This document shows positions 1-64,000 of a stretch of 64,000 bases of DNA, in pieces. Positions within the stretch are counted from its first letter, which is position 1, and the number at the start of each line of letters is the position of its first letter. The notes below the pieces were generated by a model. The model worked only from the letters and a program-made list of their open reading frames with translations. It was not told the origin of the DNA and made no database searches. This DNA is from a virus (lineage: Duplodnaviria > Caudoviricetes). The stretch is taken from IMG/VR virus record IMGVR_UViG_3300005683_000038, positions 7,465 to 71,464 of that record. One strand, 5' to 3'. Position numbers and translations under genes: made by a program.

Positions 1-404
1 CGCACGCGGAAGATTTGCGTTCTGCCTGCGCCGTGTCTGAAGCCAGCGGAAGCCAACCGCCATCATGCCCATAAAAGCCCTGTCGTTTACCTTACCTGTT
101 GGCCGGTGAGATGGGAGTTTCCTCGCGTGCCCTAGCGCTAGCACCCGCCGCAGCGAGGCCAACCATGTTCCGGCAACCGTATGGCATGAAGCCGTTTCAC
201 GGTTCAGCACAGGAAAATCTCCGCACCAGCCTTTCGGCCAGTGCGGGTACGATTCACGAGTGACAGCCTCGCACGCAGCGCATGTTTGGCGAGTGTTCAG
301 CAAGCCTTGAGGCTGTTGAACTCGTGTATCTAAATCTCGTTTGCATGATCTGCGTCGGAAGCAATTACTTGCTTGCTGAACAGCGCAAACTTGAACCTCA
401 GTCG

Positions 405-674
405 TCATTTTGTCAATGCCTCAATTGCCTCGAAGATTCTATGATTGTTATACCGTGGCGGCAGCAAATCCAATCCGAGAGCATTCACAAGCTCCACGCG
501 CAGCTTCGAGTGGGCCAGTTGGTCAACGTAAAATGGTTCTACGAATTCCTTGATCAACGTCGCCACAACTTCAGCCCGGTTCAATTTGCTGTCGCCTTGG
601 CTGGCATCGCAGGCGTCAACGATCTGAGCGGCTAGGGATTCGATGGTCATACGGTCAGAGTAGTAGCCACGCAA
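405..674 (-). CDS. Hypothetical protein
   Basis: Same strand as operon; plausible helical composition. Confidence 0.5.
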   Translation of the reverse strand: MRGYYSDRMTIESLAAQIVDACDASQGDSKLNRAEVVATLIKEFVEPFYVDQLAHSKLRVELVNALGLDLLPPRYNNHRIFEAIEALTK

Positions 675-939
675 TGAACGCGCCCAAGAGGATTACAGCC
701 GTCACCGGCCAGTAAACCAGCGCCAGCATGATCGTGACAAAGGCCTAGTTGCCGCGCTCAGGCTCAATGGCTTCAACCTCGTAGCGGTGGTGGCCGTCTT
801 CATTCTCGGCAGCTTGGCAGGAATCACACACGGCGAGCGCGGTAAGGCAATCGCCTCCGAGATGAATCGGTGTTCCGTGGTCAATGACAGCGGAACACCG
901 AACGCAGATGACGTGGCGGCGCATGGCTTGTATTGCGGG

Positions 940-1632
940 TTAAGTGCTTGCTTGAGATTTCGGCGCTTCATCTTTTTCGAGCGTCTTTTTGAAGCCAGAA
1001 TTGGCGGCGACGTGGAAGCAGATGATTCCCTCTGGCTTCATAAAGCCGGGAGAGGCTTTGCTACCATTTGCACGCAGGTCAGCGATTGCCGCTTCGCAGG
1101 CGTCAGTCGTGAAGATACCTCGATACAGCACCGGAACGAGGTGGCAGCAGGCGGGTAGCACGTCTTGCATTTTCACGATTTGAGGGTCAGCGGTCGGGAT
1201 GCGTTGCGGAGTTTGCCCGGCCAGACACCAGCGCGAGACGTTGAACAGACTCCACCGCTTTTCGCCTTTCGGCAGGTTGTATCCACGTTGGCAGCCGCTA
1301 CCCCACCATTCCCCGAAGTGCCTCCCGACTCCGAGCGTCATCAGTTCCTCGCTGTGTTCCATAGCCCACCGAGCAAATCCGTAGTTGTCCTGCTCTGGTG
1401 TTATCCACCGCGAGCGCGAGCCGACGAGCATCTTGCCATCTTCTGTGATGCAGATTTGCCCATTCGTGCCGTCTATCTTTTCCGTAATGATACATTCGCG
1501 AGACAGGCGCGCGATTTTTGGAAATTCAACGAACTCACTTAGCAAACCACTGCATACAACCGACTTATCGCTGGAAGTTTGTGAGTCTTTGGATTCGTTG
1601 ACAGTTTTTGGTTGTTCGAGTGTTGTTGTCAT
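940..1632 (-). CDS. ATP-dependent RNA ligase family protein (Rnl2-like nucleotidyltransferase)
   Basis: Motif I TEKIDGTN, GSRSRWI, GEWWGSG and EGII motifs typical of phage RNA ligases. Confidence 0.85.
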   Translation of the reverse strand: MTTTLEQPKTVNESKDSQTSSDKSVVCSGLLSEFVEFPKIARLSRECIITEKIDGTNGQICITEDGKMLVGSRSRWITPEQDNYGFARWAMEHSEELMTLGVGRHFGEWWGSGCQRGYNLPKGEKRWSLFNVSRWCLAGQTPQRIPTADPQIVKMQDVLPACCHLVPVLYRGIFTTDACEAAIADLRANGSKASPGFMKPEGIICFHVAANSGFKKTLEKDEAPKSQAST

Positions 1633-1660
1633 ATTATCGGCGGTGGTGTGATTTCCATCG

Positions 1661-2926
1661 TTACGCCACAGGCTCGCCCTGCCCTTGAATCTGCCGCAGT
1701 TCAGGCAGGATGTTCGGCCAGACCTTAATCAGATTCTTCAGCTTGGTGGTAGCCAGTTCGGACAGCGCGTTTTGATTGTCGCGCGCCAACTTGTTCTTCT
1801 TGGCGAACAGCATCACGGTGCTCTGTTGGATTTCCGATTGCTGGCAAAGCAAATCCACGGAGGCTAGCGCATCCGCGCCGTCGTCTGACGAAGGAGCGGA
1901 AGCAGCAGGGGCTGGATTGGCCGGCGGATTTGCCGCAGCTTTCTCAGCGAGCGCTGCCTGCATTTCCGGGCAGTTGTGCGCGGCCATGTCCGCAACCGTC
2001 TGCTTGCAGTAATGGCACGTCACAACGGGGGCTTGCGTTACAGTCCCATCGGCTGCCGGCGGCGGCGGTTGTTGCTTGGTTGCGGTGGACGTGGCTGGAG
2101 CTTGAACTGGCGGCGTTTCCTGCGGTTTCCCCTGCGGTTCTGTGGCACCAATCTGAGTAATCGGCGCAATGTCAGTCATGGCTGGCCTGTTTTCCGAACC
2201 GGGACCGTCAGGATAAACGATTTCGCTGTCAATGTTGGCCTGCGCTCCCTGATCGTGCCGAAACGCCTTCTGCATTTCCACGGAGAGAATGCCCCAATCG
2301 GAAAGCTCGTTTTTGATGACGGTCTTGAGGGCCATTTGCTCGTAATGCGTCTGCCAAGGCGAGGTCCTTCCCTTCTTGAAAGCCATTGAATAACGGCTGG
2401 CGTGGTCGCGAATCTTGCTATCCGTCCAGAAGCAGGTCTTGCGAAAGCCATTGACGAGTTCCCAAGCAAACGCGAAACCAACCGCCGGCTTCGTTTCGTC
2501 GAGTTTTTCCCAGTTGATGATCGGCTCGCCGAAGCTGTCGAGGCCCGCGTATGCCTCGGCATTGATTGGCTTGGCGTTCATGCGGCGATATTGGCCAGAG
2601 CGCATGGCAAGCTGAATGACGCCTTTCGCCCCAAGCTGGAATGTGGCGCGCGGCGTGCCGCCTTCCTTGTATGGCACAATCCACGCGAAGCCGAGATTCC
2701 TATCAACCGGCAAGTCAAGTGACGCCGCCACAATGGCAGAGGCAATGACGCTGTGGGGATCGCACTCGGAAATGTTTTGATCGCGAGAGATGTTGACGAC
2801 GCTGGCGCAAAACTGAGCCGCGCGCTGGCCAAGGATTTCACCGAAGCGGGCGCGATAATCCTCGCGCTGAAGAAGTGATTTGACGGAGACGACAGCGGAT
2901 CGCTGTGTTACTGATTGGTTGCTCAT
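1661..2926 (-). CDS. recT: RecT-family single-strand annealing recombinase with long C-terminal extension
   Basis: AAS-LDLP..NLGFAWIVPY, FQLGAKGVIQLAMRSGQY and MALKTVIK motifs. Confidence 0.9.
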   Translation of the reverse strand: MSNQSVTQRSAVVSVKSLLQREDYRARFGEILGQRAAQFCASVVNISRDQNISECDPHSVIASAIVAASLDLPVDRNLGFAWIVPYKEGGTPRATFQLGAKGVIQLAMRSGQYRRMNAKPINAEAYAGLDSFGEPIINWEKLDETKPAVGFAFAWELVNGFRKTCFWTDSKIRDHASRYSMAFKKGRTSPWQTHYEQMALKTVIKNELSDWGILSVEMQKAFRHDQGAQANIDSEIVYPDGPGSENRPAMTDIAPITQIGATEPQGKPQETPPVQAPATSTATKQQPPPPAADGTVTQAPVVTCHYCKQTVADMAAHNCPEMQAALAEKAAANPPANPAPAASAPSSDDGADALASVDLLCQQSEIQQSTVMLFAKKNKLARDNQNALSELATTKLKNLIKVWPNILPELRQIQGQGEPVA

Positions 2927-2956
2927 AGGCTAATGGATTTGTTGGTTGGTTGTTTG

Positions 2957-3202
2957 TTAATTGTTCGCCCTAAGCTGCTCAAGCGCCGCCTTGGCGGCTG
3001 CCTCATGCGCCTCCTTGGCGAGTTTCTTGGCCAGCTTGATACGAATGCGGCGGGCGCGGACAAGGTTGCGCTTGGCGGCGGCGATTTTCTTGGGCGATTT
3101 GATCGCGCCGGCCAGCGCCTTTTTGGCAGGATCGCCGGCCAATCCTCCCTTGCGGCCTTTGGCCACAAAGTATTCGCGGGTGAACATTGCTGGTCTGCTC
3201 AT
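2957..3202 (-). CDS. Small basic Lys/Ala/Arg-rich protein, possibly nucleic-acid binding
   Basis: KGRKGG...KKIAAAKRN low-complexity basic sequence; operon context. Confidence 0.55.
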   Translation of the reverse strand: MSRPAMFTREYFVAKGRKGGLAGDPAKKALAGAIKSPKKIAAAKRNLVRARRIRIKLAKKLAKEAHEAAAKAALEQLRANN

Positions 3203-3250
3203 AGGTAGAAAGATAACTTCCGCGATATTAGAGCTAGGGGGTTCTTGGTG

Positions 3251-3535
3251 TCAAGTCCCGCGTTTCACAAACCGCGAGAAAGTTTCAAGTATTTCGCGCT
3301 GCTGGCCTCCGCTGATGGTGGCAACATCCATGAACCGCAGGTAGATGCCCTCCAAAACGGTTTTGGTTTGCTTATCCAGCTTGAGCTTTTCATCGTTCAT
3401 TACGCGCCGTATTCCCTCAGCCGTTTTCAACAATGAGATGGCCGCGCCGGGGCCGATGCTTGGAATTTGAAACTTCGCAAGGATGCCTCCGATTTTCATC
3501 GCGTCTTCAGTGGTGTAAGGAATGATGTCTTTCAT
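3251..3535 (-). CDS. Hypothetical protein
   Basis: ATGA overlap with upstream gene. Confidence 0.6.
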   Translation of the reverse strand: MKDIIPYTTEDAMKIGGILAKFQIPSIGPGAAISLLKTAEGIRRVMNDEKLKLDKQTKTVLEGIYLRFMDVATISGGQQREILETFSRFVKRGT

Positions 3536-3918
3536 AGAATCTGTTTGTCGCAGTCGTTATTCCATTTTATCACCACGCCATCGAACGGCAGTCCGTGCTC
3601 TTGAAAGAACCAGTCTGCCATTTCGTAAAAGCTCGCAAACCCGTCAGCCGTGGCGAACGCTTCCGGTGGTTGCTCGATTCCATCCACGATGACACTGCTT
3701 GCCCTGACCGTGCATTGCTTGACTTCCGAGATGACAGACTCGCGCAGGATACGCTGCTTGCTCCGATACGGTTTGCCAGTCCACGTCCGCAGGCTGATTA
3801 GATCGCCGGGCTTGGGCATCCGCTTTGGCGTCGGTCGCACGGTCTGACACTTCACGCCAGACTCAACCAGCGGCGCAAACTGAGGCTTGAACATGCGGAC
3901 GTGGCGTGAAGGATTCAT
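3532..3918 (-). CDS. ASCH/PUA-like domain protein
   Basis: F.PLVESGVKCQTVR..KPGD.ISL..WTGKPYRSK; FATADGF. Confidence 0.75.
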   Translation of the reverse strand: MNPSRHVRMFKPQFAPLVESGVKCQTVRPTPKRMPKPGDLISLRTWTGKPYRSKQRILRESVISEVKQCTVRASSVIVDGIEQPPEAFATADGFASFYEMADWFFQEHGLPFDGVVIKWNNDCDKQIL

Positions 3919-4115
3919 ACTTGCTTAATTTTTGCCCCACGCATTCGCAGAACAGCCATACAGGCAAGGCAAAGATTGAATGTTTTTCCCTCTTTTTCAG
4001 AGCCGTTGACGCCGTATTTGTTGACGCCTTGCTGGCTGCAAAACGGCGACGAGGCATCGCATTTGGTGCGTTCCTTTTGCGGCTTTGATTTCTTGCTACT
4101 GCGAATCGCTTTCAT
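3915..4115 (-). CDS. Hypothetical small Cys-containing protein
   Basis: Coupled to both neighbours. Confidence 0.5.
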   Translation of the reverse strand: MKAIRSSKKSKPQKERTKCDASSPFCSQQGVNKYGVNGSEKEGKTFNLCLACMAVLRMRGAKIKQV

Positions 4116-4510
4116 CAGTTATTTGCTCCCGTCAGATATGCCGCGTTGATTTCGTCGGCCAGTTTCGCCCCGGGCTTGTCTTGGATGTCCTTCTTTTCAA
4201 GCCACTGATTCAAATAGATCACAGCCCACTTGATCGGATCACCAAAGAATGATCGCTGGCCGTGGCAGAATGAAACCTTTGCAACCTGAGCTTCGGTTGC
4301 GCCGTGCTCGCGCATTGTCCAGCACAGGAATGAACCGCAGGGATAAACCAGAGTGGCGTATCGCTGGTCGGACGCAATCAAGCTTGGGATGCGTTTGTTG
4401 TCGTCGCGGTTGCAGTCTTCGTCAAACGCCGCCTTTATTTCCGCAGCGAAGTTGACCATGTAATCGCGTAAATCCTGCTCCGTGTATTGTGTCTTGAGGG
4501 GTGGTTTCAT
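4115..4510 (-). CDS. Hypothetical protein
   Basis: Coupled start and stop in operon. Confidence 0.6.
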   Translation of the reverse strand: MKPPLKTQYTEQDLRDYMVNFAAEIKAAFDEDCNRDDNKRIPSLIASDQRYATLVYPCGSFLCWTMREHGATEAQVAKVSFCHGQRSFFGDPIKWAVIYLNQWLEKKDIQDKPGAKLADEINAAYLTGANN

Positions 4511-4926
4511 TTGGCTTCAGCCTTCATCAATTGTTCTCGAATGTGGATCATCTCCGGGCAGCGGTTGAAGCTCTCAGCATAAATCCGCACTTCGCCGTTG
4601 TGCGCCCGGCGGCGGCAGTTGTGGCCATCCAGTTCCAAGTATTCCTCACAGCCCTTCTGCGTGAACGCGACCATCACGGTTTCCCAGCGGTCAACGTAGC
4701 CGAAGCAATTCCACTCATCGCCCTCCGGTTCTTTGAAGTCATGGTCATCGTCGTAGATGGTTTCGTCGGCGTCCCAATTACGCCAGCACTGGCCGGTTGC
4801 GTAGCCAGAGTCATACCCCACGTCTCGCCGCTTGATTTGCACGCAGAACATCGGGTTTTCCGTAATACGATTATCTTGCGTCCGCAGGCGTTCGCCGATG
4901 GCATTCAATTGATCGGTGGGCTTCAT
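4507..4926 (-). CDS. Ead/Ea22-like phage protein (C-terminal-type domain)
   Basis: IGERLRTQDNRITENPMFCVQ...AFTQKGCEEYL..DGHN resembles the Ead family. Confidence 0.65.
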   Translation of the reverse strand: MKPTDQLNAIGERLRTQDNRITENPMFCVQIKRRDVGYDSGYATGQCWRNWDADETIYDDDHDFKEPEGDEWNCFGYVDRWETVMVAFTQKGCEEYLELDGHNCRRRAHNGEVRIYAESFNRCPEMIHIREQLMKAEAK

Positions 4927-4932
4927 AAAATC

Positions 4933-5355
4933 CTATTGGTCACGAAACATAAGCCAGCGGAACCAGCGCGGGCAGGAGTCGGGAATGCAGTTCATGTTGC
5001 TGCAATTGGGGCTGCCGCTGCATTTGCGCCCGTGCCGTTCCTTGTGGGCGATGTAATCCACGGTTTCGGGAATGTCGTAAATCTTCGACCAACCTACGCG
5101 GTCGGTAATCCAGCAGGCCAGTCGGCTCTTGCGCTCCAGCCATTCCTCTTGCAGTGCGGCTTTGAGGATTCGCCACCCGGCGCGCATTCGTCCGCCGTGA
5201 TAGGTGTAGAGCGCCAGCCGCATCTCGCATTCGAGAATCAACGAGGGGCAATGCTTGGTTTTGACCAAGCCAGCGATGCGCTCCATGCGACGGTCGAACA
5301 TCATGCGCCGTCTCTGGCGTTGCGTTTCCTGTGGTTTTGGTGCTTCGTGGTTCAT
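4933..5355 (-). CDS. Hypothetical protein with Cys-rich C-terminus
   Basis: ORF in operon orientation. Confidence 0.6.
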   Translation of the reverse strand: MNHEAPKPQETQRQRRRMMFDRRMERIAGLVKTKHCPSLILECEMRLALYTYHGGRMRAGWRILKAALQEEWLERKSRLACWITDRVGWSKIYDIPETVDYIAHKERHGRKCSGSPNCSNMNCIPDSCPRWFRWLMFRDQ

Positions 5356-5364
5356 TTCAAATTT

Positions 5365-5513
5365 ACCCCGGGCGGCTGTTACGGCAAGCCGGTCCAGACT
5401 GCCGCAACCTGACGCCCGGGGTTTTGGTTTAACGCATAGATCAAAGAAGCCCGTTCAAGCTGGAGTAGCGGCGACCAACCGCCGGCTCGTGACAAGCCTA
5501 AGCCTGAACGGGC
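5365..5513 (-). ncRNA. Candidate structured RNA: two long tandem stem-loops in an intergenic gap
   Basis: ACCCCGGGCG/CGCCCGGGGT (5365-74/5413-22) with inner GTTGCGGCA/TGCCGTAAC; GCCCGTTCA/TGAACGGGC (5449-57/5505-13); mismatches become G-U pairs on the minus strand. Confidence 0.4.
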
Positions 5514-5523
5514 GAAAGTCATA

Positions 5524-5895
5524 TCAGCCATTCACGTTGAAATTGCCAGACATTTTCAACAGTTCTTGATCGGTCATCTCAACCAAGACAGCCGAACAAG
5601 TAATGTGACGCAGGGCAATTGTCAGTTCATCGGCCCGCACGTCTGGCGTTCCAACGCCCGCATCGGATTTATCACCCATGATCTGCAAGCCAAACTTGCT
5701 GTGGAGAATAGACATGGCGCAAATCACGTCCTGCCGGTTGGGAACTACGCCGCCAATAAAGATACCGTATTCCTGAAGCTGTATCCGAATAAGAAACTTG
5801 ATGAACAGGATCATGCTCCGGTGGTTTTCGTTGACCGTTGCGATTTCAGCCGCATCTAGTGACGCCAGCGATTGGATTAGATGGTGGATGTTCAT
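5524..5895 (-). CDS. Hypothetical protein
   Basis: ATGA overlap with upstream ORF. Confidence 0.55.
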   Translation of the reverse strand: MNIHHLIQSLASLDAAEIATVNENHRSMILFIKFLIRIQLQEYGIFIGGVVPNRQDVICAMSILHSKFGLQIMGDKSDAGVGTPDVRADELTIALRHITCSAVLVEMTDQELLKMSGNFNVNG

Positions 5896-6119
5896 GGTTC
5901 CTCAACCGGAACAGTGTTGAGCAAAACTTCGCCTTCAAGGATGTATTTTCGGGCGCGATCAAGCGCCTCCACGCAATCCAGATTAACCGCTTTGGCGCGC
6001 ACGAAGTAAGGCGGCACAGCCTTGGCTCGGGGCGGAGGTTTTGGATTTCCCGTAACCAGCTTGTGGGCATTGGTCAACTTGGTGGGTGAGCCAAACAGGA
6101 TGATTGATCGGATTGGCAT
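5892..6119 (-). CDS. Hypothetical protein (start moved to MPIRS)
   Basis: Moved start avoids overlap with the upstream gene. Confidence 0.45.
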   Translation of the reverse strand: MPIRSIILFGSPTKLTNAHKLVTGNPKPPPRAKAVPPYFVRAKAVNLDCVEALDRARKYILEGEVLLNTVPVEEP

Positions 6120-6130
6120 ATTGATGTTCC

Positions 6131-6658
6131 TTAATCGCAATTCTGGCCAAGGATGACGAGCGACCAGCGCCCTACAATGCCGCAGAATTGTTGGCTTTCG
6201 TATTCCCATTCAATAAGGTCGTCATGGTCGCTTGGAAGAATATCGCTGGCAAGTGCGGCAAGGCTTTGATCGGTCAAATCCACCGGATACCAGCCTTCAA
6301 CAAAGCTTTGGTAACTGCGATTGCAGTCACAATTAAGCAGGCTGCGCAAGTCTTCGCGGTAATTTATCAAGTCGTCAAGCGATGTGTAAAATTGACCGCA
6401 GCAGGAGCCTTCCCATTTGTTGCACAGCTTTTGCAACTGAATCATTGTTGCAACGTCTTTCACGGTAAGAACCGTGCCGAGAATGTTTTTATGCAAGCAA
6501 GCGTGCCCGGCGCATTGATGGCTGATGATGACAAACTCACGCCCCGGCTTGAAGGTGTAAGCCGGGCAGAAGTCTCCGCTAAACTGTATTCCCAGCACAA
6601 GCTGCGGGTAGGTGGCAAAGCCGTGGATTTCGATTCTGGCCGAGGTCGTTTTACTCAT
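6131..6658 (-). CDS. Hypothetical protein
   Basis: 175-aa ORF in operon orientation. Confidence 0.6.
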   Translation of the reverse strand: MSKTTSARIEIHGFATYPQLVLGIQFSGDFCPAYTFKPGREFVIISHQCAGHACLHKNILGTVLTVKDVATMIQLQKLCNKWEGSCCGQFYTSLDDLINYREDLRSLLNCDCNRSYQSFVEGWYPVDLTDQSLAALASDILPSDHDDLIEWEYESQQFCGIVGRWSLVILGQNCD

Positions 6659-6702
6659 GGGCTTCTTTTACATCAAGGGGGTTGTTGGTTGCAAGGAAAT
6701 TC

Positions 6703-7263
6703 TTAGTCCGTGCCATATTTTTTTCGGCTCTCTGTTTCGCACGATGTTCCTGTGAGGGCTTCAATCAACAGCGCGCCGATGTGATCCATTTCAAGGGTTT
6801 GATGACTGAAGAAATACTCAGCCAGCAAGTTGTACGAACCGGGGAATTCTCCATACTGTTGACGTTCCCGATGTTCAAGGGCGCAATGCTCGGGATTCTC
6901 CCGGGCGAAGAATGAGCGGCAGCCAAACGGTCGGCGATCGTACACCATGCACTCATTGGTTTCCAAGTTGAGCAACGGGCAGGGCGCTTGCAGCCTGCGG
7001 TATGGCAATGCGCCCGGCATCTCCGTGGCGAGCAATGGCTGAACCTTTGCCAGCCAATCGGGCAAGCGCTGCTTTACCTGCTCCCGCTGTTCTTCGGAAA
7101 GCAAGTCAACGGCGTGCTTGATTTCATGGGTGTCAGCATAGGCCGGCTCGTAGCAGCAGTGGGCCAGCCGGCAGCCTTCGCAGCAGTGTTTGGCAGCCGG
7201 ATTTCGCCGGAAGACTTCGGAGAAAAATGCGTCAGCCTTTTTGTGTAATTCGGAGGGGTGCAT
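6703..7263 (-). CDS. YkgJ-family cysteine-cluster (Fe-S/Zn) protein
   Basis: CCEGC..HCC, CPLL, CMVYDRRPFGCRSF. Confidence 0.85.
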   Translation of the reverse strand: MHPSELHKKADAFFSEVFRRNPAAKHCCEGCRLAHCCYEPAYADTHEIKHAVDLLSEEQREQVKQRLPDWLAKVQPLLATEMPGALPYRRLQAPCPLLNLETNECMVYDRRPFGCRSFFARENPEHCALEHRERQQYGEFPGSYNLLAEYFFSHQTLEMDHIGALLIEALTGTSCETESRKKYGTD

Positions 7264-7302
7264 GGTTTGATGTGGTGCTGATTCCGCTTCGTGTCTGTGA
7301 TA

Positions 7303-8175
7303 TTACGCGAACGTCAGTTCAAGCTGTGGCGCGGTTGGTTGCGAGCGTGGTTCTGTGGTGATGGCTGGGATTTGTTTGGGCTGTTCACTGGCTCGCGGCG
7401 GGCAATCCTGCCAGAAGGATTCCGGCAGCGGGCGAACAAGCCAAGGTGCATACAGCCAGCCATTGACCTTGCACGCTTTCAGCACGGTCAAGCTGATGTC
7501 CTGACAGAACAGGCGATAACTGAAGTTGGAAGCCGCGAGAATCATGCGCCCGGTGCCGACGCAAGGATCACACACAGTCTTGGCGCGCATGTCTTCGCCC
7601 GTGTCCATCTGCATCTGCGTCATCATCTCGGCAAGCTCCATCGGCGTCGGAAAGAACCCCTGTGAACGCCCGTGCTTGTTCTCGGCAAGGATGTCGCCGA
7701 AATAGTCGCCCGGATAAGCCAGCATCGTTTCGAGATTGAAAACTTGGTACAGTCGAGCCGATGCGCCGGCTTGGTCACTGCTCTCTTTCGGCTCTTCCTT
7801 GTGGGCCTGATCGCCAAAGCCAAACAGCAGCCAGTCCATGAAGAAATCAAAGTGCTTGTGACTGCTCCAGCCCTGCCAGTCGCCGTACGTGGTAATGCAA
7901 TTGAGGCAGCGCTCCAGCATCTTGAACGCCGGGCCGCGATGCTCTGAACTCCATGCGATTTGCGGGATGTCGCCGATTAACCGCCCGGCTTCGTGGAGCA
8001 AATACCAGTGGTGCCAGCGCTGCCAAAGGAACAGGTCGGCGTCCAATAGATACGGCAGAAGCCAGCCGTGATGCAGCGGCTTTTTGAATTGGAAGTCTGC
8101 GCGCGGCTTGCGTGGCTTGGCCTCGCCGATGGTACGCCGCAGGGCGTCAAGGTTGCGGTCAAGGTAAGGATTCAA
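7303..8175 (-). CDS. N6-adenine DNA methylase-like protein (SAM-binding half only)
   Basis: GFFPTP and DPCVGTGRM motif I present; no NPPY/F motif before the stop. Confidence 0.7.
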   Translation of the reverse strand: MNPYLDRNLDALRRTIGEAKPRKPRADFQFKKPLHHGWLLPYLLDADLFLWQRWHHWYLLHEAGRLIGDIPQIAWSSEHRGPAFKMLERCLNCITTYGDWQGWSSHKHFDFFMDWLLFGFGDQAHKEEPKESSDQAGASARLYQVFNLETMLAYPGDYFGDILAENKHGRSQGFFPTPMELAEMMTQMQMDTGEDMRAKTVCDPCVGTGRMILAASNFSYRLFCQDISLTVLKACKVNGWLYAPWLVRPLPESFWQDCPPRASEQPKQIPAITTEPRSQPTAPQLELTFA

Positions 8176-8705
8176 ATGACCCTCGCGCTTGGATCGGTGA
8201 AGCTCATGCTGCGAAAGTTCCCACCGGGCGCCGCGTTAATCTCCATGAATTCCCATTTGGGCAGTGTCCGGTTCGCGTGCAACTCGGATTTTTCAACCTT
8301 TGCGTGGGCCATGACGCGGCGTGTTTGGTGTTTGAGGTTAACGATAACGACATCCTCACGGTTCGGGTCCAGTCGCGGCTCTGGACAGACAACTGGATCG
8401 CCGTTGCGCACCGCTGTGGCAATGGCGCTGTCTGGCTTGGCGGACAGGCGCGTGCGCCACGCGCTTTGAATGACGGCAATGGGGCACTGCAAGCTTGCGG
8501 TGTGCGCCAATTGGTTGACGGCCTGCTTGGTCATGCCGGACAGGGAAACAACGACGGTTTCGCCGCTTTCAGGATGGAGGACAAGCATACACGACGGGAT
8601 GTCCTCGTGTCCGGCCTGCAAGCGCTCGGCGACTTCAATGCCGAACTGCAAAAGATCGCGCTCGGGCGGGGTGAGTGTGATGTGTGGTGGTATAGTGGTG
8701 GTCAT
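8172..8705 (-). CDS. Hypothetical protein
   Basis: ATGA-coupled to the methylase-like gene. Confidence 0.6.
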   Translation of the reverse strand: MTTTIPPHITLTPPERDLLQFGIEVAERLQAGHEDIPSCMLVLHPESGETVVVSLSGMTKQAVNQLAHTASLQCPIAVIQSAWRTRLSAKPDSAIATAVRNGDPVVCPEPRLDPNREDVVIVNLKHQTRRVMAHAKVEKSELHANRTLPKWEFMEINAAPGGNFRSMSFTDPSARVI

Positions 8706-8760
8706 GGCGTGAAATTTGCCCCGCCCGTCGTGTGACAGGCGGGGCTTGGTGGTAGTCCGC

Positions 8761-9855
8761 TTATTCCTCGAACTGAATCAGCCGGCCTTGTTCTTCAATC
8801 ATTCCGGACATGGCTTCCCGGATCGTGGCGAAGCGTTTGCGGGCTTCCTCGCGAACGTTGGGGAAATCGCGCAAGGCTTGCGCCTTGAGCTTGCTATTGC
8901 CCTGCTGGTCAATCAGCGCGGCGCGGGCCTGCGCAATTACCTGTGTCATGCGCTCGTCACCGAACATGTTGCGGCTGTCGAACGTGTTCAGAAACTCCAT
9001 GACGTTGCCTATCATGGAATCCCGGAACACCTTGGGCTTTTCACCGGGCGCCGTGGTCAGCCGGTCTTCGGCGTGCTTGATTAGGTCAAGAAACTCCGTG
9101 CGCAATGCCTGTTCGATCTGTTGCGCGGCGTCCTCCATGCGGCGTTTGAATTTCTCCTGAGCTTCGGCCTTGAGTGCGTCCGGGATATTCTCCGGGACAG
9201 AGAGCGCCATCCAATACCATTCCACATTAAACGTTGCTTGGAGCGCTTCCGCTTCGGGGTAATCCGCTTCCCGGAATAGCGGCCCAAGTCCGCCTTCCTT
9301 AACGCTCTGGCGGGCGCGTTCGATGTCTTCCGGATAGCCTTTAATGAAGTCGGCAAGCTCGTTGTTCTGGATGGCCTGCCAGCCGTCGCGAATCATAACT
9401 TCAACCTCGGCAACGCTCTCCTGCTTGCAGACGAACATGCCAGATCGGAAATAGCTTGGCATGGCCTTGGACTCAACGCGCTTTTTCAACTGGTTCATGG
9501 CCGCGCGCAAGCGGTCGTAGTTCTTGGAGCGGATAAGGGTCTTTGTGGACTTCACCCGGTCTGAGGCAAGGAACACTGCCGGCTCGGCCTTGAGTTCCAA
9601 GGCTTCGCTGCCGTCGCTTTCGCCGGCTTCCGCCTTGGCCTTGGCCTCGGCCCGGGCGGCTTTCAGGTCGTTGATGTACTGCTCCAGCGCTTTCACGTCG
9701 CTGACTTTGACGCTGTTTCCCCAGCGGGAAAGCGTGATGGCAAAAAGAACCGTCGAGCGGAACTTTTCGAGGTTAATGACTGTCACCTTGCCCCGCTTGG
9801 GGGCGGCAACGGGGTTCGCGGGCGTAGTGCCCGGAAGTGTGTCTTGTTCTGGCAT
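8761..9855 (-). CDS. DUF3150-like protein
   Basis: ITLSRWG..KV, ADYP, FRDSMIGNVMEFLNTF..RN pattern; next to DUF2997/DUF1257/AAA genes. Confidence 0.6.
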   Translation of the reverse strand: MPEQDTLPGTTPANPVAAPKRGKVTVINLEKFRSTVLFAITLSRWGNSVKVSDVKALEQYINDLKAARAEAKAKAEAGESDGSEALELKAEPAVFLASDRVKSTKTLIRSKNYDRLRAAMNQLKKRVESKAMPSYFRSGMFVCKQESVAEVEVMIRDGWQAIQNNELADFIKGYPEDIERARQSVKEGGLGPLFREADYPEAEALQATFNVEWYWMALSVPENIPDALKAEAQEKFKRRMEDAAQQIEQALRTEFLDLIKHAEDRLTTAPGEKPKVFRDSMIGNVMEFLNTFDSRNMFGDERMTQVIAQARAALIDQQGNSKLKAQALRDFPNVREEARKRFATIREAMSGMIEEQGRLIQFEE

Positions 9856-9897
9856 GGTCTTGTTTCTCCTGTTGGTTTGTTTGTGGTTTAACTGCGG

Positions 9898-10104
9898 TTA
9901 GTGATGCAAGTGGTCATGTCCGTGCTCGTGGCTATGCAGGCCAAGCGTGCCGTGTTTGTGCTTGGCTTCCACCTTGCCCCCGGCAAGGCGTGCGCTTTCA
10001 CGCATGAACTGTTCAGCGCTCAAATGGTTGGCGGCGCTGATGCGGTTGGTTTCGGATTTGATCGTGCCATCGGGCAGGATCGTGATTTTAACTTGGTCGG
10101 CCAT
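9898..10104 (-). CDS. DUF2997-like small protein with His-rich tail
   Basis: KITILPDGTIKSET start; C-terminal HKH..LHSHEHGHDHLHH. Confidence 0.7.
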   Translation of the reverse strand: MADQVKITILPDGTIKSETNRISAANHLSAEQFMRESARLAGGKVEAKHKHGTLGLHSHEHGHDHLHH

Positions 10105-10111
10105 AAAAGGA

Positions 10112-10417
10112 TTATCGTTTTACCATGACGTATTCATTTTGCTTCCCCGGCACGGGATTAAGCTGCCAGCCGTTTTTCTTCGCCGTCTGCCTGACTACCT
10201 GCGTCGAGTAAGCCCGTTTCAATTCGTTGACTTCCCGGTTGCGGTTGAACTGGCCAACGCCGGTCTTGCAATTGAGCGATTCGTTGCCGAAAAAAATGGT
10301 GTGCCCGTCGCTATGCAAGCGCGGGGACAGTCCCAATTCGGTGAGTGCGGCCAGCATCGTCGGCGGGTCGCATTTGTCGAGGGCGACTCCTACGAGCCGC
10401 AAAGTGTCACACGGCAC
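10112..10417 (-). CDS. DUF1257/Ycf35-like protein
   Basis: LAALTELG...LKRAYS..VVRQTAKKNGW; context. Confidence 0.7.
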   Translation of the reverse strand: MPCDTLRLVGVALDKCDPPTMLAALTELGLSPRLHSDGHTIFFGNESLNCKTGVGQFNRNREVNELKRAYSTQVVRQTAKKNGWQLNPVPGKQNEYVMVKR

Positions 10418-10468
10418 CTTGCCCTCCCTTGCTCCGTTTTTGGTATTCTTTCATATATCGTTTCAACA

Positions 10469-11977
10469 TCAAGCGAGGGTGAGCGCGCGGCCAAGGTCAA
10501 GCGCTTTGGTTGTGTCGGTTTCTTGGTTGTAAATTCCCACCGTTGCGGCGGAGATAAAGCGCCCGCTGGCCTCACTGCGCAACGCCTCCATTTTCGCCGT
10601 ATTGGCGCGGGCCACGGGCACCACGGACTTGGCGGCGTCCAGCAGGCTGCAATTGAACAGCCAAGCACGATGACAGCAGGATTCGATTTCACGGCCAACC
10701 CAGCGCCGGGCGTCGGGCTGCGGATCGCTGGCGGGAATCTCATAGCGCTTGCGGTAAAGCTGCCAGAGCGCGGCGGCTTCCTCAGTGGTCGGGTAATCGT
10801 AGAAGAATACCCCCAGCTTGAAGCGGGAAAGAATTTCCGGCGTGAGATTGGCCAAGCTGTTACACGTCGCAATCAGGAGCGTGCTTTCCTGCGTCACGCT
10901 GTCAACGGTGCGCAGGAGCTTCCGCATGTTCTGCTCCGACTCGCCAACGAGCGAGCCTTTGACCGTGGACATGCTGCCACGCAAAAGGGGAACTTGTGCC
11001 TCACCGGCAACGCAAGCGGCGGTGTGCGACTTGCCAGCGCCGGGGATACCCAGCAACAGGACGGCCATGACTTTCTTCGCTTCCGTCCAGTAAAGAAATT
11101 GTTCGATCATAGCTTGCGACGTGCCGCTAAGATCACCGCCACCGCCGGCAATCATCTTTTCGATTTCGTCCAAAAAGAACACGCCGCGAAAGCGCTGCCG
11201 GCCTTTGATGAGTCGCCCGAAAAAGTCTTTCGCGCCGAACGTGCCGGCCAAGTCCTTGAACGTCGTTTCCGGCTGGCTGATTTCCAAGCCGGCGGTGTTC
11301 TTCAGGCTGGCCACTTTCAATTCCCACAAGCGCCGGGTATTTATGCCTTCCTTGGTCGTGGCCAGCGCCAAGCTTTGCTCAATGGCAAAGAGGGACAAGT
11401 AACCGGTCAACGTGTCCGTGATGCGCACGCGTTCCTCGGGGCTGGGTTCGGGGTAATCGGCCTTGGCTTTGCGTGCGTCGGCAAGGGCGCCGTCAATCTT
11501 GGCGGCAATGTCGCCAGCGGTCGGGGCGGGTTCTTCAAACACGGGTACGTCGTTGGCCAATTCCGGGGGCATGGGTAGCGCCGGCCCCAGCAAAATCAAC
11601 GTGGTGCCAACGGCCTTGAGCGGGTCGCGACAATTCCAAAACGCTTGGAGGGCGGTGTAATCCCGAAAGGCGGCTTGCGCGTTGTGAATGAAGATGGAAC
11701 AGCGCTGCGGCTGCTTCTTGGCAATGAGGTCCAGACAGGCAACCAAGTTTTGCGTCTCTGCCGGATCGCCGATTTCCTTGGCGACTTCGGCGGCGGCTTT
11801 TTCGATGGGGGTCAAGCCTTGGATGCAATCCCACTGGAGGAAATAGTCCGGACGCCCGTTGCGCGTGGCGCCGCAACTGCGAATGGTGGCTGCCGGGTCG
11901 GCGGTTTCCACGGCAATGATGGGCACGCCCAGATTGCGCGCCTGCTTGAATGGGTGTTCTTTGAATGTTGTTTGCAT
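10469..11977 (-). CDS. Ycf46-like AAA+ ATPase with permuted Walker motifs
   Basis: TFKDLAG, FFLDEIEK (res 267-274), GIPGAGKS (res 310-317), SLVGESEQNMR, LIATCN, SRF. Confidence 0.9.
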   Translation of the reverse strand: MQTTFKEHPFKQARNLGVPIIAVETADPAATIRSCGATRNGRPDYFLQWDCIQGLTPIEKAAAEVAKEIGDPAETQNLVACLDLIAKKQPQRCSIFIHNAQAAFRDYTALQAFWNCRDPLKAVGTTLILLGPALPMPPELANDVPVFEEPAPTAGDIAAKIDGALADARKAKADYPEPSPEERVRITDTLTGYLSLFAIEQSLALATTKEGINTRRLWELKVASLKNTAGLEISQPETTFKDLAGTFGAKDFFGRLIKGRQRFRGVFFLDEIEKMIAGGGGDLSGTSQAMIEQFLYWTEAKKVMAVLLLGIPGAGKSHTAACVAGEAQVPLLRGSMSTVKGSLVGESEQNMRKLLRTVDSVTQESTLLIATCNSLANLTPEILSRFKLGVFFYDYPTTEEAAALWQLYRKRYEIPASDPQPDARRWVGREIESCCHRAWLFNCSLLDAAKSVVPVARANTAKMEALRSEASGRFISAATVGIYNQETDTTKALDLGRALTLA

Positions 11978-12073
11978 GGTCTTGATTTACTCGGTTTCGT
12001 GTTGTCAATCGCGGGCAGGAAAACGCCCGCTGCCAGATATACTAGCAACGGGCTTGATGGTGTCAAGGATGGA

Positions 12074-12232
12074 TTAGGGCTTACGGCTGGTGTTCTTGGT
12101 TTTTGCTGGTTTGCCTTTGGCTTTGGCCAAGCCGTAACGGATGAGGTTCACGGCTGCCGGCGCGGTGAAGATCGCAAGGCCAAGCAAGGCGCCGCTGGCC
12201 TGCTCGTGGTGGTGGTGGTCGGGGTTAATCAT
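12074..12232 (-). CDS. Small hypothetical protein with one hydrophobic segment
   Basis: ATGA coupling; MINPDHHHHEQ... Confidence 0.45.
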   Translation of the reverse strand: MINPDHHHHEQASGALLGLAIFTAPAAVNLIRYGLAKAKGKPAKTKNTSRKP

Positions 12233-12435
12233 GGTCGAAGCTCCTCTTTTCCGCACAGAATACAGCGCCGCGTGAATTTGCGGATTTGCCATCGGTGCCG
12301 TTCTGGATCGCAAAGCGTTCGCCGCAATGGTCGCTTGTTCGGGTAAACTTTCGGCGGCGTTTGCGCGCTGGCCAGTGAATCAGCTTCTAGTTTGTGAGCG
12401 GCAATGTTCTTGCGGGTGCGAAATGGTTTATTCAC
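12229..12435 (-). CDS. Small hypothetical protein, possible Zn ribbon (C..H..C..C)
   Basis: GTG start overlapping upstream stop; coupled downstream. Confidence 0.4.
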   Translation of the reverse strand: MNKPFRTRKNIAAHKLEADSLASAQTPPKVYPNKRPLRRTLCDPERHRWQIRKFTRRCILCGKEELRP

Positions 12436-12580
12436 GGGCACCGTCCTCCGCGTTGTGTTGGTGGGTGACAATTTCGCGACAGGCTTCCGCGATGGCAAAG
12501 GCGATGTAGAGAACGAAAAACGCCACGGCGCCGGCAATGAAGCCAAGCCAGAATTCGAGCGTGCAAAGAATGGCAATCAT
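12428..12580 (-). CDS. 50-aa single-pass membrane protein (below ORF-track cutoff)
   Basis: Manual translation MIAILCTLEFWLGFIAGAVAFFVLYIAFAIAEACREIVTHQHNAEDGARE; ATGA coupling. Confidence 0.55.
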   Translation of the reverse strand: MIAILCTLEFWLGFIAGAVAFFVLYIAFAIAEACREIVTHQHNAEDGARE

Positions 12581-12819
12581 GGGAACAGGCTGATTTGATG
12601 TTGTTGGTTGTACGCTTCCCGGTTGGCTTTGGTGTCCGTGGACGCAGTCTTCGCGACGCGTTCACCGGAAAGATTGAATGGCTGCGCGGGGAGTTCCCGC
12701 ACGGTGAATTGCTGGCGCACGTATCCGTACCCTTTGCAGGCCGGACAGGTCGCGCCGTGTTTGATGCGGGCCCCTTCGCAAGTGGGGCAGGTTAATCGGG
12801 CAGAGTCTTTGCGTTTCAT
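12577..12819 (-). CDS. Small DnaJ-type Zn-finger protein
   Basis: CPTCEG and CPACKGYG. Confidence 0.65.
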   Translation of the reverse strand: MKRKDSARLTCPTCEGARIKHGATCPACKGYGYVRQQFTVRELPAQPFNLSGERVAKTASTDTKANREAYNQQHQISLFP

Positions 12820-13028
12820 GGTGTTGGCGTGTTTGGGCGTGGGCAGGGTGGAAGACAGCAAATGTTTCCGGTGTAGCTGATAAGCTGACCGTGGCTTTCG
12901 AGGATTTCACCCTTGTCCGTTTTGAATCGGCAATGCATGGCGGACGGCTCCAGCATGGAAAATTCCACAATGGAAAAGCAGCGTCGCGAGCTTTCGCCGT
13001 CGAGAATCAGGAGTGCGGTTTCGTTCAT
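12816..13028 (-). CDS. Hypothetical protein
   Basis: ATGA coupling on both sides. Confidence 0.5.
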   Translation of the reverse strand: MNETALLILDGESSRRCFSIVEFSMLEPSAMHCRFKTDKGEILESHGQLISYTGNICCLPPCPRPNTPTP

Positions 13029-13213
13029 GGCGTTACACCGGTTAAGGTTTGGCGTTCGGCTCGGTAGAAGCGTGTGAAGCGCTCGCGCAACGTGCGCCCG
13101 TATTGGCGGGGCAAGTGGCCGCAGTGCTCGGCGCACGCGGCAGCACGGATCACGGCCCGGCGGCGTTCGTCCTGTTCGGGTGACAGGCGCAAGTTTCCGG
13201 TCAGGGATTTCAT
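13025..13213 (-). CDS. Hypothetical protein
   Basis: ATGA coupling on both sides. Confidence 0.5.
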   Translation of the reverse strand: MKSLTGNLRLSPEQDERRRAVIRAAACAEHCGHLPRQYGRTLRERFTRFYRAERQTLTGVTP

Positions 13214-13536
13214 GGTGTTGGGCTTTCGACAAATATCCAGACGGTGGGGGTATAGCTGCGGCCATAAAGATCGTTCTTTGCGCGCAAGTTGCGGCTCAGA
13301 ACTTTCACGGTGCGAAAGGCGAGTTTGCGCGCCTTGGCTTCGGCAACGATGAGCTTGCGCTCGCCGTGTTCGCTGTTTGGGTATTCGATTTGATCGCGCC
13401 AGCCGTTTTTTGTCACGTCCACGCCAGAGCGTTCTTTCGTGAGGAATGGCTTTTGGCCGATATGTCCACCGATTACAGGCAGCAATCGCTTTCCGTTCGG
13501 CAGGGTGATTTCGTCGGGCAGGTAGGTTTTAAGCAT
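13210..13536 (-). CDS. Hypothetical protein (start at MLKTY)
   Basis: Avoids overlap with the 13589 gene. Confidence 0.55.
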   Translation of the reverse strand: MLKTYLPDEITLPNGKRLLPVIGGHIGQKPFLTKERSGVDVTKNGWRDQIEYPNSEHGERKLIVAEAKARKLAFRTVKVLSRNLRAKNDLYGRSYTPTVWIFVESPTP

Positions 13537-13588
13537 GGATTGAATGCCCGGCTTAGTGTCCCCGCCGGGCGTTGGTGGTTGCGGTTGG

Positions 13589-14035
13589 TTAATTCGTCGG
13601 GTCGGGCTGGCCTTGGTCCGGGTCGGGCTGTCGTTGGTTGGCCGTCCGCACGGCGAGCGCAAAGGCGTTCTGCGCGTCGAGGAACAACGTTTGAGCCTCG
13701 GCAAGTTGACGCTCCGCGCCTTTGACATACAGCGCGGCGTTGCGCTGCTCGTGAAGCAGCCAAGCGCACTCGCCATTGGGAAGCTGGCCCAAGCTTTCGC
13801 TGTCACACCAAGCGGAGGTCTGGCCGTCAACGTGGGCGTAACGCCAGCCGTCCTCAAATCGGAGCATGAAGACACCGCCAGAGCGGAGCGGGCCGGCGCT
13901 ATCGGCTACGGGAACGATCTCGCGGGCACCCCACGCCCAAAACAGGGCTTCCGGGCTTTTGCCGCGCAATAGGGCCCAGCGGGTGCCGTCTTCGCGCATA
14001 TCGGGCGGCAATGGTTGTTTTTGCTGTGTGTTCAT
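13589..14035 (-). CDS. Hypothetical protein with C-terminal coiled coil
   Basis: ORF in operon orientation. Confidence 0.55.
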   Translation of the reverse strand: MNTQQKQPLPPDMREDGTRWALLRGKSPEALFWAWGAREIVPVADSAGPLRSGGVFMLRFEDGWRYAHVDGQTSAWCDSESLGQLPNGECAWLLHEQRNAALYVKGAERQLAEAQTLFLDAQNAFALAVRTANQRQPDPDQGQPDPTN

Positions 14036-14071
14036 AGTCTTGGCGATTGGTTTTCTGGTTTCGTCCGCTGG

Positions 14072-14251
14072 TTATTCAACGACTTCGATGGTGACGCGAA
14101 CTTTCTTCGCCGTGTTGATCGCCGGGAAAGTCCGGTTGACGTACACATTCGAGAGCGCCTGCGGGGCGCCCTGCGTCTTCGGGGTGTCAAAGCGGACACT
14201 CCCGCCGCATTGCTTCGTTTCGGTGAGTTCAACGACAATCTTCTTTTCCAT
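14072..14251 (-). CDS. Small beta-rich hypothetical protein
   Basis: MEKKIVVELTETK...KKVRVTIEVVE. Confidence 0.55.
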   Translation of the reverse strand: MEKKIVVELTETKQCGGSVRFDTPKTQGAPQALSNVYVNRTFPAINTAKKVRVTIEVVE

Positions 14252-14335
14252 AGGTCTTTCGGTGTTGTTCTGCGGGTTGGTTTGACTCCCGCCCGTTGCC
14301 TCTGCTGTCACCAGAGGCAAGCGGCGGCGGTCGGA

Positions 14336-14689
14336 TCAACCGCGATTCTTTACCCACTGGCGCACGCGGCGCACGTTCGGCCTAAGTCCTTCCGCTCCCC
14401 ATTGAATGGGCAGGCGTTCCGGGTAAACGGCAAGGATGACCGTGAGTGCGGCCCAGTAATCAACTTCGGCCCGCTTGGGGTCGGTGGGGATCAACACGCC
14501 GCTCGCGGCAATGAGTTGAACTTCGGAGTCTGTGAGCTTGTCCCAATTGTGGAGGGCAGAGCTTTGGATGTCTTCGGCAATGCCGGTGGCAGCATGGTGA
14601 ACGCCCGCCGCAAAGGCGGCGCGCAAGCGGGCGCGGTCTTGGTGGGTAAACGTGGCTGGCTGGTTTGGTGTCTTTGGTGTCTTCTTCAT
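14336..14689 (-). CDS. Hypothetical protein
   Basis: First ORF after the 14.7-15.7 kb gap; CA-rich leader. Confidence 0.6.
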   Translation of the reverse strand: MKKTPKTPNQPATFTHQDRARLRAAFAAGVHHAATGIAEDIQSSALHNWDKLTDSEVQLIAASGVLIPTDPKRAEVDYWAALTVILAVYPERLPIQWGAEGLRPNVRRVRQWVKNRG

Positions 14690-15582
14690 GGTGTCATGTG
14701 GTTTGTTCTGCGGTGGTTGTTGGTTAAATGGAGTTGGCGCGGATAAATGCCTTGCGGGCTTGGCGCCATGGCACGCCCTGCTGTTTCATGGTCGTCATAC
14801 TCTCTTTTCCTCTGTCTTGGTTGTTGTCTCAAACCCCGCCCACATCAGGCAGGACAGGCGCACTCATAGCAAAGAACCCCATTGTTAGTCAAGTCAGAAC
14901 TGGAAAAGCGATTGCGCTGGATGGGGGTGGAGGGGGAAGGGAAAGGGTTGAGCGTGACTTTTTCTTCTCGCTCTTTGAGGCTTAGAATCATGCTGGAGCA
15001 AGCGATACAGGAGATGATTCAAGAGGGATGCTATAGCGATGTAATCGGCGGTGATTTGATTCTGACGGGGTGTGGTGAAGGGCTGCTTCGAAGCGTTCTT
15101 CTATGCACCGGTCTGTGATCGGCGAGAGGACTCAGGGAAAACGAAGTTGGATTCCAGCTAGGTACAAGCCAACTGTTGCGACAGATAGCTTGTTTTGCGA
15201 GCTTCCGCCATGCTGCATCAATCACCGTAGGAGAATGGTAAATTGGGATGCTGGGGCACTGGTGGCACGGAAGCTACCTTAATATGAAAGACGTACCGCA
15301 ATGACGCGGTGAGATTGGCACACCTTAACCATCGGAAGCCAAGGGCGATTGTGACGCTGCCCGGTCAATCATGCTGTGTCGCGCGTTACGATCCGCACTG
15401 GCAGAACGCGGATTATGCGACACATCTTTAAGCCAGCCGGTTTGTTAATCACGCTGGCCGTGTTTGGGTGCGATTACCTGTTTATCTGCCTGCGCAGGGC
15501 TGAAGCAATATCAGTCGGCACCTTTGGCGTTTCGGCATTGTGGGTAGCGGTGTTGGCGCTGGTGGGTGGTTGGGGACGGTAC

Positions 15583-15614
15583 AAAAAGCGACCCGGGGCT
15601 TTGCGGCCCCGGGT
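15583..15614 (-). terminator. Rho-independent terminator of the 26.3-15.7 kb transcript
   Basis: 9-bp stem ACCCGGGGC/GCCCCGGGT followed by CGCTTTTT on the minus strand. Confidence 0.6.
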
Positions 15615-15764
15615 TGGAGTTGTTTGTGAGACTGGCTCCACACTCTGGCTGACGCCTGAAAAGACGCCCGAAAAGACGCCCGCCATATCCTTTGAGTCTT
15701 CGAGTGACGATTCACCAATCTCACGCGAGCATCTGTAACGCGAGACGGCAATTCTGTCAACCGG

Positions 15765-16049
15765 TTATTTTTCTTCCCGGAGCAATGGACACCAATGGGG
15801 CTGTTTGGCGAACAGGCTCTTGCCGATCATGCGGCCATGTTTGGCCATTCCTGCGCGCAGTTCAATTTGCTTTTCCCGTATCTTCGGGTCATCGGATAGC
15901 GGGCTGTCGTTGTTGGCTTCCGGGTGCATACAACACCAGAGGTCCCAGACATTGCCCGGGCCTCCGCGCATTCCGCCTTGGCTTTCAAGGTGCGCGCAGG
16001 GCGAGCATCGGTTTTCGGTGTGTCGCAGGATGGTGAATTTGGTCGGCAT
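15765..16049 (-). CDS. Cys-rich hypothetical protein
   Basis: CxxC, CCxH and WCPL motifs. Confidence 0.55.
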   Translation of the reverse strand: MPTKFTILRHTENRCSPCAHLESQGGMRGGPGNVWDLWCCMHPEANNDSPLSDDPKIREKQIELRAGMAKHGRMIGKSLFAKQPHWCPLLREEK

Positions 16050-16053
16050 AGAT

Positions 16054-16317
16054 TCAGGTTTCAGATGATTTCTCTTTTCCTTTGCCCAAGGCTTGGATCA
16101 AGGCGTCAGCCATCTGGACGCAATACTTTGCGTCTGCCGCGCGCGCCTCGGCCCGCCATGCTTCCACATCTTCCATTCGGCTGTGCGGGCAGTGGCGTTC
16201 GTCGTCTTGGGACAGCAGGCCGGCAAGAGCGGCGCTGGCGAAGTAATCGCGGCGGGTGATGATAACGTCGGATTGGGCGTGCATTAACTTTGGTTGGTAT
16301 TTGGATTTGATGGGCAT
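16054..16317 (-). CDS. Conserved phage hypothetical protein (RDYFA..AL.GLL type)
   Basis: TRRDYFASAALAGLLS...ADALIQAL. Confidence 0.65.
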   Translation of the reverse strand: MPIKSKYQPKLMHAQSDVIITRRDYFASAALAGLLSQDDERHCPHSRMEDVEAWRAEARAADAKYCVQMADALIQALGKGKEKSSET

Positions 16318-16592
16318 GATGGTTTTGATCGGTTGGGTTTGGTTTGGTGATGGTGGTAGTAGCTGGCCATTGCCTTTGGGAAGGTCCGGTTCCAAGCTTC
16401 GGCCTGTTCGCGGCTCATCGGGACGTAGTAATAATTATCTTCGCCCAGATGCGGGAGAGTGTTCTTGATCTCGTATAACGCTTTGAACAGTTCGCTGGCA
16501 AGCTCGCGGCCAAAGGCAATCTCCTGCGCCAAGGCGACGGTGGCAGCCAAGGCGGCGAGACGTTTTAGGAAGGAGCGGTGGGATGGTTTCAT
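16284..16592 (-). CDS. Hypothetical protein with Tat-like N-terminus
   Basis: SHRSFLKRLAALAATVALA. Confidence 0.55.
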   Translation of the reverse strand: MKPSHRSFLKRLAALAATVALAQEIAFGRELASELFKALYEIKNTLPHLGEDNYYYVPMSREQAEAWNRTFPKAMASYYHHHQTKPNRSKPSCPSNPNTNQS

Positions 16593-16945
16593 GGCGCAAT
16601 GTCTCCCGTGCCGAGCTTGGTGTTCTGCGCGCGGGCGATGGTGATGTCAAACTCCCACAGCAGGAAGCACAGCGTCAGGCTGGTGGTTTTGTAGCATCGG
16701 CCAAGCGAATCCTCTGTTGGTGTGTGGACCGACCTCCTCCATTCGTCAAACTCGACCCCAATTGTCCAGCGCCTTGAAATGCAGTTGCGTTCCCAGCGGA
16801 AATGCAGCCGCCATTCCGTGCGGTAGTTGGGCCGGCCATTGGTGCAACGCCACATCACCGGCCCGAGCAGGATATGCGGTATGAACTTCCAGCCGCGCCG
16901 ATAATTGGCGTGGCGTTCAATCAATCCGAATTTGAGGTTTTTCAT
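16589..16945 (-). CDS. Hypothetical Trp-rich protein
   Basis: ATGA coupling. Confidence 0.55.
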   Translation of the reverse strand: MKNLKFGLIERHANYRRGWKFIPHILLGPVMWRCTNGRPNYRTEWRLHFRWERNCISRRWTIGVEFDEWRRSVHTPTEDSLGRCYKTTSLTLCFLLWEFDITIARAQNTKLGTGDIAP

Positions 16946-17430
16946 GGCCGGGTCAATCCGCAGAATTGGAACAGTTCCAACAGGACATTGAAGTCCGCGC
17001 CGTTGTTGGGGTCACACAGCAACAGCCGCGAACTAAGCTCGGGGTCTTCGTTGAAATCGTGCGCTTCGTCGTCAAGGATGCGGTAGTCGGTGGTTTCCGG
17101 ATGCGCCTTGAGCCAAGCGCGTATCTCCGCGCCCCGGGTTGGAGGCATGTAAATGCCGCCGGGGGAAAGCGGAAGGTCAACCGGTGTGCGCCAGTCGGTT
17201 TTATGAAGGCAATGTACCAGCCCGCCCTCCGCAAGCTTGGCCCGGCACTTGGCGGGAGTGTCGCGCCATGTGCTGGAAATGACGATGTGCGTTCCGTCCT
17301 GATCGCAGCCGCATTGCAGCAGTCGGCACAATACCCGGTCTGGTTCGGCAGCGCTCCAGTTGCGTCCGGTGGCAATCATGGTGCGGCGCGTCAACAACAC
17401 GCCATCAATGTCGAGAAAGATGATCTTCAT
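16942..17430 (-). CDS. HAD-superfamily phosphatase (Swiss-Army-knife RNA-repair type)
   Basis: IFLDIDGVL, IVISSTWR, RGAEI..WL, ILDD. Confidence 0.85.
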   Translation of the reverse strand: MKIIFLDIDGVLLTRRTMIATGRNWSAAEPDRVLCRLLQCGCDQDGTHIVISSTWRDTPAKCRAKLAEGGLVHCLHKTDWRTPVDLPLSPGGIYMPPTRGAEIRAWLKAHPETTDYRILDDEAHDFNEDPELSSRLLLCDPNNGADFNVLLELFQFCGLTRP

Positions 17431-17486
17431 TCGAGTTTGTGCTTATTTGCCCGGTGGCTGTCCCGGGCAAAGGTTGTTGGTTCTGC

Positions 17487-17801
17487 CTACGCCAGCGGCG
17501 TAGCCTCCACGCCGCGCGCCTGCCGGTCGCGCGTGCGATCCTCCAAGCGCTGCAAGGCCATCTTGCAATACTTGAGCGCGTCGGCGGTTTCTTCGCTGGG
17601 CAACTTCTGGTAGAGGCTATCCAAGTGGTCAATCAGCATGGCGAGAACTTCCTCGTTCGTGGTGCCGTCGTTAACAGTGATGAACTTGACGCTCTCTTCA
17701 TGCTCGCGCTGCTTCTCAATGAATTGAAGAAGCTGGCCGGGCGCGTCCTTGTTCTCATGGTTGGCCAGTTCGTATTTATGTCCGGGGGTCAGTACTTTCA
17801 T
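17487..17801 (-). CDS. Tad1/Acb2-like anti-defence nucleotide-sponge candidate
   Basis: DGTTNEEVLAMLID.L...AL..LEDRT.DRQARGVE resembles the Tad1-family C-terminal hairpin. Confidence 0.65.
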   Translation of the reverse strand: MKVLTPGHKYELANHENKDAPGQLLQFIEKQREHEESVKFITVNDGTTNEEVLAMLIDHLDSLYQKLPSEETADALKYCKMALQRLEDRTRDRQARGVEATPLA

Positions 17802-18241
17802 GGTTGCATTGTGTTGTTTTCACGAAGCTGAAGGAATTGATTTCCCTTCAATCGCTCGTAAAGCGTTTCTCCGGTGGGCGTGATGGCGTAAGGCAGCATC
17901 ACTTGCTCGATTTCGGCGGCGCCAATCTCAATCAGCGCCAGTTGCGCCCGCAGCCAATCGTGAACGCAACGCCACGCAACACGCTTGGCGTGATCGTTGG
18001 ACCTGAAACGAATCGGGCATTCCTTGGTGCGATTCAATACGGTCAACGTTTTTCGCCAGTCGCAGGGCAGCCGGAAGCCAAGCTGATTGTCGCCACGGTC
18101 AATGCGAAACGTGATGGCGCAAACTTCCTTGTCTTCATATTCCTGCATCACAGCTTTGGCGCCGGCGTTGGCTAGCAACTGCAAAATCCATTGCAGACTG
18201 CGGCTGACCGGAACGGTGGTGGTGTAATTGGCGATGGGCAT
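17798..18241 (-). CDS. Conserved phage hypothetical protein
   Basis: IANYTT.V...FRLP...VAWR..HDWL.AQLALIE...MLPY pattern seen in phage early regions. Confidence 0.65.
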   Translation of the reverse strand: MPIANYTTTVPVSRSLQWILQLLANAGAKAVMQEYEDKEVCAITFRIDRGDNQLGFRLPCDWRKTLTVLNRTKECPIRFRSNDHAKRVAWRCVHDWLRAQLALIEIGAAEIEQVMLPYAITPTGETLYERLKGNQFLQLRENNTMQP

Positions 18242-18246
18242 ATTGT

Positions 18247-18441
18247 TTACGGATTTGGTGTTGGTTCGACGGGATAAATCAAGGCCGGCTCTTCGTGGCA
18301 GTGCGGGCAGGTCGCGCTTGGCTTAATTGGTTTTTGCCTGCTGTCCAGCTTGACCGGAAAAATTCCACCGCAACTCATGCAGCAGCCTTCGCCCATGACA
18401 ATGATCTTGTCCGGTCTTTTGGTGGTGATGACCGTCTTCAT
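18247..18441 (-). CDS. Small Zn-ribbon protein
   Basis: CMSCG...CPHC. Confidence 0.55.
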   Translation of the reverse strand: MKTVITTKRPDKIIVMGEGCCMSCGGIFPVKLDSRQKPIKPSATCPHCHEEPALIYPVEPTPNP

Positions 18442-18881
18442 TTCTGGTTGAGGATGAGGGGCAGATGATGCTTGTGGTGGATCGCCTGCAAAGCTGGCAT
18501 GGCCGGCGTGATGAAGCTGGCGGCGCAATCGCAGAGGTCAACAAACTGGGTGTGGTCGAAGACAAACAGGTACGAGGATGAGTCGCCCGCCACGCCGCTG
18601 CGCTCCAGCCGCAAACGATTGATCGCCATTGCCAGTTCCAAGGCTTCATGCAACAGCACTTCAACGACGCTGGGCCAGTGCGGTCGCTGGATGCCCACTT
18701 TTATGCGAGGCGCTGATTGATTGTCGGGGTTGGTGTAGAAGCAGCCGCCGGAATCATTCGTCAGCGCGTACAGGTCAACGGAGATGAAGCCGAGCGGAAA
18801 GGCGCCCACGTAAATTTGCGTGATGGGCAGCCGGCTTTTTTTGTGGCGGCGGATTTTCATACCGGTCGTTTGCTGGTCCAT
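18438..18881 (-). CDS. Possible zincin-like metalloprotein
   Basis: EVLLHEALE (HExxE-like). Confidence 0.5.
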   Translation of the reverse strand: MDQQTTGMKIRRHKKSRLPITQIYVGAFPLGFISVDLYALTNDSGGCFYTNPDNQSAPRIKVGIQRPHWPSVVEVLLHEALELAMAINRLRLERSGVAGDSSSYLFVFDHTQFVDLCDCAASFITPAMPALQAIHHKHHLPLILNQK

Positions 18882-19267
18882 TTGAACGGCAGCCGGCCAA
18901 CGATCCAGAGATGGCGCATGTTGGCGACATTCACGATGTCAAAGTCAGAGGGGAAAATCTCAACGGCATCGTTGCTGCCCCATCCGCATTCGCGTTTGAG
19001 CCGTTGCAGCGTGTCCCAATCGAAGCCCTCTTTCCATCCGCCGTTCTTGTCCAGTTCGGTGCGGCAAAAGGACAGGCGCACCGTGCCGTCGTTGTTGTGA
19101 AATTCCTGACAGAGAAATTCCCGGGAACGCCAGACGAAATCCGGACATATGGTTGCTGCCTCCATCGCCGGCCACTGATCGCGCGGAACTTCAACCAGAC
19201 GGGCGGGCCATTTCTTGTTTTCTTCGTAAAGAAAACGGCGGAGGATTCGCAGTTCTTTGGAGGTCAT
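18857..19267 (-). CDS. Conserved phage protein (WD.LQRLK...NVANMRHLW family)
   Basis: Characteristic C-terminal motif. Confidence 0.65.
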   Translation of the reverse strand: MTSKELRILRRFLYEENKKWPARLVEVPRDQWPAMEAATICPDFVWRSREFLCQEFHNNDGTVRLSFCRTELDKNGGWKEGFDWDTLQRLKRECGWGSNDAVEIFPSDFDIVNVANMRHLWIVGRLPFKWTSKRPV

Positions 19268-19902
19268 GTCATTTTGCTAAGAATCAGTTGTTGATATGTA
19301 ATCCCTTTAATGCGTCTTCTTGCGTTATCAAACCAGACACGGCTAACTCCAACTGTTTCACACCACTGAGATACAGTCATTTTCTTCCCTCCTATCTCTA
19401 TGATTCGGTTGGTTCGCCTATTGTTTGCTTGTTCTTTTGATGTGGCCCACGAACAATTAGCTTTGCTGTAACCTTTGAGATTGTTTTTCCTGTTTAACGT
19501 CCTCCCGTTTGGACGATTTCCCATATCTTCAAGAAAATTCTCAAATCTGATCCATCTCTTGCAGACTTTTATTCCGGCGCCTCCATACCTTTTGTAGTCT
19601 GGATTTTTGGGATTTTCACATCGCGAAACCATGCTTGACCAACTTCGGTATGTCGGAGTTATCCGTGATCCAAATATGGAATTGTTTTGAAGCCTTGTGT
19701 GCCCGTGTGACGTATGATCGTCCCGGCTTTTACATCCGCAGCTTTTTGATGCTCCGCAATTCAGTTGGTCTGTTCTTACAATCCCAAACGCTCCACAGTC
19801 GCATCTGCATCTCCAAAGCACGCTTCCGCTTTTTGATTTTCTCCCGCTGTTTTTAATTACCACCCAACGATCAAACCGCAACCCGGTTAAGTCTCTTTTC
19901 AT
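19264..19902 (-). CDS. HNH homing-endonuclease-like protein
   Basis: DLTG.RF, WRCRCDCG, SCGC, RYGGAGIKVC, NCSWAT..EQANNRR; AT-richer than neighbours. Confidence 0.85.
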   Translation of the reverse strand: MKRDLTGLRFDRWVVIKNSGRKSKSGSVLWRCRCDCGAFGIVRTDQLNCGASKSCGCKSRDDHTSHGHTRLQNNSIFGSRITPTYRSWSSMVSRCENPKNPDYKRYGGAGIKVCKRWIRFENFLEDMGNRPNGRTLNRKNNLKGYSKANCSWATSKEQANNRRTNRIIEIGGKKMTVSQWCETVGVSRVWFDNARRRIKGITYQQLILSKMT

Positions 19903-20387
19903 GCTTTGTAGATTTTTGCTTGTGAAACATCAATAAACGCATTTTCTCGTCTTGCTAAACCACCATTACAGGTTGCAGCCGTTTCTGTCGCTAAAATTTT
20001 ATATCGGCACACAATCAACCCGGTTTTGTCGGTCAGCCGCACAGCCAGCACGCAAGCGCTCGGCTTCAAGTACACAAATCCGAATGCGGGAATTCGCATC
20101 AGTCGGGATAGCGCATGGATGTCGAGAAGCTTCTGGTGGGTCAGCAGCCACTTGCCGCCGAACTTTTGCATCATGTCCTCTAGCGTGTTGTCTCGGCTTT
20201 TGATTTCCGCCAGCGCGTGCGCGCAATTGTCCTTGATGATAAAGCCGTCCACGGCGGCAGCGTCATCGGTGGGGGTGTGGACAAACCAAATGTTGGTCGA
20301 GTGACGAAACACAATCTCCACAGCCTCCAATTGATCCTGTGCGGCGATGCGGCCTCGCGGAGTAAGAATGTCGATGGCGCCGTTCAT
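19899..20387 (-). CDS. PD-(D/E)XK nuclease-like protein
   Basis: AVDGFI...AEIKSR; start set at the ATGA overlap. Confidence 0.55.
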   Translation of the reverse strand: MNGAIDILTPRGRIAAQDQLEAVEIVFRHSTNIWFVHTPTDDAAAVDGFIIKDNCAHALAEIKSRDNTLEDMMQKFGGKWLLTHQKLLDIHALSRLMRIPAFGFVYLKPSACVLAVRLTDKTGLIVCRYKILATETAATCNGGLARRENAFIDVSQAKIYKA

Positions 20388-20551
20388 TTGCCCCGTTTCT
20401 CCAGCCACGCAACCGCTCGCTTACAATCAACTTCGCAAACGTCGGAGATGGTGACGCAGTTATCGCTGATGACGGCGTGTTCTTGCAGCAGGTTCATGGT
20501 TTCGTCGGCGTCCATGTCATTTTGCAAAACGTAAAGCAGGAGGCTGTTCAT
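20384..20551 (-). CDS. 55-aa hypothetical protein (below ORF-track cutoff)
   Basis: Manual translation MNSLLLYVLQNDMDADETMNLLQEHAVISDNCV...; ATGA coupling. Confidence 0.55.
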   Translation of the reverse strand: MNSLLLYVLQNDMDADETMNLLQEHAVISDNCVTISDVCEVDCKRAVAWLEKRGK

Positions 20552-20557
20552 GGCGGA

Positions 20558-21577
20558 TTAGAGAATCACTGCGCCGAATTGCGCGTTGCGCTGCCACCAT
20601 TCACGCGTCTCCTTGGTGACGTATTGAAGAAAGCGGAACTTGTCAGCGCCGTAGTATTTCCACTGCGCCTCAAAAGTTGCTCGCGCGTATTCCTCCCAAG
20701 CCGACTTGTCGTGTGACACCAGATTCAACTGCGCCGCCTCCCAATGAAATCCGGCGGCACCCAAAGCCTTTTCGGTGCGCTTGAATGAGTCGCCGCGCAC
20801 ATTGATGACTTCAGCCCAACAGTGTTCAAGCCTCTCGGGCCGCAGCGCATTTGCCATGTCGCGCGCAAACTTTTCATAGTCGCGCTGGGGCAGGCTTGGG
20901 CAGATCATGCCGAACGTTCTGAATCCGTTGTCCTGCAACCAATGTATGGATTCAATGCGCTTCGATACCTTTGGCGTGCCTTGCTCGAACGCAGCGGCAA
21001 GGTTGTCGTCGAGTGTGCCGGTGCTGACTCCGTAGATAACTCTTGAGCGAGTGCCATGATACGCATAGTCGCTTGTGAAGCTTTTGCCTGCGTCAACTTC
21101 ATCCGCCAACGCTTGCGCTACCTTTGGAAGCAGATTGCTTTTGCTCAACAACCGGATGTCCCAATTCGTGAGTTCCAAAATCACCTTGCAGATTTCCACC
21201 GTCTCGCGAACCAAGTCCATGTTTGCCGCCACGTCAACCAGCGGTGAGGCGTAGATGACTTGCTTGCTCTGGCGAAACGCTTCCGGCTTGGACAGGATTT
21301 GCTTGCGGGAAATGTCCGCAGCGTTCTCCCGGCGAACAACGTGGCTCATATGCTTTCCAGTGACGCCATGATTCTTCAGCCAGTCCTGCTGTTTTTGCAT
21401 CATGGAATCAACATAGCAAAAACTGCACGAATACGCGCACGCGCTGCCAGCCGAGAATGTCATGCCGTCGCAAAGCAGCTTCTTGCTAAAGAGCGATTTG
21501 AAGTTGATGACGGTTTTGGCGGGAACGGTGAAGACTGGCTTGCCGGCCATTGTTTTTCTTTCAGATGTATTTTCCAT
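20558..21577 (-). CDS. Radical SAM protein, spore-photoproduct-lyase-like
   Basis: CAYSCSFCY (CxxxCxxC); LLSKS; GVSTGTLD. Confidence 0.85.
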   Translation of the reverse strand: MENTSERKTMAGKPVFTVPAKTVINFKSLFSKKLLCDGMTFSAGSACAYSCSFCYVDSMMQKQQDWLKNHGVTGKHMSHVVRRENAADISRKQILSKPEAFRQSKQVIYASPLVDVAANMDLVRETVEICKVILELTNWDIRLLSKSNLLPKVAQALADEVDAGKSFTSDYAYHGTRSRVIYGVSTGTLDDNLAAAFEQGTPKVSKRIESIHWLQDNGFRTFGMICPSLPQRDYEKFARDMANALRPERLEHCWAEVINVRGDSFKRTEKALGAAGFHWEAAQLNLVSHDKSAWEEYARATFEAQWKYYGADKFRFLQYVTKETREWWQRNAQFGAVIL

Positions 21578-21893
21578 GCCAATCTCTCTTTCTGGTTTTT
21601 ACGTGCAATGCCGCGTGTGTTGAATTTGTTTCAATTTGGATGTTTTTCATCCTGTTGTCCGATCTTACCCCATTTAAGTGATGTATGTGTTCGCTTGTAA
21701 GTAGTGGCCGTCTGATTTTTCTATCGGCAACTATTCTGTGCTCCGCTGCGTAGCCGCGCTTATCTGCGAGTGGATTGTCTGTGCCTACAAAAATGTAGAT
21801 GTATCCGTTGTGGCTTTTGCGTCTTCCGCCTTTCCAGTTCGGATTATTTTTACCAGACCTTGCCCCGTTCCATTTATGGTAATTCTTTGACAT
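21561..21893 (-). CDS. HNH endonuclease (phage HNH_3 type)
   Basis: NPNWKGG, GYIY, EHRIVA, IHHLNGVRSDNR.KN. Confidence 0.85.
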   Translation of the reverse strand: MSKNYHKWNGARSGKNNPNWKGGRRKSHNGYIYIFVGTDNPLADKRGYAAEHRIVADRKIRRPLLTSEHIHHLNGVRSDNRMKNIQIETNSTHAALHVKTRKRDWHGKYI

Positions 21894-21911
21894 GGCTGCA
21901 CATTTTGAAGC

Positions 21912-22002
21912 GTCTCCGTCCGCGTGTGCAGCGTTCGCTCGAAAGCGAGGCAACCCCACTGAAGGAGTTCGCGGACGGAGACAGATTGAATTTACGCTGC
22001 AC
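21912..22002 (-). ncRNA. Candidate pseudoknotted RNA leader of the HNH cassette
   Basis: Crossing perfect helices GTGCAGCGT/ACGCTGCAC (9 bp) and GTCTCCGTCCGCG/CGCGGACGGAGAC (13 bp), with two nested hairpins, one capped by UUCG. Confidence 0.55.
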
Positions 22003-22032
22003 GCAAACATGTTTTCATGTTGTTGCAAAAAG

Positions 22033-22062
22033 TCAACCGTTCATGGTGGTTCGTTCGCTCAT
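22033..22062 (-). pseudogene. 9-codon remnant (MSERTTMNG*) of the original radical SAM 5' end
   Basis: ATGA-coupled to the RusA-like stop; matches SERKTMAG at the current radical SAM N-terminus. Confidence 0.6.
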
Positions 22063-22523
22063 AACGGTATCGTGATTACGGCTCTTGGGTTGGCTTTGTC
22101 GTATGCCTTGGTGCTGGTGTTGATCCAAAGAAAAGTATCGTCAACCACAACGCCCGCGCGCTCCAAGATGTGAAAGATGGAGTCCAGCACGGCGGGCATG
22201 TCGCGGCGGCGCGCGTCGCCGGCAACGTAAGCTAGCGAAGCGTTCACAGGAACGGCGATGGCGGAAAAATCCGCCGGCAATTGCGCTCGCACTTCAGCAA
22301 CCTTCTCGTCGCGCCAACTAGCCCACTCAGCTTTGGGAATGTGCTTCCCTTGGCGCGTGACAATGTAGTTGTTTTTGCCGCCGCGAATCTGGCCGGTGAT
22401 GACAATGGTTAACTCGTGGGATCGTGGTGTCGTGGCGACAACTGGAGGAAGCTTGGGAATTGCCGTCTTGGTTTTGTTGACCCGTTTTTGCATGGTCACG
22501 AATTGTTCGATGGAGATTCCCAT
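22059..22523 (-). CDS. rusA: RusA-like Holliday junction resolvase
   Basis: GGKNN, RRDMPAVLDSIFHIL..AGVVVDD, NPRAVITI. Confidence 0.7.
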   Translation of the reverse strand: MGISIEQFVTMQKRVNKTKTAIPKLPPVVATTPRSHELTIVITGQIRGGKNNYIVTRQGKHIPKAEWASWRDEKVAEVRAQLPADFSAIAVPVNASLAYVAGDARRRDMPAVLDSIFHILERAGVVVDDTFLWINTSTKAYDKANPRAVITIPL

Positions 22524-22524
22524 A

Positions 22525-23136
22525 TCAATCAAAGGAGATGATCCGGCCATTGCCGGTCGGTGGGTTTGGTTGCGGAGAGGTCTCTTGCGTTGGCGCCGTT
22601 GCGGTCACTTCCGGCATAGACGACTCTAATACTTCAGCAATTTTCGCGTAGCGCACAACGTCATCAATGCGACCGTCTTCTTCGGCAAGTTGCATTTTTC
22701 TTTTTGCCGCCGCGATGTCCTGTCGCAATTGGTACTCGTGAAGCGTCTTGTACATGGCCTGAGCCTTTTGAAATTGAGTTGCCCAAGGCTCTTCAAGCGT
22801 CGCTGCCGTCATTGAAGTTTTCTTTGCATTGGATGCGGCCAGTTCCTTTTTGCGAAATGGCGGCTCCATCAATTCTTGCGCGGTCTTCAAAAAGAACCGT
22901 TTGTTTGGGTGGCTGATTTGCCGGCGATAGCGATAGATCAAGCGCCAGAGATACAGCGATTGCTTGTCAGTTATCTGCGGCGGCTGCGGGCCGTCGAGCT
23001 TGACGAACATTGTGCTCGCCATGCGCTTGTCGTAGGAAGCGAAAGGGAAGGTGACGGAGCGCAATAGCTTGGCTGCTTCAATCTCCATTGGCGTCATCTC
23101 GCGCCAAGCTGGTTTCAATGGCTTCAAATCACTCAT
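22525..23136 (-). CDS. Hypothetical protein
   Basis: 203-aa ORF in operon. Confidence 0.6.
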   Translation of the reverse strand: MSDLKPLKPAWREMTPMEIEAAKLLRSVTFPFASYDKRMASTMFVKLDGPQPPQITDKQSLYLWRLIYRYRRQISHPNKRFFLKTAQELMEPPFRKKELAASNAKKTSMTAATLEEPWATQFQKAQAMYKTLHEYQLRQDIAAAKRKMQLAEEDGRIDDVVRYAKIAEVLESSMPEVTATAPTQETSPQPNPPTGNGRIISFD

Positions 23137-23154
23137 GGCCTTTTCCTCTGCGCT

Positions 23155-23451
23155 TCAAAACGGAACATCATCGGCTTCCGGAGGTGAATCGTCTGGCTTG
23201 CATGGCTCTGCCTTTGGGGTCGGCTTGGAGCTTTTTGTCCGATCCAAAAACTTGGCGTTACCAATGATTGGCATTTCCAGCTTACGCTCGCGCTCTTCCT
23301 TCGTGCATTGCTGTTTGATGATGTAGTCGCCGTATTGCGAGTTCGGTGTTGGTATCAAAACAATGTCGATGTATTTGCCGTTCTTGCCTTCGAACAGGCG
23401 GGCTTTCTCAACTTTGCTGACGTTGATTTTTGCGGTCATCATTTCGCTCAT
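23155..23451 (-). CDS. Putative non-canonical single-stranded DNA-binding protein
   Basis: INVSK..K.RLFEGKNGKYID...PIIGNAK; acidic C-terminal DDVPF tail. Confidence 0.6.
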   Translation of the reverse strand: MSEMMTAKINVSKVEKARLFEGKNGKYIDIVLIPTPNSQYGDYIIKQQCTKEERERKLEMPIIGNAKFLDRTKSSKPTPKAEPCKPDDSPPEADDVPF

Positions 23452-23462
23452 AGTGATGTCTT

Positions 23463-25229
23463 TCAGTCTTCGGGTGGTGGCTCTAACTCAGGCTGGGCGG
23501 GGGTTTGTGGAACGTCTGCTTCAGTAATTTGAGAACGTTCGGTGATAATCATTCTGCCGCCATCAAAGTTACACTCTACCTCAGTGCCGCTTCCGCCTTT
23601 GGTGGCTTTCAAAACTTTCAGGTGCATCAAAGAGTAATCCTCGGAATCACGCCACGCCCCAATGACAACGCCGGCTGAGTTTTCAAGCGCTCCAGAGTCT
23701 TTTGCGGAATGCAGTGACAGTTTTTCCGGCTGTCTATTGCCGCCGCGAGCATCAGCTTTTGGGCGGGCTACCTGAGAAGCAACGACAATGATCGTTTTGG
23801 TTGCTTTGGCCAACACCTTCAATCCCTCGGCAATATCGGAAGTTCGCTCGTATCGGCTGGTGGATTTTCCGCGCATCAATTGCACATAATCAATCAGCAC
23901 CAGTTGTGGCTTGGCGCCCATTTTTAGCTCGGCCTTTACGATAAGCTGTTCCATTCGGTCAATGGTCAGGCCGGACTCAGGGCAGATAAGCAGCTTCTCA
24001 AACAAGCGATTCAATGCGGTGGCGCCTAAAAATGTTCCGGCACGATAATCCGATTCTACGTCAGTGGCGCTGGCGTTGACTTCGTTTCGGCTGGCAACAA
24101 ATCGCTCGAACAGCAATTCCTCCGGAAGCTCCATCTCGAACACGATTGTCCACAGATTGCGGGCGCTGTTGGCTATGTTCTGAAGCAGCGCAGTTTTCCC
24201 GGCGCCGGTATCTCCTATCAACAGCGCAACCTCTCCGGGAATCAGCGGACGCACGCGCCGGCCAAGAGTGGGGAGCCAGTTGGAAAAGTTGAGAGCAACA
24301 TCAGATTGCCTCTGCGCTTGCAGCGCGTACTTAGGCTCAATGTCCGCCATTGTGTAGAGTGGAAGCTTCACACCGTCAACGAACGGAACCGAAGCTAGCA
24401 GCAACTCGTTGATGGACGATCTGGCCAAGTCGGGAGTGGCAAATGTGGCGATGTAGTCGGATATGTCTTTCGATGGTGGTGGGACTTTTACAATGCGGAC
24501 GGTTTTTGCCTTTCCAGCAATGGAATCGAATATCAACTGAACATGATCCTGACCCGGCTTGTCGTTGTCGCCACACAGAACGACATCCTTTCCGGCGAGT
24601 GATTCGGTGTAACCATCCAACCACTTTCCCGCGCCGCCGACATTGCAGGTTGCCTGAAACCCAAGCTCGGAAAGATTGTCAGCGTCCTTCTCCCCTTCAA
24701 CAATCCAGACGCGTTGCTCCTTTGTTATTGCTGGAAGCCGGTAAAGCACTCGCTCTACTCCAGTCATGTTCCAAATCCATTTCGTTCCGTCATAGCGGCG
24801 CTGGCGAAATGATTTTGGTTTCAGCCGGATCGCTTGGTAAAGCTCCCGGCCAATTGGGTCTTGGTAGGAGTAAATCTTCTCAATCTCGGATGGCTGTGTG
24901 TCCTTCTGTTTGGCATCCCCCAATTCCGCAAATGGATCGTTGTCCTCTTGTTCTTGTGATTTCTTGACAGGTTTCGCTGGCCTTGGCGGCGGCGGCGTCC
25001 AGCGTTGCGCCTTTTCCGAGAACAGGTCTTTTGGCTCCAACCCAAGCGCTCCAACAATTTCCTCAAATCGGCATCCCGCAAAGCATTTCACCAGAATCTT
25101 GCCATCAGCTGTTTGAGTTACGGACATGGACGCGGTTTTGTCCTTGTGCGCGGGGCACTTTACCATGAAGCCGCTCGCCGTCTTCTTGATCGGCTCTTCA
25201 AATCTCAGAATGAAGGCGTCAATGGTCAT
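23463..25229 (-). CDS. Primase-helicase fusion (CHC2 Zn finger + TOPRIM + DnaB-like helicase)
   Basis: CPAH..CFAGC; VEGEKDAD; GDNDKPG; GDTGAGKT; LIDYVQLM. Confidence 0.9.
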   Translation of the reverse strand: MTIDAFILRFEEPIKKTASGFMVKCPAHKDKTASMSVTQTADGKILVKCFAGCRFEEIVGALGLEPKDLFSEKAQRWTPPPPRPAKPVKKSQEQEDNDPFAELGDAKQKDTQPSEIEKIYSYQDPIGRELYQAIRLKPKSFRQRRYDGTKWIWNMTGVERVLYRLPAITKEQRVWIVEGEKDADNLSELGFQATCNVGGAGKWLDGYTESLAGKDVVLCGDNDKPGQDHVQLIFDSIAGKAKTVRIVKVPPPSKDISDYIATFATPDLARSSINELLLASVPFVDGVKLPLYTMADIEPKYALQAQRQSDVALNFSNWLPTLGRRVRPLIPGEVALLIGDTGAGKTALLQNIANSARNLWTIVFEMELPEELLFERFVASRNEVNASATDVESDYRAGTFLGATALNRLFEKLLICPESGLTIDRMEQLIVKAELKMGAKPQLVLIDYVQLMRGKSTSRYERTSDIAEGLKVLAKATKTIIVVASQVARPKADARGGNRQPEKLSLHSAKDSGALENSAGVVIGAWRDSEDYSLMHLKVLKATKGGSGTEVECNFDGGRMIITERSQITEADVPQTPAQPELEPPPED

Positions 25230-25981
25230 GGCGCGAAGTCTAATGTTTTGGATTTAACCGGAGCCGGCCCGCGAAATGACTTTGGCCCCGCCGGCCTCCC
25301 GTCAGACTCCCACTTCGCCTTAACTCTTGCCATGACAGCGCGCCAGTCTCGGATCGGCCTATGGTTGAAATCAATCCAACCGCATCCTTGCATCTCGTTG
25401 AACCAGTCCGCAGCCTTCCAATCCGGAAGCCCTGTCATTCTTGCAGATTCTATTACCTCAGAAAGCGATGGATAGTTAACTTCAGGAAAGTGAGGCTCTG
25501 GTTTTTTAGGCAATTGCGCTGTACTCTCTCCTGCTAGTACTGAAGGTGAAGGTGAAGGTGAAGAGCGACCGTTCTGCGATACGCTCTGCGACTCGCTAAG
25601 CGATACGCTCTGCGACTCGCTAAGCGATTTTTTAGACCACCGCTTTTCATTGGTCTTAGTAGCTCCTAAACTCTTTGCTTTCTTGTTGTTACGAGCTTTT
25701 TCTAGTTCAATTTCTATGCGTTTGTGAATCCAAAGCTCTGGGTTTGACTTTCTGACGATAAAGAATTTCTCGATCACAGACCGTATCGCTGACCAGTCGC
25801 TTAGCGATAATTTGGTCACGTTGGCCAAGTATTTGTTGTCGTTTTGTATTGGCCCTCCGTTCATCCAATACGCATCCATCAACAGGTTGTAAGCTCCATG
25901 CTCCAAGCATGATAGGTGCATTGTATCACCGTGATAATCACCCACGTACTTGGGATACCAGATGTCGGCTTTTTCACCCAT
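25226..25981 (-). CDS. DUF1376/YdaU-family replication initiator
   Basis: WYPKYVGDY.GDT.HLS..EHGAY.LLMDAYW; SPSPSP linker. Confidence 0.85.
   Translation of the reverse strand: MGEKADIWYPKYVGDYHGDTMHLSCLEHGAYNLLMDAYWMNGGPIQNDNKYLANVTKLSLSDWSAIRSVIEKFFIVRKSNPELWIHKRIEIELEKARNNKKAKSLGATKTNEKRWSKKSLSESQSVSLSESQSVSQNGRSSPSPSPSVLAGESTAQLPKKPEPHFPEVNYPSLSEVIESARMTGLPDWKAADWFNEMQGCGWIDFNHRPIRDWRAVMARVKAKWESDGRPAGPKSFRGPAPVKSKTLDFAP
25576..25628. repeat. Iteron-like 24-bp direct repeat (2 copies + 5 bp) inside the initiator gene
   Basis: GCGATACGCTCTGCGACTCGCTAA x2 exact, next to an AT-rich stretch. Confidence 0.65.
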
Positions 25982-25984
25982 AGC

Positions 25985-26308
25985 TTAACCAACCCCCTTC
26001 ATTGCCTCGGCTATGATTCTTTGCGCAATCACATGGAGCCTTTGCGTGGGGACCTTCATAATTGCGATTCGCAAAGCGTCGGCGCTTTTGTCGGAAAGCT
26101 CTTGGCGCTCCTTGTGGCACGCATCGCAGAGTGTTTGAAGAAGACTGTCTGGATATTCCCAAGGGTCCATCCTGCGGTAAACGACGTGGCGAACCTGAAG
26201 GTTTCGAGTTGAGTCTCCACAGGAAAAACACTTCCACCCGTCGCGGTCTAAGATCAGGAGACGCTTTTTTTGCCAGCGAGGATCACGAAGCTTTTCGGAG
26301 TAGGTCAT
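25985..26308 (-). CDS. HNH-fold protein, possibly degenerate
   Basis: PRWQKKRL.IL.RD.WKC..C, LQVRH, PWEY, LC..CH. Confidence 0.8.
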   Translation of the reverse strand: MTYSEKLRDPRWQKKRLLILDRDGWKCFSCGDSTRNLQVRHVVYRRMDPWEYPDSLLQTLCDACHKERQELSDKSADALRIAIMKVPTQRLHVIAQRIIAEAMKGVG

Positions 26309-26481
26309 ACAGTCAATCAGTCAGCGGGATTGTTTCTCTCATAACACCCCAATGCGTTGCAACAAAAAACTGCGCGCGATGCTGGAATTTATTGCGGCCA
26401 TCAAAATCCCTTGCTTACCAAGTGCTTTGAGCTTAACAATCGCATGGCAGCAGTGCCCGGCTGCGTAAGACCGTACGCCAG

Positions 26482-26691
26482 ATGGCAACCAATCGAGAGC
26501 AAATTGCGGCGCGCGGCACATCGAATCAGGCAACCACACTGGTTATCCCGAAAGTGCCTTCAGCCAAACTGCCTCCACGCATCTTGAAGGCGTATCCCGA
26601 ACTCGAAGAATGGCAGCGCGAGCAGGAGCGTCAACACGAGCACTGGCGCGAGCAAGTCAACGTCATCCTCGTGGGCAAGATTGGAGGCTGA
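26482..26691 (+). CDS. Hypothetical protein
   Basis: First plus-strand ORF after the divergence point. Confidence 0.55.
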   Translation: MATNREQIAARGTSNQATTLVIPKVPSAKLPPRILKAYPELEEWQREQERQHEHWREQVNVILVGKIGG

Positions 26692-26700
26692 TCGGATTTT

Positions 26701-27009
26701 ATGGCAAGGCAAAGCAACATCAACCCGTGGCAGCGGTTTACTGAGTCGCTGTCCGCTGGAAATTATCCCGGAAGCTCTGGCTACTGGGGATTCCCGGCGG
26801 CATCGCGTTATCCGTATTCGCAGCAGGGACCGAATGAATACGGGCTCTATCCCGGGGACGCTGCCAAGGCGAATCTGGCCCGCCTTGCCGGGGTTCAGGC
26901 GCCAGCAGGATTGGCCGGATTCAGCCGCAATGGCGGTCGGGTTGCTCCCGGGCTGAGTGCGAGCCATGCGCGCCGTTGCTGGAAACACCCGCCTGTGGGG
27001 TTTGATTGA
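26701..27009 (+). CDS. Hypothetical protein, possibly a truncated relic
   Basis: Plausible Gly/Tyr/Pro N-terminal half, implausible C-terminus. Confidence 0.4.
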   Translation: MARQSNINPWQRFTESLSAGNYPGSSGYWGFPAASRYPYSQQGPNEYGLYPGDAAKANLARLAGVQAPAGLAGFSRNGGRVAPGLSASHARRCWKHPPVGFD

Positions 27010-27388
27010 CGGTTACAAGGCCAAGACGAAGGGCATTCGTCGGTATCGCGGATAGGTTCTAAAAAAGGCGGCGCAGATTTCACCGCAGTTGCTCAAGCAG
27101 GCGGAATCCATCGAAGACCCAATTCTGGTGTTGATGGCTGATTCGTACGAAGGCGGCAACCGGTCGCAATTCGTCGTCGAGGCCAACCAAAGCGCTTTGC
27201 AACGCGAAGACTCGGTGACGCAGAGTGTTCAGGATGCTCGGGCGCTCGGGGACCTGACTCGTTACACATTCACCGCGCAAGGCTTGCTGATAACCCTGCT
27301 GATCCCGTTGACAGTTTTTATTGTCTATCCCTTGCTAGGGGCTGGTGCGGTGATTGAACGTGACTACGAGAGACGTCGGCCCGACTAG
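26966..27388 (+). pseudogene. Interrupted ORF with in-frame TAG at 27053-27055
   Basis: MRAVAGNTRLWGLIDGYKAKTKGIRRYRG*VLKKAAQISPQLLKQAESIEDP... in one frame. Confidence 0.3.
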
Positions 27389-27454
27389 ACCCACGATTGA
27401 CCAGAGGCTGAATGACCACTTGCGTGGTGACGATTCCCGTATTAAAGTCGTCAT

Positions 27455-28000
27455 ATGAATACGGTGACAAATAAACCAACGAAGACGCCCATAAAACGCA
27501 ATCGGCCATTCAGAATCTTGAAGCCACTTGACCCGAGCAAGATCGCTGAGAAGTTGACTGAACTAGGAGCGAGTAACAAAGAGATTGCTGAACTGTATGG
27601 GGTGAAAGAGAATCAGTTCTATGTTTGGCAACGAGCCCTGCCTGATCTGAAAAAGGCCGTTGAAAAAGGTCGTCTTCGAGCCGATGAACGAGTGATTGAT
27701 TCTTTGTTCAACTTGGCCTTGCGTGGGAATGTCACGGCTCAGATCTTTTGGTTGAAGAACCGGCAGCCGAATGAATGGAATGACCGCCGTGAGCTGTTCG
27801 GCAAGATTACAGTGGAGAATCAGTCGCCAGATGAATTGGATCGTGCCAGTGATGCTGAGTTGCGGAAGATCCTTGGCACCGGTGGTTTGTGTCTATTGCG
27901 CGACCAACCGGCGGAGAATGGAAACGGTCATCCAGACCGGAAAACGGTTCCGGCGAAAAACAATAATGGTGATGATTCTTCTGAAACCGACCCGTGGTAG
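27455..28000 (+). CDS. terS: Terminase small subunit
   Basis: HTH GASNKEIAELYGV, VIDSLFNLAL.GNVTAQIFWLKNR; upstream of TerL. Confidence 0.85.
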   Translation: MNTVTNKPTKTPIKRNRPFRILKPLDPSKIAEKLTELGASNKEIAELYGVKENQFYVWQRALPDLKKAVEKGRLRADERVIDSLFNLALRGNVTAQIFWLKNRQPNEWNDRRELFGKITVENQSPDELDRASDAELRKILGTGGLCLLRDQPAENGNGHPDRKTVPAKNNNGDDSSETDPW

Positions 28001-28027
28001 ATAATAAGGTATGAACAGCTTGGCCGG

Positions 28028-28372
28028 ATGCCGTCACAGTCTATTAAGTTTATGAACACCCCTACCGACCGCCAACTAAAATTCGCACTCGCAAAAGAGT
28101 TGCCGGAGTTGATTGAAGTCTTTTTGAAATGCACATGTCCTGTGCCTCTCGAAGAATCAGACAATTGTAAATGCTCTGACTATAATTTCTTTTGGCGGGA
28201 CACAAAGGCTGGTGTTACTGACCGCGAATGGGATTGGGTGGTGAATGAAGTTATATCAAACTCCTCTGTTTCAGTAGAGCTAGAGAATCTAGTTCCAACA
28301 TTAAACTGGGGTAATGCAACTTGGCAACAACGCGCTATTGCCTACTTCAAAACCGTCGGAAAAGAGATTTGA
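28028..28372 (+). CDS. Hypothetical protein (AT-richer insert)
   Basis: ORF between terS and terL. Confidence 0.55.
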   Translation: MPSQSIKFMNTPTDRQLKFALAKELPELIEVFLKCTCPVPLEESDNCKCSDYNFFWRDTKAGVTDREWDWVVNEVISNSSVSVELENLVPTLNWGNATWQQRAIAYFKTVGKEI

Positions 28373-28385
28373 CGATAATAAGACG

Positions 28386-28574
28386 ATGAAGTGTAAATAT
28401 TCAATCTGGGGTTGGTCGCTTGGTGGTGTCGGCGGTGGACTGGCGGCGATATTGTTGGTGCGGCTGCTGGCTGATTCTTCTTTTCCTTTGCTGCCACTTG
28501 TGCTTTTGTTTTTCTGGAGCGGGTCGTGCATTGGCCTGTGGGCCGGCGGTAAACTGGATGATGGAACATGGTAA
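28386..28574 (+). CDS. Small two-helix membrane protein
   Basis: Hydrophobic Gly/Leu-rich segments. Confidence 0.45.
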   Translation: MKCKYSIWGWSLGGVGGGLAAILLVRLLADSSFPLLPLVLLFFWSGSCIGLWAGGKLDDGTW

Positions 28575-28595
28575 CAGAAGAATGATAATACGAAC

Positions 28596-28898
28596 ATGAG
28601 ACATTCACAACGACTACAGAAAATCCTCGCCACCCTCACCCTCATTTCCGCCACTTTCCAAGCGACGGTGGTTAATCGAGCAACCCAGGCCCGGATCAAA
28701 GCGAAGAAGTCACTCGGTTACATCCCCACTGCTGGATACGGGCACGGCTCTTACGGTGCCCGGGCGGACGGACACGGACCAGACTCGCACACGATGGAGC
28801 AACGCACACAAATTGGTTCGCGCCGTTTCATCCGTCAGCAACGGAGGATGGTGAACACTTTGAGCTGGCATCCTTTCAGCAAGATGATTCGCAGCTGA
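28596..28898 (+). CDS. Hypothetical basic protein
   Basis: Abuts the terL start. Confidence 0.5.
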   Translation: MRHSQRLQKILATLTLISATFQATVVNRATQARIKAKKSLGYIPTAGYGHGSYGARADGHGPDSHTMEQRTQIGSRRFIRQQRRMVNTLSWHPFSKMIRS

Positions 28899-28899
28899 T

Positions 28900-30510
28900 G
28901 TGAGCGTGCTGAATCCATCTCTCGAACAGGTACCGGCCGCTACCAGAACCAAACTGGCAGCGGCCGTTAATCGTGCCAAGCGGATCCTAGCCAAACGGTA
29001 CTTCTACGAATTCGTTCAGCAAGCCTGGCACGTCCTTGAGCCAGAGAAGGAATACAGTGACAACTGGCACATCAAAGCTCTGTGCGAGCACCTCCAAGCG
29101 ATATCTGAGGGGAGAATAACCAATGTCATTATCAACGTCCCGCCGGGCACAATGAAGTCTCTCATTGTGTCAGTTCTTTGGCCGGCTTGGGAGTGGGGTC
29201 CAAATGATCGACCTGGGAAACGATTTATGTCGGCCAGTTATGCTGAACCGCTGGCAATGCGTGATGCAGTAAAGACACGTGACTTGGTTCAGAGTGAGTG
29301 GTACCAAGCACGGTGGCCGATTGAGTTGCGCGATGACATTAACGCCAAAGGCAAATACCAGAACTTAGCTGGCGGGTGGCGACTGGTTGCTTCCGTCGGT
29401 GGTAAGGGAATAGGTGAACATCCTGACTACCTGATAATTGACGATCCGCACAATCCAATCGAAATGGAGAGTGAGGCTGAGCGAAAGGCCGTAGTGGATT
29501 GGTTGGATGGTGTTATTTCTTCCCGTGGTGTAACCCGTGACGTTCGTCGCGTGGTAGTGATGCAGCGACTCCACACCCAGGACGCGAGCGGTCACCTGCT
29601 AGAAAAGCGAGACCCGGCGGGACAGCCTATTTGGGAGCATATCTGCCTGCCGATGCGTTATGAGGCACCAACGCGAGATGAAGTAACGGGATCGGTGATA
29701 TTCCGGATGCGACCGACTTCGATTGGTTGGACTGACCCGCGCACAAGAGAAGGTGAGCTGCTTTGGCCAAACCTTTACACGATGACACGAGTCGAAGCGA
29801 TGGAATCCAACATGGGGCTCTATCACGCGGCTGGTCAGCTTCAGCAACGACCGACTCCACGTGGTGGTGGTAAGTTCAAGCGGGCTTGGTTTGAGGTGCT
29901 CACCACTTGTCCGCCTTTGATTCAGGGAGTTCGTTATTGGGACAAGGCCGGATCAAAAGGAGGCACGGGCGCACGGACGGCTGGGGTGTTTATTGGTGCC
30001 TATGATGATCCGAGTGTGCCAACCAGTTCACCTCTTCGTCGCAAATACATCATCACCGACGCCCAAGGACACCGGGTAGAGGCACCTGAACGGGAGATGA
30101 TTATTAAGCAGCAGGCAACGATTGACCAGCGGTTTTATCCGGCAGTGGTGACTTGGGTTGAGCAAGAACCAGGGTCAGGAGGAAAAGAGTCAGCTCAGAA
30201 CACCGTTGCCAATCTGGCTGGTTTTACGTGCATGGCGGAGCGGGTGACTGGGAGCAAGGAAGTTCGCGCTGATCCTTTGTCGAGTCAAGCCAGCGTCGGC
30301 AAGATAAAATTGTTGGCTGGTAATTGGAACAAAGAGTTCTTAGATGAGATTGAGTTGTTTCCGCTCGGCAAACTGAAAGATTTGGTAGATGCAGCCGGCG
30401 GCGGGTTCAACAAGCTCTTCCAGCCGACGGTGTTTGTTGGGGCTGATTGGGTGCGACTTAATCCAAGTGAAGAGCGTGAGCAGTTTGAACCAGACCGATT
30501 AGATTTATGA
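28900..30510 (+). CDS. terL: Terminase large subunit
   Basis: INVPPGTMKS, LIIDDPH, MQRLH, RYWDKAG, EQEPGSGGK, DLVDA. Confidence 0.95.
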   Translation: MSVLNPSLEQVPAATRTKLAAAVNRAKRILAKRYFYEFVQQAWHVLEPEKEYSDNWHIKALCEHLQAISEGRITNVIINVPPGTMKSLIVSVLWPAWEWGPNDRPGKRFMSASYAEPLAMRDAVKTRDLVQSEWYQARWPIELRDDINAKGKYQNLAGGWRLVASVGGKGIGEHPDYLIIDDPHNPIEMESEAERKAVVDWLDGVISSRGVTRDVRRVVVMQRLHTQDASGHLLEKRDPAGQPIWEHICLPMRYEAPTRDEVTGSVIFRMRPTSIGWTDPRTREGELLWPNLYTMTRVEAMESNMGLYHAAGQLQQRPTPRGGGKFKRAWFEVLTTCPPLIQGVRYWDKAGSKGGTGARTAGVFIGAYDDPSVPTSSPLRRKYIITDAQGHRVEAPEREMIIKQQATIDQRFYPAVVTWVEQEPGSGGKESAQNTVANLAGFTCMAERVTGSKEVRADPLSSQASVGKIKLLAGNWNKEFLDEIELFPLGKLKDLVDAAGGGFNKLFQPTVFVGADWVRLNPSEEREQFEPDRLDL

Positions 30511-30680
30511 ACCCAAACCTGACACGGGTATGGATTCGCAAATGGGATGAGAACTGGATGATCCCTTCCTCGCAACGGAGGAGCGAACGACCAGAGAAGG
30601 CGCAAGCCGGTTGGAGCTTGGCCCGCCAAACTGGAAATATACCTGTCAGCGGTGCGTTGTCACCGCTGGCTTTTCTTTGA
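30507..30680 (+). CDS. 57-aa hypothetical protein
   Basis: ATGA overlap with the terL stop; manual translation. Confidence 0.35.
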   Translation: MNPNLTRVWIRKWDENWMIPSSQRRSERPEKAQAGWSLARQTGNIPVSGALSPLAFL

Positions 30681-30682
30681 TT

Positions 30683-31134
30683 ATGAGCAACTTGGTTGAC
30701 TTGTCCATTGAGGAATTGGAAGTAGTAAACGGTGAGCTTTTAAGCCACAAGCAACGGCTGTCAGCTGAGAAACAAGCATTGCAGGGTCAGCTGGGTGTGT
30801 TGAAAGCTAAATGCACCATTCGTCTTTCCCCTTTAGAATATCACAAAGTTCAGACTGAACGTGGTCAAGTGGTCAATCAGCTTTCTGAAAAAGAAGTTGA
30901 AATTGGAAACCTCAACATTCAGTTGCGCGAAGTGATGACGGTGCTTGAGGTTAGGAAACGGCAATCCGGGAAGATACCACCGAAAGAGGTAAAGGAATTG
31001 GTAGGAATACGTGACCGCTGGCACGACTTTAGCATGGACCCTCCAACCATCAAAAGGCACGTGAGGTGGCTTGGAAGATTTCGCAAGAGATCCGAACGTG
31101 TCTGCGTTCGTTCTTTAACCTAACTGATGGATGA
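30683..31134 (+). CDS. Coiled-coil protein with an apparent frameshift near 31040
   Basis: One extra C at GACCCTCC would give ...MDPSNHQKAREVAWKISQEIRTCLRSFFNLTDG*, ending 3 nt before the next ATG. Confidence 0.5.
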
Positions 31135-31137
31135 TTT

Positions 31138-31452
31138 ATGAAAGAAGGAATTGCTTCACCTGAACTCGTAAAGAAATGGCTGGCACAGGGACGAGTCAAT
31201 ATCACTCCTGCCTCAGCGTCTGACCAGGTTGTGCCGGTGAAAGGAGCGTGGCACAAAAAAGGTGAAGGAAATGGACTTCACCTCCGTCCAAAGACGATTG
31301 CTTTGTTTTTGGTGCTAGATCCAGTCATCACTCATCACACTGTCATGCGGGAATTGGAAGTGGTTCGCATGACGGCAGCCAATATCCTTTACCATTGGAA
31401 GCAGATGGGATGGATTGAATCAGTTTCTTGGGGGGGTGTATCGGCGGACTGA
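31138..31452 (+). CDS. Hypothetical protein, possible winged helix
   Basis: Short helical C-terminus AANILYHWKQMGWIE. Confidence 0.45.
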   Translation: MKEGIASPELVKKWLAQGRVNITPASASDQVVPVKGAWHKKGEGNGLHLRPKTIALFLVLDPVITHHTVMRELEVVRMTAANILYHWKQMGWIESVSWGGVSAD

Positions 31453-31563
31453 TTTGTTTGGCAAGAAGATTGATTGAGTTACTTTTTTGAAATTCTTCCT
31501 TTACATTCCTCTATCATCTGCAATTTACTCATAGCGGGGTTAGGAGTATGACTGCTCCAAGCC

Positions 31564-33351
31564 GTGTTGATGAGATTGCTAGGACTAACGATTGAGCGCG
31601 CCACGCCAGAGTTGATGGTTCGAGGAACCGACTTTGAGGCGCGCTCAATCGTTTCAGCCTCTCAAGAACTCCCTACCAGCAGCACCGATCTCCAGATTGT
31701 CCGCCAGCAACGCAAGGCTGGGATGCGTGGTGATGAGATGGTTGATCGGGTAGTGATGTCTGATCCGCTTGGTGATTGGTATTTGGCTTTGCCGTCAAAG
31801 CTGGAGCCGAAGCAAGTGGATTCGATCATGCGGGCTTCGCTCGCCGGCAACATTTGGCAGTTCACCCAGCTGGTGCAGCGGATGATGGAATCGTGGCCGA
31901 TGTTGAAGAAATGCTCACATGAGTTGCGCCAAGCGGTGTCACGGGTCAAATACACCGTGGTTCCATTTGTTGAGAAAGAAGGAGAAGATCCGACTCCAAC
32001 CTCCGTCGAGAAGTCTGATACCGTGGCCCGGGCGATGCGGTCGTTTGAGATTGATCGCTTTTCAGATGAGGAGAGTTTTAACGGGTTGGTGTATGACATA
32101 ACCGACGCGGCGATTGTCGGGCTCTCCATCAGCGAAATCATGTGGCATCAGCAGGCTGATCCGGCGGGCACATTGGAGTGGTTGCCGCGGGCCAGTGCTT
32201 ATGTCCATCCGCGCCTCTATGCGTTTTCAAGCGACGGAAAGATAGGAATTGGTCGAAGCAACACGGATGATCCGATGTGGCAGCAGGTCCAAGCGGCCAA
32301 GCCAGTGTTGAACAATCCGATGAAATACATCGTAGCCAAGTTCAAATCAGGCAGCGGGTCCTGTCTGAAGAACGGGTTGGCGCGGTCGTTGTGCTGGTGG
32401 TGGGTGGCGGTGGTTTACGGACGTGACTTTGCATTGTCCTTCGCTCAGAAATTTGGCGGGCCGTTCCTCGACATTCCCTACCAAAGCGGTATTCCCAAGG
32501 AGGACATTGATAGACTCGAACGGCTCGCCAAGCGAGCTGCCAATCTCGGTTACTGCGTCCATCCAAATACGGGTGAAGTTAAGGTGACACCGGCTCAAAG
32601 CATGGGCGGTGAGAATCCACAAGTGGTGTTGATGCGGATGGCGGATGAGGCGTGTCAGATTCTGTTGCTGGGCCAGACGGCTTCGACCATGGGCACGCCA
32701 GGGATGCTCGGACAAGAGAATTCACGTGAGACGGTCCGCCGGGAGTATGTGGAAGGGTTTGCTGCTTGGGTGGCTGAGATCCTGACTGAGCAGTTTGCTT
32801 GGACGGTGGTGAAGCAGAATTATCACTTGTCCAGTGCGGTTACGGAACGACCGAAAGTCATTGCTGATTTCACCGAGACAGAAGACCCCATGCAGGCAGC
32901 GACGCGCTGGAGCACATTGCTTCACACGGGTCAGCCGTTCCATGCTGATGAGTTTTATGACGGGGTTGGTGCTCGTCAGCCCGAAGAAGGCGACAAAGTC
33001 GTCGTTGGTCAGAAGATTGGAACGATGGGGCCAGACGACTTCATTGTTACTGGCCAACCTGATTACGGTTACGGGTTTGATGACTGGGGCAATCCTATTC
33101 CTCCGCCTGAGATGCAGCAGATGGGGATGGTGCCTGGGCAAACGATGGGCGAATTCAACGGTCAGCAGATGATGGCACGCGATTCTCAGGTCCGTCGTGC
33201 GTTATCTCGCGCATCTCTCAGCGAACTCAACGCTCTGCGGGCAAAGGCTGCGGCCTGTGTCAAAGCGCGAGAGACAGGACACATCAACGGAGAGCACAAC
33301 GAATTTATCGCGGCCCTGCGCCAATTACAAGTCAACCATTCAAGACGATGA
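31564..33351 (+). CDS. Portal protein, DUF935/Mu gp29 family (true start may be downstream)
   Basis: DAAIVGLSISEIMW, GLARSLCWWW, FAQKFGGP, LLLGQTAST; position after terL. Confidence 0.85.
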   Translation: MLMRLLGLTIERATPELMVRGTDFEARSIVSASQELPTSSTDLQIVRQQRKAGMRGDEMVDRVVMSDPLGDWYLALPSKLEPKQVDSIMRASLAGNIWQFTQLVQRMMESWPMLKKCSHELRQAVSRVKYTVVPFVEKEGEDPTPTSVEKSDTVARAMRSFEIDRFSDEESFNGLVYDITDAAIVGLSISEIMWHQQADPAGTLEWLPRASAYVHPRLYAFSSDGKIGIGRSNTDDPMWQQVQAAKPVLNNPMKYIVAKFKSGSGSCLKNGLARSLCWWWVAVVYGRDFALSFAQKFGGPFLDIPYQSGIPKEDIDRLERLAKRAANLGYCVHPNTGEVKVTPAQSMGGENPQVVLMRMADEACQILLLGQTASTMGTPGMLGQENSRETVRREYVEGFAAWVAEILTEQFAWTVVKQNYHLSSAVTERPKVIADFTETEDPMQAATRWSTLLHTGQPFHADEFYDGVGARQPEEGDKVVVGQKIGTMGPDDFIVTGQPDYGYGFDDWGNPIPPPEMQQMGMVPGQTMGEFNGQQMMARDSQVRRALSRASLSELNALRAKAAACVKARETGHINGEHNEFIAALRQLQVNHSRR

Positions 33352-33848
33352 AGATCAAAGACAAGAAAGCCAGACAGGACAAGCCCCAGGTAACTGAAAC
33401 GCCGGAAACGGTTTCACCAGAGATTGCAAGCACAGAGGCGGCAGTTCCCGTTGAGGTTACCGAAGTGGTGACAGCGGCCGCAGCCGAGGAAGAGGAAGGC
33501 TGGGATTTGGCAGCTAAGGAACGGGAAAAGAAGGCGAAGGACACTGCCGTGGAGGAAGAGTGGTGCCGGCAGCAGATGGTTGGCTTTCAGGTTTATGCTC
33601 CTTCACTTGAGGAGTATGTGGCGGCAGGCTATACGGCAGCCAACTACCCTCCGTCCTTTGCCACGCAACGCAAGCAGACGGAAGAGTGGCATCGCTTGCG
33701 TGATGCCCAATTGAAGCAACCGGCGAAAGAACAGCCGAAGCGGGAGGCAGTTGAAAGCATTTTAACAACGGCCCTGAATACGAACACGGTGAGCAAGACG
33801 GCGCAGAATATGCGGTCGTTCGGCAAGCCGCAGACGTTTCGAGCCTGA
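33348..33848 (+). CDS. Acidic hypothetical head-region protein
   Basis: ATGA overlap; PSLEEYVAAGY..NYPP motif. Confidence 0.6.
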   Translation: MKIKDKKARQDKPQVTETPETVSPEIASTEAAVPVEVTEVVTAAAAEEEEGWDLAAKEREKKAKDTAVEEEWCRQQMVGFQVYAPSLEEYVAAGYTAANYPPSFATQRKQTEEWHRLRDAQLKQPAKEQPKREAVESILTTALNTNTVSKTAQNMRSFGKPQTFRA

Positions 33849-33856
33849 AAGGAACT

Positions 33857-36800
33857 ATGCCAGCTTGGTTAAATCAGACAGATGAAGGGAAGTGGGAGAC
33901 GGCTAAGAGTGCCGTCCTCAAGTCGTGTCAGGAGACTGATCCGGCTTTTCTTCCTTTGGTTACTGCCGTCTTCCGAAAGATGGGTGGGGTGGTGGCTGAC
34001 GATGCCGTGATGGCGAGTTGGTCGGATGCGGCAAGGGAGGCTGCGGCGGAAGCTCGTAGGAATGGTTCTCATGCTTGGAAAAAGGATGAGGAGGCATTTA
34101 ATGCGACAGTGAATTTGGCTTCAACCGGTGGTAGTGCGGAATCACACCAACGGGCGGCTGATTTGCACAAAGTGGCATTGGCAGCTCATCAATCGGCTGC
34201 TTCAGAAAAAGGGCCTGAGACGGATAGTCATTCTTTTCGTGCTGACATCCATAAAGAATACATTCAAAAGCATGAAAAAGAGGCCGCCGGGTTCAAGTCG
34301 GGCGGTCATGTCGTTTTCCAAGGTGATGCCGCTTCCCTTCCGCACCCTTCTCCGTCTAATGAAAAAGACAAATACGGTTTTACCGTATTTAATCAAGGGA
34401 AGGTTTACACCCCAAAGCATTTAGAAGGTCAGGTGGACAAGCATTACCGGTCCAAGGGATATACAAAGAATCGAGACAGGTCGAGGGGAGGCAGCTGGGG
34501 ACCAGCGACATATACTCGGAATGGTGCTCGTGTGTCAGTCCATTCCATTCAAGGTGATTCTACTAAAGCATCTGATGTTTCATTTGACGATGCCGTGATG
34601 GCGAGTTGGAGTGAGGAAGCCAGACAGGCAGCATTGGAGAAGCGACGTGAGTTGAAGAGCCAGCACAACGGCAAAGCCGGAATTGATTTTATCGCACCAC
34701 ACGGATCACCAGGCCATTTCATGGCGGTGGTAAAAGACAAGAGCCGATTGTCGGAAGCGGCTGAGCACCTGGAGGACGCTGGTCATACTGTGACGAAAGT
34801 CCACTCTGGTGATGAGAATACCCATCCTGCTGTTCATTTTACACCGAAAGGTGAGGCGGCGGCTGAGGCGAGGAGTCGAACCACATCTGCTTATCGCAAA
34901 ATGGCTTCTCATGCTTTTGAGGCATCTGATGAAGCTGATCGAGCAACTGCCTCTGCACATGGTCGTTTTTCTAGTCGATCCAACCATGAGTTAGCAGCCA
35001 ATATGCACCGGCAGGCGGCTCTTCACCATAGTCAGAACTATGATGAAATGAGTGAAGGAAGCGGGATGCGAAAAGGAGCAGGTGACATGATTGACTACCA
35101 TGAGAATCAAGCTAAGAAGCATGACCGATTGGCAAAAGGTAGTTCTACCAAAGCAAGTGACCCAACTGGAGATGAATTCATGAGTGACACAATTAAGGCG
35201 AGTTGGTCTGATGCGGCTCGTGAAGCCGCTGCGGCGAGTCGGAAGGCGCACATGGAATCGGCTGAGGCATCTGGATCAACTGATTTCAGTCTGCACCGTG
35301 CGGCAACAGACGCGCATCGAGAGGCAGATGATGCTCATCGAAATGCGGCGAATCAAGCTCGAAAAGAAGGTAAGAATTGGAAGTACCACAACCGCCAAGC
35401 TCGTCAACACGAGGCATTGGCAAACCATCACTCAGACCTCGCTGAGGAGTATGATTCCAATGGTGCTGAATCTTCAGATGCTGGTGGTACGTCATTTCAT
35501 GACGATTCTCCCGCCAAGGCGACAGAGCAATTGGCAAGTGAACGCAATATGATCACCGCCCGCGATCCAATCGTTCGTTGCCGCGATTATGGCTTTGCTC
35601 TTTCCAAGTCGGTCAAGGCGAAGAAAGTTTGGAAGCCGGGTGAGCAAGTGGACTTCCAGTGGATGCCGGGTGGGGTTCATGCAATTACTGCCTCGTATGG
35701 CCGAGGTGATCGCAATGTGCCAATTGAGTTGTGGGTCCATTGCAATGAAGCTGGCGCCCGTCGGGTTCAGCAGTCATTCGAGCAGATCATGGCAACGAAT
35801 TCGCGCCGTCCTCCTTTCATTTGCATTGAGCACCAGGCGAAGGAACGGGCCGGGCAGCCGGTTGGTTTTAAGTGGGGCGTAATTGAACATGACCAAGGCA
35901 GTGACACTGGCATCATTTGCACTTGCGACCCGTCAGCCCTCGGAGCCAACAATGTCAACGGCAAGATCCATACCTCGTTCAGTCCGACGTTTGACACTGA
36001 TGCCGATTACTCTCAATTGCGTTGCACTGGTTGCGCGAAGGACCGTAACGGTTGCCAGTGCGCTTCGCCACATGCCTTTGCCTTTGCCCGTGGGGCCCGT
36101 GGCAGCCAGGAGAATCCAGCAGAGGTGACTCGGCTCGATGCTCAGTCAGTTGGGTCGTTAACGAACTGGAATGCGTTCAAAGAGATTTTGCCGATTGCTG
36201 CCCGTGAACCTGAAACGGTGAAAGCTGGCGGCACGAGTGAGGGTGCGAAGAAGGGGTGGGAGCATCGTGGAAACATTGCCCATGATTTGAGTGCAAAAGC
36301 CGATATCGCAGAACAAGAGGCCGATGACTCTGCTACGATCAAAACATATAGAAAAGCAGCGGATATTCACCATAAGGCTTCAAGGGCTCATCGCGAGGCC
36401 GCAGACGCTGCGAGTGAAGAGGGCTACAAAGATGCGGCGACAGTCCATGAACAAGCGGCAAGTTTTCATTACCGCAAATCAATAGGTTTGCACGCAAAAG
36501 GTGATTCTGTCAAATCTCGTCAGCCTACTACCGCCGCCGAGAATCCCAATCCTGTCTTTGCGACGTATCCAGACCTGGCGTTGGCGAGTGTGAAGGCTGA
36601 TGAGGCTGAGGCAAGTGTGAAGGCGACTTGGTCCGATGCGGCGAGGGAGGCTGCGGCGGAAGCTCGTAGGAATGGTTCTCATGCAGGTGGCGATGAACAC
36701 GATAGTTCAAGTGAAGGGAGGTTATTAAACCAACCCTTGTCTCCTGCATTCAAGTCTCATGTTATTGAGCATTTGAAAAATCATATAGGAATACACGCGC

Positions 36801-37660
36801 CAGAGAAGGTTACGGTGAGAAAGAGTTCTGATGTAGAAGGGACGGTCGTCACTCTACATCATGCTGGTAAACGGCATTCATACTACACACCGCATGAAAA
36901 TATGTCGACTTTTACGAAAGAAAAAGAAGGCCAACATTGGATTAAGGCAAGTGATCTAAATGAAGACAATTCCTTCGCCATCATGCAGGCCCATGCCGAA
37001 GTGATTGTCCAGGCTGAGTTGGCAATGGTGAAGGCCCAGGAAACCAACAACCGCGATGACGTCCAGGCTTTGCGTGAGTTGATTAAGGCATCGAATGGGA
37101 AGATTCTGGAGCATGGTGAACAAGTGACTGACACTATTTTCACTCGTGCGTTGAAGTCAGACGCAGCGGTCCGGGCCATTGCTTTGCGGGTTGAGCCGGT
37201 TGATGACAAGTTTGAAGACACTGAGACGGTATTTGCCCGGTTGGCCGAGCGAGTGGCCGAGACGAACCGTTTACTGGAAGGGAAAGCGGCCTTGCCAAAG
37301 ACGGACGATGACATGGTGCGTGAGATCATGGCGCGGACTCATAATCCAGCCGAGAACGTGACGGCGACTGGTACGAGTGAAGGTGCGGAAAAGGGGTGGG
37401 AGCATCGGATGAGATTGAGTGAAGAGGCTCATTATGCCACGAAAATTGCTCTAGGTGCTCGTGGGAGTATCAATGAAGATGCTTTGTATAAAGAGGCAAG
37501 AGACAGGCATACTGACGCGGCAAAGGCATATCGTTCAGCTTCTTCTGAGAGTCGTCTTGTAAAAGAAGACAATGAAGGACGAGCGAAAGAGCATGAGGCA
37601 CTCGCAGCCCATCATCAACAGGTGATGGATAACGTAAGAGGCTACAAAGTGGGTGATTGA
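33857..37660 (+). CDS. Giant prohead maturation protease (Mu gpI-like core) with repeated cargo modules
   Basis: Core DFQWMPGG...FICIEHQ...HTSFSPTF...GSLTN; lies between portal and MCP; ChaB-like N-terminus. Confidence 0.75.
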   Translation: MPAWLNQTDEGKWETAKSAVLKSCQETDPAFLPLVTAVFRKMGGVVADDAVMASWSDAAREAAAEARRNGSHAWKKDEEAFNATVNLASTGGSAESHQRAADLHKVALAAHQSAASEKGPETDSHSFRADIHKEYIQKHEKEAAGFKSGGHVVFQGDAASLPHPSPSNEKDKYGFTVFNQGKVYTPKHLEGQVDKHYRSKGYTKNRDRSRGGSWGPATYTRNGARVSVHSIQGDSTKASDVSFDDAVMASWSEEARQAALEKRRELKSQHNGKAGIDFIAPHGSPGHFMAVVKDKSRLSEAAEHLEDAGHTVTKVHSGDENTHPAVHFTPKGEAAAEARSRTTSAYRKMASHAFEASDEADRATASAHGRFSSRSNHELAANMHRQAALHHSQNYDEMSEGSGMRKGAGDMIDYHENQAKKHDRLAKGSSTKASDPTGDEFMSDTIKASWSDAAREAAAASRKAHMESAEASGSTDFSLHRAATDAHREADDAHRNAANQARKEGKNWKYHNRQARQHEALANHHSDLAEEYDSNGAESSDAGGTSFHDDSPAKATEQLASERNMITARDPIVRCRDYGFALSKSVKAKKVWKPGEQVDFQWMPGGVHAITASYGRGDRNVPIELWVHCNEAGARRVQQSFEQIMATNSRRPPFICIEHQAKERAGQPVGFKWGVIEHDQGSDTGIICTCDPSALGANNVNGKIHTSFSPTFDTDADYSQLRCTGCAKDRNGCQCASPHAFAFARGARGSQENPAEVTRLDAQSVGSLTNWNAFKEILPIAAREPETVKAGGTSEGAKKGWEHRGNIAHDLSAKADIAEQEADDSATIKTYRKAADIHHKASRAHREAADAASEEGYKDAATVHEQAASFHYRKSIGLHAKGDSVKSRQPTTAAENPNPVFATYPDLALASVKADEAEASVKATWSDAAREAAAEARRNGSHAGGDEHDSSSEGRLLNQPLSPAFKSHVIEHLKNHIGIHAPEKVTVRKSSDVEGTVVTLHHAGKRHSYYTPHENMSTFTKEKEGQHWIKASDLNEDNSFAIMQAHAEVIVQAELAMVKAQETNNRDDVQALRELIKASNGKILEHGEQVTDTIFTRALKSDAAVRAIALRVEPVDDKFEDTETVFARLAERVAETNRLLEGKAALPKTDDDMVREIMARTHNPAENVTATGTSEGAEKGWEHRMRLSEEAHYATKIALGARGSINEDALYKEARDRHTDAAKAYRSASSESRLVKEDNEGRAKEHEALAAHHQQVMDNVRGYKVGD
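34012..36684 (+). repeat. Dispersed coding repeats (WSDAAREAAAEARR family)
   Basis: 34012-34074 vs 36622-36684 identical at 60/63 nt; 33998-34021 = 34586-34609; further diverged copy near 35200. Confidence 0.9.
36230..37407 (+). repeat. Dispersed coding repeat GTSEGA(K/E)KGWEHR
   Basis: Copies at 36230-36267 and 37370-37407. Confidence 0.9.
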
Positions 37661-37747
37661 TTTTTGATTTGCCGCAATGAAGCGGCGACTGGTCACCCGG
37701 CCAGCACAACTGAAACGGGAACAAGAACAAACAAACAGGAGACAACG

Positions 37748-39502
37748 ATGAAGAAAGTATTCATCACTAAGGTCCCGCCGACAGGTGCGATGTGCAAGGC
37801 TGGGGACTGGTTACCGATCCAAGCGAGTGCTGAGCTTGACGCCCTCACCGCAAAGGGTTACGAGTTCCAGACCGAATCCGAATACAACGCAGTGAAGGCG
37901 CGGGAACAAGCAGAACAATCGGCCCAGGCCAACGCGGTCAAGGCCCGTGAAATCCTTATTGACGGTGAGATTACCCGAGCGCGTGATCGCGGGGTGTTCG
38001 CTGCCAAAGAGGACGTTTCGACGGTCCGCGCCGAGGCGTTGGAAATGGAAGCCTTCCGTCCCGGCATGGGCGTGAAGTATCTGGCCGACAAACAACCGGT
38101 CAAGGCACAAGATGCCTCGCTCAAAGACCGCCTCACTGCCAGTGATCAGCCCATTCGGGTTCAGGTTGTGAGCGAAGGTGTGCGGGAACTGGTGCGTGGT
38201 TTCATTCACGCGAGTGAGCCGTTTACCAAAACGGTGCGCCAGGGCGGTATCCTGACGGTGTGCCGCAATGACAGCAAAGCGATGAGCGATGCAATTATGG
38301 CATCCCGTAACCGCGCCATCATCACCGGTGAACTCATCCGCGCCATTGAGGGCGGAGCGAACTTCACCCTGCAAGACATGGTGAAGGCCGGCGACTACGT
38401 TGACCCGGCGTCGAACAACCCGTTGGGCACCTTGAATTCTACGCTGGTCCTGACGTGGAATCTCGGTTACCTGAAGAACATGCTGCCGATGTTGAATGAC
38501 GTCGTTACGAGCATTAGCAACCAGCCGATCGAGTTCGGTCAAATGGCGAAGGTCCGGTATATCACCGTTCCCAAGTACCAGAAGAAGACGAGCACGACGG
38601 CCTGGAGCACCGCCCAGTCCGGTAACACGGTGGACGTGAACGTTTCGCTGACGAACTACAACGGCGTTCCGATCGCCTTCCCCGAGACCATCTTGGGTGC
38701 GACGGTGCGGCAGTTGCACAACGAAATGAAGACGCCCCAGCTTTACTCGCTGGGTGAATCCATGGTTTACAACCTGGTCAACACAATCATCAACGGCAAT
38801 ACCCGATATGCCAATGATGGTTCGACGACGTCCACGATCAAATTCGGCAATGTGGCCGAAGGTGGTACGGCAAACGGCATTCCGGCGTTCGGCGTTACCG
38901 GTTCGACGCTGGCAACGTTCACGGCGGATCTTCCGGCCTACATGGACCAGTATAAGCTGGCAGGTGGGCAGGAGCCTCCGGGCACGTCAGTGGAAGACCT
39001 CGCACGCTTCGCGTGGTTGCATCACAGCGTCTACGCCAACCTGGCAGCGGACACCAACCTCATGCTCAACCAGAGCATTTGGGGAGCGGTCGCTGGCAAG
39101 GGCGGAAACCTGATGGCGACGGGTGTCCTTCCTCCGTTGGGCAATGTGAAGATCAGCAAGAGCCAGCTCGTGCGCGATGGTTTGTCCGAAACCAGCGACG
39201 GCGCCACTCCGCCCCTTTACAGTGTGACGGTGCCGGCGACGGCTCCGGCCAGTGTGCTTGGGTTTGCTGGTACGCGCAACTCGCTGCTCTTCGCGAGCCG
39301 AGTCCCCACCGACTACACCAAGGTCATGCCGGAGATTCCGAGCACGGCGGCGGTGGAACTGGTTACCGAACCCTCCACGGGGTTGACGTTCATGGTCGTC
39401 AAGTACCTCGACCATGCCTACGAAATCAGCAATGCTCGCGTGTCGCTGATGTTCGGTATGGCGATCGGCGACGAGCGTCAGGGCTTCATCCTCAAAGTCT
39501 GA
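37748..39502 (+). CDS. Major capsid protein with N-terminal scaffold-like region
   Basis: Follows the protease; AGGAG RBS before ATG 37748; HK97/P22-coat-like spacing; C-terminal LMFGMA. Confidence 0.8.
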   Translation: MKKVFITKVPPTGAMCKAGDWLPIQASAELDALTAKGYEFQTESEYNAVKAREQAEQSAQANAVKAREILIDGEITRARDRGVFAAKEDVSTVRAEALEMEAFRPGMGVKYLADKQPVKAQDASLKDRLTASDQPIRVQVVSEGVRELVRGFIHASEPFTKTVRQGGILTVCRNDSKAMSDAIMASRNRAIITGELIRAIEGGANFTLQDMVKAGDYVDPASNNPLGTLNSTLVLTWNLGYLKNMLPMLNDVVTSISNQPIEFGQMAKVRYITVPKYQKKTSTTAWSTAQSGNTVDVNVSLTNYNGVPIAFPETILGATVRQLHNEMKTPQLYSLGESMVYNLVNTIINGNTRYANDGSTTSTIKFGNVAEGGTANGIPAFGVTGSTLATFTADLPAYMDQYKLAGGQEPPGTSVEDLARFAWLHHSVYANLAADTNLMLNQSIWGAVAGKGGNLMATGVLPPLGNVKISKSQLVRDGLSETSDGATPPLYSVTVPATAPASVLGFAGTRNSLLFASRVPTDYTKVMPEIPSTAAVELVTEPSTGLTFMVVKYLDHAYEISNARVSLMFGMAIGDERQGFILKV

Positions 39503-39527
39503 TTGACGAAAGAGGCACGTAACAATA

Positions 39528-39555
39528 ACGGGTGAGGCTTGTTTGGCTCACCCGT
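39528..39555 (+). other. Stem-loop downstream of the MCP gene
   Basis: ACGGGTGAG/CTCACCCGT; weak U-tract. Confidence 0.45.
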
Positions 39556-39590
39556 ATTAACTAAATCAAAACATCAGCAGATCAAAAGCA

Positions 39591-40097
39591 ATGAAAAACA
39601 AAATCACGAGTCCATTCGTTGGGCCCCTCATCACGTTGGGATTGGCGGTAGCCGCGGCTGTCACCATCGCAACTTTCGCGCCTGTTGAAAAAGCACAGGC
39701 AGCCAGCACGTTCCGATCGGACGGGAATCCCCTCTATTCGGTGACGTATCACAGTCCAGGTGGTGCGACGAACATCACAACTGGTTTCACCAATGCGTTG
39801 GTATATCGCCCTGTCACTGGGTCACTCCTGACCCTGGGCTTTGAAGCCGGCGGTACCACAGTCAACGTCTCCAATAATGTGACCATTGTCGTTTTCCCGT
39901 CGTGGGATGGAACGACCAATGACACAACGGCAGCGGCGCGAATCCAGCTCTTGCCAACGACGACGTTCAAACGATGGACGACCAATGTGTCAACCATCTG
40001 GGGCGCGCCTTACGCGGCCATCCAGTTGGAGAACCCCAGTTCCAATGTGGGGTGCCTGACGAACGTGGTCTTGCGGTATAACTCGAAACTTCCTTAG
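39591..40097 (+). CDS. Signal-peptide-bearing beta-rich protein in the capsid-decoration position
   Basis: N-terminal K-rich/hydrophobic/AQA signal; Thr/Asn rich. Confidence 0.65.
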   Translation: MKNKITSPFVGPLITLGLAVAAAVTIATFAPVEKAQAASTFRSDGNPLYSVTYHSPGGATNITTGFTNALVYRPVTGSLLTLGFEAGGTTVNVSNNVTIVVFPSWDGTTNDTTAAARIQLLPTTTFKRWTTNVSTIWGAPYAAIQLENPSSNVGCLTNVVLRYNSKLP

Positions 40098-40122
40098 CTC
40101 GGGTGTGGGCTATGGTTGCGGG

Positions 40123-40161
40123 GCCGTCCGCTGGGTTGTTGGTTAACCGGCGGACGGCTTT
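40123..40161 (+). terminator. Terminator-like hairpin
   Basis: GCCGTCCGC/GCGGACGGC followed by TTT. Confidence 0.45.
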
Positions 40162-40175
40162 CCTAGAAGGTAAAA

Positions 40176-40724
40176 ATGGCGACAAATTGGATCACTCTTA
40201 CAGGTGCTGACATTCGTCTGGTTCTAGCCGCTGCGGCCCAGGACCAGACGAATGAAAACACGGCTGAAGGGACTGAAGCAGGATCAGAAGTTGATTTGGG
40301 TGCTGATAATCGCCGTGACTTGTTGGTAGAGGATGCGGTAATCAGGATTCGTGCCGCCATCGCGAACGGCCAGCGCATTCCTATCAGTGTCACGCCAGAC
40401 ACAATTCCACCAGAAGCGAAACTCCATGCACTGTACCTTGCGGCGATGCCGTTGGTTCAGTCAATGCCGGGTCTGGCCAAGTCATTGTTGATTGGTGAGG
40501 ACGGTCGCAAGACTTCATTTGAACGCTCTTACGACCGCGCCGAACAGTTTCTTACCGATGTGATGGGCGGCATGAATGTTACCTATCCAACTGACCCGGT
40601 TGGTGAGGACGGTGAGACAGCGGTGACGGATGACAATCCTCTCTATTCTGCCGTCCGGTATGGTAGCTTGACAAATGTGGAAGAGGCAGACTTAACCACC
40701 CAGGGTCCAGTAACGGAGGGATGA
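40176..40724 (+). CDS. Head-tail adaptor, Mu gp36/DUF1320-like
   Basis: WITLT..D, IPPE...LYLAA, YDRAEQFL.DV..G. Confidence 0.7.
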   Translation: MATNWITLTGADIRLVLAAAAQDQTNENTAEGTEAGSEVDLGADNRRDLLVEDAVIRIRAAIANGQRIPISVTPDTIPPEAKLHALYLAAMPLVQSMPGLAKSLLIGEDGRKTSFERSYDRAEQFLTDVMGGMNVTYPTDPVGEDGETAVTDDNPLYSAVRYGSLTNVEEADLTTQGPVTEG

Positions 40725-42749
40725 ATGAATGTGCTTTCTTCTACTTCTATTCGCATTGGCCATCTTGCTCGGAATTTGGCTTGGAATGCGAAGCCGGCTG
40801 TGACGGCATCTTCGCCTCCCCCGCCGGTTGATCCCATGTTGGAAGATCCATCTAAGTTGTTCCGGTTGCTGGATGAAGAATTGATTGTGCGTGAAATGAT
40901 CACGGCAGTCGGTCGCGATACTTCAGTTTCAGTCAAAGCCACTCTCAAAGATGCCAATGGCGATGTCTTGCTTTTGAAAGATGTCCGAACAGGCAATTGG
41001 GACCTGCCCGGCGGTCACAAGCAGGAAGGTGAAAGCGATTACCGAGCCCTTGTCAGGGAGATAAAGGAAGAGACGGGGCTGGACGTGGCCAGTGTGACGT
41101 TTGTCAAGCAGATGCCAAAAGCAATCTTCTATGATGTGTTGGTTACGGGTGTTCGGCCGGCGGTAGTTTTAAGCAACGAACACACTGATTTCAAGTGGGA
41201 ACAGCCAGGTCGTGCAAAGCATGACGCGGCCTATTGGACGGGAGGTTATCTCGTGCATGATCTCACGCGAGACCAGGCGCAGATCAGTGTCACTAATGCC
41301 GTCCGGCGCATTGTAGCATTGGCTGAGACAGACGTGATCTCGGGCCGAGACAACCCCCATTATGAGGATGATGCTGCTTTGATCTTCACCGCCGCGTTGG
41401 CCGCTGCTTACGGTGTAGCGGTGATGAAGATGGACAAAGAGGTTCGGCAAGTGAACCAAGGCGATAAGACGACTAGGGTAGAAGACAGGATCTTCGCTCA
41501 TAGTCGGATTGATGACTTGCGCGGATTCATCCAGGACGTGAAGGAACGTCTGAAAGATACTGCCCGCACTTTGCCGGTTGAGGAGAAAAACACGGTTGAA
41601 CGGGCTCGGCGGGTTCACGCTGAAGGAGATGCCATTCTCGACGGAGCCGGCAAACGAGTGTCTGAGACAGAGTCCCAAATCATTTACGGACATTCGGTTC
41701 TGCGAGCTCTCCAACGGGCCGGTTATACCAGCGCCTATTGGGTGACGATGGGAGATGAACGAGTGCGCGATTCCCATAATGAGTGTGAAGCGGCCGGTGC
41801 CATCCCACTAGGCCAACCGTTTCCAAATGGTCTGCTCTTTCCGGGCGATGCTGAGCACGGTGGCCCAGAGGAAATTTGCAACTGCTTCCCAGCTGATACA
41901 CTTGTGCAGCTTCCTGGTTTACGAGCAGTCACCCGTCAAAGGTACAAGGGCGATCTCGTTGAGTTGCGATTTGCCAGCGGCCGCTGTCTCTCCGCTACGC
42001 CGAATCACCCGATATTGAGGGGTGACGGTAAGTGGATTCCTATTAACCTCTTCAACGAAGGTGATGATTGCATCAGCTGTGAGATTGGTAGGGAGCTCCC
42101 CAGCCAGCCATACAAAAATACAACACCAACCAAGATTTCCAAGGTCTACGACCTTCTTAATTCGATGGGGGTGTCTAAACGGAAAGTCGCATCCCCGATG
42201 GACCTCCACGGCGATGCGACCGATACTCAAATCGAGGTTGTATCCATAAAGGGGAGTTTGTCGGACCACATGGGGATTCCGAAGAATGAGCAAATTATAG
42301 AGTTCGGCTTCGCCCTTGCCAACATTACGAAGAAGAGATTGTTTAACGAAGGAGGAAGTGAGACATCGTTTATGCCCCCATTTCGATCGTTCGGATTCAA
42401 TGAAAGGATGGTTGGTTCTTCTGGCGATGTTGGCAGCTTGTGCGTATCTTCTCTTTTGTTCCGTTGTCCTTCCATTGGCGAGGAGTTGATTGGCTTCTTG
42501 GCTTCCTCTCAAGATGACACCAACATTCATCAATCGATTGCTAATTGTCCATCGGCTGACTTTGAACAACTCCGCCAAGAAATTTATACTTTCCCCTTTA
42601 GTATAACGTTGGACAAGGTCGTTGGTATCAAGCGGTATTTTTTTCATGGTGAGGTATTTAATTGTGACACAGGAGCAGGATACTACACCGCCAATGGTAT
42701 AGCAACGCAAAATTGCCGATGTTGGCTTGAAGGAGCATCAAAGCGATGA
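40725..42749 (+). CDS. Nudix hydrolase-MuF (phage minor head protein) fusion containing an intein
   Basis: Perfect Nudix box GGHKQEGESDYRALVREIKEETGL; MuF WVTMGDERVRDSH...FPGD...ICN/CRC. Confidence 0.9.
   Translation: MNVLSSTSIRIGHLARNLAWNAKPAVTASSPPPPVDPMLEDPSKLFRLLDEELIVREMITAVGRDTSVSVKATLKDANGDVLLLKDVRTGNWDLPGGHKQEGESDYRALVREIKEETGLDVASVTFVKQMPKAIFYDVLVTGVRPAVVLSNEHTDFKWEQPGRAKHDAAYWTGGYLVHDLTRDQAQISVTNAVRRIVALAETDVISGRDNPHYEDDAALIFTAALAAAYGVAVMKMDKEVRQVNQGDKTTRVEDRIFAHSRIDDLRGFIQDVKERLKDTARTLPVEEKNTVERARRVHAEGDAILDGAGKRVSETESQIIYGHSVLRALQRAGYTSAYWVTMGDERVRDSHNECEAAGAIPLGQPFPNGLLFPGDAEHGGPEEICNCFPADTLVQLPGLRAVTRQRYKGDLVELRFASGRCLSATPNHPILRGDGKWIPINLFNEGDDCISCEIGRELPSQPYKNTTPTKISKVYDLLNSMGVSKRKVASPMDLHGDATDTQIEVVSIKGSLSDHMGIPKNEQIIEFGFALANITKKRLFNEGGSETSFMPPFRSFGFNERMVGSSGDVGSLCVSSLLFRCPSIGEELIGFLASSQDDTNIHQSIANCPSADFEQLRQEIYTFPFSITLDKVVGIKRYFFHGEVFNCDTGAGYYTANGIATQNCRCWLEGASKR
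41883..42713 (+). mobile_element. Intein (277 aa) in the MuF NCRC motif
   Basis: C1 CFPADT, block B TPNHPI, C-terminal VFN...ANGIATQN followed by Cys+1. Confidence 0.9.
41919..42647 (-). CDS. Antisense intein-nested HTH + DUF559/Vsr-like endonuclease
   Basis: Y..GES...LA..F.VSR.TI..RL HTH; E..LY.LL...Q..L.GYNLDL...IAVEV...LG..GW..IFVW. Confidence 0.8.
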   Translation of the reverse strand: MKKIPLDTNDLVQRYTKGESINFLAELFKVSRWTISNRLMNVGVILRGSQEANQLLANGRTTEQKRRYAQAANIARRTNHPFIESERSKWGHKRCLTSSFVKQSLLRNVGKGEAELYNLLILRNPHVVRQTPLYGYNLDLSIGRIAVEVHRGCDFPFRHPHRIKKVVDLGNLGWCCIFVWLAGELPTNLTADAIITFVEEVNRNPLTVTPQYRVIRRSGETAAAGKSQLNEIALVPLTGDCS

Positions 42750-43225
42750 TTTTTGTCTTAGACCTCAACGATAGGGAATTGCAAGGTTTTGATGAGCACA
42801 TTATCAAAACCATTGAGGGTGCGAAGGCGCGAGTGCTCGCAGCCATGCGTGATCGGTTTGAGGCAATCGTCAAATCCAATTTTGGAATCATGGGACCTGA
42901 CCGTCCTTGGTCCTGGGAGATGTTGGCTGAGTCCACCAAGCAGAATTACCGTAAAAGAAATCCGCCGGTTTTGCGGGAGTATGCTAGTTTGGAACTGACA
43001 GGTGCGATGAAGAATGCTATTATGAAGGGCGGAGTGGAAGGGGGTTCGACCACTGTCAGCCTGTCCAATGCTGATGTGCCTTATGCAACGGCACATCATT
43101 ACGGAACGAAGAACCTTCCGGCCCGGCGGGTGTTTCCGGTTGACATAGATGACGAGGTGCTGCCATGGACGCAATCCGAGGTCTTGGCAGCGGCGCGTGA
43201 TGAATTGAGAGATGCTTTGAGCTAA
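42746..43225 (+). CDS. Virion morphogenesis / tail completion protein (Mu gpG-like)
   Basis: W..LAEST, L.LTGAMKN, VPYATAHHYG..NLPARR. Confidence 0.85.
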   Translation: MIFVLDLNDRELQGFDEHIIKTIEGAKARVLAAMRDRFEAIVKSNFGIMGPDRPWSWEMLAESTKQNYRKRNPPVLREYASLELTGAMKNAIMKGGVEGGSTTVSLSNADVPYATAHHYGTKNLPARRVFPVDIDDEVLPWTQSEVLAAARDELRDALS

Positions 43226-43226
43226 T

Positions 43227-43760
43227 ATGCCTTTGCCCGCACCAATTACGATTTCGACTCAGCTGAAGATGCTGCTTGACGTGCTTCAGCCATGGGCAAA
43301 AGAGCGAGATGGTTCAGCTAAAATCATCGCTAATCAGCGCCATATGTGGGAGGAGTTGGTCAATCTGCCAGCGGTACCAGCGGCTCCTCGCATTCTTATC
43401 ATGTTTTCTGGTGAAATCTCACGTGGTTCATTCGCTGAATCCGGACGATGGCACCGCGTTGATCGAACCTGGGAGATTGTCGTTGTCCGCGGCCGTGGAT
43501 TCAGCAATCTCAAAGATCCAATGTCCGGCGGGGCATACCAGCCTTTCACTGATTCACTTGAAGCAATACGAGACGTGATTCGAGTGATTTTGAATTTGAG
43601 TGAGGAGTTTCCGTTGGTCTATACTAGCATGAAACCTCTTTCCTCAGTCATGCCGTCGAAGGAAGCCGATGCCTACATGGATGGCACCGTGCTATCGTTT
43701 TCAACGGCCAATGACATCCCAGAGGTGCTTTTAGAGAACCCAGTCCAACCAGAAGAATAA
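43227..43760 (+). CDS. Putative tail terminator
   Basis: Size and position after gpG-like gene. Confidence 0.55.
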   Translation: MPLPAPITISTQLKMLLDVLQPWAKERDGSAKIIANQRHMWEELVNLPAVPAAPRILIMFSGEISRGSFAESGRWHRVDRTWEIVVVRGRGFSNLKDPMSGGAYQPFTDSLEAIRDVIRVILNLSEEFPLVYTSMKPLSSVMPSKEADAYMDGTVLSFSTANDIPEVLLENPVQPEE

Positions 43761-43761
43761 T

Positions 43762-44151
43762 ATGGCTACCACAAACAATGCAATCACCGTCACCGGCGGA
43801 CTTACCTGCTCAGCTCTTTCCAGTCCTCCGATTGGGGTAACTGGGGTATCAGCTTCACTTGCCTATACGGACGGTGATGCGGCTTCAGATACCTACGTCA
43901 ATGTCAGCGCCACAACCACACCGGGCACGGCTCTCCATACGGACTTGGCGGCGGATGGATTTGTCTTTGTCTTTGTCCCGTCCGATGGACAGAAGGTGAC
44001 GATTTATTCAGGAACGACCTTGATTGGGCCGATTCCGCCAGGGTTCGGTGTTCCCATCCCAGTGGGAAGTGGCGTGGTTTTGAAAGGTGTCGTCGCAAGT
44101 GGGACGCAAATGGTCGGAGTCGTGGCGCTAAAGACCAGTGCCAACGCATAA
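43762..44151 (+). CDS. Hypothetical virion protein
   Basis: Thr/Gly/Val-rich; tail operon. Confidence 0.55.
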   Translation: MATTNNAITVTGGLTCSALSSPPIGVTGVSASLAYTDGDAASDTYVNVSATTTPGTALHTDLAADGFVFVFVPSDGQKVTIYSGTTLIGPIPPGFGVPIPVGSGVVLKGVVASGTQMVGVVALKTSANA

Positions 44152-44183
44152 CGTAACAGTCAAAAGAAAAAGGAAAACACAAT

Positions 44184-44624
44184 ATGTCTTGGCCAACTAC
44201 AGGAGCCGGTTCAGTTGCAAGCGGTTATTTGGCGAGTGGCGTCTCCACTTATTTCCGCTGGGGAACTGACGAAGCCATTACTGTCATCAACGGGGTTACC
44301 GTATCTGGTTTCCTCACCATCATGTCTATCAACCAGAAACGGAAGAAAGAGGACATGGAATGGCCGCAAGGAGACGGCGTTCAGGCCGGTCGTACTCAAA
44401 TCATCCACGGTGTGGTTTGGGAAGCCCGTGTCCGTGACGACACCCGTATCACCGGTCTTCCGACCGAAGGAACCAGTGGAACTATCGTTGACATGGCTGG
44501 TCTGCTTGGTGCCGTTGGCGGGACCTACACCGCCTACCTGCTGACAGCCGATTATGATGCCGCTTTGAAGCAGCCAGGCGAACGGGTTCTGGTATTTGAG
44601 CGCATCAAGCTGATTGAGGGGTAA
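44184..44624 (+). CDS. Putative tail tube protein
   Basis: Beta-rich 146 aa directly before the chaperone and TMP. Confidence 0.55.
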   Translation: MSWPTTGAGSVASGYLASGVSTYFRWGTDEAITVINGVTVSGFLTIMSINQKRKKEDMEWPQGDGVQAGRTQIIHGVVWEARVRDDTRITGLPTEGTSGTIVDMAGLLGAVGGTYTAYLLTADYDAALKQPGERVLVFERIKLIEG

Positions 44625-44657
44625 ACCAAACCAGACCGCAATAGCAGAACACACCAA

Positions 44658-45230
44658 ATGAAAACCAACACGGAATTACCAAAGGTACCAAAAGCAATTC
44701 AGGAAACAATGGATCGTCAGCGGGCGGAAGATGCGGCCGGCGCACGAGCGGCGGCTACTCCTCTGCCCGGGCCGGCCCGGGATATCTGGAAACCGTTGCC
44801 TGATATTATCGTCGGTCCGCACCGGATTCGGCCTTTCTACGACATTGATTTTGAAATCCTCCAGCATCTGAAACACCCGCTCTATGAGTTCATGATGAGT
44901 GCGCTTCATCCGAAGACAGGGGACAGTGGAGAAGAGGACTTCATGCCAGTCGGACAACAGGGGCGTGAACTGGCACTTCTTTTCACCGTCACTCCAGATG
45001 AAGCTGAAGCAATGATGAGTCAGGGGACTTTCAGTGATGAGGCCCGGGCGCGATTTCGACGATATAACGCCATTCAGCTCATTGAAATCACCAAGGCTGT
45101 ATCAACGCAGATGGCTTTGTATTGGTCGCCGGCAGTGGCGTATGGTCCGGTGAAGCAAGGTGAGGGTGAGGGGGTTCAAAGCGATGTTCACCCCCCGTCT
45201 TCGGAGCCATCGACGGTTTTGGTTGGTTAA
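44658..45230 (+). CDS. Tail assembly chaperone (G)
   Basis: Precedes TMP; overlapping -1 frame ORF. Confidence 0.7.
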   Translation: MKTNTELPKVPKAIQETMDRQRAEDAAGARAAATPLPGPARDIWKPLPDIIVGPHRIRPFYDIDFEILQHLKHPLYEFMMSALHPKTGDSGEEDFMPVGQQGRELALLFTVTPDEAEAMMSQGTFSDEARARFRRYNAIQLIEITKAVSTQMALYWSPAVAYGPVKQGEGEGVQSDVHPPSSEPSTVLVG

Positions 45231-45430
45231 TTGAGAAGCGGTGCCGATTGGCGAAAACTTACGGATGGACGGACGACTACATTCGCAAAGGCATCACTGG
45301 AGCCAAGGGATGGGTCTATGCTAACTGGGCCCGGGAGAATGAAATGACGGTTTTCGGTGCGATAGAAGAAAGAAAGAGTGATGGTTACGTTGCCCAAGAA
45401 CGGAGAAGAATTTTAGCAGATGGCAAATAA
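45191..45430 (+). CDS. Tail assembly chaperone GT extension via programmed -1 frameshift
   Basis: Slippery C CCC CCG at 45191-45197; -1 frame open from 45170 to TAA 45430. Confidence 0.65.
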   Translation, partial: PPVFGAIDGFGWLIEKRCRLAKTYGWTDDYIRKGITGAKGWVYANWARENEMTVFGAIEERKSDGYVAQERRRILADGK

Positions 45431-46766
45431 GAATGAAATAGCAGTTGAGCTTCGGCTGATCCTTGATCGGTTGCGCGGTGATATTCGCCAAGCCGCCCAG
45501 GCGATGAAAGCTGGTTTGACTGGTAGTTTCAAAGACACGGCCCGAGATACTGAGAAGGCGGCGGGCGCGATGGACAAGATGGAACGCTCGACCAAGAAGG
45601 TGAGCGATCGTATCCGAGAACAGAAAGCCGCGTTGGATGCCTGGCGAAAAAGTCTTCCTCCGCCAAATGTAACCATTTATGGTGAAGGAGGTGGAAATCG
45701 ATCTACCTCTCCTTCAACACCAGTATCTATTCCTAGAGGAGGGTATGGTCTAGCTACGAAGCCCCCAGGGGCATCATCAAATTCTCCTCCTATTACACCC
45801 CCTCCCATTATGCCGCCACCGATACCCGGTGGAGCCGGAGCAGGGGGCGGGGGTGGTTGGCGTGGTATTTTGGCAACGGCATCACAGATAGGGAATGTCA
45901 TTACCGGAGTGGCGGCTTCATTTTATTTGATTCGTCGTGCCGTCAATATCGTGTTGGAACCGCTTAGGATGTTCGCACGGAATGTGATGAATGCGGCCGA
46001 GGCAGCGCGATCACTTTATGCTAAGACATTGGCGAGTGGTGGTTTACCAATTGGCTTTACGGCCCATCGGTCTAGCTTGTCGGCGGTGATTGGTATTGGT
46101 GAAGATCAGGTCTATCAATACGCTTCGGCGGTTTCTTACTTGAATTCACAGTTACGGCATTCGACCACTATCATATCTGAAACCACTCGAATCAACACGG
46201 CCACCGCGTGGAGTTTCAAAGCAATGGGGTTGAGCTTTACCGCCATCTGGGCCAAGATTGCCGTAGCGATGGCACCAGCTTTGCAAGAACTGGCGAATCT
46301 CATCCGGCACATGAATGAGTTCGTGGTAGATACATTCGCCTTCAATTATGTCATCGTGTCAGTTGGCAGAACTTTTTGGGGACTGTCAAAGATACTTGAA
46401 GCGGTAGCAATCGCTTCTGAGGGCTTTACTGTCGCCATGCAAGGACTAGTAGATTTGTTCACTGGAAGTCCGGCAAACATATTTGGCAAAACAAAGAATT
46501 TGTTCAGTCAATGGATGGAGCACACCAAGTCTTTTTTCACCGGGGGTGTTAAAGAAGCCCCAGCTCCAACGGTATCGACCCAACGGTTGCCGGGTTCACC
46601 TTGGGAACGGATGGGCTTGGTGATTGGAAATGCTGGGGGTGTGAACTATTCTCAGCAAATTGCACATAATACACGTCGGTCTAACCTTTTACTTGAACGA
46701 ATTGCCAGCAACTTTATGCCTCGCAGTGGAGGAGCCGGTTTTAGTCCAAATACCGCCATGCCATGA
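45420..46766 (+). CDS. Tape measure protein (short, 448 aa)
   Basis: N-terminal EIAVELRLILD, Ala-rich amphipathic helices; follows G/GT. Confidence 0.7.
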   Translation: MANKNEIAVELRLILDRLRGDIRQAAQAMKAGLTGSFKDTARDTEKAAGAMDKMERSTKKVSDRIREQKAALDAWRKSLPPPNVTIYGEGGGNRSTSPSTPVSIPRGGYGLATKPPGASSNSPPITPPPIMPPPIPGGAGAGGGGGWRGILATASQIGNVITGVAASFYLIRRAVNIVLEPLRMFARNVMNAAEAARSLYAKTLASGGLPIGFTAHRSSLSAVIGIGEDQVYQYASAVSYLNSQLRHSTTIISETTRINTATAWSFKAMGLSFTAIWAKIAVAMAPALQELANLIRHMNEFVVDTFAFNYVIVSVGRTFWGLSKILEAVAIASEGFTVAMQGLVDLFTGSPANIFGKTKNLFSQWMEHTKSFFTGGVKEAPAPTVSTQRLPGSPWERMGLVIGNAGGVNYSQQIAHNTRRSNLLLERIASNFMPRSGGAGFSPNTAMP

Positions 46767-48037
46767 AGACATTAACGATTTCAGCTGTTACTACGACACG
46801 GGCCACTGGGACTCTCACCTCTGACAACACCAATGTCTCTAACGGTGACACGGTTACCATAGGGACGACGGTTTATACTTTCAAAACAGCTTTGACGCCA
46901 ACTGAAGGTGAAGTGTTAATTGGTACCAGTGCTGATGCGAGTCTTCTTAATCTGACGAGGGCGATTAACCACACCGGAGAACCTGATGTGGATTATTCGT
47001 GCGCGGCAGCGAATGAAGATGTGATTGCGGCAAATTCTATCACATCTCATGCTTTTGCCGTTACCGCCATCGTCCCAGGCACTGTCGGCAATGCGATTGC
47101 AACGACCGAGACGTCATCACATCTGTCATGGGGAGCAGCGACACTGGCAAGTGGATCAGATTCTGTTTCAATCACAGGGGCATTGTCAGATGCGACCTAC
47201 ACCCAGCCGGCGCAACGACTCACCATCAACGAATATCCTACTGGGAATGCAAGTTGGTCACGTAACATCCGAACCACGTCAGATGGCACGATGGTAATGC
47301 GAAACGGAGCCGAATCGGTCATTGTTACGTTGACGTCGCTAGGACTAATGGCACTGGCATTGGAGCCTTCTCTTACGTGGGATCCGCGCATTGATGATTC
47401 TGATCAACCTACTGATGCCTCTTGTGTCCATTCCAGCACGGCAGCATCGTTTTCGGTAGTGGCGTCAAGTGAATTGACAAAGTCGTACCGCTGGGAATAC
47501 CTGGCGCCGGCAGCAGGGACAATCACCTCTGACAACACCAATGTCTCTAATAATGACACAGTGGTGATTGGAAGCAAGACCTACACTTTCAAAACCACCC
47601 TAACCCCAACTGAAGGAGAAGTGTTGATTGGGGCTGATGCTGATGCCAGCCTTCTTAACTTGATACGGGCGATCAACCATTCCGGCACGCCTGACACTGA
47701 TTACAAGTGCGCCGCAGCGAATACGCAGGTCTCAGCTGCGACTGCTGTAACCTCTCATGCTTTTGCCGTTACGGCATTGACAGCCGGCTCAGCGGGCAAT
47801 GCGATTGCAACGACCGAGACATCGTCGCATCTTTCTTGGGGGGCTTCGACGTTGACTGGTGGCGGATGGACACCGGCAACTGGAACCATCAATGGTTGCG
47901 CCTACACCAACGACACGACAGCGACGCTAACCTGCACGCCAACCACTACCGGTCAGACGGGTTTGTCGCATCGTTGTCTCATCACCACCTCCAAGGGTGT
48001 CACAGCGACTGATTCAGCTGAACTAACCATTACTTGA
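46763..48037 (+). CDS. Tail-associated protein with two ~120-aa repeats and a split Ig-like domain
   Basis: Repeats at ~46802-47155 and ~47512-47862; Ig-like strands SFSVVAS..YRW / TLTC..RCLIT..SAELTIT. Confidence 0.7.
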   Translation: MKTLTISAVTTTRATGTLTSDNTNVSNGDTVTIGTTVYTFKTALTPTEGEVLIGTSADASLLNLTRAINHTGEPDVDYSCAAANEDVIAANSITSHAFAVTAIVPGTVGNAIATTETSSHLSWGAATLASGSDSVSITGALSDATYTQPAQRLTINEYPTGNASWSRNIRTTSDGTMVMRNGAESVIVTLTSLGLMALALEPSLTWDPRIDDSDQPTDASCVHSSTAASFSVVASSELTKSYRWEYLAPAAGTITSDNTNVSNNDTVVIGSKTYTFKTTLTPTEGEVLIGADADASLLNLIRAINHSGTPDTDYKCAAANTQVSAATAVTSHAFAVTALTAGSAGNAIATTETSSHLSWGASTLTGGGWTPATGTINGCAYTNDTTATLTCTPTTTGQTGLSHRCLITTSKGVTATDSAELTIT

Positions 48038-48038
48038 T

Positions 48039-49205
48039 ATGCCTGAACTTCCTTCATGTTTTGATCGGGCCGATGGAATAGATGGGCGTCCAGGCACTCC
48101 AGCGCCAGAGGATTCTATTCTTAACACATCACCGTTGGGTGAAGGTGTTGAGAATATACCAATTGAAGAGGATCCGGAATCACCTGAAATCGAACGAGCT
48201 GAACAGGCCACCATTTCTAAGAATTATCGGATGTCTTGGGATGAGGCTCTCAATCGAATTGTTGGACTAGGGCGTGGCACACTTCTGAGGGATTCTAGTG
48301 GTAACGTCACCAAGATTCTTTCTTGCAAAATCCAACGCCTGAAAGGTCAAGCAGCTCGGCTGATTATCGTAGCCGAAGGGGTATCATTTGATAGTCCGCC
48401 GGATGAGTTTCAAATCATCCCAGTCGAGCTCAGTGTGAACTTGCTCAAACACCCTCGCTATATTAGCGCCTTAGAAGGTAACACCGTCACTGAAAACAAA
48501 TTGAATCAGCAGGTTATCCGACGGTTGCAGGATTACTTTGAGAATCCGTCGTCAGCCATGCGGGATGCAATTACTCAGCAGATTTGGGCATCGCTTACCT
48601 TTCCCGGGACGATAGATGGATCTGGTAACCCCGTAAGTGATGGTGATACACTGGTGAAAGATTGGGATGGAGAAGCCATCACCATTGAAACGATTACAGG
48701 TACTCAATTTGCTAAGGCGGCGGCGCTGGAAATCATTCAAAAGTATTGGCGCAATGAAGAGACCCCATACATCGTTGGTTATCAGATCACTTGGTCATCG
48801 TTTTATTTCCGACCACAGTATTTGAATCCGGGCGGATATGTGGAAGATCCCATCTATGATGCCACCCCGCAGTTGCCTGACTATTTTTGGTCACCTGATT
48901 TTCCACCTTCGACCAATACCATCTTTGATTTGTTGAGCGAGTTCAATCCACAATGTTTTTCAAGGAATGGACTGCGTGGTGGTCCAGTTCAGATCTCATG
49001 GCTTCGCAAAGCTGACCAGCAGGACTACCAGAGGACCTGGTTTAAGATAGATCGAACCTGGATTGGTTCACCGATTGGTTTTTGGGATCCGCAGTTTTTT
49101 AGTGGTGATCGAGCTCCGCTTTCTGCTAGTGACTACGTCTACACATCGCCGTCGCGCAATCCTCCGCTAGATGTAGGCCAGGATCGGACCATTATCAAAG
49201 AATGA
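48039..49205 (+). CDS. Putative distal tail/hub protein
   Basis: Position only; acidic and aromatic composition. Confidence 0.5.
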   Translation: MPELPSCFDRADGIDGRPGTPAPEDSILNTSPLGEGVENIPIEEDPESPEIERAEQATISKNYRMSWDEALNRIVGLGRGTLLRDSSGNVTKILSCKIQRLKGQAARLIIVAEGVSFDSPPDEFQIIPVELSVNLLKHPRYISALEGNTVTENKLNQQVIRRLQDYFENPSSAMRDAITQQIWASLTFPGTIDGSGNPVSDGDTLVKDWDGEAITIETITGTQFAKAAALEIIQKYWRNEETPYIVGYQITWSSFYFRPQYLNPGGYVEDPIYDATPQLPDYFWSPDFPPSTNTIFDLLSEFNPQCFSRNGLRGGPVQISWLRKADQQDYQRTWFKIDRTWIGSPIGFWDPQFFSGDRAPLSASDYVYTSPSRNPPLDVGQDRTIIKE

Positions 49206-49441
49206 AAGGGGCAAATCCACTTCCGAGAATAGGGCTTCCTCGATTGCATGAAGGATCAGGATTGCGATCTGGACGAGACAGTGATGTGACGGCGAAACTT
49301 TGGCAGAAGGTGCTCCCAGTTGATCAGCAACTCTATCGAGCTTGCCAGGCAATTGAGGAATTGCAACGCCAGTTGAATCGTTTACGTCGTCGATCTGGTG
49401 GTGAGAGCATAGGAGGAAAGGATCCGGTATGGCTGCCGTAA
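49202..49441 (+). CDS. Small coiled-coil tail protein
   Basis: ATGA overlap; IEELQRQLNRLRRR. Confidence 0.5.
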   Translation: MKGANPLPRIGLPRLHEGSGLRSGRDSDVTAKLWQKVLPVDQQLYRACQAIEELQRQLNRLRRRSGGESIGGKDPVWLP

Positions 49442-52400
49442 GGTTGCTGGCGGGCGGGGAGCAGGCCTCGTATTCGTATGTGCGCGACCTGTGGCGGGAG
49501 TTCGACTCGAAACTGTCACAGATGCTTTCTGGGAAGTCTTTCCTTGTAGGTCAGTTTGGCAAGGGTGACTCCGACCTGGGCGCGATGTCGGCGAAGTTGA
49601 TGGGGAAGTGCTTCTTCTTTACGTCTGGGGATACGCGCTACGTGAACAACGCGCCGGGTTTTATTGCGGATGGCGGAGGGGCGCGCAATTACGATCACAC
49701 CCAGTTCGAGCTGGCGCTGGCGGCGGTGGTGGTGACGGACTGGGATGAGGTCAACAAGGTGGCGAATATCGAGCGGGTGGATGGCTCGTGGTATGCGGGT
49801 TTGCCGCAGGAGGAAGCGGTGGGGTTCTTCGAGCACAGCCTGGCGGTGCATTCGATTCCACACACGGGGGCTGGTGATTCCGGGGACGTCCCGTATTACG
49901 TGCGGGAGGCGGCGATTGGGTATCTGCATCCACCGCCGGAAAAGCGGCTGCGCTACGGCCTGGCGGAGATTTTACTCGAAGGCGTGACGACATTGGTGTT
50001 GCCAGGGACGAGCAAGTACGACTGTTACCGGCTGCACAATTTGAATTTTACGGAAGCGACGGTGGAGCTGGCTGGGGAGACGGAGAATCTGACGGTGACA
50101 CTGGCGGCGTTTGATTGCCGGACGGTGCGGCGCCAGCGGGACGGAAATTTCGAGTTAACGGGTTGGCACTATTTTTTCCCGCCGCGGGGGGCGGAGACGT
50201 TTCCGCGGGGGGATCCGCGGTTGCCTTGGTTTCTGCCGACCAAGACGATTGATGCGGCCAACGACATCAATGACACGTATGTCAGCGCGGAGCAGGGCCG
50301 GGCGGCGAATTCGATGGCGGCGAACAACCTGACGAATCCCAGCATCATCTGCGATTGGGTGAACCACTTTGACCCGGAGAATCGCAAGGCGGATTACGCG
50401 CCGTGCCTGCATCGGGACCGCGACGCAACGGGAGCGGAGGAGGACATCAGTGACAAGTATCTGGAGTTGTTCGGCGATCCGGGCGACCCGGCGACGTTGC
50501 TTGGGGACCTACTGCACCACAAGGGGCGCATCGTCATCATCCGCAAGTCGCTCACGGAAACGGACCCGCTGACGAGCCAGCCGGTTATCACGCGGGACGA
50601 GGTGACGTTCAACGGGTATGCGACCATTGTGGCCGATTTCGCGGAGAAGCTGTTGAGTGTGACGGAGGACGTGGACGGCAATCTGGTGATTGACAACGAC
50701 GACCCGGACAACGACGTGGACCTGTTGCCGATCGGGACGAATCTGTTCAAGACAGGCGAGAGTTCGCCGACGATTGTGACGCTGCCCCATACCATCGAAG
50801 CGGCGGTATTTGAAACGACGGAGGCGGGCGGCCTTGGTGGTTACACTTTGTCGGCCACGGCGGACAACGTGGTGCAACAGCGCAGCGTTGCGGAGACGAC
50901 GGACGTGAAGCACGAATACATCATGGAGGCGGACGGCGATATTGTGGCCCATGATTACACGGCGACGGACACGGAGAAGGTGATGAGCGGGGCGTTGACG
51001 CGCTCCGCCGCGCGGGTGATGGCGGGGATTCATGCGGTGACCGTGGCGGACCTGTTGGACTTGTCCTGGTGGGGCGACGACGCGTTACCGAACCAGAGCA
51101 ACGACTGGGTGACGTTCAGCAACGTGCGGCTGTTGCTGACGTGGGAGGGTTTGGTGTTGCGCTTCACGGAGAGCATCGCCGGGTATCCCAACCTGGAGGC
51201 GGATTATTTGTCGGGCCGGCGATTCGGTGGCGCGAAGGAGCGGAGGATTTGGTTTCGCTCGCACGGCTGGCCGTATCATTCACCGACGCTCGGCGGGTGG
51301 ACGACGGGCTGGCTTTCGCCGCGCAAGGGACGGTTCACAACGTCGGTGGATTACGATGCTGAGGAGGTGGGATTATCGGGCGCGGACTTCGCGGTGTCGC
51401 GGTTGAGAGTGACGGAGCAAGCCATCACCGTGTTGCGGAGGATTCGGAACGCCTCGACGCTGGCCTCGCAGGGGGATACCTGGCTCGCGACGCCGAACGC
51501 TCGTTTCTGGCACGCCCGGTTCATGGACAATTTTTTGCTCTGGCTGGAGGAAGGTCAGTCGGATGCCGGCTACTGGAATATCCGCAGCTATCTGCTCGCC
51601 CCGCAGGATTTCACGGACGATCCGGCCGCCTCCAGTGATTTGTTTGTGTGCATGGCATTGCTGCCGGAGCATTACAACGCGCTGGCGACGACAGTTAATT
51701 CTCTGACGTCGGCGCTGCCCTTGAATGCGTTCTCGCTGCGCTGGGTGATTGGTGGGGATGTCTGCTGGCTGCCAGAGATGGGGCGTTACAGCAATGTGGG
51801 GAATAGCAATCCGGTGCCGATCACGGAATGGACGGAAGTGCCGGCGTCGAGCGACAGCAACTTTGATATTTTGCTCGCGGAGTTTGGGGTGACAATCCGG
51901 GACAAGACTGATTTGCCGTCGTGCCCGGACACGTTGACGGTGAAGTATAACATCAACGAGGGCATCTCCATCACCGCCGACAACTTCAGCGGGCCAGACG
52001 GCAGCGGTTACATGACGGGGGATTTGCACTTGAGTCTTTCGGTGGAGGACAACACGGAATGGTACTACTCGACGGCCAACCCACTTTATCCGACCGATGC
52101 GGATTTGGACCCGTTCCGCTACATCCCGGTGGGCGGGCCAAACATGCAGACGGGGTACGATGACTACAACTGGGTGACGATTGAGGACATCAAGACGACG
52201 TTTGGCCAGTGGGGAATTCCGGTGCTGGGCGTCCAGGTGTGCAAGCCGCTGAACCTGGTGGAGTTCTCGCGGGCGGACGCGACGTTCAACTGGAGCAATC
52301 TGGGGCCGGTGGACGATTCTTTCAGCATCATCGCGGATGTGATTCCCGATCCGCTGCCGTCGCTGGCGGAGGGGAACGACAATTTTATTCCGCTGGAAAC

Positions 52401-53004
52401 GCCGGAGAATTACAAGAGCGGGCTGATGTTTGCGCCGGCGATCATTCGCGGCGAGGACTCGGCGTTGTGGAAAACGCTGGGCGGCGTCGCGCCAGGCAAC
52501 CAGATCAAGACGAACATTGATTCGGTGGGCGATACCCAACTGCTGATCCAGCCAGGGTTAAACGCATCGCATCCGATCATCACGTACACGGGCAGCTACA
52601 ACCTGGGACTGGAGGCGTTGTGGGTGGTGAATCCGCCATCGCGCGATCCGGACGACTGGCCGGCGAACTACGCCTGGTGGTGGCTGCAACTGCCGTATGA
52701 CGATTTCTACAACACGCTGAAGAATACGGTGACGTGGGGCATCATCTCGGAGAACTGCCGGCTGACGGTGGCGCTGGTGAAACGAAATTACTGGGAGCGT
52801 CCGGTTTCCTGGGTGGACGCGCCGAGTTTCTGCGCGGCGGTTTACGCGGACGACATCCCGTGGACGTTCACGGCGGCGTCGGGAGTGCTGGAGCGGATCA
52901 CGAGCCAGCCGGGCGTGTGGACGGACGTGAAGCCCACGGCGAGTCAGCCCTTTTGGGGCGACGGTTTGTATGACCTGACGGACGTGTTCATCTCTTTGAC
53001 ATGA
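49429..53004 (+). CDS. Large hypothetical tail/baseplate protein (1191 aa)
   Basis: Long ORF with consistent codon bias in the tail region; no motif recognised. Confidence 0.6.
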   Translation: MAAVRLLAGGEQASYSYVRDLWREFDSKLSQMLSGKSFLVGQFGKGDSDLGAMSAKLMGKCFFFTSGDTRYVNNAPGFIADGGGARNYDHTQFELALAAVVVTDWDEVNKVANIERVDGSWYAGLPQEEAVGFFEHSLAVHSIPHTGAGDSGDVPYYVREAAIGYLHPPPEKRLRYGLAEILLEGVTTLVLPGTSKYDCYRLHNLNFTEATVELAGETENLTVTLAAFDCRTVRRQRDGNFELTGWHYFFPPRGAETFPRGDPRLPWFLPTKTIDAANDINDTYVSAEQGRAANSMAANNLTNPSIICDWVNHFDPENRKADYAPCLHRDRDATGAEEDISDKYLELFGDPGDPATLLGDLLHHKGRIVIIRKSLTETDPLTSQPVITRDEVTFNGYATIVADFAEKLLSVTEDVDGNLVIDNDDPDNDVDLLPIGTNLFKTGESSPTIVTLPHTIEAAVFETTEAGGLGGYTLSATADNVVQQRSVAETTDVKHEYIMEADGDIVAHDYTATDTEKVMSGALTRSAARVMAGIHAVTVADLLDLSWWGDDALPNQSNDWVTFSNVRLLLTWEGLVLRFTESIAGYPNLEADYLSGRRFGGAKERRIWFRSHGWPYHSPTLGGWTTGWLSPRKGRFTTSVDYDAEEVGLSGADFAVSRLRVTEQAITVLRRIRNASTLASQGDTWLATPNARFWHARFMDNFLLWLEEGQSDAGYWNIRSYLLAPQDFTDDPAASSDLFVCMALLPEHYNALATTVNSLTSALPLNAFSLRWVIGGDVCWLPEMGRYSNVGNSNPVPITEWTEVPASSDSNFDILLAEFGVTIRDKTDLPSCPDTLTVKYNINEGISITADNFSGPDGSGYMTGDLHLSLSVEDNTEWYYSTANPLYPTDADLDPFRYIPVGGPNMQTGYDDYNWVTIEDIKTTFGQWGIPVLGVQVCKPLNLVEFSRADATFNWSNLGPVDDSFSIIADVIPDPLPSLAEGNDNFIPLETPENYKSGLMFAPAIIRGEDSALWKTLGGVAPGNQIKTNIDSVGDTQLLIQPGLNASHPIITYTGSYNLGLEALWVVNPPSRDPDDWPANYAWWWLQLPYDDFYNTLKNTVTWGIISENCRLTVALVKRNYWERPVSWVDAPSFCAAVYADDIPWTFTAASGVLERITSQPGVWTDVKPTASQPFWGDGLYDLTDVFISLT

Positions 53005-53075
53005 TTTCTTATGTTGTAGAATGATACATGAGGTGTAATATGAACTTGAGACAGATAAACGGACACCATGTCCTT

Positions 53076-56000
53076 ATGAAAAGAATCGCTGTTTTTTTAC
53101 TTTTTTTGATGGTGGTTGCCTCTCATGGAGCAGACATGAGATTTGACTTTAGCGGATTCAACGCCTATCCTGCCAGTAATCGATGGATGACATTGCAAGC
53201 CCTCACTCCTTTGCGGGGAAATGTCATCAACTACACGAGCGACACGAGCGGCATCAAAATAATCAGCAATCTGAGTTCAGGGTATTTTTCGGTCGTCATC
53301 AAAGCGAAGGGAAATGCGTCTGAGATTCCCTTCCAGGTCTATGTGACTGCGACTGACAGTGGGCTGCTGGAAGCGAGCAATCGAACTTCAGTGGCTGGGG
53401 TTCAAACGTATCCATCAACCGGCGCCGCAGCTTGGACCATCCAGGCATCAGATCAAAAATATCAGAGTATTCCAACTAACAACTCAACGGCAAGTGATGG
53501 ACAGGTCATTTCAAAGACAGGTGACAAGGCCAAGTGGATTGACATGAGTGGCGGTGGTGGGGGCGGAACAACCTACACAAATAATTCTGACGGGCTACCT
53601 GGTGTGGTGGTCGGTGCGGGCATTGGCACAAATTATGCTTCCATCACTGCACCATTGGCCGGAACGAACGAAACTCGGGCCGTGACTCATACGAATGCCG
53701 CCAATCAGTTTCGAGGAAAATTACTTTGGACGGATGGGACTACTTTACTAGATACTGCCGATGGATTTTTGAAAACCACGGGTGGCATACTGGTGGCGGA
53801 TATTCAAGGAACCTCGCTTAATGACCCTGACACCGGAGCGGATTCCGTCTTGTGGGGCAATCGAACGCTCAGTAAGGATGACGGAGCGACGACTTCTCTT
53901 GATTGGCAATTATTACATTTGAACGGTGCGTGGCGACTGGATACCGCCGAAACAAATACTGCTCTGACCGGCGGCGTGCTCGCGGCGGATGCCAACGGGA
54001 AACGCAAAATCGCCACGCTTTCAGGTCTGTCCTGGGATGGATCATCTTTAACTGTGAATTCTGGCGGACCTCTTGTAGGAGATGGTAGCGGCCTGAGCAA
54101 CGTCGTCAACGCCTCAATCCCCATGTTCAACTCCATATCGAACATGATCGCCGCTTCGGTCACGAACAATGAAGTCATCGTCAACAGTTACTGGGGCACC
54201 AACCATAGTCCGGGTCGTTTCCGCCTGTTCACTGGCACAATGACAACCAACCTCGGGACGATCTTCACCAACGGCGTTTCGGGAGGTTATCGCGTGCGGG
54301 TCGAGTGGTTGCAACGCACGAATGAGTTAAAGCTGGAATGGTTCGGCACATGGCCGAACCAATACGATGTTACATCCGGCTTGCGCGATCAATCCGACCG
54401 CGTGCAGGCGGCCATTGACGCAACACCCGGAGATCAAGGGGTGCTGATTATCCCGGAGTATTGGATAACGATTACCAATTCACTGGTGTTCACCAACTGG
54501 CGTGGGGCTTATTTCGGCGGCGCGACAGCGGCTACCCGGAGGCCGGGCTACCGTTACTGGCCCTACCCGGTTTCAGGCTTCAACTGGAATGGCCCGACCA
54601 ATTTGGCGATGATAAAACAGCACAATGTCGGACACACTACTTTTGCCCATTTCGGGCTGGATACCCGCCCGCCAGCACAGGCGGCTTACTGGTCGAACTA
54701 TGCGACGCTGATGATTGACGCAGACCAACTGACGGGTCACATCACGACGACCTCGGCCAACCGATATTCGGGAATGATGTTTCGTGAGCGGGGCACGAAC
54801 GCCGGTCTGGTGGGGGTTCGTATTGCCAATACGTCGTGGGACAACTGCGAGTTCTTCCATTTTGAAGATTGTTACTTTGCCGGCAGCGGGGCGTCAGATC
54901 GGTCTCAATACTGGATGGCAACAACGAACATTGGCGCGGCGACCGCGATTCAGGTGGGGGGAAATGGCGGTGGCGCGAACTCTTTCAGTCATACGCTAAC
55001 CCGGTGCGGTTTCGATAGCTGGCAATACTTCGTAAACGGAAACGGCAACTGGTATGTGCAGAACTGCTACGGCACGGCGGCGGGCGTTCGCGGGTATCAT
55101 TTTACCGGAAATGCGGCCTCTTACCTCATAGGCGTCAATGATGAAGGCGATCGGCAGTTCGCTTACTCCACCGGCCCGTTGTATCTGGAGAGTTGCCGAA
55201 TTGCCCTCGTGTCTCTGTCCGTTTCCAACATCGCGGCTGTGGATGGACCGCAGATCACGATGAACAATTGCGTTTACAACAACGATCCGAGCGGGAACAC
55301 CCCATCCGTCACCAACTCGTATAATGCCACCGGGCGCTATTCCGGGCGCAACAATACACTTGCGTCAGTCAACAACGACGCGCTCTCCATATCCAGTTGG
55401 CGGTTCAGTTCTGCGTTCAATTCCCTTGGCGACTTCGGAACGATTGCGGCGAACAACAACATCCAATCGTTCCCGATGAAAACGCCATCGGCGCTCTCGC
55501 TGACGAACAAGGTATGGGCTGACTATCTGGACTCCGCGACGTGGCCGTATTTGACGCTGATGCCGAGCAACGGCTCTCTGGCCGTTGGCAGCCCCGGCGG
55601 CAATGCCGTTCTCAGCGTTTTTAATACCGATCCCGCAGTGAAGTATCACTACAGCTTCGGCGACGCTGTTAAAACTATTCGCCATCGCGGCTACGCGGGC
55701 GGAGCGACGACGTATGCCGAGGTCAACGGGCTGAGTCAGGGATGGCAGATCATTCAGTCGACCAATGCGGTGTTTAACCTCAAAGCTGGAAATGCCAACA
55801 GCACGATCAACTTCCAAAGCGGCTACGGAAGCATAACAACCACTGGCGACGTTGCTGTTGTGCGTTTTGAAAATGATGGTCGGGTGAGATTTCCGAATAA
55901 TACCAACGTTGAATTCGTTGGGCCAATCCACGGCGGAGTGCTCCGCGCCACGAACCATCTGACGCTGTTCACAAATGACACGCTGGCCAGCCTTGGCGCC

Positions 56001-57608
56001 ACGCCCACGCGGTATGGCCAAATTTCGCTGGTGGATTCCAATGCCACGCTGCTGGCGGCGACCGCCACCACGAGCGGCACGCTGGCCTGGGCCGGCACGA
56101 ACAGCATTCCCACGACGGCCAGCCAGGTGGTCGGCAAATTCAGCGGCACGCCCACCGGCTCGTTGTTCCTGCGCGACGACGGCACGCTGGCCGCGCCGAG
56201 CGTGGGCGGCGTCGCATGGGGCGCAATCAGCGGCACGCTCAGCAGTCAGACCGATCTCCAAACCGCGCTGGATGGCAAAGCCACGATCGCCTCGCCAAAC
56301 CAGTTCACTAAGACGAATGCGTTCGATGCCTTGCGCGCTACCAACATGGCCCAAGGTGTAAGCTCCGCTCTCGTCGGCTGGGTGGCGGACACTAAACTGT
56401 TTACAACAGGGAGCGTCGTGGTGGCTGGTTCACAAATCAGCCTGAGCGGCACGGATGGCGCGTTGCTTTACAACAATGCCGGCGGGGTGGACTTCGCTGA
56501 CTGGAGTGTGTTCAACTCGCAGGGCGGCACGCTCACCACAAACAACGCCACGCTTTCCGGCCTCACGAAAGGCAACGGCGCGCGCGGAGTAATCAATGCG
56601 GATTGGAGCGATGTGCAGGCGCTCACGAGCAATCCGATTCTCACAAACAACCACAGCGCCGCCGTGGTGTTCGGCAACACCATCACCAGCACGCAGTCCA
56701 CCAGCGGAAAATTTGTGTCCAGCGGCACCGGCAGCGGCACAATCGAATTGAAAGATGCCACGCCTACGTATGGGGCGCGCATCACCGCGGCAGCGGTGAT
56801 GACGACGAACTTCAACTACATCCTCCACTCCAATGCCACCGGGGGCGTTCTAAGGGCCGTCCCGCGCTCGGACTCACCGACGAACTTGAACCTCGTGCCA
56901 ATTGCGGATCCAGCAACGTCGCGGTTCGGCCTTCCGCAATTTCTAGGGACCGATGGCACCTCATTCCACTGGACGAACGCCAGCGCGTTCGGTTTCAAGC
57001 GCACTTTTGCGATCATCCCAACCAGAGATGCGAACTTCACATCCATCGGATTGACTTCGCCCAATTCCACAGGAACGCCCGCGGCCATCGCGGCCGGCAG
57101 TTACCATGCCGGAGTGCGCGTCTATTCCGCCGGCACCACCGGCTCGCAGGCGGGCTATCTCACGGGCGCTTACGTGTTCGGATATGGCCAGCCTTATGAC
57201 GTGTCGTTCGTTGTCGCTTCCACAAACTGGTCGAGCGCCCGCTCCTACCTGGGATTGACATCCACCACGTTGGGCAATCTGGTGAATGACCAAGCGCCAA
57301 CCACTCGGCACTTCATCGGTTTTAGGGCGAGCACTAATTCGGTGAACTGGCAATTCGTCACCTGTGGCGGCTCTGGACTGACCGCGACGGACACGGGAAT
57401 TGCGTTTGCCAACAACACGATCACCCGCTTGCGGTTCATCTGCGATGGCTCGACGACTGCCATCGGCTACATCAACGGCGTGAGTGTAGCGACCAATCTG
57501 GCAAATTTGCCCGCCCAGGGAATCGGCCCGGTGTGGGGCATCCAGACGTTGGAAGCGGTGGTCAAGGCGGTGGACATTTACAGCTTTTATGGTGAAGCGA
57601 GTTTTTAG
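53076..57608 (+). CDS. Tail fibre/adhesin with signal peptide, pectate-lyase-like beta-helix and C-terminal lectin-like domain
   Basis: MKRIAVFLLFLMVVASHGA; DRVQAAIDA...LIIP...ITNSL; WGAISGTLSSQTDLQTALDGK. Confidence 0.75.
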   Translation: MKRIAVFLLFLMVVASHGADMRFDFSGFNAYPASNRWMTLQALTPLRGNVINYTSDTSGIKIISNLSSGYFSVVIKAKGNASEIPFQVYVTATDSGLLEASNRTSVAGVQTYPSTGAAAWTIQASDQKYQSIPTNNSTASDGQVISKTGDKAKWIDMSGGGGGGTTYTNNSDGLPGVVVGAGIGTNYASITAPLAGTNETRAVTHTNAANQFRGKLLWTDGTTLLDTADGFLKTTGGILVADIQGTSLNDPDTGADSVLWGNRTLSKDDGATTSLDWQLLHLNGAWRLDTAETNTALTGGVLAADANGKRKIATLSGLSWDGSSLTVNSGGPLVGDGSGLSNVVNASIPMFNSISNMIAASVTNNEVIVNSYWGTNHSPGRFRLFTGTMTTNLGTIFTNGVSGGYRVRVEWLQRTNELKLEWFGTWPNQYDVTSGLRDQSDRVQAAIDATPGDQGVLIIPEYWITITNSLVFTNWRGAYFGGATAATRRPGYRYWPYPVSGFNWNGPTNLAMIKQHNVGHTTFAHFGLDTRPPAQAAYWSNYATLMIDADQLTGHITTTSANRYSGMMFRERGTNAGLVGVRIANTSWDNCEFFHFEDCYFAGSGASDRSQYWMATTNIGAATAIQVGGNGGGANSFSHTLTRCGFDSWQYFVNGNGNWYVQNCYGTAAGVRGYHFTGNAASYLIGVNDEGDRQFAYSTGPLYLESCRIALVSLSVSNIAAVDGPQITMNNCVYNNDPSGNTPSVTNSYNATGRYSGRNNTLASVNNDALSISSWRFSSAFNSLGDFGTIAANNNIQSFPMKTPSALSLTNKVWADYLDSATWPYLTLMPSNGSLAVGSPGGNAVLSVFNTDPAVKYHYSFGDAVKTIRHRGYAGGATTYAEVNGLSQGWQIIQSTNAVFNLKAGNANSTINFQSGYGSITTTGDVAVVRFENDGRVRFPNNTNVEFVGPIHGGVLRATNHLTLFTNDTLASLGATPTRYGQISLVDSNATLLAATATTSGTLAWAGTNSIPTTASQVVGKFSGTPTGSLFLRDDGTLAAPSVGGVAWGAISGTLSSQTDLQTALDGKATIASPNQFTKTNAFDALRATNMAQGVSSALVGWVADTKLFTTGSVVVAGSQISLSGTDGALLYNNAGGVDFADWSVFNSQGGTLTTNNATLSGLTKGNGARGVINADWSDVQALTSNPILTNNHSAAVVFGNTITSTQSTSGKFVSSGTGSGTIELKDATPTYGARITAAAVMTTNFNYILHSNATGGVLRAVPRSDSPTNLNLVPIADPATSRFGLPQFLGTDGTSFHWTNASAFGFKRTFAIIPTRDANFTSIGLTSPNSTGTPAAIAAGSYHAGVRVYSAGTTGSQAGYLTGAYVFGYGQPYDVSFVVASTNWSSARSYLGLTSTTLGNLVNDQAPTTRHFIGFRASTNSVNWQFVTCGGSGLTATDTGIAFANNTITRLRFICDGSTTAIGYINGVSVATNLANLPAQGIGPVWGIQTLEAVVKAVDIYSFYGEASF

Positions 57609-58431
57609 TTGGCTGTGGCTGGCGGTGGCGCTGACGGCGCGCGCGGACCTCTCGCTCTCCGGAAACGGAAGCGTGAGCGGGGCCGTGAGTCTGAGTGCCA
57701 TCGTGTTGCCGGATCCGCCCGGCGCGATCCGAGCCACGAACACCGTGGACTATTGGCTTAACTTCGAGCAGGACGGCCTGCTGACGACGGCCAAGCTCAC
57801 GAACAGCACTTCCACGTCCGGATGGTTCAGCTTCAGCGCGACGCCCGATACATCGATGTTGTTTACCAATGAGGCCGCCAAGGCGCTCCACTCCTACGTG
57901 AAGGTGGGTGGAACGGTCTATGACGACGTCGGTGGCACGCGCGGCTTGAAGTGCGACCTGAGCATCACCAACACCGATTATATCCGCATGTCGTTGCCAG
58001 ACGGTTACGACGAAATCGCCATTGCGGGTTTCTTTAAGACCGATCACCAGTTTGTGAACTTCAACAATTACGACTGGTTGATGACGGAAACCAACAGCGG
58101 GCAGGAGTTCGTGAGCGCGAGCTTGAAGCAGTTGACGTTGCGCGCCCACACCAAATGTGACCAGCTCAGCGGCGGCGATCCCGTTTCCTTCAGTGCAAAT
58201 CAATGGTATTGGGTTTGTCTCACCGCCAAGCGCTCTGACTACGGCCGGGCCTACATCTACTCGACGGCCAACTGGCAGTTGGTCGGCAGCACGGCGCTCG
58301 CCGTTTGTAACTTTGGCTTTAACCGCATGTTGCTCGGCGGCATTGAAAGCCATGGGGCCATTACGAACGCGCATTATTGGTTGGATAATTGGGTGATCAA
58401 ACTCGGTTCAAGCACGCCCATTCCACCGTGA
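57589..58431 (+). CDS. Secreted ConA/LamG-like beta-sandwich protein
   Basis: Signal WLWLAVALTARA; NQWYWVCL, YWLDNWVI. Confidence 0.6.
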   Translation: MVKRVFSWLWLAVALTARADLSLSGNGSVSGAVSLSAIVLPDPPGAIRATNTVDYWLNFEQDGLLTTAKLTNSTSTSGWFSFSATPDTSMLFTNEAAKALHSYVKVGGTVYDDVGGTRGLKCDLSITNTDYIRMSLPDGYDEIAIAGFFKTDHQFVNFNNYDWLMTETNSGQEFVSASLKQLTLRAHTKCDQLSGGDPVSFSANQWYWVCLTAKRSDYGRAYIYSTANWQLVGSTALAVCNFGFNRMLLGGIESHGAITNAHYWLDNWVIKLGSSTPIPP

Positions 58432-58435
58432 CTTT

Positions 58436-58675
58436 ATGACCACGAATCTCGGACAACTCTTGCAGGCGGTGGACGTGCTCGATGAGCAGGCCCGGCTGGC
58501 GCGCGGCCCCAATTGGAATGAACAGGTGCTCGCTCACCAACCGCTACAATTTGCAATGAATACCTTCTGCCAACGCCTGCTCAACCGGCTCGCCCCCGTA
58601 GGCTGGGAGGATGAAGCTGGTTTTCATTACGGACCGGAGCGCGGATCGCTGAACCCGCTACGCATTAGCCGCTGA
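58436..58675 (+). CDS. Hypothetical protein, possibly part of a relic tail module
   Basis: Precedes a TMP-like start. Confidence 0.45.
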   Translation: MTTNLGQLLQAVDVLDEQARLARGPNWNEQVLAHQPLQFAMNTFCQRLLNRLAPVGWEDEAGFHYGPERGSLNPLRISR

Positions 58676-58706
58676 CCACTGACTATTGACCACTGACCAC
58701 TGACTT
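58672..58706 (+). repeat. Five tandem 7-bp units (YTGACYW)
   Basis: CTGACCA CTGACTA TTGACCA CTGACCA CTGACTT. Confidence 0.85.
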
Positions 58707-58712
58707 TTACTC

Positions 58713-58991
58713 ATGGCCGATAACCTCATTGAAATCCTGATCAAGTTCGGCCTCGACAAGTCGAAGGCCGAGGAGGCTTCGCGCGAATTGCGGCGGCTCG
58801 GCGAGACTTCCGCCGCCTCCGGCAATTGTGCGGCTGTCGTGGGCTACATCAACGGCGTGGCGGTGAAAACCAATGCGACCTATTTGCCGGGCGCGACCAT
58901 GACAACATCAATGACCACCTACACGACCGAGAATGTCGCAAAGGGTTATTGTTTTTACAAATATTTCCGTCGCCAAGCATTGACGCCATAA
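58713..58991 (+). pseudogene. Chimeric relic: tape-measure N-terminus fused to a tail-fibre C-terminus
   Basis: MADNLIEILIKFGLDKSKAEEASRELRRL joined to VVGYINGVAVKTN..YLP (compare IGYINGVSVATN..NLP in the 53076 gene). Confidence 0.6.
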
Positions 58992-59392
58992 TGAAAACTT
59001 TCCTGCTGTTTTACCTTTTGTTGCTGGCTGCGCCTGCAAACGCGCAAACCAACGCGCTGTTTATCGGTGCGCCCGCGTCCTCTTGCGTGCTTCAGTGGAA
59101 TTACCCGGCTGCCGAGACGCATAGTAATTTAAGCTTCACTGTTTACACGTCGCCGAGTCTCAGCATCCCGCACACGAACTGGATGAGCGTAACAAACTTT
59201 AGCAGCCTGACAAACTTCACGACGATCAATGGGACGAACATTTACTCGGTGCGTGTAGGCGTGTGGTATGGCACTCAGTTCCATGCTGCAACAGCAGACG
59301 ATACGTTTTGGGGGAAAAGTTTTTTCTCCAACGACGCGTGGACAAATCCGCCTCCACGCCTTGAAAATCGGCTAAGAATCAATTCGCCATGA
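58991..59392 (+). CDS. Secreted FN3-like small protein
   Basis: Signal MKTFLLFYLLLLAAPANA; VLQWNYP...FTVY; TAATG coupling. Confidence 0.65.
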   Translation: MKTFLLFYLLLLAAPANAQTNALFIGAPASSCVLQWNYPAAETHSNLSFTVYTSPSLSIPHTNWMSVTNFSSLTNFTTINGTNIYSVRVGVWYGTQFHAATADDTFWGKSFFSNDAWTNPPPRLENRLRINSP

Positions 59393-59616
59393 CGCAGCCC
59401 CGCCGACAATTCAAAATTGATTGGGCGCGAACGGCGATTGTGCTGATGATCTTCGACCTGTTATTCGCCTTCACCCAACTCAGCAATTCGGAGCGAGTCC
59501 GCAATGAGGATTTGCGGGTGCTTGTGGTTTCCATTATCTGCGCTCGAACGCTCTTGATGTTTATCCTTACTGGTGTTTGTGTTACCTACATTCGGAGCAA
59601 TGAAAGGCGCCAATGA
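59389..59616 (+). CDS. Two-TM membrane protein
   Basis: Two hydrophobic helices. Confidence 0.6.
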   Translation: MTQPRRQFKIDWARTAIVLMIFDLLFAFTQLSNSERVRNEDLRVLVVSIICARTLLMFILTGVCVTYIRSNERRQ

Positions 59617-59936
59617 TCGAATGGACGGAAGAAGCTATCACCTTTGCCAAGCACGCCATCCTTGCGGCAGTGGGCGGACTTGTACGCGAACTGGCCAAGG
59701 GCGGAAAGCACACGCTGGCCGGCTGGATCGGCGGCGCATTGGTGGGAGTGTTCACTGGCTTCTTGGTCGGATTGATTTGCGGACACTACAACGTCGAGCC
59801 GAAAATGACTTGGGCCATGTCCGGCTTGGGCGGCTACATCGGCACGCCATTGCTTGACCTGATGGGCGCTATCGTGAAACGCTTCGTGCGGCGCAACATC
59901 ATTTACCCGGACAAACCACCGACAACATTGAAATGA
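59613..59936 (+). CDS. Putative holin (LydA-like)
   Basis: Three Gly-rich TM segments, basic C-terminus. Confidence 0.6.
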   Translation: MIEWTEEAITFAKHAILAAVGGLVRELAKGGKHTLAGWIGGALVGVFTGFLVGLICGHYNVEPKMTWAMSGLGGYIGTPLLDLMGAIVKRFVRRNIIYPDKPPTTLK

Positions 59937-60241
59937 AAGAGTGGGCATCAAAATCATGGCAGACCGCGCTGGTGTGGAAGCTGGCCATCGTCAAGGCTGT
60001 GCTGTTTTCGTTGGTGACGTTGGGGGCAGCGTGGCAGGTAGCTACCGCCGGCATGGATTTCGGCGCACTCTCATACTGGGATCGCGTCAACATCGTTGTC
60101 GGCATCCTTGTGTTGTGGGGCAACCAGATGATTTCATTCTTCGATAAGACCGCTTCGCAAATTTCCAGTGGACGCCCGCCCATTGGCGCGACGGGTGACA
60201 CCGAACTGCTAAAGCGCCAGAGCCAACCCGAGAACGGATAA
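59933..60241 (+). CDS. Membrane protein, holin-like
   Basis: Two hydrophobic helices; ATGA coupling. Confidence 0.55.
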   Translation: MKEWASKSWQTALVWKLAIVKAVLFSLVTLGAAWQVATAGMDFGALSYWDRVNIVVGILVLWGNQMISFFDKTASQISSGRPPIGATGDTELLKRQSQPENG

Positions 60242-60246
60242 CCACC

Positions 60247-60663
60247 ATGAAACCAACACTGTTTGCCTTAATCATCATCATCGTTCTTAGCTTAACGCAG
60301 GGCTGCGTTCTGCTGAAGAATCAGGAGCAATCCAAGCTCATCGCCGAACGCGCCGCCTATCGCATTTCCCAGCAAGTGCTGAAGCGTCACCCCGAATGGA
60401 GGGAGCACTTCGAGAAGGCGCGGGCGGAACTGGCCGCGCTTCAGGCGCAGCCGAAGCTGGACGCGCTGGCCGTCGTGGAGATTCTTGACCGGCTGCCAGA
60501 GGATGCGCTCGGCGCTGACGGTGCGTGGATCATCACTGATGCGGCGACACTAACGATTATGGTTGTTGGCGATCCTGCGCTAAAGCCGGAAGCAGAGGCA
60601 CAGGTGCGTGCGGTCGTTGCCGGCCTCATTGCTGGACTGGATCGGAGGCTGGCTACACCGTGA
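60247..60663 (+). CDS. Lipoprotein
   Basis: Lipobox LTQG-C. Confidence 0.65.
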   Translation: MKPTLFALIIIIVLSLTQGCVLLKNQEQSKLIAERAAYRISQQVLKRHPEWREHFEKARAELAALQAQPKLDALAVVEILDRLPEDALGADGAWIITDAATLTIMVVGDPALKPEAEAQVRAVVAGLIAGLDRRLATP

Positions 60664-60941
60664 AGCTGCTGCCATTTATTGCCCTGCTGGCGCTCACCGG
60701 CTGCCAGACCTACCACGAGCAGTTCGTGTACTTCAGTCCGACTGGCCAGACGAATCACATCGTTAACGTGGGATTCACGTCCTGCCTCATGTTCGGGGCG
60801 GCGGCGCGGCTCAAGACCGAGACGCAGACGGGTGAATTCATTCGCAACGTGAACGCGGATGGGCTTATTACCAAGCCCGACGCGGATTCGATCAGGGCGA
60901 TTACCGAGGGCGTTGTGAACGGATTAAAGAAAGTTCCGTAG
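60660..60941 (+). CDS. Lipoprotein
   Basis: Lipobox ALTG-C; GTGA overlap. Confidence 0.65.
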   Translation: MKLLPFIALLALTGCQTYHEQFVYFSPTGQTNHIVNVGFTSCLMFGAAARLKTETQTGEFIRNVNADGLITKPDADSIRAITEGVVNGLKKVP

Positions 60942-61197
60942 GAAATGCCATCACGGCATTGATCTTTCGTTTAGCTGACGCGAGCGAGTCAAAACTCCAG
61001 ATGGTTGCTTCGCGCACAATAGCCTCATTGGTTATCACCACTATCCTGCGGATTATGTGAGATGGGAATTGCTCCGCTGTGAGTGATGCCATCTTATTCC
61101 TCCGCTTTCGGTCTAGCTCCCAGCGGCGCATTGCCATTCTTTTTCCGCGCTCGCTGGCTGCCTTAACTTTTCTCCGAATGTAGTAGGACTCACTCAT
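60901..61197 (-). CDS. Basic hypothetical protein
   Basis: Convergent with the lysis-like cluster. Confidence 0.55.
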   Translation of the reverse strand: MSESYYIRRKVKAASERGKRMAMRRWELDRKRRNKMASLTAEQFPSHIIRRIVVITNEAIVREATIWSFDSLASAKRKINAVMAFPTELSLIRSQRPR

Positions 61198-61221
61198 TTA
61201 CGCTCATCAGGCATCTGTTTA

Positions 61222-61250
61222 GATTTGCATATCTGCTTGTTATGCCTCAC
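61222..61250 (+). other. Cassette left boundary: GTTRRRY core site without a full attC (attI/secondary-site-like)
   Basis: GTTATGC at 61239-45; GTTATGCCTCAC is the reverse complement of GTGAGGCATAAC at 63570-81. Confidence 0.6.
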
Positions 61251-63636
61251 TGAGCGCGGCTCCCGTAAAAGATGGCGCAGCCGTGCCCAAAGCGGCACCG
61301 CTGCGGTTGGGTTGGAAAAGATCACGCTCCGCGTCTGCCTCGCCCAATGCGAGATTCGCAGCCGCTTGTTTCCAGTAGCTCGCTTTAAGCTCCGCACCGA
61401 CAAATCTCCGGCCATTCATCAGCGCGACCCATCCTTCGCTTCCGATGCCGGCGAACGGCGACAGAACCAAGTCGCCCGGATTACTCCAAAGAAGCATCGC
61501 ACGACGGATTACATCGAGTTGCAGTGGGCATATATGCCGCTCGTCTTTGTCTTCGCGTGCGCTTCGATATTGGAGCGTGTCCGATGGGTCGATGTCCATC
61601 CACACCGGCGACGCCCACTGCTGCCACTGCTCAACCGGAAACTCTTCGTGCGTGTGCTCAATCGGCTCCGGATTCGCGCCATCCTTCCGCATCACGATGA
61701 GATAGTCCGGCAGACCTTGCCGACTCATCGCGGAGTCTTTTCGGATCTGCTTGTGTAGCAGCCCGAGTGCTTTCGTGCGCTGCATTTGCGTCACCGGGTC
61801 TTTCCAGATCGTGACGCGCGAATGATACACGAACCCTTCGGCCTCGAATGCCAGCCGGATTTGATTCGAGAAGTCTTTCAGACCGATCACGCCGTCCCGC
61901 TCTTTCATGCTTGGGATGTCGAAGCAATGGACGGCGACAAGTCGTCCCGGCATCATCACGCGGCCAAGTTCGCGGACAAGAAACCCGAAGTGCGCCGCGA
62001 ACTCGGAATCGCTCTTGGCGTTGCCCATATCGCGGTCGCTTGCGGAATACGTGTAGAGGCTCGCGAACGGCGGCGAGAACACCGAAAATCCGACGCTGGC
62101 ATCGGGCAACTTGCGAACAACCTCGACACAATCACCGAGGTGCAGTTCGTAGCGCGCTCCGCGCGCCACTTCTTCCACATAGGCGTCAGACGTTCGCCCT
62201 GTTCCTTTGATGTTGGCTTCATTGATTGAGTGCATGTGTTTGACCATTTCTTCAGCCATGCGCGCGGCATCGGATTCTTTTCGTTTGATGTTTGCCACGA
62301 CCGCGCCCTCGGCGCTCGACGTGATGATATAGACCTTGACCTCCTGCTTTTGTCCGAAGCGCCAGCATCGGCGCACGGCCTGATAGTATTGCTCCCATGA
62401 GTCGGACAGCCCGACGAAGGCGACATTACGGCAGTGCTGCCAGTTCATCCCGAATCCGGCGATGCTCGGCTTGGTCACGAGCACGCGAATCTTTCCCGCG
62501 CTGAAATCATGGAGTTTTTGCGCCTTGGCTTCCGGTTTCTCGCTGCCTTGCACTTGCACCGCATCCTCAATCTCCGCTTCCAGCTCATCGGATTCAGAGT
62601 TGAGGTTGCACCAGATTAGCCACGGCTCATCCGAGCCGTTGACCATCGCTGCGCATTTCTTCACGCGGTCACTCACGCTTTCGCGGCGAGCTGCGATGCG
62701 CTCTTGGAGTGTCTGAGCTTCCATCGCGAACAGGAACTCTCCGGCGTTTTGATGCTCGATGCTGATTTGTTCCATGGTCAGCGGGGGCAACACAAACGCG
62801 CCATCGGAGTAGCCGAGATCGGATGGCTTGCGAATCATCACCGCCCACGAGCAAACCCATTTCCAGAACTCCGCTTCCGCATGGCCTTTCAGTCGCCATT
62901 TCGCCGTTTCGCCGCCATCGTGGACGAAGAACATCGAGAGCATTTCCGTGCGACTCATCGCGCCGACAAACTCCGCGTGATTGCCAAGCTCCATGTGATC
63001 GTTCGGTGCCGGCGTCGCAGTGCAAGCCAATCGAAACGGCGTCTGCGCGAACCGCTCAATTACTTCGCGGCGCGTTTTGCCGGCGAAATGCTTGATGATG
63101 CTTGACTCATCCAGCACGACCCCCGCGAACCGGGTGCAATCAAAGTGTTCTAGCATCTCGTAATTCGTGATCGTGATTCCCTCTTTCACGTCCGCGCCAT
63201 CGCGGCAGTAGCGCACGAAGCATCCGAGTTTGGCGGCCTCATCAATCGTCTGCGTCGCTACGGCGAGCGGCGCGAGTATGAGCACGTCGCCTGGTATCTG
63301 CCGCGCCCATTCAATCTGCATGAACGTCTTGCCCATGCCACAATCCGCGAAGATACAAGCACGCCCCCGGCGAAGCGCCCACTTCACGATGTCGCGCTGA
63401 AACGGAAACAGGATTTCATGCGGTTCGCGTGGCGCGATTCCAGACGGATCGTGAATCACCGCCTTAGCCGAGAGAAAGCTTTGGTATCCGTCATCTGTAT
63501 TCGACCGCGCACCGTCTCCGCCCCGCAGACAAACCACCGGAGACCGTGCGCTATCGCCGTTGTAATTCGGTGAGGCATAACCAGCGCATGCAGTCGAACG
63601 CGCCTCCTCTGTGCTGTTCACGCTTTGAGTAGTCAT
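61240..63636 (-). CDS. SNF2-like helicase fused to a beta-class N4/N6 DNA methyltransferase
   Basis: ADCGMGKT, VLDESS, TATPAPN, RRCWRFGQ; then SVFSPPF and VLSPFAGIGS; start ATG 63636 lies inside an attC. Confidence 0.9.
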   Translation of the reverse strand: MTTQSVNSTEEARSTACAGYASPNYNGDSARSPVVCLRGGDGARSNTDDGYQSFLSAKAVIHDPSGIAPREPHEILFPFQRDIVKWALRRGRACIFADCGMGKTFMQIEWARQIPGDVLILAPLAVATQTIDEAAKLGCFVRYCRDGADVKEGITITNYEMLEHFDCTRFAGVVLDESSIIKHFAGKTRREVIERFAQTPFRLACTATPAPNDHMELGNHAEFVGAMSRTEMLSMFFVHDGGETAKWRLKGHAEAEFWKWVCSWAVMIRKPSDLGYSDGAFVLPPLTMEQISIEHQNAGEFLFAMEAQTLQERIAARRESVSDRVKKCAAMVNGSDEPWLIWCNLNSESDELEAEIEDAVQVQGSEKPEAKAQKLHDFSAGKIRVLVTKPSIAGFGMNWQHCRNVAFVGLSDSWEQYYQAVRRCWRFGQKQEVKVYIITSSAEGAVVANIKRKESDAARMAEEMVKHMHSINEANIKGTGRTSDAYVEEVARGARYELHLGDCVEVVRKLPDASVGFSVFSPPFASLYTYSASDRDMGNAKSDSEFAAHFGFLVRELGRVMMPGRLVAVHCFDIPSMKERDGVIGLKDFSNQIRLAFEAEGFVYHSRVTIWKDPVTQMQRTKALGLLHKQIRKDSAMSRQGLPDYLIVMRKDGANPEPIEHTHEEFPVEQWQQWASPVWMDIDPSDTLQYRSAREDKDERHICPLQLDVIRRAMLLWSNPGDLVLSPFAGIGSEGWVALMNGRRFVGAELKASYWKQAAANLALGEADAERDLFQPNRSGAALGTAAPSFTGAALSEA

Positions 63637-63695
63637 AGGATCAGGATTCCAATTCCCGGTTAGCCCCGGCGCGTCGCTGATGCGCATCGTTCGGC
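63575..63695 (+). mobile_element. Integron attC site (A)
   Basis: R'' GCATAAC, 5 nt, L'' CATGCAGT ... L' GCTGATG, 6 nt, R' GTTCGGC; extrahelical bases in canonical positions. Confidence 0.85.
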
Positions 63696-63931
63696 AACTT
63701 CACGATCATCCCGTTTATTCCGACGCGCTGGATCATGTCGTTTCGCTGCATCATTCGCACGGATTCTGGGAGCAGCGTCCGTATCATTCTGTTTGGACGG
63801 CAGTGTTTTAGTCCGCTCCAAAGCTGCCAGTATCCGCAAGGGTGATGGTAAAGGCTATATTCCGTTGCCGAACCATGCGCTCCAGCGAACCCGGCCTCCG
63901 CTTTGCGCTCGATGCTTGTAGTTGACTCCAT
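63641..63931 (-). CDS. Small cassette-borne hypothetical protein with both termini encoded by attC arms
   Basis: AAAGGA RBS + ATG in the attC B loop; TGA in the attC A loop. Confidence 0.65.
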   Translation of the reverse strand: MESTTSIERKAEAGFAGAHGSATEYSLYHHPCGYWQLWSGLKHCRPNRMIRTLLPESVRMMQRNDMIQRVGINGMIVKLPNDAHQRRAGANRELES

Positions 63932-63991
63932 AGTTCCTTTCACGCTCAACGCCCGCCGTCAGGCCGGGTCGCTGAGCTTGGGTCGTTAGAC
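63867..63991 (+). mobile_element. Integron attC site (B)
   Basis: R'' GCCGAAC, 5 nt, L'' GCTCCAGC ... L' GCTGAGC, 7 nt, R' GTTAGAC; CCCGGCC/GGCCGGG stem. Confidence 0.85.
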
Positions 63992-64000
63992 GCCAAGGCC

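Follow-up and report, generated by a model that had tools for sequence, protein, structure and literature searches.

The 64,000-nucleotide stretch of viral DNA analysed here (the window) carries, at positions 10469..11977 of the minus strand, a gene encoding a 502-aa Ycf46-like tandem AAA ATPase (P0001). In the active domain of this phage AAA-type ATPase, the Walker B strand and the helix following it stand ahead of the Walker A block. Few protein folds have been studied as thoroughly as the AAA+ core, and the sequence in which its strands follow one another is regarded as fixed. On the evidence reported below, we hold it very probable that the protein is a real, most likely active, Ycf46-like AAA ATPase in which one core beta-alpha unit has been moved.

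Direct reading of the ORF gives the motif order TFKDLAG, VFFLDE, GIPGAGKS, VGESE, LLIATCN and SRF. Specifically, TFKDLAG (residues 238-244, nt 11246-11266) is followed by Walker B, VFFLDE (residues 266-271, nt 11165-11182), by a helix that stops around residue 300, and then by Walker A, GIPGAGKS (residues 310-317, nt 11027-11050). Downstream of these come VGESE (residues 344-348), LLIATCN (residues 367-373), which includes the sensor-1 residue N373 at nt 10859-10861, and SRF (residues 384-386), with the invariant arginine R385 at nt 10823-10825. Walker B is thus placed 44 residues upstream of Walker A, which departs from the usual AAA order of Walker A, Walker B and sensor-1, and the 502-aa protein holds no second Walker B after Walker A. 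The features of the AAA family (PF00004, classic clade) were found, i.e., a GxxGxGK[ST] Walker A, an hhhhDE Walker B, a sensor-1 asparagine, an arginine finger and a C-terminal helical lid. The first-pass annotation of this gene had proposed that Walker B precedes Walker A and that both blocks, each intact, have exchanged places within a continuous ORF. Direct reading and the crossed matches described below confirm the order, the 502-aa ORF is read through, and the coordinates and residue numbers given there (K316, E271) are exact.

As judged from the predicted model, the protein is a tandem AAA composed of a degenerate N-terminal AAA-like domain and a permuted active domain. The former, D1-like (residues 9-225, nt 11303..11953, minus strand like all the segments that follow), has its own helical lid and is without a P-loop; R117, P152 and G192 are its invariant columns in the alignment. 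Its residues 18-252 match phrog_8638 positions 33-285 (E 1.1e-4), it is colinear from residue 17 with the canonical-order protein of Desulfosarcina variabilis (L040), and tblastn matches to canonical loci also begin at residue 17. 'VLILDE'-type motifs, present near residue 145 in some homologues, were considered as a relic Walker B of this first domain and rejected: they align to a conserved D/E-E-P-x-P motif in the last strand of the domain, and not to the beta3 position.

The active domain is entered through a linker strand and helix alpha0 (TFKDLAG, helix 247-257), followed by a G...PR loop (residues 226-261, nt 11195..11302), as indicated by DSSP on the model and by the consensus of alignment A1; this loop lies ahead of the Walker B strand here and ahead of beta1 in canonical relatives. 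The transposed block (residues 262-302, nt 11072..11194) comprises beta3 with Walker B, the pore-loop-2 region and helix alpha3. It is followed by beta1 with Walker A, alpha1, beta2, pore loop 1 (KGSLVGESE, nt 10934-10960) and alpha2 (residues 303-363, nt 10889..11071; PF00004 positions 1-54). The next block, with beta4 carrying N373, alpha4, R385 and beta5 (residues 364-396, nt 10790..10888; PF00004 positions 87-126), comes right after alpha2, with no Walker B in between. Finally, alignment of the model to Vps4 and p97 D2 assigns residues 397-485 (nt 10523..10789) to the C-terminal helical lid of the active domain, whose helices lie between residues 398 and 470 in the model.

A swap of this kind was expected to give two crossed local matches to canonical AAA proteins, and these were seen with BLASTP, PF00004, phrog_8638 and the L040 protein. 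When a canonical relative was compared by BLASTP, residues 305-478 of the query matched residues 272-502 of the subject, with a query gap at 362/363, and a second, crossed match paired query residues 266-307 with subject residues 332-376 (42% identity, E 2e-6). Similarly, PF00004 positions 54-95 fall on residues 260-301, upstream of positions 1-54 on residues 306-359, and phrog_8638 positions 367-405 fall on residues 266-302, upstream of positions 307-365 on residues 305-363. The matches to the canonical L040 protein are crossed as well. Judged on these alignments, the swapped order exceeds chance.

As a refinement, the sequence comparisons suggest that the ATPase belongs to a four-gene module with a canonical-order sister family. 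A 101-aa gene directly downstream of the ATPase (10112..10417, minus strand) takes the place that DUF1257 (Ycf35-like) has in related loci, and shows weak similarity to it (hhalign E 4e-4; E 0.0047 with an HMM of 53 DUF1257 neighbours). A 68-aa gene with a His-rich tail (9898..10104, minus strand) takes the place of DUF2997; it gave an hhalign E of 3e-3 over 18 columns and an HMM E of 6.6, which is not significant, and is 67% identical to the equivalent gene in a related locus (L004). Pfam returned no match for either small gene, even at E 10, and BLASTP against the DUF1257 and DUF2997 genes of another locus (L007) returned nothing. The fourth gene encodes a 364-aa DUF3150-family protein (8761..9855, minus strand); it is 30% identical (E 5e-27) to the L040 protein that Pfam confirms as DUF3150, and 32% identical to the L007 neighbour. 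In the related loci, retrieved by a search seeded with the closer alignment A2, DUF1257 and DUF2997 genes are clear in most other permuted loci with the flank present, as they are in the cultured Tunturiibacter phage Tunturi_3, and an HMM scan found the DUF3150 gene in almost all loci. The AlphaFold2 model of the DUF3150-like protein (pLDDT 85.5) had no Foldseek match in the PDB at E<=0.001, and a wider structure search gave generic helical-bundle matches only (Z up to 9.4, residues 223-360), an uninformative class. In open-access papers and bioRxiv, no function was found for DUF1257, DUF2997 or DUF3150.

The canonical-order sisters, 22-28% identical to the permuted protein, have in common with it the N-domain, and with most permuted loci the DUF1257, DUF2997 and DUF3150 neighbours; examples are found in Desulfosarcina variabilis (L040), in Singulisphaera (L033) and in the phage family phrog_8638. 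Both groups have a degenerate N-terminal domain of about 230-250 residues and similar Walker A, pore-loop, Walker B, sensor-1 and lid sequences. In the sisters, by contrast, Walker B lies about 55 residues after Walker A, and PF00004 matches them as one piece, positions 1-130, whereas here it matches in broken pieces. In a block-wise tree a branch with SH-aLRT 100 sets the permuted proteins, as one group, cleanly apart from the canonical ones.

Among other known systems, the type II tandem classic AAA proteins (p97/VCP, Cdc48, NVL/Rix7, Afg2/Drg1) resemble the phage protein in the superposition of D1 and D2 and in the classic-clade motifs VGESE, ATxN and RF. Identity to them is only 13-15%, the first domain of the phage protein is without a P-loop, the connectivity of the core is different, and the p97-type N-terminal substrate domain is missing. 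The circularly permuted GTPases YjeQ/RsgA, YlqF/RbgA and YqeH, of the TRAFAC class, show a true circular permutation, G4-G5-G1-G2-G3; they too are P-loop NTPases with a non-standard motif order along the chain and a conserved three-dimensional fold. In the phage protein, by contrast, it is an ASCE/AAA core that has had an internal unit relocated, and the domain termini stay in place; the rearrangement is a transposition of the beta3-alpha3 unit before beta1-alpha1-beta2-alpha2, and not a circular permutation. The best named match in PADLOC and NCBIfam was the anti-phage ATPase IetA/IteA (residues 299-357). Membership of the IetAS defence system was rejected because the match is confined to the Walker A block and reaches about 37.9 to 40 bits, where the cut-off is 510 bits; nor was an IetS protease found in the vicinity.

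The first-pass annotation knew of no description of this arrangement, and our full-text search of open-access papers and bioRxiv likewise found none for a Walker A/B permutation in AAA+ proteins. The arrangement could nevertheless be real and already catalogued as a known variant, given that the literature covered consisted of open-access papers and bioRxiv, and that the database names of these proteins say no more than 'AAA family ATPase' or 'ycf46'. On the other hand, full-text searches that included Ycf46 together with DUF1257, DUF2997 and DUF3150 gave no description, and Pfam models the proteins only as broken PF00004 pieces. We therefore regard an earlier cataloguing as rather unlikely, and the protein appears to represent an undescribed natural way of building the AAA fold.

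Homologues with the same order had been called for, and the search for them gave 945 cluster representatives at E<=1e-30. Conservation was counted over 254 aligned homologues, and every one of them has Walker B first. The residues E271, K316, G313, N373 and R385 are each present in 254/254, as are D/E at position 270 and S/T at position 317; in pore loop 1, V344 is found in 239/254 and G345 in 253/254. Position 384, a serine in the query, is a second arginine in 144 of the 254. In none of them (0/254) does an hhhh[DE]E motif occur between helix alpha2 and sensor-1. The 150 best-listed homologues are mostly near full-length, the shortest being clearly incomplete, and among the proteins examined, to which the exhaustive search contributed the best 150 of 4718 matches, none has Walker B blocks flanking Walker A, as a duplication intermediate would. 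The permuted order also occurs in gp103 of the cultured phage Tunturi_3, a phage with the complete module. This pattern suggests that strong purifying selection has maintained the order in a large clade that consists mostly of phage proteins.

The conservation data bear on a different reading, in which the upstream hhhhDE is a relic or belongs to a linker, leaving the active domain as a Walker-B-less regulatory or pseudo-ATPase with a four-stranded core. Some AAA+ domains are indeed without catalytic glutamates, and the geometry of the pocket is here deduced indirectly. Against this, the upstream segment aligns specifically to that portion of the canonical profiles which holds Walker B and alpha3, and E271 and D/E270 are as invariant as K316, N373 and R385. 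The structural data point the same way. The AlphaFold2 model (pLDDT 94.2, pTM 0.89) has an active domain with exactly five DSSP strands, at residues 265-269, 304-310, 331-334, 366-372 and 389-393, and the first of these, the upstream one, has a pLDDT around 97. Mean-field DCA (Meff 210), which draws on the same alignment as the AlphaFold2 model and is not fully independent of it, ranked 265-362 as the top pair. The pairs 267-334, 264-363, 267-368, 267-366 and 272-370 place strand 265-269 between beta2 and beta4, while 268-317, 268-320, 268-321 and 267-358 pack it on alpha1 and alpha2. In this register E271 lies near residue 370, three residues ahead of sensor-1. Covariation thus puts strand 265-269 in what would be the normal Walker B position, beside beta2 and beta4, and a domain lacking Walker B is very improbable. 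In line with the reading of the first-pass annotation, the upstream strand is needed to complete the predicted five-stranded sheet.

Comparison with known structures is consistent with a permuted AAA domain. Model residues 229-473, lid included, superpose on Vps4 and p97 D2 with their lids at Z 16.6-16.7 and rmsd 2.5-2.7 over 200-204 residues; about 200 of the 245 residues of the active domain are aligned, and the unaligned rest is roughly the size of the moved block. The whole model aligns to D1 and D2 of p97/Cdc48 at Z 17 (397-404 residues, rmsd 5.0-5.7). The same contacts might in principle arise from a three-dimensional domain swap, in which beta3-alpha3 completes the sheet of a neighbouring subunit and the site is built in trans, since DCA does not distinguish intra-chain from inter-chain contacts, and permutation and domain swapping at times go together in evolution. 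However, alpha3 ends at residue 300 and beta1 begins at 304, and with a linker of three residues the unit must adjoin its own beta1; moreover, a single chain is already modelled with confidence. A swap between subunits is accordingly a shade less probable even than a domain without Walker B. A complex prediction with three copies of residues 226-502 and ATP scored 0.00, which says nothing either way on the oligomer.

The misassembly against which the first-pass annotation had cautioned is not borne out by independent contigs from four metagenome studies, which support the DNA order. In an activated-sludge run one contig spans 10400-12100 without gaps, and in the soil, sediment and wastewater runs contigs reach over 10400-11870, 10751-11870 and 10400-11296, free of joints and without a single difference; all three junctions are crossed with no joint or indel. 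The window belongs to a virus record that is metagenome-derived, lacks end repeats and is an estimated 77% complete, which leaves room for a chimeric contig or for a rearrangement confined to a single assembly. To the extent that contigs allow, this reading is refuted by the contigs just described and by the same order in all 254 aligned homologues, from many independent sources, and in Tunturi_3, and its probability is close to nil. Separately, in four RNA runs 5-10% of the sampled words were present.

Taken as a moved beta-alpha unit, the rearrangement would have carried the Walker B strand beta3, the pore-loop-2 region and helix alpha3 upstream of beta1 (Walker A)-alpha1-beta2-alpha2. The chain would then run alpha0, beta3, alpha3, beta1, alpha1, beta2, alpha2, beta4, alpha4, beta5 and lid, with the sheet still in the normal 5-1-4-3-2 order and the moved strand between beta2 and beta4. 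Only three loops would be rewired, with the new connections ending one or two strands from the old ones and all crossovers right-handed. D270 and E271 would be presented beside the P-loop and sensor-1, a pocket geometry that we infer from the model and the covariation. The adenine-contacting loop lies before beta1 in canonical AAA proteins and before beta3 here, which could change how nucleotide is bound. If classic AAA proteins are a guide, the ATPase may assemble into rings and hydrolyse ATP, R385 being the residue that acts on the adjoining subunit, and it may remodel a protein substrate or thread it via the conserved L-V-G pore loop, with the small proteins of the module as likely adaptors or substrates. 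The swap would have arisen once, inside a family with an inactive N-terminal AAA-like domain and DUF1257, DUF2997 and DUF3150 genes.

In conclusion, we lean, with somewhat more than even confidence, towards a broader proposal, namely that this is the first recognised natural AAA/ASCE lineage with a non-canonical beta-alpha order (beta3-alpha3 before beta1), which is fully functional, arose once, comprises hundreds of sequence clusters, mostly of phages, and drives an uncharacterised AAA-DUF1257-DUF2997-DUF3150 four-gene machine common to phages, mobile elements and cyanobacterial Ycf46/Ycf35 biology. If true, the ASCE core tolerates beta-alpha rewiring, which bears on the evolution of the P-loop fold, on folding and on protein design. 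The swap would also explain the fragmentary or weak AAA profile matches of these proteins, with PF00004 marked 'weak' in precomputed tables, and therefore how easily they may be mis-annotated. In addition, the permuted and canonical members of one module would form a natural pair for testing how chain connectivity relates to ATPase coupling, since the moved unit takes pore loop 2 and the inter-subunit signalling region along with it, and the finding draws attention to a widespread Ycf46/Ycf35-linked module.

The ATPase gene is a single uninterrupted open reading frame (window 10469..11977, minus strand, 502 aa), and in its translation the Walker B motif lies ahead of Walker A, as the first-pass annotation had proposed with coordinates and residue numbers that proved exact. 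Specifically, TFKDLAG (residues 238-244) is followed by VFFLDE (residues 266-271), which runs on into IEKMIAGGGGDLSGTS and a helix, and then by GIPGAGKS (residues 310-317), KGSLVGESE (residues 340-348), LLIATCN (residues 367-373) and SRF (residues 384-386). The helix after GESE leads directly along the chain to the sensor-1 strand, and the translation contains no second hhhhDE between the two, which disposes of the possibility, raised by the annotation itself, that another Walker B follows Walker A. A 543-aa open frame antisense to this gene (window 9947-11578, plus strand) is most likely a by-product of high G+C and not a gene.

BLASTP against a canonical-order 525-aa protein of Streptococcus satellite phage Javan368 aligned residues 305-478 with subject 272-502, leaving a query gap at 362/363, and a separate match (residues 266-307 with subject 332-376, 42% identity, E 2e-6) fills that gap. 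Likewise, Pfam PF00004 breaks into three pieces (profile 1-54 on residues 306-359, 54-95 on 260-301 and 87-126 on 353-389), and the phage family phrog_8638 into four (profile 33-285 on residues 18-252, 367-405 on 266-302, 307-365 on 305-363 and 408-540 on 366-479). In the canonical-order protein of Desulfosarcina variabilis (locus L040), a single unbroken PF00004 match covers positions 1-130. The crossed local matches predicted from the sequence were thus found in three independent comparisons, and they indicate that two neighbouring blocks, residues ~262-302 and ~303-363, have been exchanged, the remainder of the protein being colinear with its canonical relatives.

The source of the window is a virus record of 71,464 bp, and 16 runs contain near-identical DNA; they come from about ten studies that sampled wastewater, sludge, soil and sediment. 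A misassembly, which would have explained the unusual order, is contradicted by contigs from four studies that run across each of the three junctions (near nt 11194, 11071 and 10888), with no joints or indels reported there. One contig covers window 10400-12100, and others cover 10400-11870, 10751-11870 and 10400-11296 with zero differences. To judge by these contigs, the block order is no artefact. Outside its 5' end the ATPase gene is identical across soil, sediment and wastewater assemblies; strain differences cluster in window 11871-12059, comprising the 5' end and upstream DNA, where contigs break in several runs.

Homologues were recovered by a word-indexed search (421 matches) and by an exhaustive search (945 cluster representatives at 50% identity and E<=1e-30, those listed being mostly near full length); block order was read in the top-ranked matches of each search, so that the number of permuted members is a lower-bound estimate. 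Judging from the alignment, all catalytic residues are invariant: E271, K316, G313, N373 and R385 are each found in 254/254 aligned homologues, as are D/E270 and S/T317, and the L/I-V-G pore loop has V344 in 239/254 and G345 in 253/254. From alpha2 to sensor-1, nothing resembling Walker B occurs in any of the 254, so that the homologues of like order envisaged by the annotation are at hand. The only cultured carrier found is Tunturiibacter phage Tunturi_3, whose gp103, labelled 'ATPase' in the record, has the same permuted order.

The AlphaFold2 model, based on a 126-sequence alignment (mean pLDDT 94.2, pTM 0.89), has exactly five strands in the active domain (265-269, 304-310, 331-334, 366-372 and 389-393), interleaved with helices 247-257 (alpha0), 286-300 (alpha3), 316-327 (alpha1), 346-362 (alpha2) and 380-383 and followed by a helical lid. 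When model residues 229-473 are compared with Vps4 and p97 D2, 200-204 of the roughly 245 residues can be superposed (Z 16.6-16.7, rmsd 2.5-2.7); what is left over matches the moved block approximately in size, as would be expected of an aligner that depends on sequence order. In addition, strand neighbours were derived by mean-field DCA (residues 226-400, 254 homologues, Meff 210), which draws on an input alignment common to the AlphaFold2 model. The strongest pair overall is 265-362, and pairs 267-334, 264-363, 267-368, 267-366 and 272-370 put strand 265-272 next to beta2 (331-334) on one side and beta4 (366-372) on the other. The register is parallel, E271 being level with about residue 370, three residues ahead of sensor-1 N373; the two faces of the strand pack on alpha1 and alpha2 (pairs 268-317, 268-320, 268-321 and 267-358), and helix alpha3 is paired with residues 337, 340, 348, 351, 359, 368 and 379. 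By covariation, the moved strand is in the position of the canonical Walker B unit.

The sheet order of the AAA+ fold is 5-1-4-3-2. From established knowledge of this fold, the rewiring takes three new loops only (alpha0 to beta3, alpha3 to beta1 and alpha2 to beta4), every new connection ends one or two strands off its original target, and all crossovers remain right-handed. Donation of the beta3-alpha3 unit to another subunit is argued against by the alpha3-to-beta1 linker, which is three residues long.

Superposition of the full model on D1+D2 of p97, Cdc48, NVL and Drg1 extends over about 400 residues (Z about 17, rmsd 5.0-5.7; Foldseek E about 1e-10 to 1e-11), which identifies residues ~9-225 as an AAA-like domain with its own lid. 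This first domain lacks a P-loop, its first strand being followed by VETADPAAT. Its invariant (R117, P152 and G192) and near-invariant residues (D27, W49, D50, Q111, D118 and K121) suggest that the domain (window 11303-11953, minus strand, residues 9-225) provides a conserved surface for binding or regulation and is more than a spacer. The tandem-AAA model is a confident one, and the protein is predicted to be a tandem AAA whose first domain is a pseudo-ATPase and whose second, the active one, is permuted.

Scanning one genome per prokaryotic species yielded 70 related loci. At >=32% identity, Walker B is upstream wherever simple patterns detected both motifs (Verrucomicrobiota, Armatimonadota, Myxococcales, Planctomycetota, Nitrospira, Gemmatimonadota, Thermotogota and others). 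At <=28% identity, where both motifs were detected, it lies about 55 residues downstream, in proteins that are mostly about 470 aa long (from Singulisphaera, Desulfobacterales, Cyanobacteriota and other groups), and many of these canonical-order proteins still align from residue 17. Four blocks were aligned one by one and concatenated for a maximum-likelihood tree of 71 permuted and 41 canonical rows. In this unrooted tree, in which block-cutting rules differ between groups and junction columns were kept, a branch with SH-aLRT 100 separates the permuted rows from the canonical ones, so that one change is enough. On this block comparison the permutation is conserved and of single origin. The three junctions each lie in a loop just ahead of a strand, and the G...P-R loop, which leads into beta1 in canonical relatives, here leads into the Walker B strand. 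Rearrangements of this type usually arise when the stretch from beta1 through alpha3 is duplicated and the outer halves are then lost; we infer this route here, and none of the top-ranked homologues in each search was seen to be a duplication intermediate.

The window is a tailed-phage genome, with large terminase (28900-30510), portal (31564-33351), primase/helicase (23463-25229), RecT (1661-2926) and RNA ligase (940-1632). A 674-aa head protein (40725-42749, plus strand) matches NUDIX/MutT hydrolase at residues 55-162 and head and portal-associated proteins at about 190-543, a fusion unusual for a virion-associated protein. An 815-aa fusion (61240-63687, minus strand) joins a DNA helicase (residues 86-492) to a DNA methyltransferase (residues 501-793), and the structural arm has three very large ORFs (33857-37660, 49429-53004 and 53028-57608, plus strand; 1267, 1191 and 1526 aa).

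The ATPase gene is the first of a four-gene module (window 8761-11977, minus strand), which in related loci continues with DUF1257 (Ycf35-like), DUF2997 and a DUF3150 protein of about 290-380 aa. The module recurs in the genomes of phages, prophages and bacteria from many phyla, with permuted or canonical ATPase alike. In the window, the product of 8761-9855 (364 aa) is clearly related to DUF3150 (E 5e-27), the 101-aa gene is weakly DUF1257-like, and the 68-aa gene (9898-10104, minus strand) is the DUF2997 equivalent by position alone. The 68-aa protein has a histidine-rich C-terminal tail (HKHGTLGLHSHEHGHDHLHH), which may bind metal; the counterpart tail in a related locus, L004, is Gln-rich. 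Tunturi_3 has all four genes: gp102 and gp101 match the DUF1257 (E 1e-8) and DUF2997 (E 1.7e-9) HMMs, and gp96 (L001 9678-10637) matches a DUF3150-family HMM (E 9e-55), its label 'HNH endonuclease' being probably wrong. Downstream of the module, an Abditibacterium prophage region (L005 15144-17609) encodes an 821-aa cytosine DNA methylase split by an intein with a LAGLIDADG endonuclease, and an 81-kb viral contig has a reverse transcriptase (RVT_1) gene a few kb away (L006 12874-13734). The searchable literature gives no function for DUF1257, DUF2997 or DUF3150; DUF2997 and ycf35 have been reported to adjoin fed7 in cyanobacteria, and Ycf35 is 'suspected' of a role in photosynthesis.

Full-text literature searches found no description of this ATPase family or of any AAA/AAA+ protein in which Walker B comes ahead of Walker A, in line with the annotation, which knew of none; databases name the homologues 'AAA family ATPase' or 'ycf46'. 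The general idea has precedent in the circularly permuted GTPases of another P-loop class, with which permuted motif order is shared, whereas in the ATPase described here an internal unit is transposed within the ASCE/AAA core. By analogy with classic AAA proteins, it would assemble as a ring, ATP hydrolysis would use E271 together with R385 from across the interface between subunits, and substrate would be engaged by the conserved L/I-V-G pore loop. Among candidates for its adaptors or substrates, the partners in the module rank first, and host takeover, counter-defence or DNA transactions are candidate roles in the phage early region.

Follow-up and report, generated by a model that had tools for sequence, protein, structure and literature searches.

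An RNA leader with interleaved helices upstream of a phage HNH homing-endonuclease gene as a candidate translational switch

The window analyzed here is a 64,000-nt (64-kb) stretch of an IMG/VR virus record of 71.5 kb, the completeness of which is estimated at 77%. Its minus-strand genes, from about 26300 down to 3500, are densely packed, with frequent 4-nt overlaps. On this strand a DUF1376 primosomal protein is followed by a primase/helicase, two small proteins of no assigned function, a 163-amino-acid (163-aa) protein, an HNH_3 protein, and a radical-SAM-like protein. The reading frames surrounding the element described below are as follows.

22059 to 22550, minus strand: upstream gene for a 163-aa protein with weak resemblance to RusA; the remnant ATG and the stop of this gene overlap (ATGA).
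22033 to 22062 (stop 22035-22033), minus strand: remnant 9-codon open reading frame (ORF) MSERTTMNG-stop, what is left of the 5' end with which the radical-SAM-like gene originally began, severed after ATGAACGG.
21561 to 21893, minus strand: free-standing HNH_3 homing-endonuclease gene, 110 aa (PF13392; phrog_20891, E 3e-21).
20558 to 21577, minus strand: radical-SAM-like gene whose rebuilt start, MENTSERKTMAGKPV, has its ATG 14 nt ahead of the HNH stop.

RusA proteins were the only PDB matches to the 163-aa upstream protein (E 0.009), and searches of Pfam and PHROG gave no match to it. The 110-aa HNH protein retains all columns that are invariant among 12 aligned HNH proteins. Pfam and PHROG detected no second domain and no RuvC or RNA-binding part in it, and alignment with its relatives revealed no recognizable DNA-binding module in this minimal protein. 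The gap that precedes its gene, here called the leader, is among the very few noncoding stretches of a tightly overlapping operon; the distance from the remnant stop to the HNH AUG is 139 nt, most of which is filled by a folded element. A Shine-Dalgarno sequence was absent at most of the 47 gene starts examined, which lie in A/C-rich contexts such as accATG, and a scan of the leader for a promoter or Shine-Dalgarno sequence gave nothing recognizable to which a model could be anchored. The rarity of Shine-Dalgarno sequences across the whole window suggests a host with Shine-Dalgarno-independent initiation.

An earlier note on this DNA had described two crossing helices and two hairpins on the minus strand and had placed them between the remnant and the HNH gene. 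Repeat finding and inspection of the sequence recovered every one of these helices at its minus-strand coordinates. P1 joins 22002-21994 to 21934-21926 and P2 joins 21982-21970 to 21924-21912, with 9 of 9 and 13 of 13 Watson-Crick pairs, respectively. The order P1a-P2a-H1-H2-P1b-P2b is a genuine crossing in which P1 and P2 interleave over 21912-22002, and the placement was also borne out, as the element lies between the stop of the 9-codon remnant (22035-22033) and the HNH AUG (21893). In full, the transcribed strand reads P1a, 11 nt, P2a, H1, GCC, H2, P1b, a single A (21925), and P2b. The parts are listed here in the order in which they would be transcribed.

22006 to 22021, minus strand: weak AU hairpin AACAUG-AAAA-CAUGUU with two AUGs inside it (22018 and 22010).
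21992 to 22018, minus strand: candidate mini-ORF MKTCLRAA-stop, read from the sequence, which passes through P1a.
21994 to 22002, minus strand: P1a, GUGCAGCGU, 9 nt, the upstream partner of strand J (duplex, -15.3 kcal/mol).
21983 to 21993, minus strand: linker L1, 11 nt, AAAUUCAAUCU.
21970 to 21982, minus strand: P2a, GUCUCCGUCCGCG, the 5' arm of the 13-bp closing helix (duplex, -26.8 kcal/mol), present in all predicted folds.
21952 to 21969, minus strand: hairpin H1, AACUCC/GGGGUU, 6 bp with one G.U pair and a 6-nt loop, contiguous with P2a.
21935 to 21948, minus strand: hairpin H2, UCGCU-UUCG-AGCGA, 5 bp capped by a UUCG loop and directly followed by strand J.
21925 to 21934, minus strand: junction strand J, 10 nt, ACGCUGCACA, which can pair with P1a or with the start region.
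21926 to 21934, minus strand: P1b, ACGCUGCAC, lying within J.
21912 to 21924, minus strand: P2b, CGCGGACGGAGAC, the 3' arm of the 13-bp helix, located by the repeat finder.
21903 to 21911, minus strand: linker L3, 9 nt, GCUUCAAAA.
21895 to 21902, minus strand: start-region 8-mer, UGUGCAGC, HNH positions -9 to -2 (duplex with J, -12.8 kcal/mol).

The G.U pair of H1 is an A.C mismatch on the plus strand. The mini-ORF MKTCLRAA begins 15 nt past the remnant stop in a start context typical of this phage. An out-of-frame AUG (21903-21901) stands ten bases before the HNH AUG, where it opens a 9-codon ORF, MCSHVKELP (21891-21903, minus strand), and shares bases with the 5' end of the 8-mer that can pair with J.

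The second pairing of J, between 21932-21925 and 21902-21895, is a feature absent from the earlier note. It comprises 8 perfect base pairs, and the 8-mer UGUGCAGC ends two bases before the HNH AUG (21893). With this 8-nt pairing in addition to P1, the 10-nt strand J has two partners, P1a upstream and UGUGCAGC downstream of P2. We evaluated these partners in 300,000 trials in which P2 was held fixed and the rest was shuffled. An upstream 9-mer partner arose in 0.5% of the shuffles and a downstream 8-mer partner in 1.1%, and both flank partners fell on one inner segment in only 2 of the 300,000. This double flank match of J is the main argument against an accidental arrangement, and it is weakened somewhat because the second partner was found after the fact. 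Complements of J elsewhere in the 64 kb occur at the background rate only, about one per 8-mer per strand. The 8-bp pairing would cover HNH positions -9 to -2 but crosses P2, and no Shine-Dalgarno sequence is there to be covered. Pairing between the leader and the radical-SAM start region was no better than in shuffles.

The crossing itself was compared with 200 Markov-shuffled 64-kb sequences in which inverted repeats within 150 nt were counted. Perfect inverted repeats of at least 13 nt occurred at 0.125 per shuffled sequence. The proposal that helices of this length would hardly cross by chance held for the complete arrangement, as a crossing 13+9 pair was found in 1 of the 200 shuffled windows and the real window has a single one. 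However, it held less well for the crossing helix alone, since about 4% of the strong hairpins in shuffles also have a crossing 9-mer, as do 2 of the 56 strong repeats present in 1.26 Mb of real DNA. The arrangement at this locus is real and nonrandom.

The minus-strand leader RNA folds with -48.6 kcal/mol (z -3.5, or z -3.7 without P1a), compared to z -1.4 for the plus strand. Folding of the leader as single-stranded DNA (ssDNA) likewise reaches significance (z -3.1). In the nested optimum, P2 closes H1 and H2 to form a three-way junction (-39.7 kcal/mol), and this structure dominates every nested prediction; the alternative with P1, H1, and H2 reaches -28.1 kcal/mol. When folding of the growing transcript was followed with the nested model, P1 was optimal once P1b had been transcribed, and P2 displaced it after P2b had emerged. 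Two other noncoding gaps in the same operon showed no unusual folding. Elsewhere in the window, positions 31570-31670 of the plus strand hold a very strong hairpin (-48.1 kcal/mol, z -7.0) built on a 16-nt perfect inverted repeat (31587-31602 and 31638-31653), at the extreme 5' end of a long ORF (31564-33351) of the head module.

Pseudoknot energies and sterics were estimated by hand, with no pseudoknot-aware program. H2b, J, and P2b follow one another without interruption over 28 nt, and with J:P1a formed, H2, P1, and P2 would stack to about 27 bp. For all helices to coexist, the 11-nt L1 would have to span P1 and P2, approximately 60 Å, and the GCC linker would have to span P1, approximately 25 to 28 Å; by these estimates both spans would be feasible only if the linkers were almost fully extended or the helix ends frayed. 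The J:start alternative has a classical H-type geometry, with J directly adjoining P2b (0 nt) and 9 nt looping across the 13-bp P2. Because four simultaneous helices would be sterically strained by joints of 1, 11, and 3 nt, the geometry favors a switch, or a leader that folds in sequence, over a static knot, and alternative or sequential pairing appears more likely than simultaneous helices.

The remnant ORF MSERTTMNG is coupled to the upstream 163-aa gene via ATGA, and the radical-SAM gene restarts 480 nt past the remnant as MENTSERKTMAGKPV. We compared this arrangement with six radical-SAM relatives from IMG/VR (54 to 58% identity). Among relatives free of a homing-endonuclease gene (HEG), L009 begins MRTTMNGKPV and L007 begins MSARTTMGGKPV. 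The DNA ATGAACGGCAAGCC continues unbroken in L004, L005, and L009, and L006 has ATGAACGGCAAACC. The G+C content is 0.40 to 0.49 over 21500-21899, compared to 0.52 to 0.65 in most neighboring 100-nt windows. The remnant and restart, the unbroken HEG-free relatives, and the dip in G+C together indicate that the leader, the HNH gene, and the new radical-SAM 5' end constitute one inserted block.

Approximately 21543 to 22036, minus strand: inserted block consisting of the leader, the HNH gene, and the replacement radical-SAM 5' end, with the flanks ATGAACGG and ATGGCCGG.

Judged from these sequence comparisons, the HNH cassette split the radical-SAM gene after ATGAACGG and provided it with a new start. 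A reading of the whole insert as a long-range ribosome bypass or an intron was rejected, because the N terminus of the host gene is duplicated, not interrupted. For a group I intron in particular, Rfam gave no intron match, and the rebuilt start MENTSERKTMAGKPV duplicates the remnant instead of continuing it. A 197-aa HNH protein (40% identical, E 5e-16) lies at the same site in L008 (3427-4040), where it overlaps a radical-SAM start that likewise reads MAGKPV; this was the only same-site cassette found in another phage. The L008 cassette lacks a leader gap and any inverted repeat of at least 8 nt close to the HNH start, and its folding is unremarkable (z 0.1), indicating that a folded leader is not obligatory for this endonuclease lineage.

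Both endonuclease-associated alleles, in the window and in L008, read MAGKPV, and the endonuclease-free alleles read MNGKPV (L004, L005, L006, and L009) or MGGKPV (L007). The N-to-A change at the radical-SAM start may be the mark of a cleavage-resistant homing site. In L010, a 174-aa HNH_3 ORF (126-650) lies in a different frame inside a long ORF (1-1926; 641 aa, open at the 5' end of the contig), and in mycobacteriophages tblastn with the HNH protein also gives matches that coincide with annotated DNA methyltransferase genes. Nesting within such genes, or fusion to them, may be frequent in this HNH clade.

Relatives of the leader were sought in several collections. A blastn search against 50,697 phage records (INPHARED) returned seed-length chance matches only, as did exact and gapped leader patterns in IMG/VR, where all matches were attributable to chance. 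In GTDB genomes, the patterns gave 106 matches, not far from the approximately 70 that we estimate for chance, and rechecking of all fetched loci with blastn-short revealed no copy of the leader. One 17-nt match, in L163, lies within the coding region of a gene and was dismissed as chance. The JGI metagenomes, reached through the HNH protein, held no leader copy, and the records of five radical-SAM relatives gave nothing when searched with the leader. None of 80 HNH_3 loci taken from the family alignment had the leader or a radical-SAM or RusA-like neighbor. The HNH protein itself has no close relatives in IMG/VR or GTDB genomes and one distant relative in the JGI metagenomes. Among 5.8 billion proteins, its best relatives were at most 52% identical, besides an identical protein; the identical 110-aa protein is called on two other contigs.

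The element matched no Rfam 15 family, in agreement with the earlier note, which had assigned it to no known class and proposed an Rfam search. The only Rfam matches were generic plus-strand hairpins, namely, P35 (18.6 bits versus a gathering threshold of 70) and mir-9242 (16 versus 62). ARAGORN found no tRNA- or tmRNA-like element. The bases preceding P1a, GAAAACAUGUUUGC, contain no slippery heptamer of the form X XXY YYZ as would be expected for a -1 frameshift pseudoknot. P2b is followed by GCUUCAAAAUG, and the scan of the leader for an intrinsic terminator found no terminator-like site. No sigma-70-like site for an internal promoter was present on the minus strand of the leader. Two DNA-level origins were also considered and rejected. 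GTGCAGC direct repeats flank P2 as might the target-site duplication of a miniature inverted-repeat transposable element (MITE), but they do not abut the inverted repeats and the putative ends are not inverted. The leader as a copy of the remnant or homing site was dropped, as the identity amounts to only 9 nt (p ~0.045).

The reading best supported by these results, which we hold tentatively and at slightly less than even confidence, is a translational switch. We propose that the element is a three-way-junction mRNA leader in which J toggles between its upstream partner and the start region, thereby gating translation of the endonuclease and of the coupled radical-SAM protein; this proposal may well be correct, and we would not put it higher than that. 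The points counted in its favor are the perfect 13-, 9-, and 8-nt pairings, the improbability of these complementarities, the minus-strand asymmetry, and the cassette context. Counted against it are that the leader is a single sequence with no homologue found and that the same-site L008 cassette has no such leader. Among the functions listed in the earlier note, the translational switch was retained, on the strength of the start-codon-adjacent partner of J, the strand-specific fold, and the documented HEG leaders, whereas the ribozyme, guide RNA, and ssDNA signal were not. The ssDNA mobility signal was set aside because the element is single copy and has no HUH or transposase partner.

In the proposed mechanism, the element would be the 5' leader of the mRNA of the inserted HNH cassette, with a three-way-junction core in which P2 closes H1 and H2. 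J would act as the toggle, pairing either with P1a, 11 nt upstream of P2, or with UGUGCAGC, 9 nt downstream of P2. Pairing of J with the start region would form an H-type pseudoknot with P2 and bury the initiation region, locking positions -9 to -2 against the 13-bp helix, and pairing of J with P1a would leave the start region open. P1 would form first during transcription, and J would pass to the start region if P1a were occupied or removed. Candidate triggers are a transcript with its 5' end beyond P1a and a ribosome on the mini-ORF MKTCLRAA, which runs through P1a, so that ribosomes coming down from the upstream operon could mask P1a. As most starts in this phage are without a Shine-Dalgarno sequence, initiation should depend on an unstructured start region, and burying that region should therefore block loading of the 30S subunit. 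Since the HNH stop lies just past the radical-SAM start, the gate probably sets radical-SAM expression too. We infer the pairing in vivo, the identity of the ON state, and what flips the switch. A more specific version of the switch, which we consider doubtful, is a gate for Shine-Dalgarno-independent initiation in which J forms either of two mutually exclusive pseudoknots around one closing helix and is flipped by ribosome traffic on the mini-ORF from the upstream operon, so that the mobile cassette would tie expression of the nuclease and of the host gene to upstream translation.

Other explanations would require only part of the element, or none of it, to function as RNA. The nested part could be functional by itself, with P2 closing H1 and H2 as a stability, processing, or insulating element and with P1 and J:start idle; it might then be an RNase III-type substrate, a protector of a 5' or 3' end, or a terminator that has no U tract and sets the cassette apart from the operon upstream. 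P2/H1/H2 does dominate the nested predictions (-39.7 kcal/mol), a crossing 9-mer comes by chance with about 4% of strong hairpins, and the H2-J:P1a-P2 stack, as a helix of about 27 bp, would have a length typical of RNase III substrates. A seg-type gene has also been described with very stable upstream hairpins that leave the ribosome-binding site uncovered (PMC2988022). However, a nested element would leave the perfect match of J to both flanks unexplained, and the leader scan found no terminator-like site, so this explanation is judged unlikely. We consider it less probable still that the repeats are a nonfunctional DNA scar, produced by template switching or illegitimate recombination at insertion of the cassette or a rearrangement and still too recent for decay. 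P1, P2, and J:start together comprise 30 pairs, every one of them Watson-Crick and none G.U, and long pairings of this purity fit a young DNA-level inverted repeat equally well. The element also lies 34 nt from the left insertion junction, folds significantly as ssDNA (z -3.1), and is unique, with no conserved relatives in the collections searched; in addition, a 9-nt direct repeat, GAGCGAACG, joins the remnant (22060-22052) to H2/J (21940-21932) on the minus strand. However, the complement halves of the 23-nt block P1b-A-P2b are swapped and 11 nt apart, which rules out a single fold-back event, and the third copy, abutting the start codon, would require a further event. The similarity between remnant and leader is marginal (89 of 2,000 shuffles), and both the G.U pair of H1 and the asymmetry of the z-scores favor the transcribed strand.

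Three further explanations carry lower probability. The leader could be coding, with translation starting at AUG 22010 or UUG 22028 in the HNH frame to give a 149- to 155-aa enzyme, the helices being incidental or a translational speed bump. No stop interrupts the HNH frame over the 49 codons between 22040 and the annotated AUG, the context of AUG 22010 is A-rich like that of the other starts of this phage, and relatives carry N-terminal extensions of 40 to 90 aa. However, an open run of 49 codons has a chance of about 10% by our estimate, the extension is shared by no protein among 5.8 billion, and it is without the NUMOD-type or zinc-finger motifs that relatives carry N-terminally. Homology to PHROG and Pfam families begins about five residues before the annotated AUG, and the 110-aa form is the one called on the other contigs, which makes the coding explanation improbable. 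A DNA operator or target-site decoy, in which the HNH protein would bind its own leader DNA and repress itself as I-TevI does through its operator, seems very improbable. An I-TevI operator site is mentioned in a review (PMC2988022), and GAGCGAACG of the presumed homing-site region in the remnant recurs in the leader (21940-21932). This repeat similarity is marginal (p ~0.045), though, and an operator would leave the interleaved helices unexplained and would have to be bound by a minimal HNH protein with no recognizable DNA-binding module. Slightest of all is the chance that the element is a self-cleaving ribozyme of a new kind or a guide or partner RNA of the HNH nuclease, both of which the earlier note had entertained. 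The crossing order P1a-P2a-P1b-P2b is that of hepatitis delta virus (HDV)-like ribozymes and a nuclease gene adjoins, but no Rfam ribozyme or HEARO family matched even at E 10 and there is no conservation. The core required for an HDV-like fold is absent, with only 1 nt between P1b and P2b, where HDV-like ribozymes hold P4 and the catalytic J4/2. As for a guide RNA, the 110-aa HNH_3 enzyme is a single domain with no RuvC or RNA-binding part and is not IscB-like.

HEGs need expression that is high enough for them to spread yet harmless to the carrier phage. To our knowledge, the few HEG leaders studied, all from T-even phages, use simple hairpins over the Shine-Dalgarno sequence. If the translational switch is correct, the leader would represent a different solution for HEG control in a phage mostly without Shine-Dalgarno sequences, and a compact, designable three-partner RNA toggle. 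As the cassette severed the radical-SAM gene from its original translational coupling, the leader may also set the level of that protein. Because the element is an orphan singleton with no comparative support, it is at present of value as a candidate open to testing rather than as an established motif.

Among known systems, HDV-like ribozymes share with the leader the nested double-pseudoknot order P1a-P2a-P1b-P2b, in which P1 and P2 interleave. In contrast, the leader has no P3/L3/P1.1 and no J4/2 catalytic cytosine, both of its hairpins precede P1b, and it has no Rfam match. It differs from the HEARO/omega-RNA of IscB in giving no HEARO match (E up to 10) and in its partner, which is not a RuvC + HNH protein of about 400 aa or more. 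The word "pseudoknot" is used here as a description of topology. In attenuators such as ermC or trp, control follows from 1:2 versus 2:3 pairing. The leader resembles these switches in that J can pair with only one of its two partners at a time and a mini-ORF lies across the upstream partner. However, both pairings here cross a constitutive 13-bp helix, which makes either state a pseudoknot; neither a stalling signal nor a terminator is evident, and the mini-ORF is a candidate only. Structure-mediated translational repression has been documented for I-TevI, I-TevII, I-TevIII, segB, and Aeh1 mobE (Edgell, Gibb and Belfort 2010, PMC2988022). The T-even leaders are simple hairpins over the Shine-Dalgarno sequence that are bypassed by an internal late promoter, whereas the leader described here is a three-way junction in which J has alternative partners on either side of the closing helix, with no Shine-Dalgarno sequence, no recognizable internal promoter, and no sequence relationship to them. 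One mark of this T-even type of HEG control, a functional class and not a sequence family, is a stable structure immediately upstream of a free-standing or intron-borne HEG, and such a structure is present here. As in the T-even phages, a stable RNA structure stands directly upstream of a phage homing-endonuclease gene in a polycistronic operon, and complementarity reaches the translation initiation region, where its presumed purpose is restraint of a potentially harmful nuclease.

What the first reader, a model, noticed from the sequence alone, without database searches (positions are those of the whole stretch)
41883..42713. Intein whose homing endonuclease is encoded on the opposite strand
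The 277-aa intein has normal Hint ends but a featureless middle. The reverse strand holds a 242-aa ORF (42647 to 41919) with a recognisable HTH and a DUF559/Vsr-like nuclease domain. Both frames stay open over 729 nt, and the antisense gene overlaps the intein's block B and C-terminal strands. Inteins normally carry the endonuclease in frame. Here a separately expressed nuclease would be hidden antisense within an essential head gene, decoupling its timing from late MuF expression.
Basis: partly seen in the sequence, partly recalled or inferred. Interest (0 to 1): 0.9.

Follow-up and report, generated by a model that had tools for sequence, protein, structure and literature searches.

The report
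Intein with antisense homing-endonuclease gene
A self-splicing protein insert (intein) in this wastewater phage's head-assembly gene carries its DNA-cutting "homing" enzyme as a separate gene on the opposite strand, codon against codon; the layout is real and widespread, but a 2025 preprint already describes it.

Summary
The NUDIX-MuF gene (40725-42749, +) holds a 277-aa class-1-like intein (41883-42713). A 242-aa ORF (42647-41919, -) lies on exactly the same codon triplets.

The antisense protein folds as an HTH plus a Vsr-like nuclease (Vsr Z 10.2, I-Bth0305I Z 9.6). The sense frame folds only as a HINT domain, with an unstructured stretch of about 110 residues in the middle.

All 70 related loci examined have both frames open. 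The codons that would stop the antisense frame occur 361 times in 19,192 extein codons and at most 5 times in 10,517 overlap codons. Across 52 loci the antisense frame is the conserved one, except over intein blocks A/B.

In relatives, block F supplies the antisense ATG and Shine-Dalgarno, and block G often reads TGnTATAAT. The window copy keeps the ATG but lacks the SD and has a poor -10.

In wastewater runs the intein is nearly invariant (1 difference in about 2,300 nt), while the flanks differ by 3.8%. This points to recent spread.

The layout is published (Gosselin, Arsenault, Gogarten, bioRxiv 10.1101/2025.01.02.630785). This scan has also noted it before on other DNA (127 notes, at least 101 genomes). 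It is a new member of a known kind. Transcription and cleavage remain untested.

The parts
40725..42749 (+). Precursor ORF (674 aa): NUDIX domain, MuF-like head-morphogenesis domain, intein, 11-aa C-extein
   Evidence: ORF list. Pfam NUDIX E 2e-12 at aa 68-162 and weak Phage_Mu_F. PHROG head protein 15127 E 2.9e-42 and head-morphogenesis PHROGs whose matches end at aa 387.
41883..42713 (+). Intein, 277 aa: Cys1, block B TPNH (41997-42008), C-terminal Asn277, +1 Cys. The penultimate residue is Gln, not His.
   Evidence: Sequence. Intein_Nterm and Intein_splicing weak hits. RadA and RecA intein sequence hits. AF2 plus VIA: only HINT domains, Z 10-12.9, about 100-111 residues aligned.
41883..42092 (+). 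N-terminal HINT lobe (intein residues 1-70), the sense-selected part
   Evidence: pLDDT about 95. Across 52 loci the sense frame is better conserved here and the codon-position entropy pattern flips to sense.
42258..42590 (+). Sense-frame linker (intein residues 126-236), predicted unstructured, poorly conserved as protein
   Evidence: pLDDT <50 with a 39-sequence alignment. Sense BLOSUM about -0.4 to 0.3, against 0.5-1.8 for the antisense frame.
42603..42713 (+). C-terminal HINT lobe (residues 241-277; blocks F and G)
   Evidence: pLDDT 90-97. Block F/G motifs are shared with relatives.
42714..42749 (+). C-extein CRCWLEGASKR plus stop. It completes the conserved MuF N|CRC motif.
   Evidence: Sequence. 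Relatives end ...HN|CRC, and Pfam Phage_Mu_F is interrupted at about profile position 95 of 112.
41919..42647 (-). Antisense gene, 242 aa plus stop: candidate homing endonuclease (HTH + Vsr-like nuclease)
   Evidence: ORF. Homologues at 26-44% identity. 1,323 cluster representatives at E<1e-30. AF2 pLDDT 78. The window protein keeps the family's E113, D139, E148, basic 165 and W180.
42510..42644 (-). HTH DNA-binding domain (antisense residues 2-46)
   Evidence: Pfam HTH_7 E 7e-4. VIA matches to a phage repressor, the GcrA DNA-binding domain, and resolvase/Tc3 HTH domains at Z 5-7.
41970..42329 (-). Vsr-like nuclease domain (antisense residues 107-226), encoded antisense to intein residues 30-149
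   Evidence: VIA: 1cw0 Vsr Z 10.2 (rmsd 2.8, 109 aligned), 3hrl Z 9.7, 3r3p I-Bth0305I Z 9.6. Foldseek probability 0.99 to 3r3p. Profile hit to 3hrl E 3.6e-4.
42645..42647 (-). Antisense ATG, the reverse complement of the block-F His codon CAT
   Evidence: the same His codon gives ATG in 31 loci and GTG in 3, of 42. CAT is used in 31 of 34 cases against 37% in exteins (P 5e-11).
42696..42704 (-). Degenerate extended -10-like element TGCTATACC, at the position where relatives read TGnTATAAT (antisense of block G)
   Evidence: perfect TGnTATAAT in 12 of 43 loci, and 5 of 6 matches in 16 more. The window scores 4 of 6 and lacks the final T. The sigma-70 scan finds nothing upstream of the ATG.

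Best explanation
This is a mobile intein whose homing endonuclease is a separate gene on the opposite strand, read on the same codon triplets.

On the + strand, the MuF precursor is translated straight through. The region that encodes the nuclease on the other strand is read as an unstructured linker of about 110 residues between the two HINT lobes. The intein then splices itself out and rejoins the conserved N|CRC motif of MuF.

On the - strand, a 242-aa protein made of an HTH and a Vsr-like (EDxHD/DUF559-type) nuclease is produced from its own signals. By inference, it recognises and cuts intein-less MuF alleles at or near the insertion site. Recombinational repair from the intein-bearing copy then copies both the intein and the nuclease gene.

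Shown here: both frames are kept open by selection, the antisense frame is the conserved one across the middle, the two folds are as described, and the element is sporadic and nearly invariant within a diverged phage population.

Inferred, not shown: transcription and translation of the antisense gene, cleavage, and splicing.

In relatives the antisense start codon and Shine-Dalgarno lie within intein block F, and a -10 box lies within block G. The window copy has only the ATG, so its expression may be weak.
For: Both frames are open in 70 of 70 related loci with GC 0.37-0.73. Sense TTA/CTA/TCA codons number 361 of 19,192 in exteins and at most 5 of 10,517 in the overlap.

In the close pair L012/L018, substitutions in the middle fall 58/9/32 on sense positions 1/2/3, and sense position 3 dominates at the ends. 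Across 52 loci the antisense residues 6-193 are better conserved than the sense translation, and this reverses over blocks A/B.

The antisense model matches Vsr, 3hrl and I-Bth0305I at Z 9.6-10.2. The profile hits 3hrl and PF18741. The sense model is HINT only, with residues 126-236 below pLDDT 50.

Expression signals are embedded in blocks F and G of relatives. The antisense start codon is ATG or GTG in 34 of 42 loci. An SD-like motif sits 5-9 nt upstream (mostly 8-9) in 33 of 42, against a 5% background. The Ile-Ile pair is coded ATT-ATA in 12 of 19 cases against 4.6% expected.

Mobility: the family sits in MuF, portal-MuF fusions, minor capsid protein 2 and a UDG. In one Salmonella/Escherichia phage group, 68 records carry the intein DNA while 591 carry the extein. 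In the window's own phage, the intein plus about 25-57 nt of flank is invariant (1 difference in about 2,300 nt laid) while the flanks differ by 149 in 3,936 nt. Two upstream haplotypes converge on a single intein sequence.

Published precedent.
Against: There is no direct evidence of antisense transcription or translation. The RNA-library contigs give no strand and may contain DNA.

The window copy has no Shine-Dalgarno and only a 4-of-6 match to the -10 consensus, and no sigma-70-like promoter lies upstream of its ATG.

The penultimate intein residue is Gln rather than the family's His, and block F is atypical. Splicing and expression efficiency are therefore uncertain.

No intein-less allele was seen in the four runs laid, so a current homing target was not demonstrated.

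The window protein alone gives no sequence-level nuclease hit.

The loci compared are related, so the P values overstate independence.
Confidence: 0.8

Rival explanations
1. The antisense gene is real in the family, but in this phage it is a silent or decaying relic. The intein has swept to fixation, there are no targets left, and the expression signals are eroding while the ORF is still intact. This is the homing-cycle stage that follows fixation.
For: The window copy lacks the SD found in 33 of 42 relatives and has TATACC where relatives have TATAAT. No promoter-like site lies upstream. No intein-less joint was found in four runs. Block F is atypical and the penultimate residue is Gln.
Against: The ORF is intact and keeps the residues that are invariant or nearly so in the family: E113, D139, E148, basic 165, W180. 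The near-identity of the intein across diverged flanks argues for very recent spread, which implies recent activity. The host and its promoter and RBS rules are unknown.
Confidence: 0.2
2. The antisense ORF is a non-coding shadow of a sense-frame domain, and its openness and apparent homology are by-products of sense-strand constraint.
For: In the window alone, a 242-codon antisense run has P about 0.012, and other genes show runs of up to 391 codons. Every homologue lies antisense to an intein, so none is independently known as a free-standing gene. The invariant QYRVIR motif is simply the reverse complement of block B.
Against: The stop-making codons are depleted about 40-fold in the overlap, including in loci at 37-46% GC. 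Substitutions concentrate at the antisense third position. The antisense translation is much better conserved than the sense one across residues 6-193. It folds confidently into a known nuclease fold, whereas the sense middle does not fold. There is codon bias for ATG and for an SD at its start.
Confidence: 0.03
3. The antisense protein is made but is not a homing enzyme. It would be, for example, a phage-serving nuclease or regulator (host DNA degradation, exclusion of competing phages, repair) that merely resides inside the intein.
For: Vsr-like/DUF559 folds serve many roles. No cleavage site or target is shown. The HTH could be a regulatory domain.
Against: The protein family was found only inside inteins, in several unrelated host genes. 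Its distribution among related phages is sporadic. The intein and ORF travel as one invariant unit across diverged flanks. Its nearest characterised structural relative among mobile elements is a homing endonuclease.
Confidence: 0.07
4. True double function: the sense-frame middle is also a functional polypeptide, for example a regulatory or DNA-binding linker, and not just an open spacer.
For: Sense residues 80-125 show some predicted structure (helix 85-94 at pLDDT 93, strand 117-121). The sense motif D-F/L-H-G-D is as well conserved as the antisense catalytic strand it overlaps (BLOSUM 2.32 against 2.13).
Against: Residues 126-236 are below pLDDT 50 and poorly conserved as protein. Structure searches find only HINT. 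The conservation at D-F-H-G-D can be explained by the antisense Y-N-x-D...A-V-E catalytic core.
Confidence: 0.1

Closest known systems
Inteins with an anti-sense VSR-like homing endonuclease in actinobacteriophages (Gosselin, Arsenault, Gogarten, bioRxiv 10.1101/2025.01.02.630785)
   Same: A contiguous intein, often in a minor capsid (MuF) protein. The HEN ORF is on the opposite strand. The fold is VSR-like with an HHpred link to 3R3P. The in-frame middle has no recognisable structure. Some clusters show signs of horizontal transfer.
   Different: The preprint covers PhagesDB actinophages only and calls the layout rare. This copy is in an uncultured wastewater phage with a NUDIX-MuF host protein. 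The same family is in 108 GenBank phage records (Salmonella, Pseudomonas, Gordonia, Aaphi23 and others) and in 1,323 protein clusters. [quoted passage not shown] Here the nuclease domain and the start signals overlap HINT blocks A/B, F and G. The preprint text does not mention promoters, ribosome binding or start codons.
Antisense LAGLIDADG inteins (Synechocystis DnaX, Chloroflexus SpoVR-like; Gorbalenya 1998 and Gogarten 2002, as cited in the preprint)
   Same: The endonuclease ORF lies on the strand opposite a contiguous intein.
   Different: The nuclease family is different (LAGLIDADG rather than Vsr-like). These inteins were not examined here.
Fractured genes: split inteins with a free-standing Vsr-like HEG between the halves (Dassa et al. 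2009, PMC2677866)
   Same: A Vsr-like homing endonuclease is associated with an intein in phage genes. The nuclease is a separate gene rather than an in-frame domain.
   Different: In that work the host gene and intein are broken into two ORFs. The paper states that Vsr-like HEs were not known in inteins. Here the intein is contiguous and the HEG is antisense.
I-Bth0305I (EDxHD family; PDB 3R3P; Taylor et al. 2011, PMC3239194)
   Same: The catalytic fold is Vsr-like (Z 9.6, 93 residues aligned), and a separate DNA-binding region lies N-terminal to it.
   Different: I-Bth0305I is encoded in a group I intron on the sense strand. Sequence identity is about 16%. The EDxHD motif was not aligned residue by residue here. 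The N-terminal domain in this family is one to five HTH repeats.
ShiLan insertion in phage DNA methylases with a hidden out-of-frame HNH endonuclease (PMC11855218; seen only as title and abstract)
   Same: An in-frame insertion in a phage gene hides an endonuclease in a different reading frame.
   Different: That element is not an intein, the nuclease is HNH, and it lies in another frame rather than being codon-aligned antisense.

Membership tests
Class 1 intein (HINT domain) | N-terminal Cys/Ser nucleophile, and a +1 Cys/Ser/Thr after a C-terminal Asn | tested here: met
   Cys at 41883-41885, Asn at 42711-42713, Cys at 42714-42716.
Class 1 intein (HINT domain) | Block B TxxH motif | tested here: met
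   TPNH at 41997-42008. It aligns to the RadA and RecA inteins. His42 is invariant in 39 sequences.
Class 1 intein (HINT domain) | Penultimate His in block G | tested here: not met
   The window has TQN|C, whereas most relatives have HN|C. To my knowledge some active inteins lack this His, so the result is not disqualifying.
Class 1 intein (HINT domain) | HINT fold | tested here: met
   VIA Z 10-12.9 to the hedgehog Hint domain and to the RecA, DnaB and gp41-1 inteins, with about 100-111 residues aligned at rmsd 1.5-2.7. All 32 chains with Z>=2 are Hint-type.
Class 1 intein (HINT domain) | Protein splicing activity | not testable with these tools
   This needs expression of the precursor.
Anti-sense VSR-like HEN intein (Gosselin et al. 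2025 preprint) | A contiguous intein with a complete ORF on the opposite strand inside it | tested here: met
   The same holds in 70 of 70 relatives.
Anti-sense VSR-like HEN intein (Gosselin et al. 2025 preprint) | The antisense product has a VSR-like / 3R3P-like fold | tested here: met
Anti-sense VSR-like HEN intein (Gosselin et al. 2025 preprint) | The in-frame middle has no recognisable structure | tested here: met
   pLDDT <50 for residues 126-236, and only HINT matches.
EDxHD / Vsr-like homing endonucleases (I-Bth0305I) | Vsr-like catalytic fold | tested here: met
   3r3p Z 9.6 and 1cw0 Z 10.2.
EDxHD / Vsr-like homing endonucleases (I-Bth0305I) | The E-D-x-H-D catalytic residues | tested here: inconclusive
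   The family keeps E113 (98%), D139 (invariant), E148 (invariant) and a basic residue at 165. I did not map these onto the EDxHD positions.
EDxHD / Vsr-like homing endonucleases (I-Bth0305I) | Site-specific cleavage of the element-free allele | not testable with these tools
   This needs a cleavage assay.
Pfam DUF559 (PF04480) / MTES_1575 (PF18741) | HMM match above the gathering score | tested here: inconclusive
   The window protein has no hit at E<=1. Four of 8 relatives hit PF18741 (best E 2.9e-6). Some database members carry PF18741 or PF04480.
Fractured gene / split intein with free-standing HEG (Dassa 2009) | Host gene and intein split into two separate ORFs | tested here: not met
   A single open frame runs 40725-42749.

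The most novel reading that the evidence does not exclude
The element is not an intein that happens to house a foreign gene. It is a tightly co-evolved two-strand unit in which the HINT coding sequence doubles as the nuclease gene's expression cassette. Block G (G-I-I-T/S-H-N-C, coded ...ATT ATA ACA/TCA...) reads TGnTATAAT on the other strand. Block F (H-V-Y-N-L-Q) supplies the ATG and a GGAGG 8 nt upstream of it. Blocks A/B encode the nuclease's C-terminal strands. Every homing event therefore carries promoter, RBS and gene within the intein's own boundaries. The window copy, with these signals eroded after a recent sweep, would show the first step of the homing cycle's decay phase.
Probability: 0.45. 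Interest if true: 0.6.

Novelty: new member of a known kind. Interest (0 to 1): 0.4.

Why it matters
It shows that about 730 bp of phage DNA encodes two proteins on opposite strands. It also means a widespread nuclease gene goes unannotated: no separate gene was listed under the match in any of the 40 GenBank phage records displayed. Where gene callers do pick the antisense ORF, no gene is called for the head protein.

For intein biology, it supports the view that inteins acquire endonucleases by capturing free-standing genes. The family also occurs in cultured carriers (Salmonella, Pseudomonas, Gordonia and Aggregatibacter phages), where antisense expression, homing and splicing can be tested.

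The layout itself is already in a 2025 preprint, and this scan has met it many times. The value here lies in corroboration, the wider breadth, the details of the embedded expression signals, and the population-level sign of a recent sweep.

Tried and rejected
- The GC content by codon position in high-GC relatives was ambiguous, because both wobble positions are GC-rich. I replaced this test with substitution and conservation analyses.
- Searches with the window's antisense protein alone found no nuclease in Pfam, NCBIfam, PHROGs or PDB sequences.
- The window's phage has no close relative in the GenBank phage set by DNA or by the MuF extein. It has none in IMG/VR by the extein either. I could therefore not find an intein-less allele of this particular gene.
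Bacterial genomes were not surveyed.
- I looked for free-standing relatives. All 70 loci examined are antisense-in-intein, but only the closest members were sampled, so free-standing relatives are not excluded.
- Laying reads gave no joint that skips the intein in four runs. RNA-library contigs cover most of the region, but they cannot show strand or prove transcription.
- The sigma-70 scan found no promoter-like site upstream of the window's antisense ATG.
- Most locus pairs are saturated (40-55% nt identity), so a formal dN/dS was not attempted beyond position counts for one close pair.
Full report
**The observation.** The + strand ORF 40725-42749 encodes 674 aa. It has a NUDIX domain (Pfam E 2e-12, aa 68-162) and a MuF-like head-morphogenesis region. 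The matches to PHROG 15127 (E 2.9e-42) and to several head-morphogenesis PHROGs stop at aa 387.

From aa 387 the sequence reads C-F-P-A-D-T..., carries T-P-N-H at residues 39-42 of the insert, and ends ...A-T-Q-N followed by C-R-C. This 277-aa insert (41883-42713) gives weak intein hits in Pfam, NCBIfam and the PDB sequence set.

The minus strand holds an ORF from ATG 42647 to the stop at 41919-41921 (242 aa).

**Is the double open frame more than chance?** Not on the window alone. In this codon-aligned arrangement, the antisense frame is stopped only by the sense codons TTA, CTA and TCA. These make up only 1.8% of codons in the neighbouring genes. A 242-codon run therefore has P about 0.012, and the capsid gene has a 391-codon run.

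The comparative data decide the question. The antisense protein has homologues at 26-44% identity. A profile search finds 1,323 cluster representatives at E<1e-30.

Every locus I could inspect has the same layout:
- seven metagenome contigs,
- 59 of 59 IMG/VR loci at 40-73% GC,
- three long contigs, including one at 37% GC,
- two annotated phages.

In each, the homologue lies on the strand opposite a long ORF, in the same codon register, with both frames open. That ORF carries intein blocks B, F and G in nearly all loci. Across 44 unique loci the three critical codons occur 361 times in 19,192 extein codons and at most 5 times in 10,517 overlap codons. Those few are counting-boundary cases, probably the antisense gene's own stop codon. 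The summed log10 P is -98. The loci are related, so this overstates independence, but they are diverged to 40-55% nucleotide identity.

**Which frame is selected?**
- In the one close pair (L012/L018, 16% divergence), differences in the middle fall 58, 9 and 32 on sense codon positions 1, 2 and 3. This is the pattern expected if the antisense frame is the coding one. At the extein and C-terminal ends, sense position 3 dominates.
- In a 52-sequence codon alignment, antisense residues 6-193 are clearly better conserved than the sense translation (mean BLOSUM about 0.5-2.6 against -0.4 to 1.6, apart from one near-tie at the catalytic strand). Entropy is higher at the antisense third position.
- From antisense residue 194 to the end the relation reverses. 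That part corresponds to intein residues 62-16, which hold blocks A and B.
- The invariant antisense motif Q-Y-R-V-I-R is simply the reverse complement of block B (T-P-N-H-P-I-L).

**Folds.**
- The antisense protein, with only eight sequences in its alignment, folds at mean pLDDT 78, and about 90 over residues 107-226.
- An all-against-representatives structural search gives Vsr endonuclease 1cw0 at Z 10.2 (rmsd 2.8, 109 residues), the DUF559-like 3hrl at Z 9.7 and the homing endonuclease I-Bth0305I (3r3p) at Z 9.6. HTH domains match residues 2-46 at Z 5-7. Foldseek agrees.
- At sequence level, the family profile hits 3hrl (E 3.6e-4), and four of eight members hit PF18741.
- The window protein keeps the residues that are invariant or nearly so in the family: E113, D139, E148, a basic residue at 165, and W180.
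- The sense intein, with a 39-sequence alignment, folds as a HINT domain. Residues 1-70 and 241-277 have pLDDT about 95. Only Hint-type structures match, at Z 10-12.9. Residues 126-236 stay below pLDDT 50.
- The 'featureless middle' is therefore confirmed. Using the mapping a = 256 - r, the nuclease domain lies antisense to intein residues 30-149. The overlap thus includes structured HINT sequence and not only the linker.

**Expression signals.**
- In 34 of 42 relatives, the conserved His of block F (H-V-Y-N-L-Q-T) is the reverse complement of the antisense start. CAT gives ATG in 31 loci and CAC gives GTG in 3. CAT makes up only 37% of His codons in the exteins (P 5e-11).
- In 33 of 42, the N-L-Q codons read GGAGG, GAGG or GGAG on the other strand, mostly 8-9 nt before that start (background 5%).
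- Further upstream, block G (G-I-I-T/S-H-N-C) is often coded ...ATT ATA ACA/TCA CAC AAC TGC. On the antisense strand this reads TGnTATAAT, an extended -10 consensus. It is perfect in 12 of 43 loci, and 16 more have a hexamer matching 5 of 6.
- The Ile-Ile pair is ATT-ATA in 12 of 19 cases against 4.6% expected.
- That these function as promoter and RBS is my inference. The preprint text does not mention promoters, ribosome binding or start codons.
- The window copy differs. It keeps CAT/ATG. Its block F is H-G-E-V-F-N-C-D-T with no SD. Block G is G-I-A-T-Q-N, giving TGCTATACC. The consensus scan finds no promoter upstream.

**Mobility.**
- The family sits in MuF, portal-MuF fusions, minor capsid protein 2 (PF06152) and one uracil-DNA glycosylase (PF03167). 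MuF is interrupted at about profile position 95 of 112, which is the N|CRC motif.
- tblastn finds the family in 108 GenBank phage records (Salmonella 61, Gordonia 15, Pseudomonas 14, Aaphi23, S1249 and others). In all 40 records displayed the match lies under a single annotated head gene. In the two records inspected that gene is on the opposite strand and the antisense ORF is not annotated.
- In the Salmonella/Escherichia group, 591 records have the MuF N-extein but only 68 have the intein DNA.
- The window is part of a 71-kb IMG/VR virus record. The phage occurs in wastewater, sludge and river data from 12 studies.
- Laying contigs from four runs shows flanks differing from the window at 149 of 3,936 positions (3.8%), with two upstream haplotypes within single samples.
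- The stretch from about 41826-41859 to 42718 shows 1 difference in about 2,300 nt laid. The depth of the intein contig roughly equals the sum of the two flanking haplotypes.
- Dual coding does not freeze this region, because L012 and L018 differ by 16% across it. The pattern therefore indicates a recent spread of one intein sequence through a diverged population.
- No intein-less joint was seen in those four runs.

**Comparison with what is known.**
- Dassa et al. 2009 described Vsr-like endonuclease genes between split-intein halves and stated that such enzymes were not known in inteins.
- Gosselin, Arsenault and Gogarten (bioRxiv 10.1101/2025.01.02.630785, version of Oct 2025) report contiguous actinophage inteins, including ones in minor capsid proteins, with an 'anti-sense VSR-like HEN'. 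They also report an HHpred link to 3R3P, an unstructured in-frame middle and signs of horizontal transfer. They cite antisense LAGLIDADG inteins from 1998-2002.
- The window's element meets every feature of that class that I could test.
- This scan has also recorded the arrangement on other DNA many times (127 notes in at least 101 genomes). Some of those follow-ups cite the same preprint, and one mentions an own promoter.

**Verdict.** The element is a new member of a known, recently described kind.

- the breadth beyond actinophages,
- the frame-specific selection map,
- the embedding of start codon, SD and a -10 box in blocks F and G,
- the population signature of a recent sweep in this phage,
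- the observation that this copy has weak expression signals and a Gln penultimate residue.

Still open: antisense transcription and translation, cleavage specificity, and splicing.

Noticed in passing
window 42294-42322 (- strand): A strong sigma-70-like site (TTGGCA, 17 nt spacer, TATAAT; 11 of 12 matches) lies inside the antisense ORF. It would start a leftward transcript near 42287, in the nuclease's first helix. It could be chance. It could also drive an antisense RNA against the MuF/intein N-terminus, or an N-terminally truncated product.
   Followed up: no
window 40725-41250: A NUDIX hydrolase domain is fused to the N-terminus of the MuF-like protein (Pfam E 2e-12).
   Followed up: partly
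window about 42727, run X13: One contig matches the window up to 42727, 14 nt past the intein end. It then continues for 62 nt into unlike, GC-rich sequence. This may be a similar intein sitting in a different phage's gene within the same sample (table 7).
   Followed up: no
L010 3-1220 (- strand): The same intein-plus-antisense-nuclease family is inserted in a uracil-DNA glycosylase (PF03167, 29 bits, above the cut-off), before a C-R-P-P motif. This looks like a switch of host gene away from MuF.
   Followed up: partly
P0009-P0155 and L001 1555-2616: The antisense proteins carry one to five tandem HTH repeats (lengths 220-440 aa). The sense frame stays open through every extra repeat, so the intein's linker length tracks the nuclease's repeat number.
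   Followed up: partly
L079, L081, L082; P0160 (Candidatus Promineifilum breve plasmid record): On long contigs, gene callers sometimes call the antisense ORF and call no gene where the head gene lies. On short contigs they call it because the host gene is cut off. The family's database entries, some named 'very-short-patch-repair endonuclease', are therefore all intein-internal in the sample examined.
   Followed up: partly
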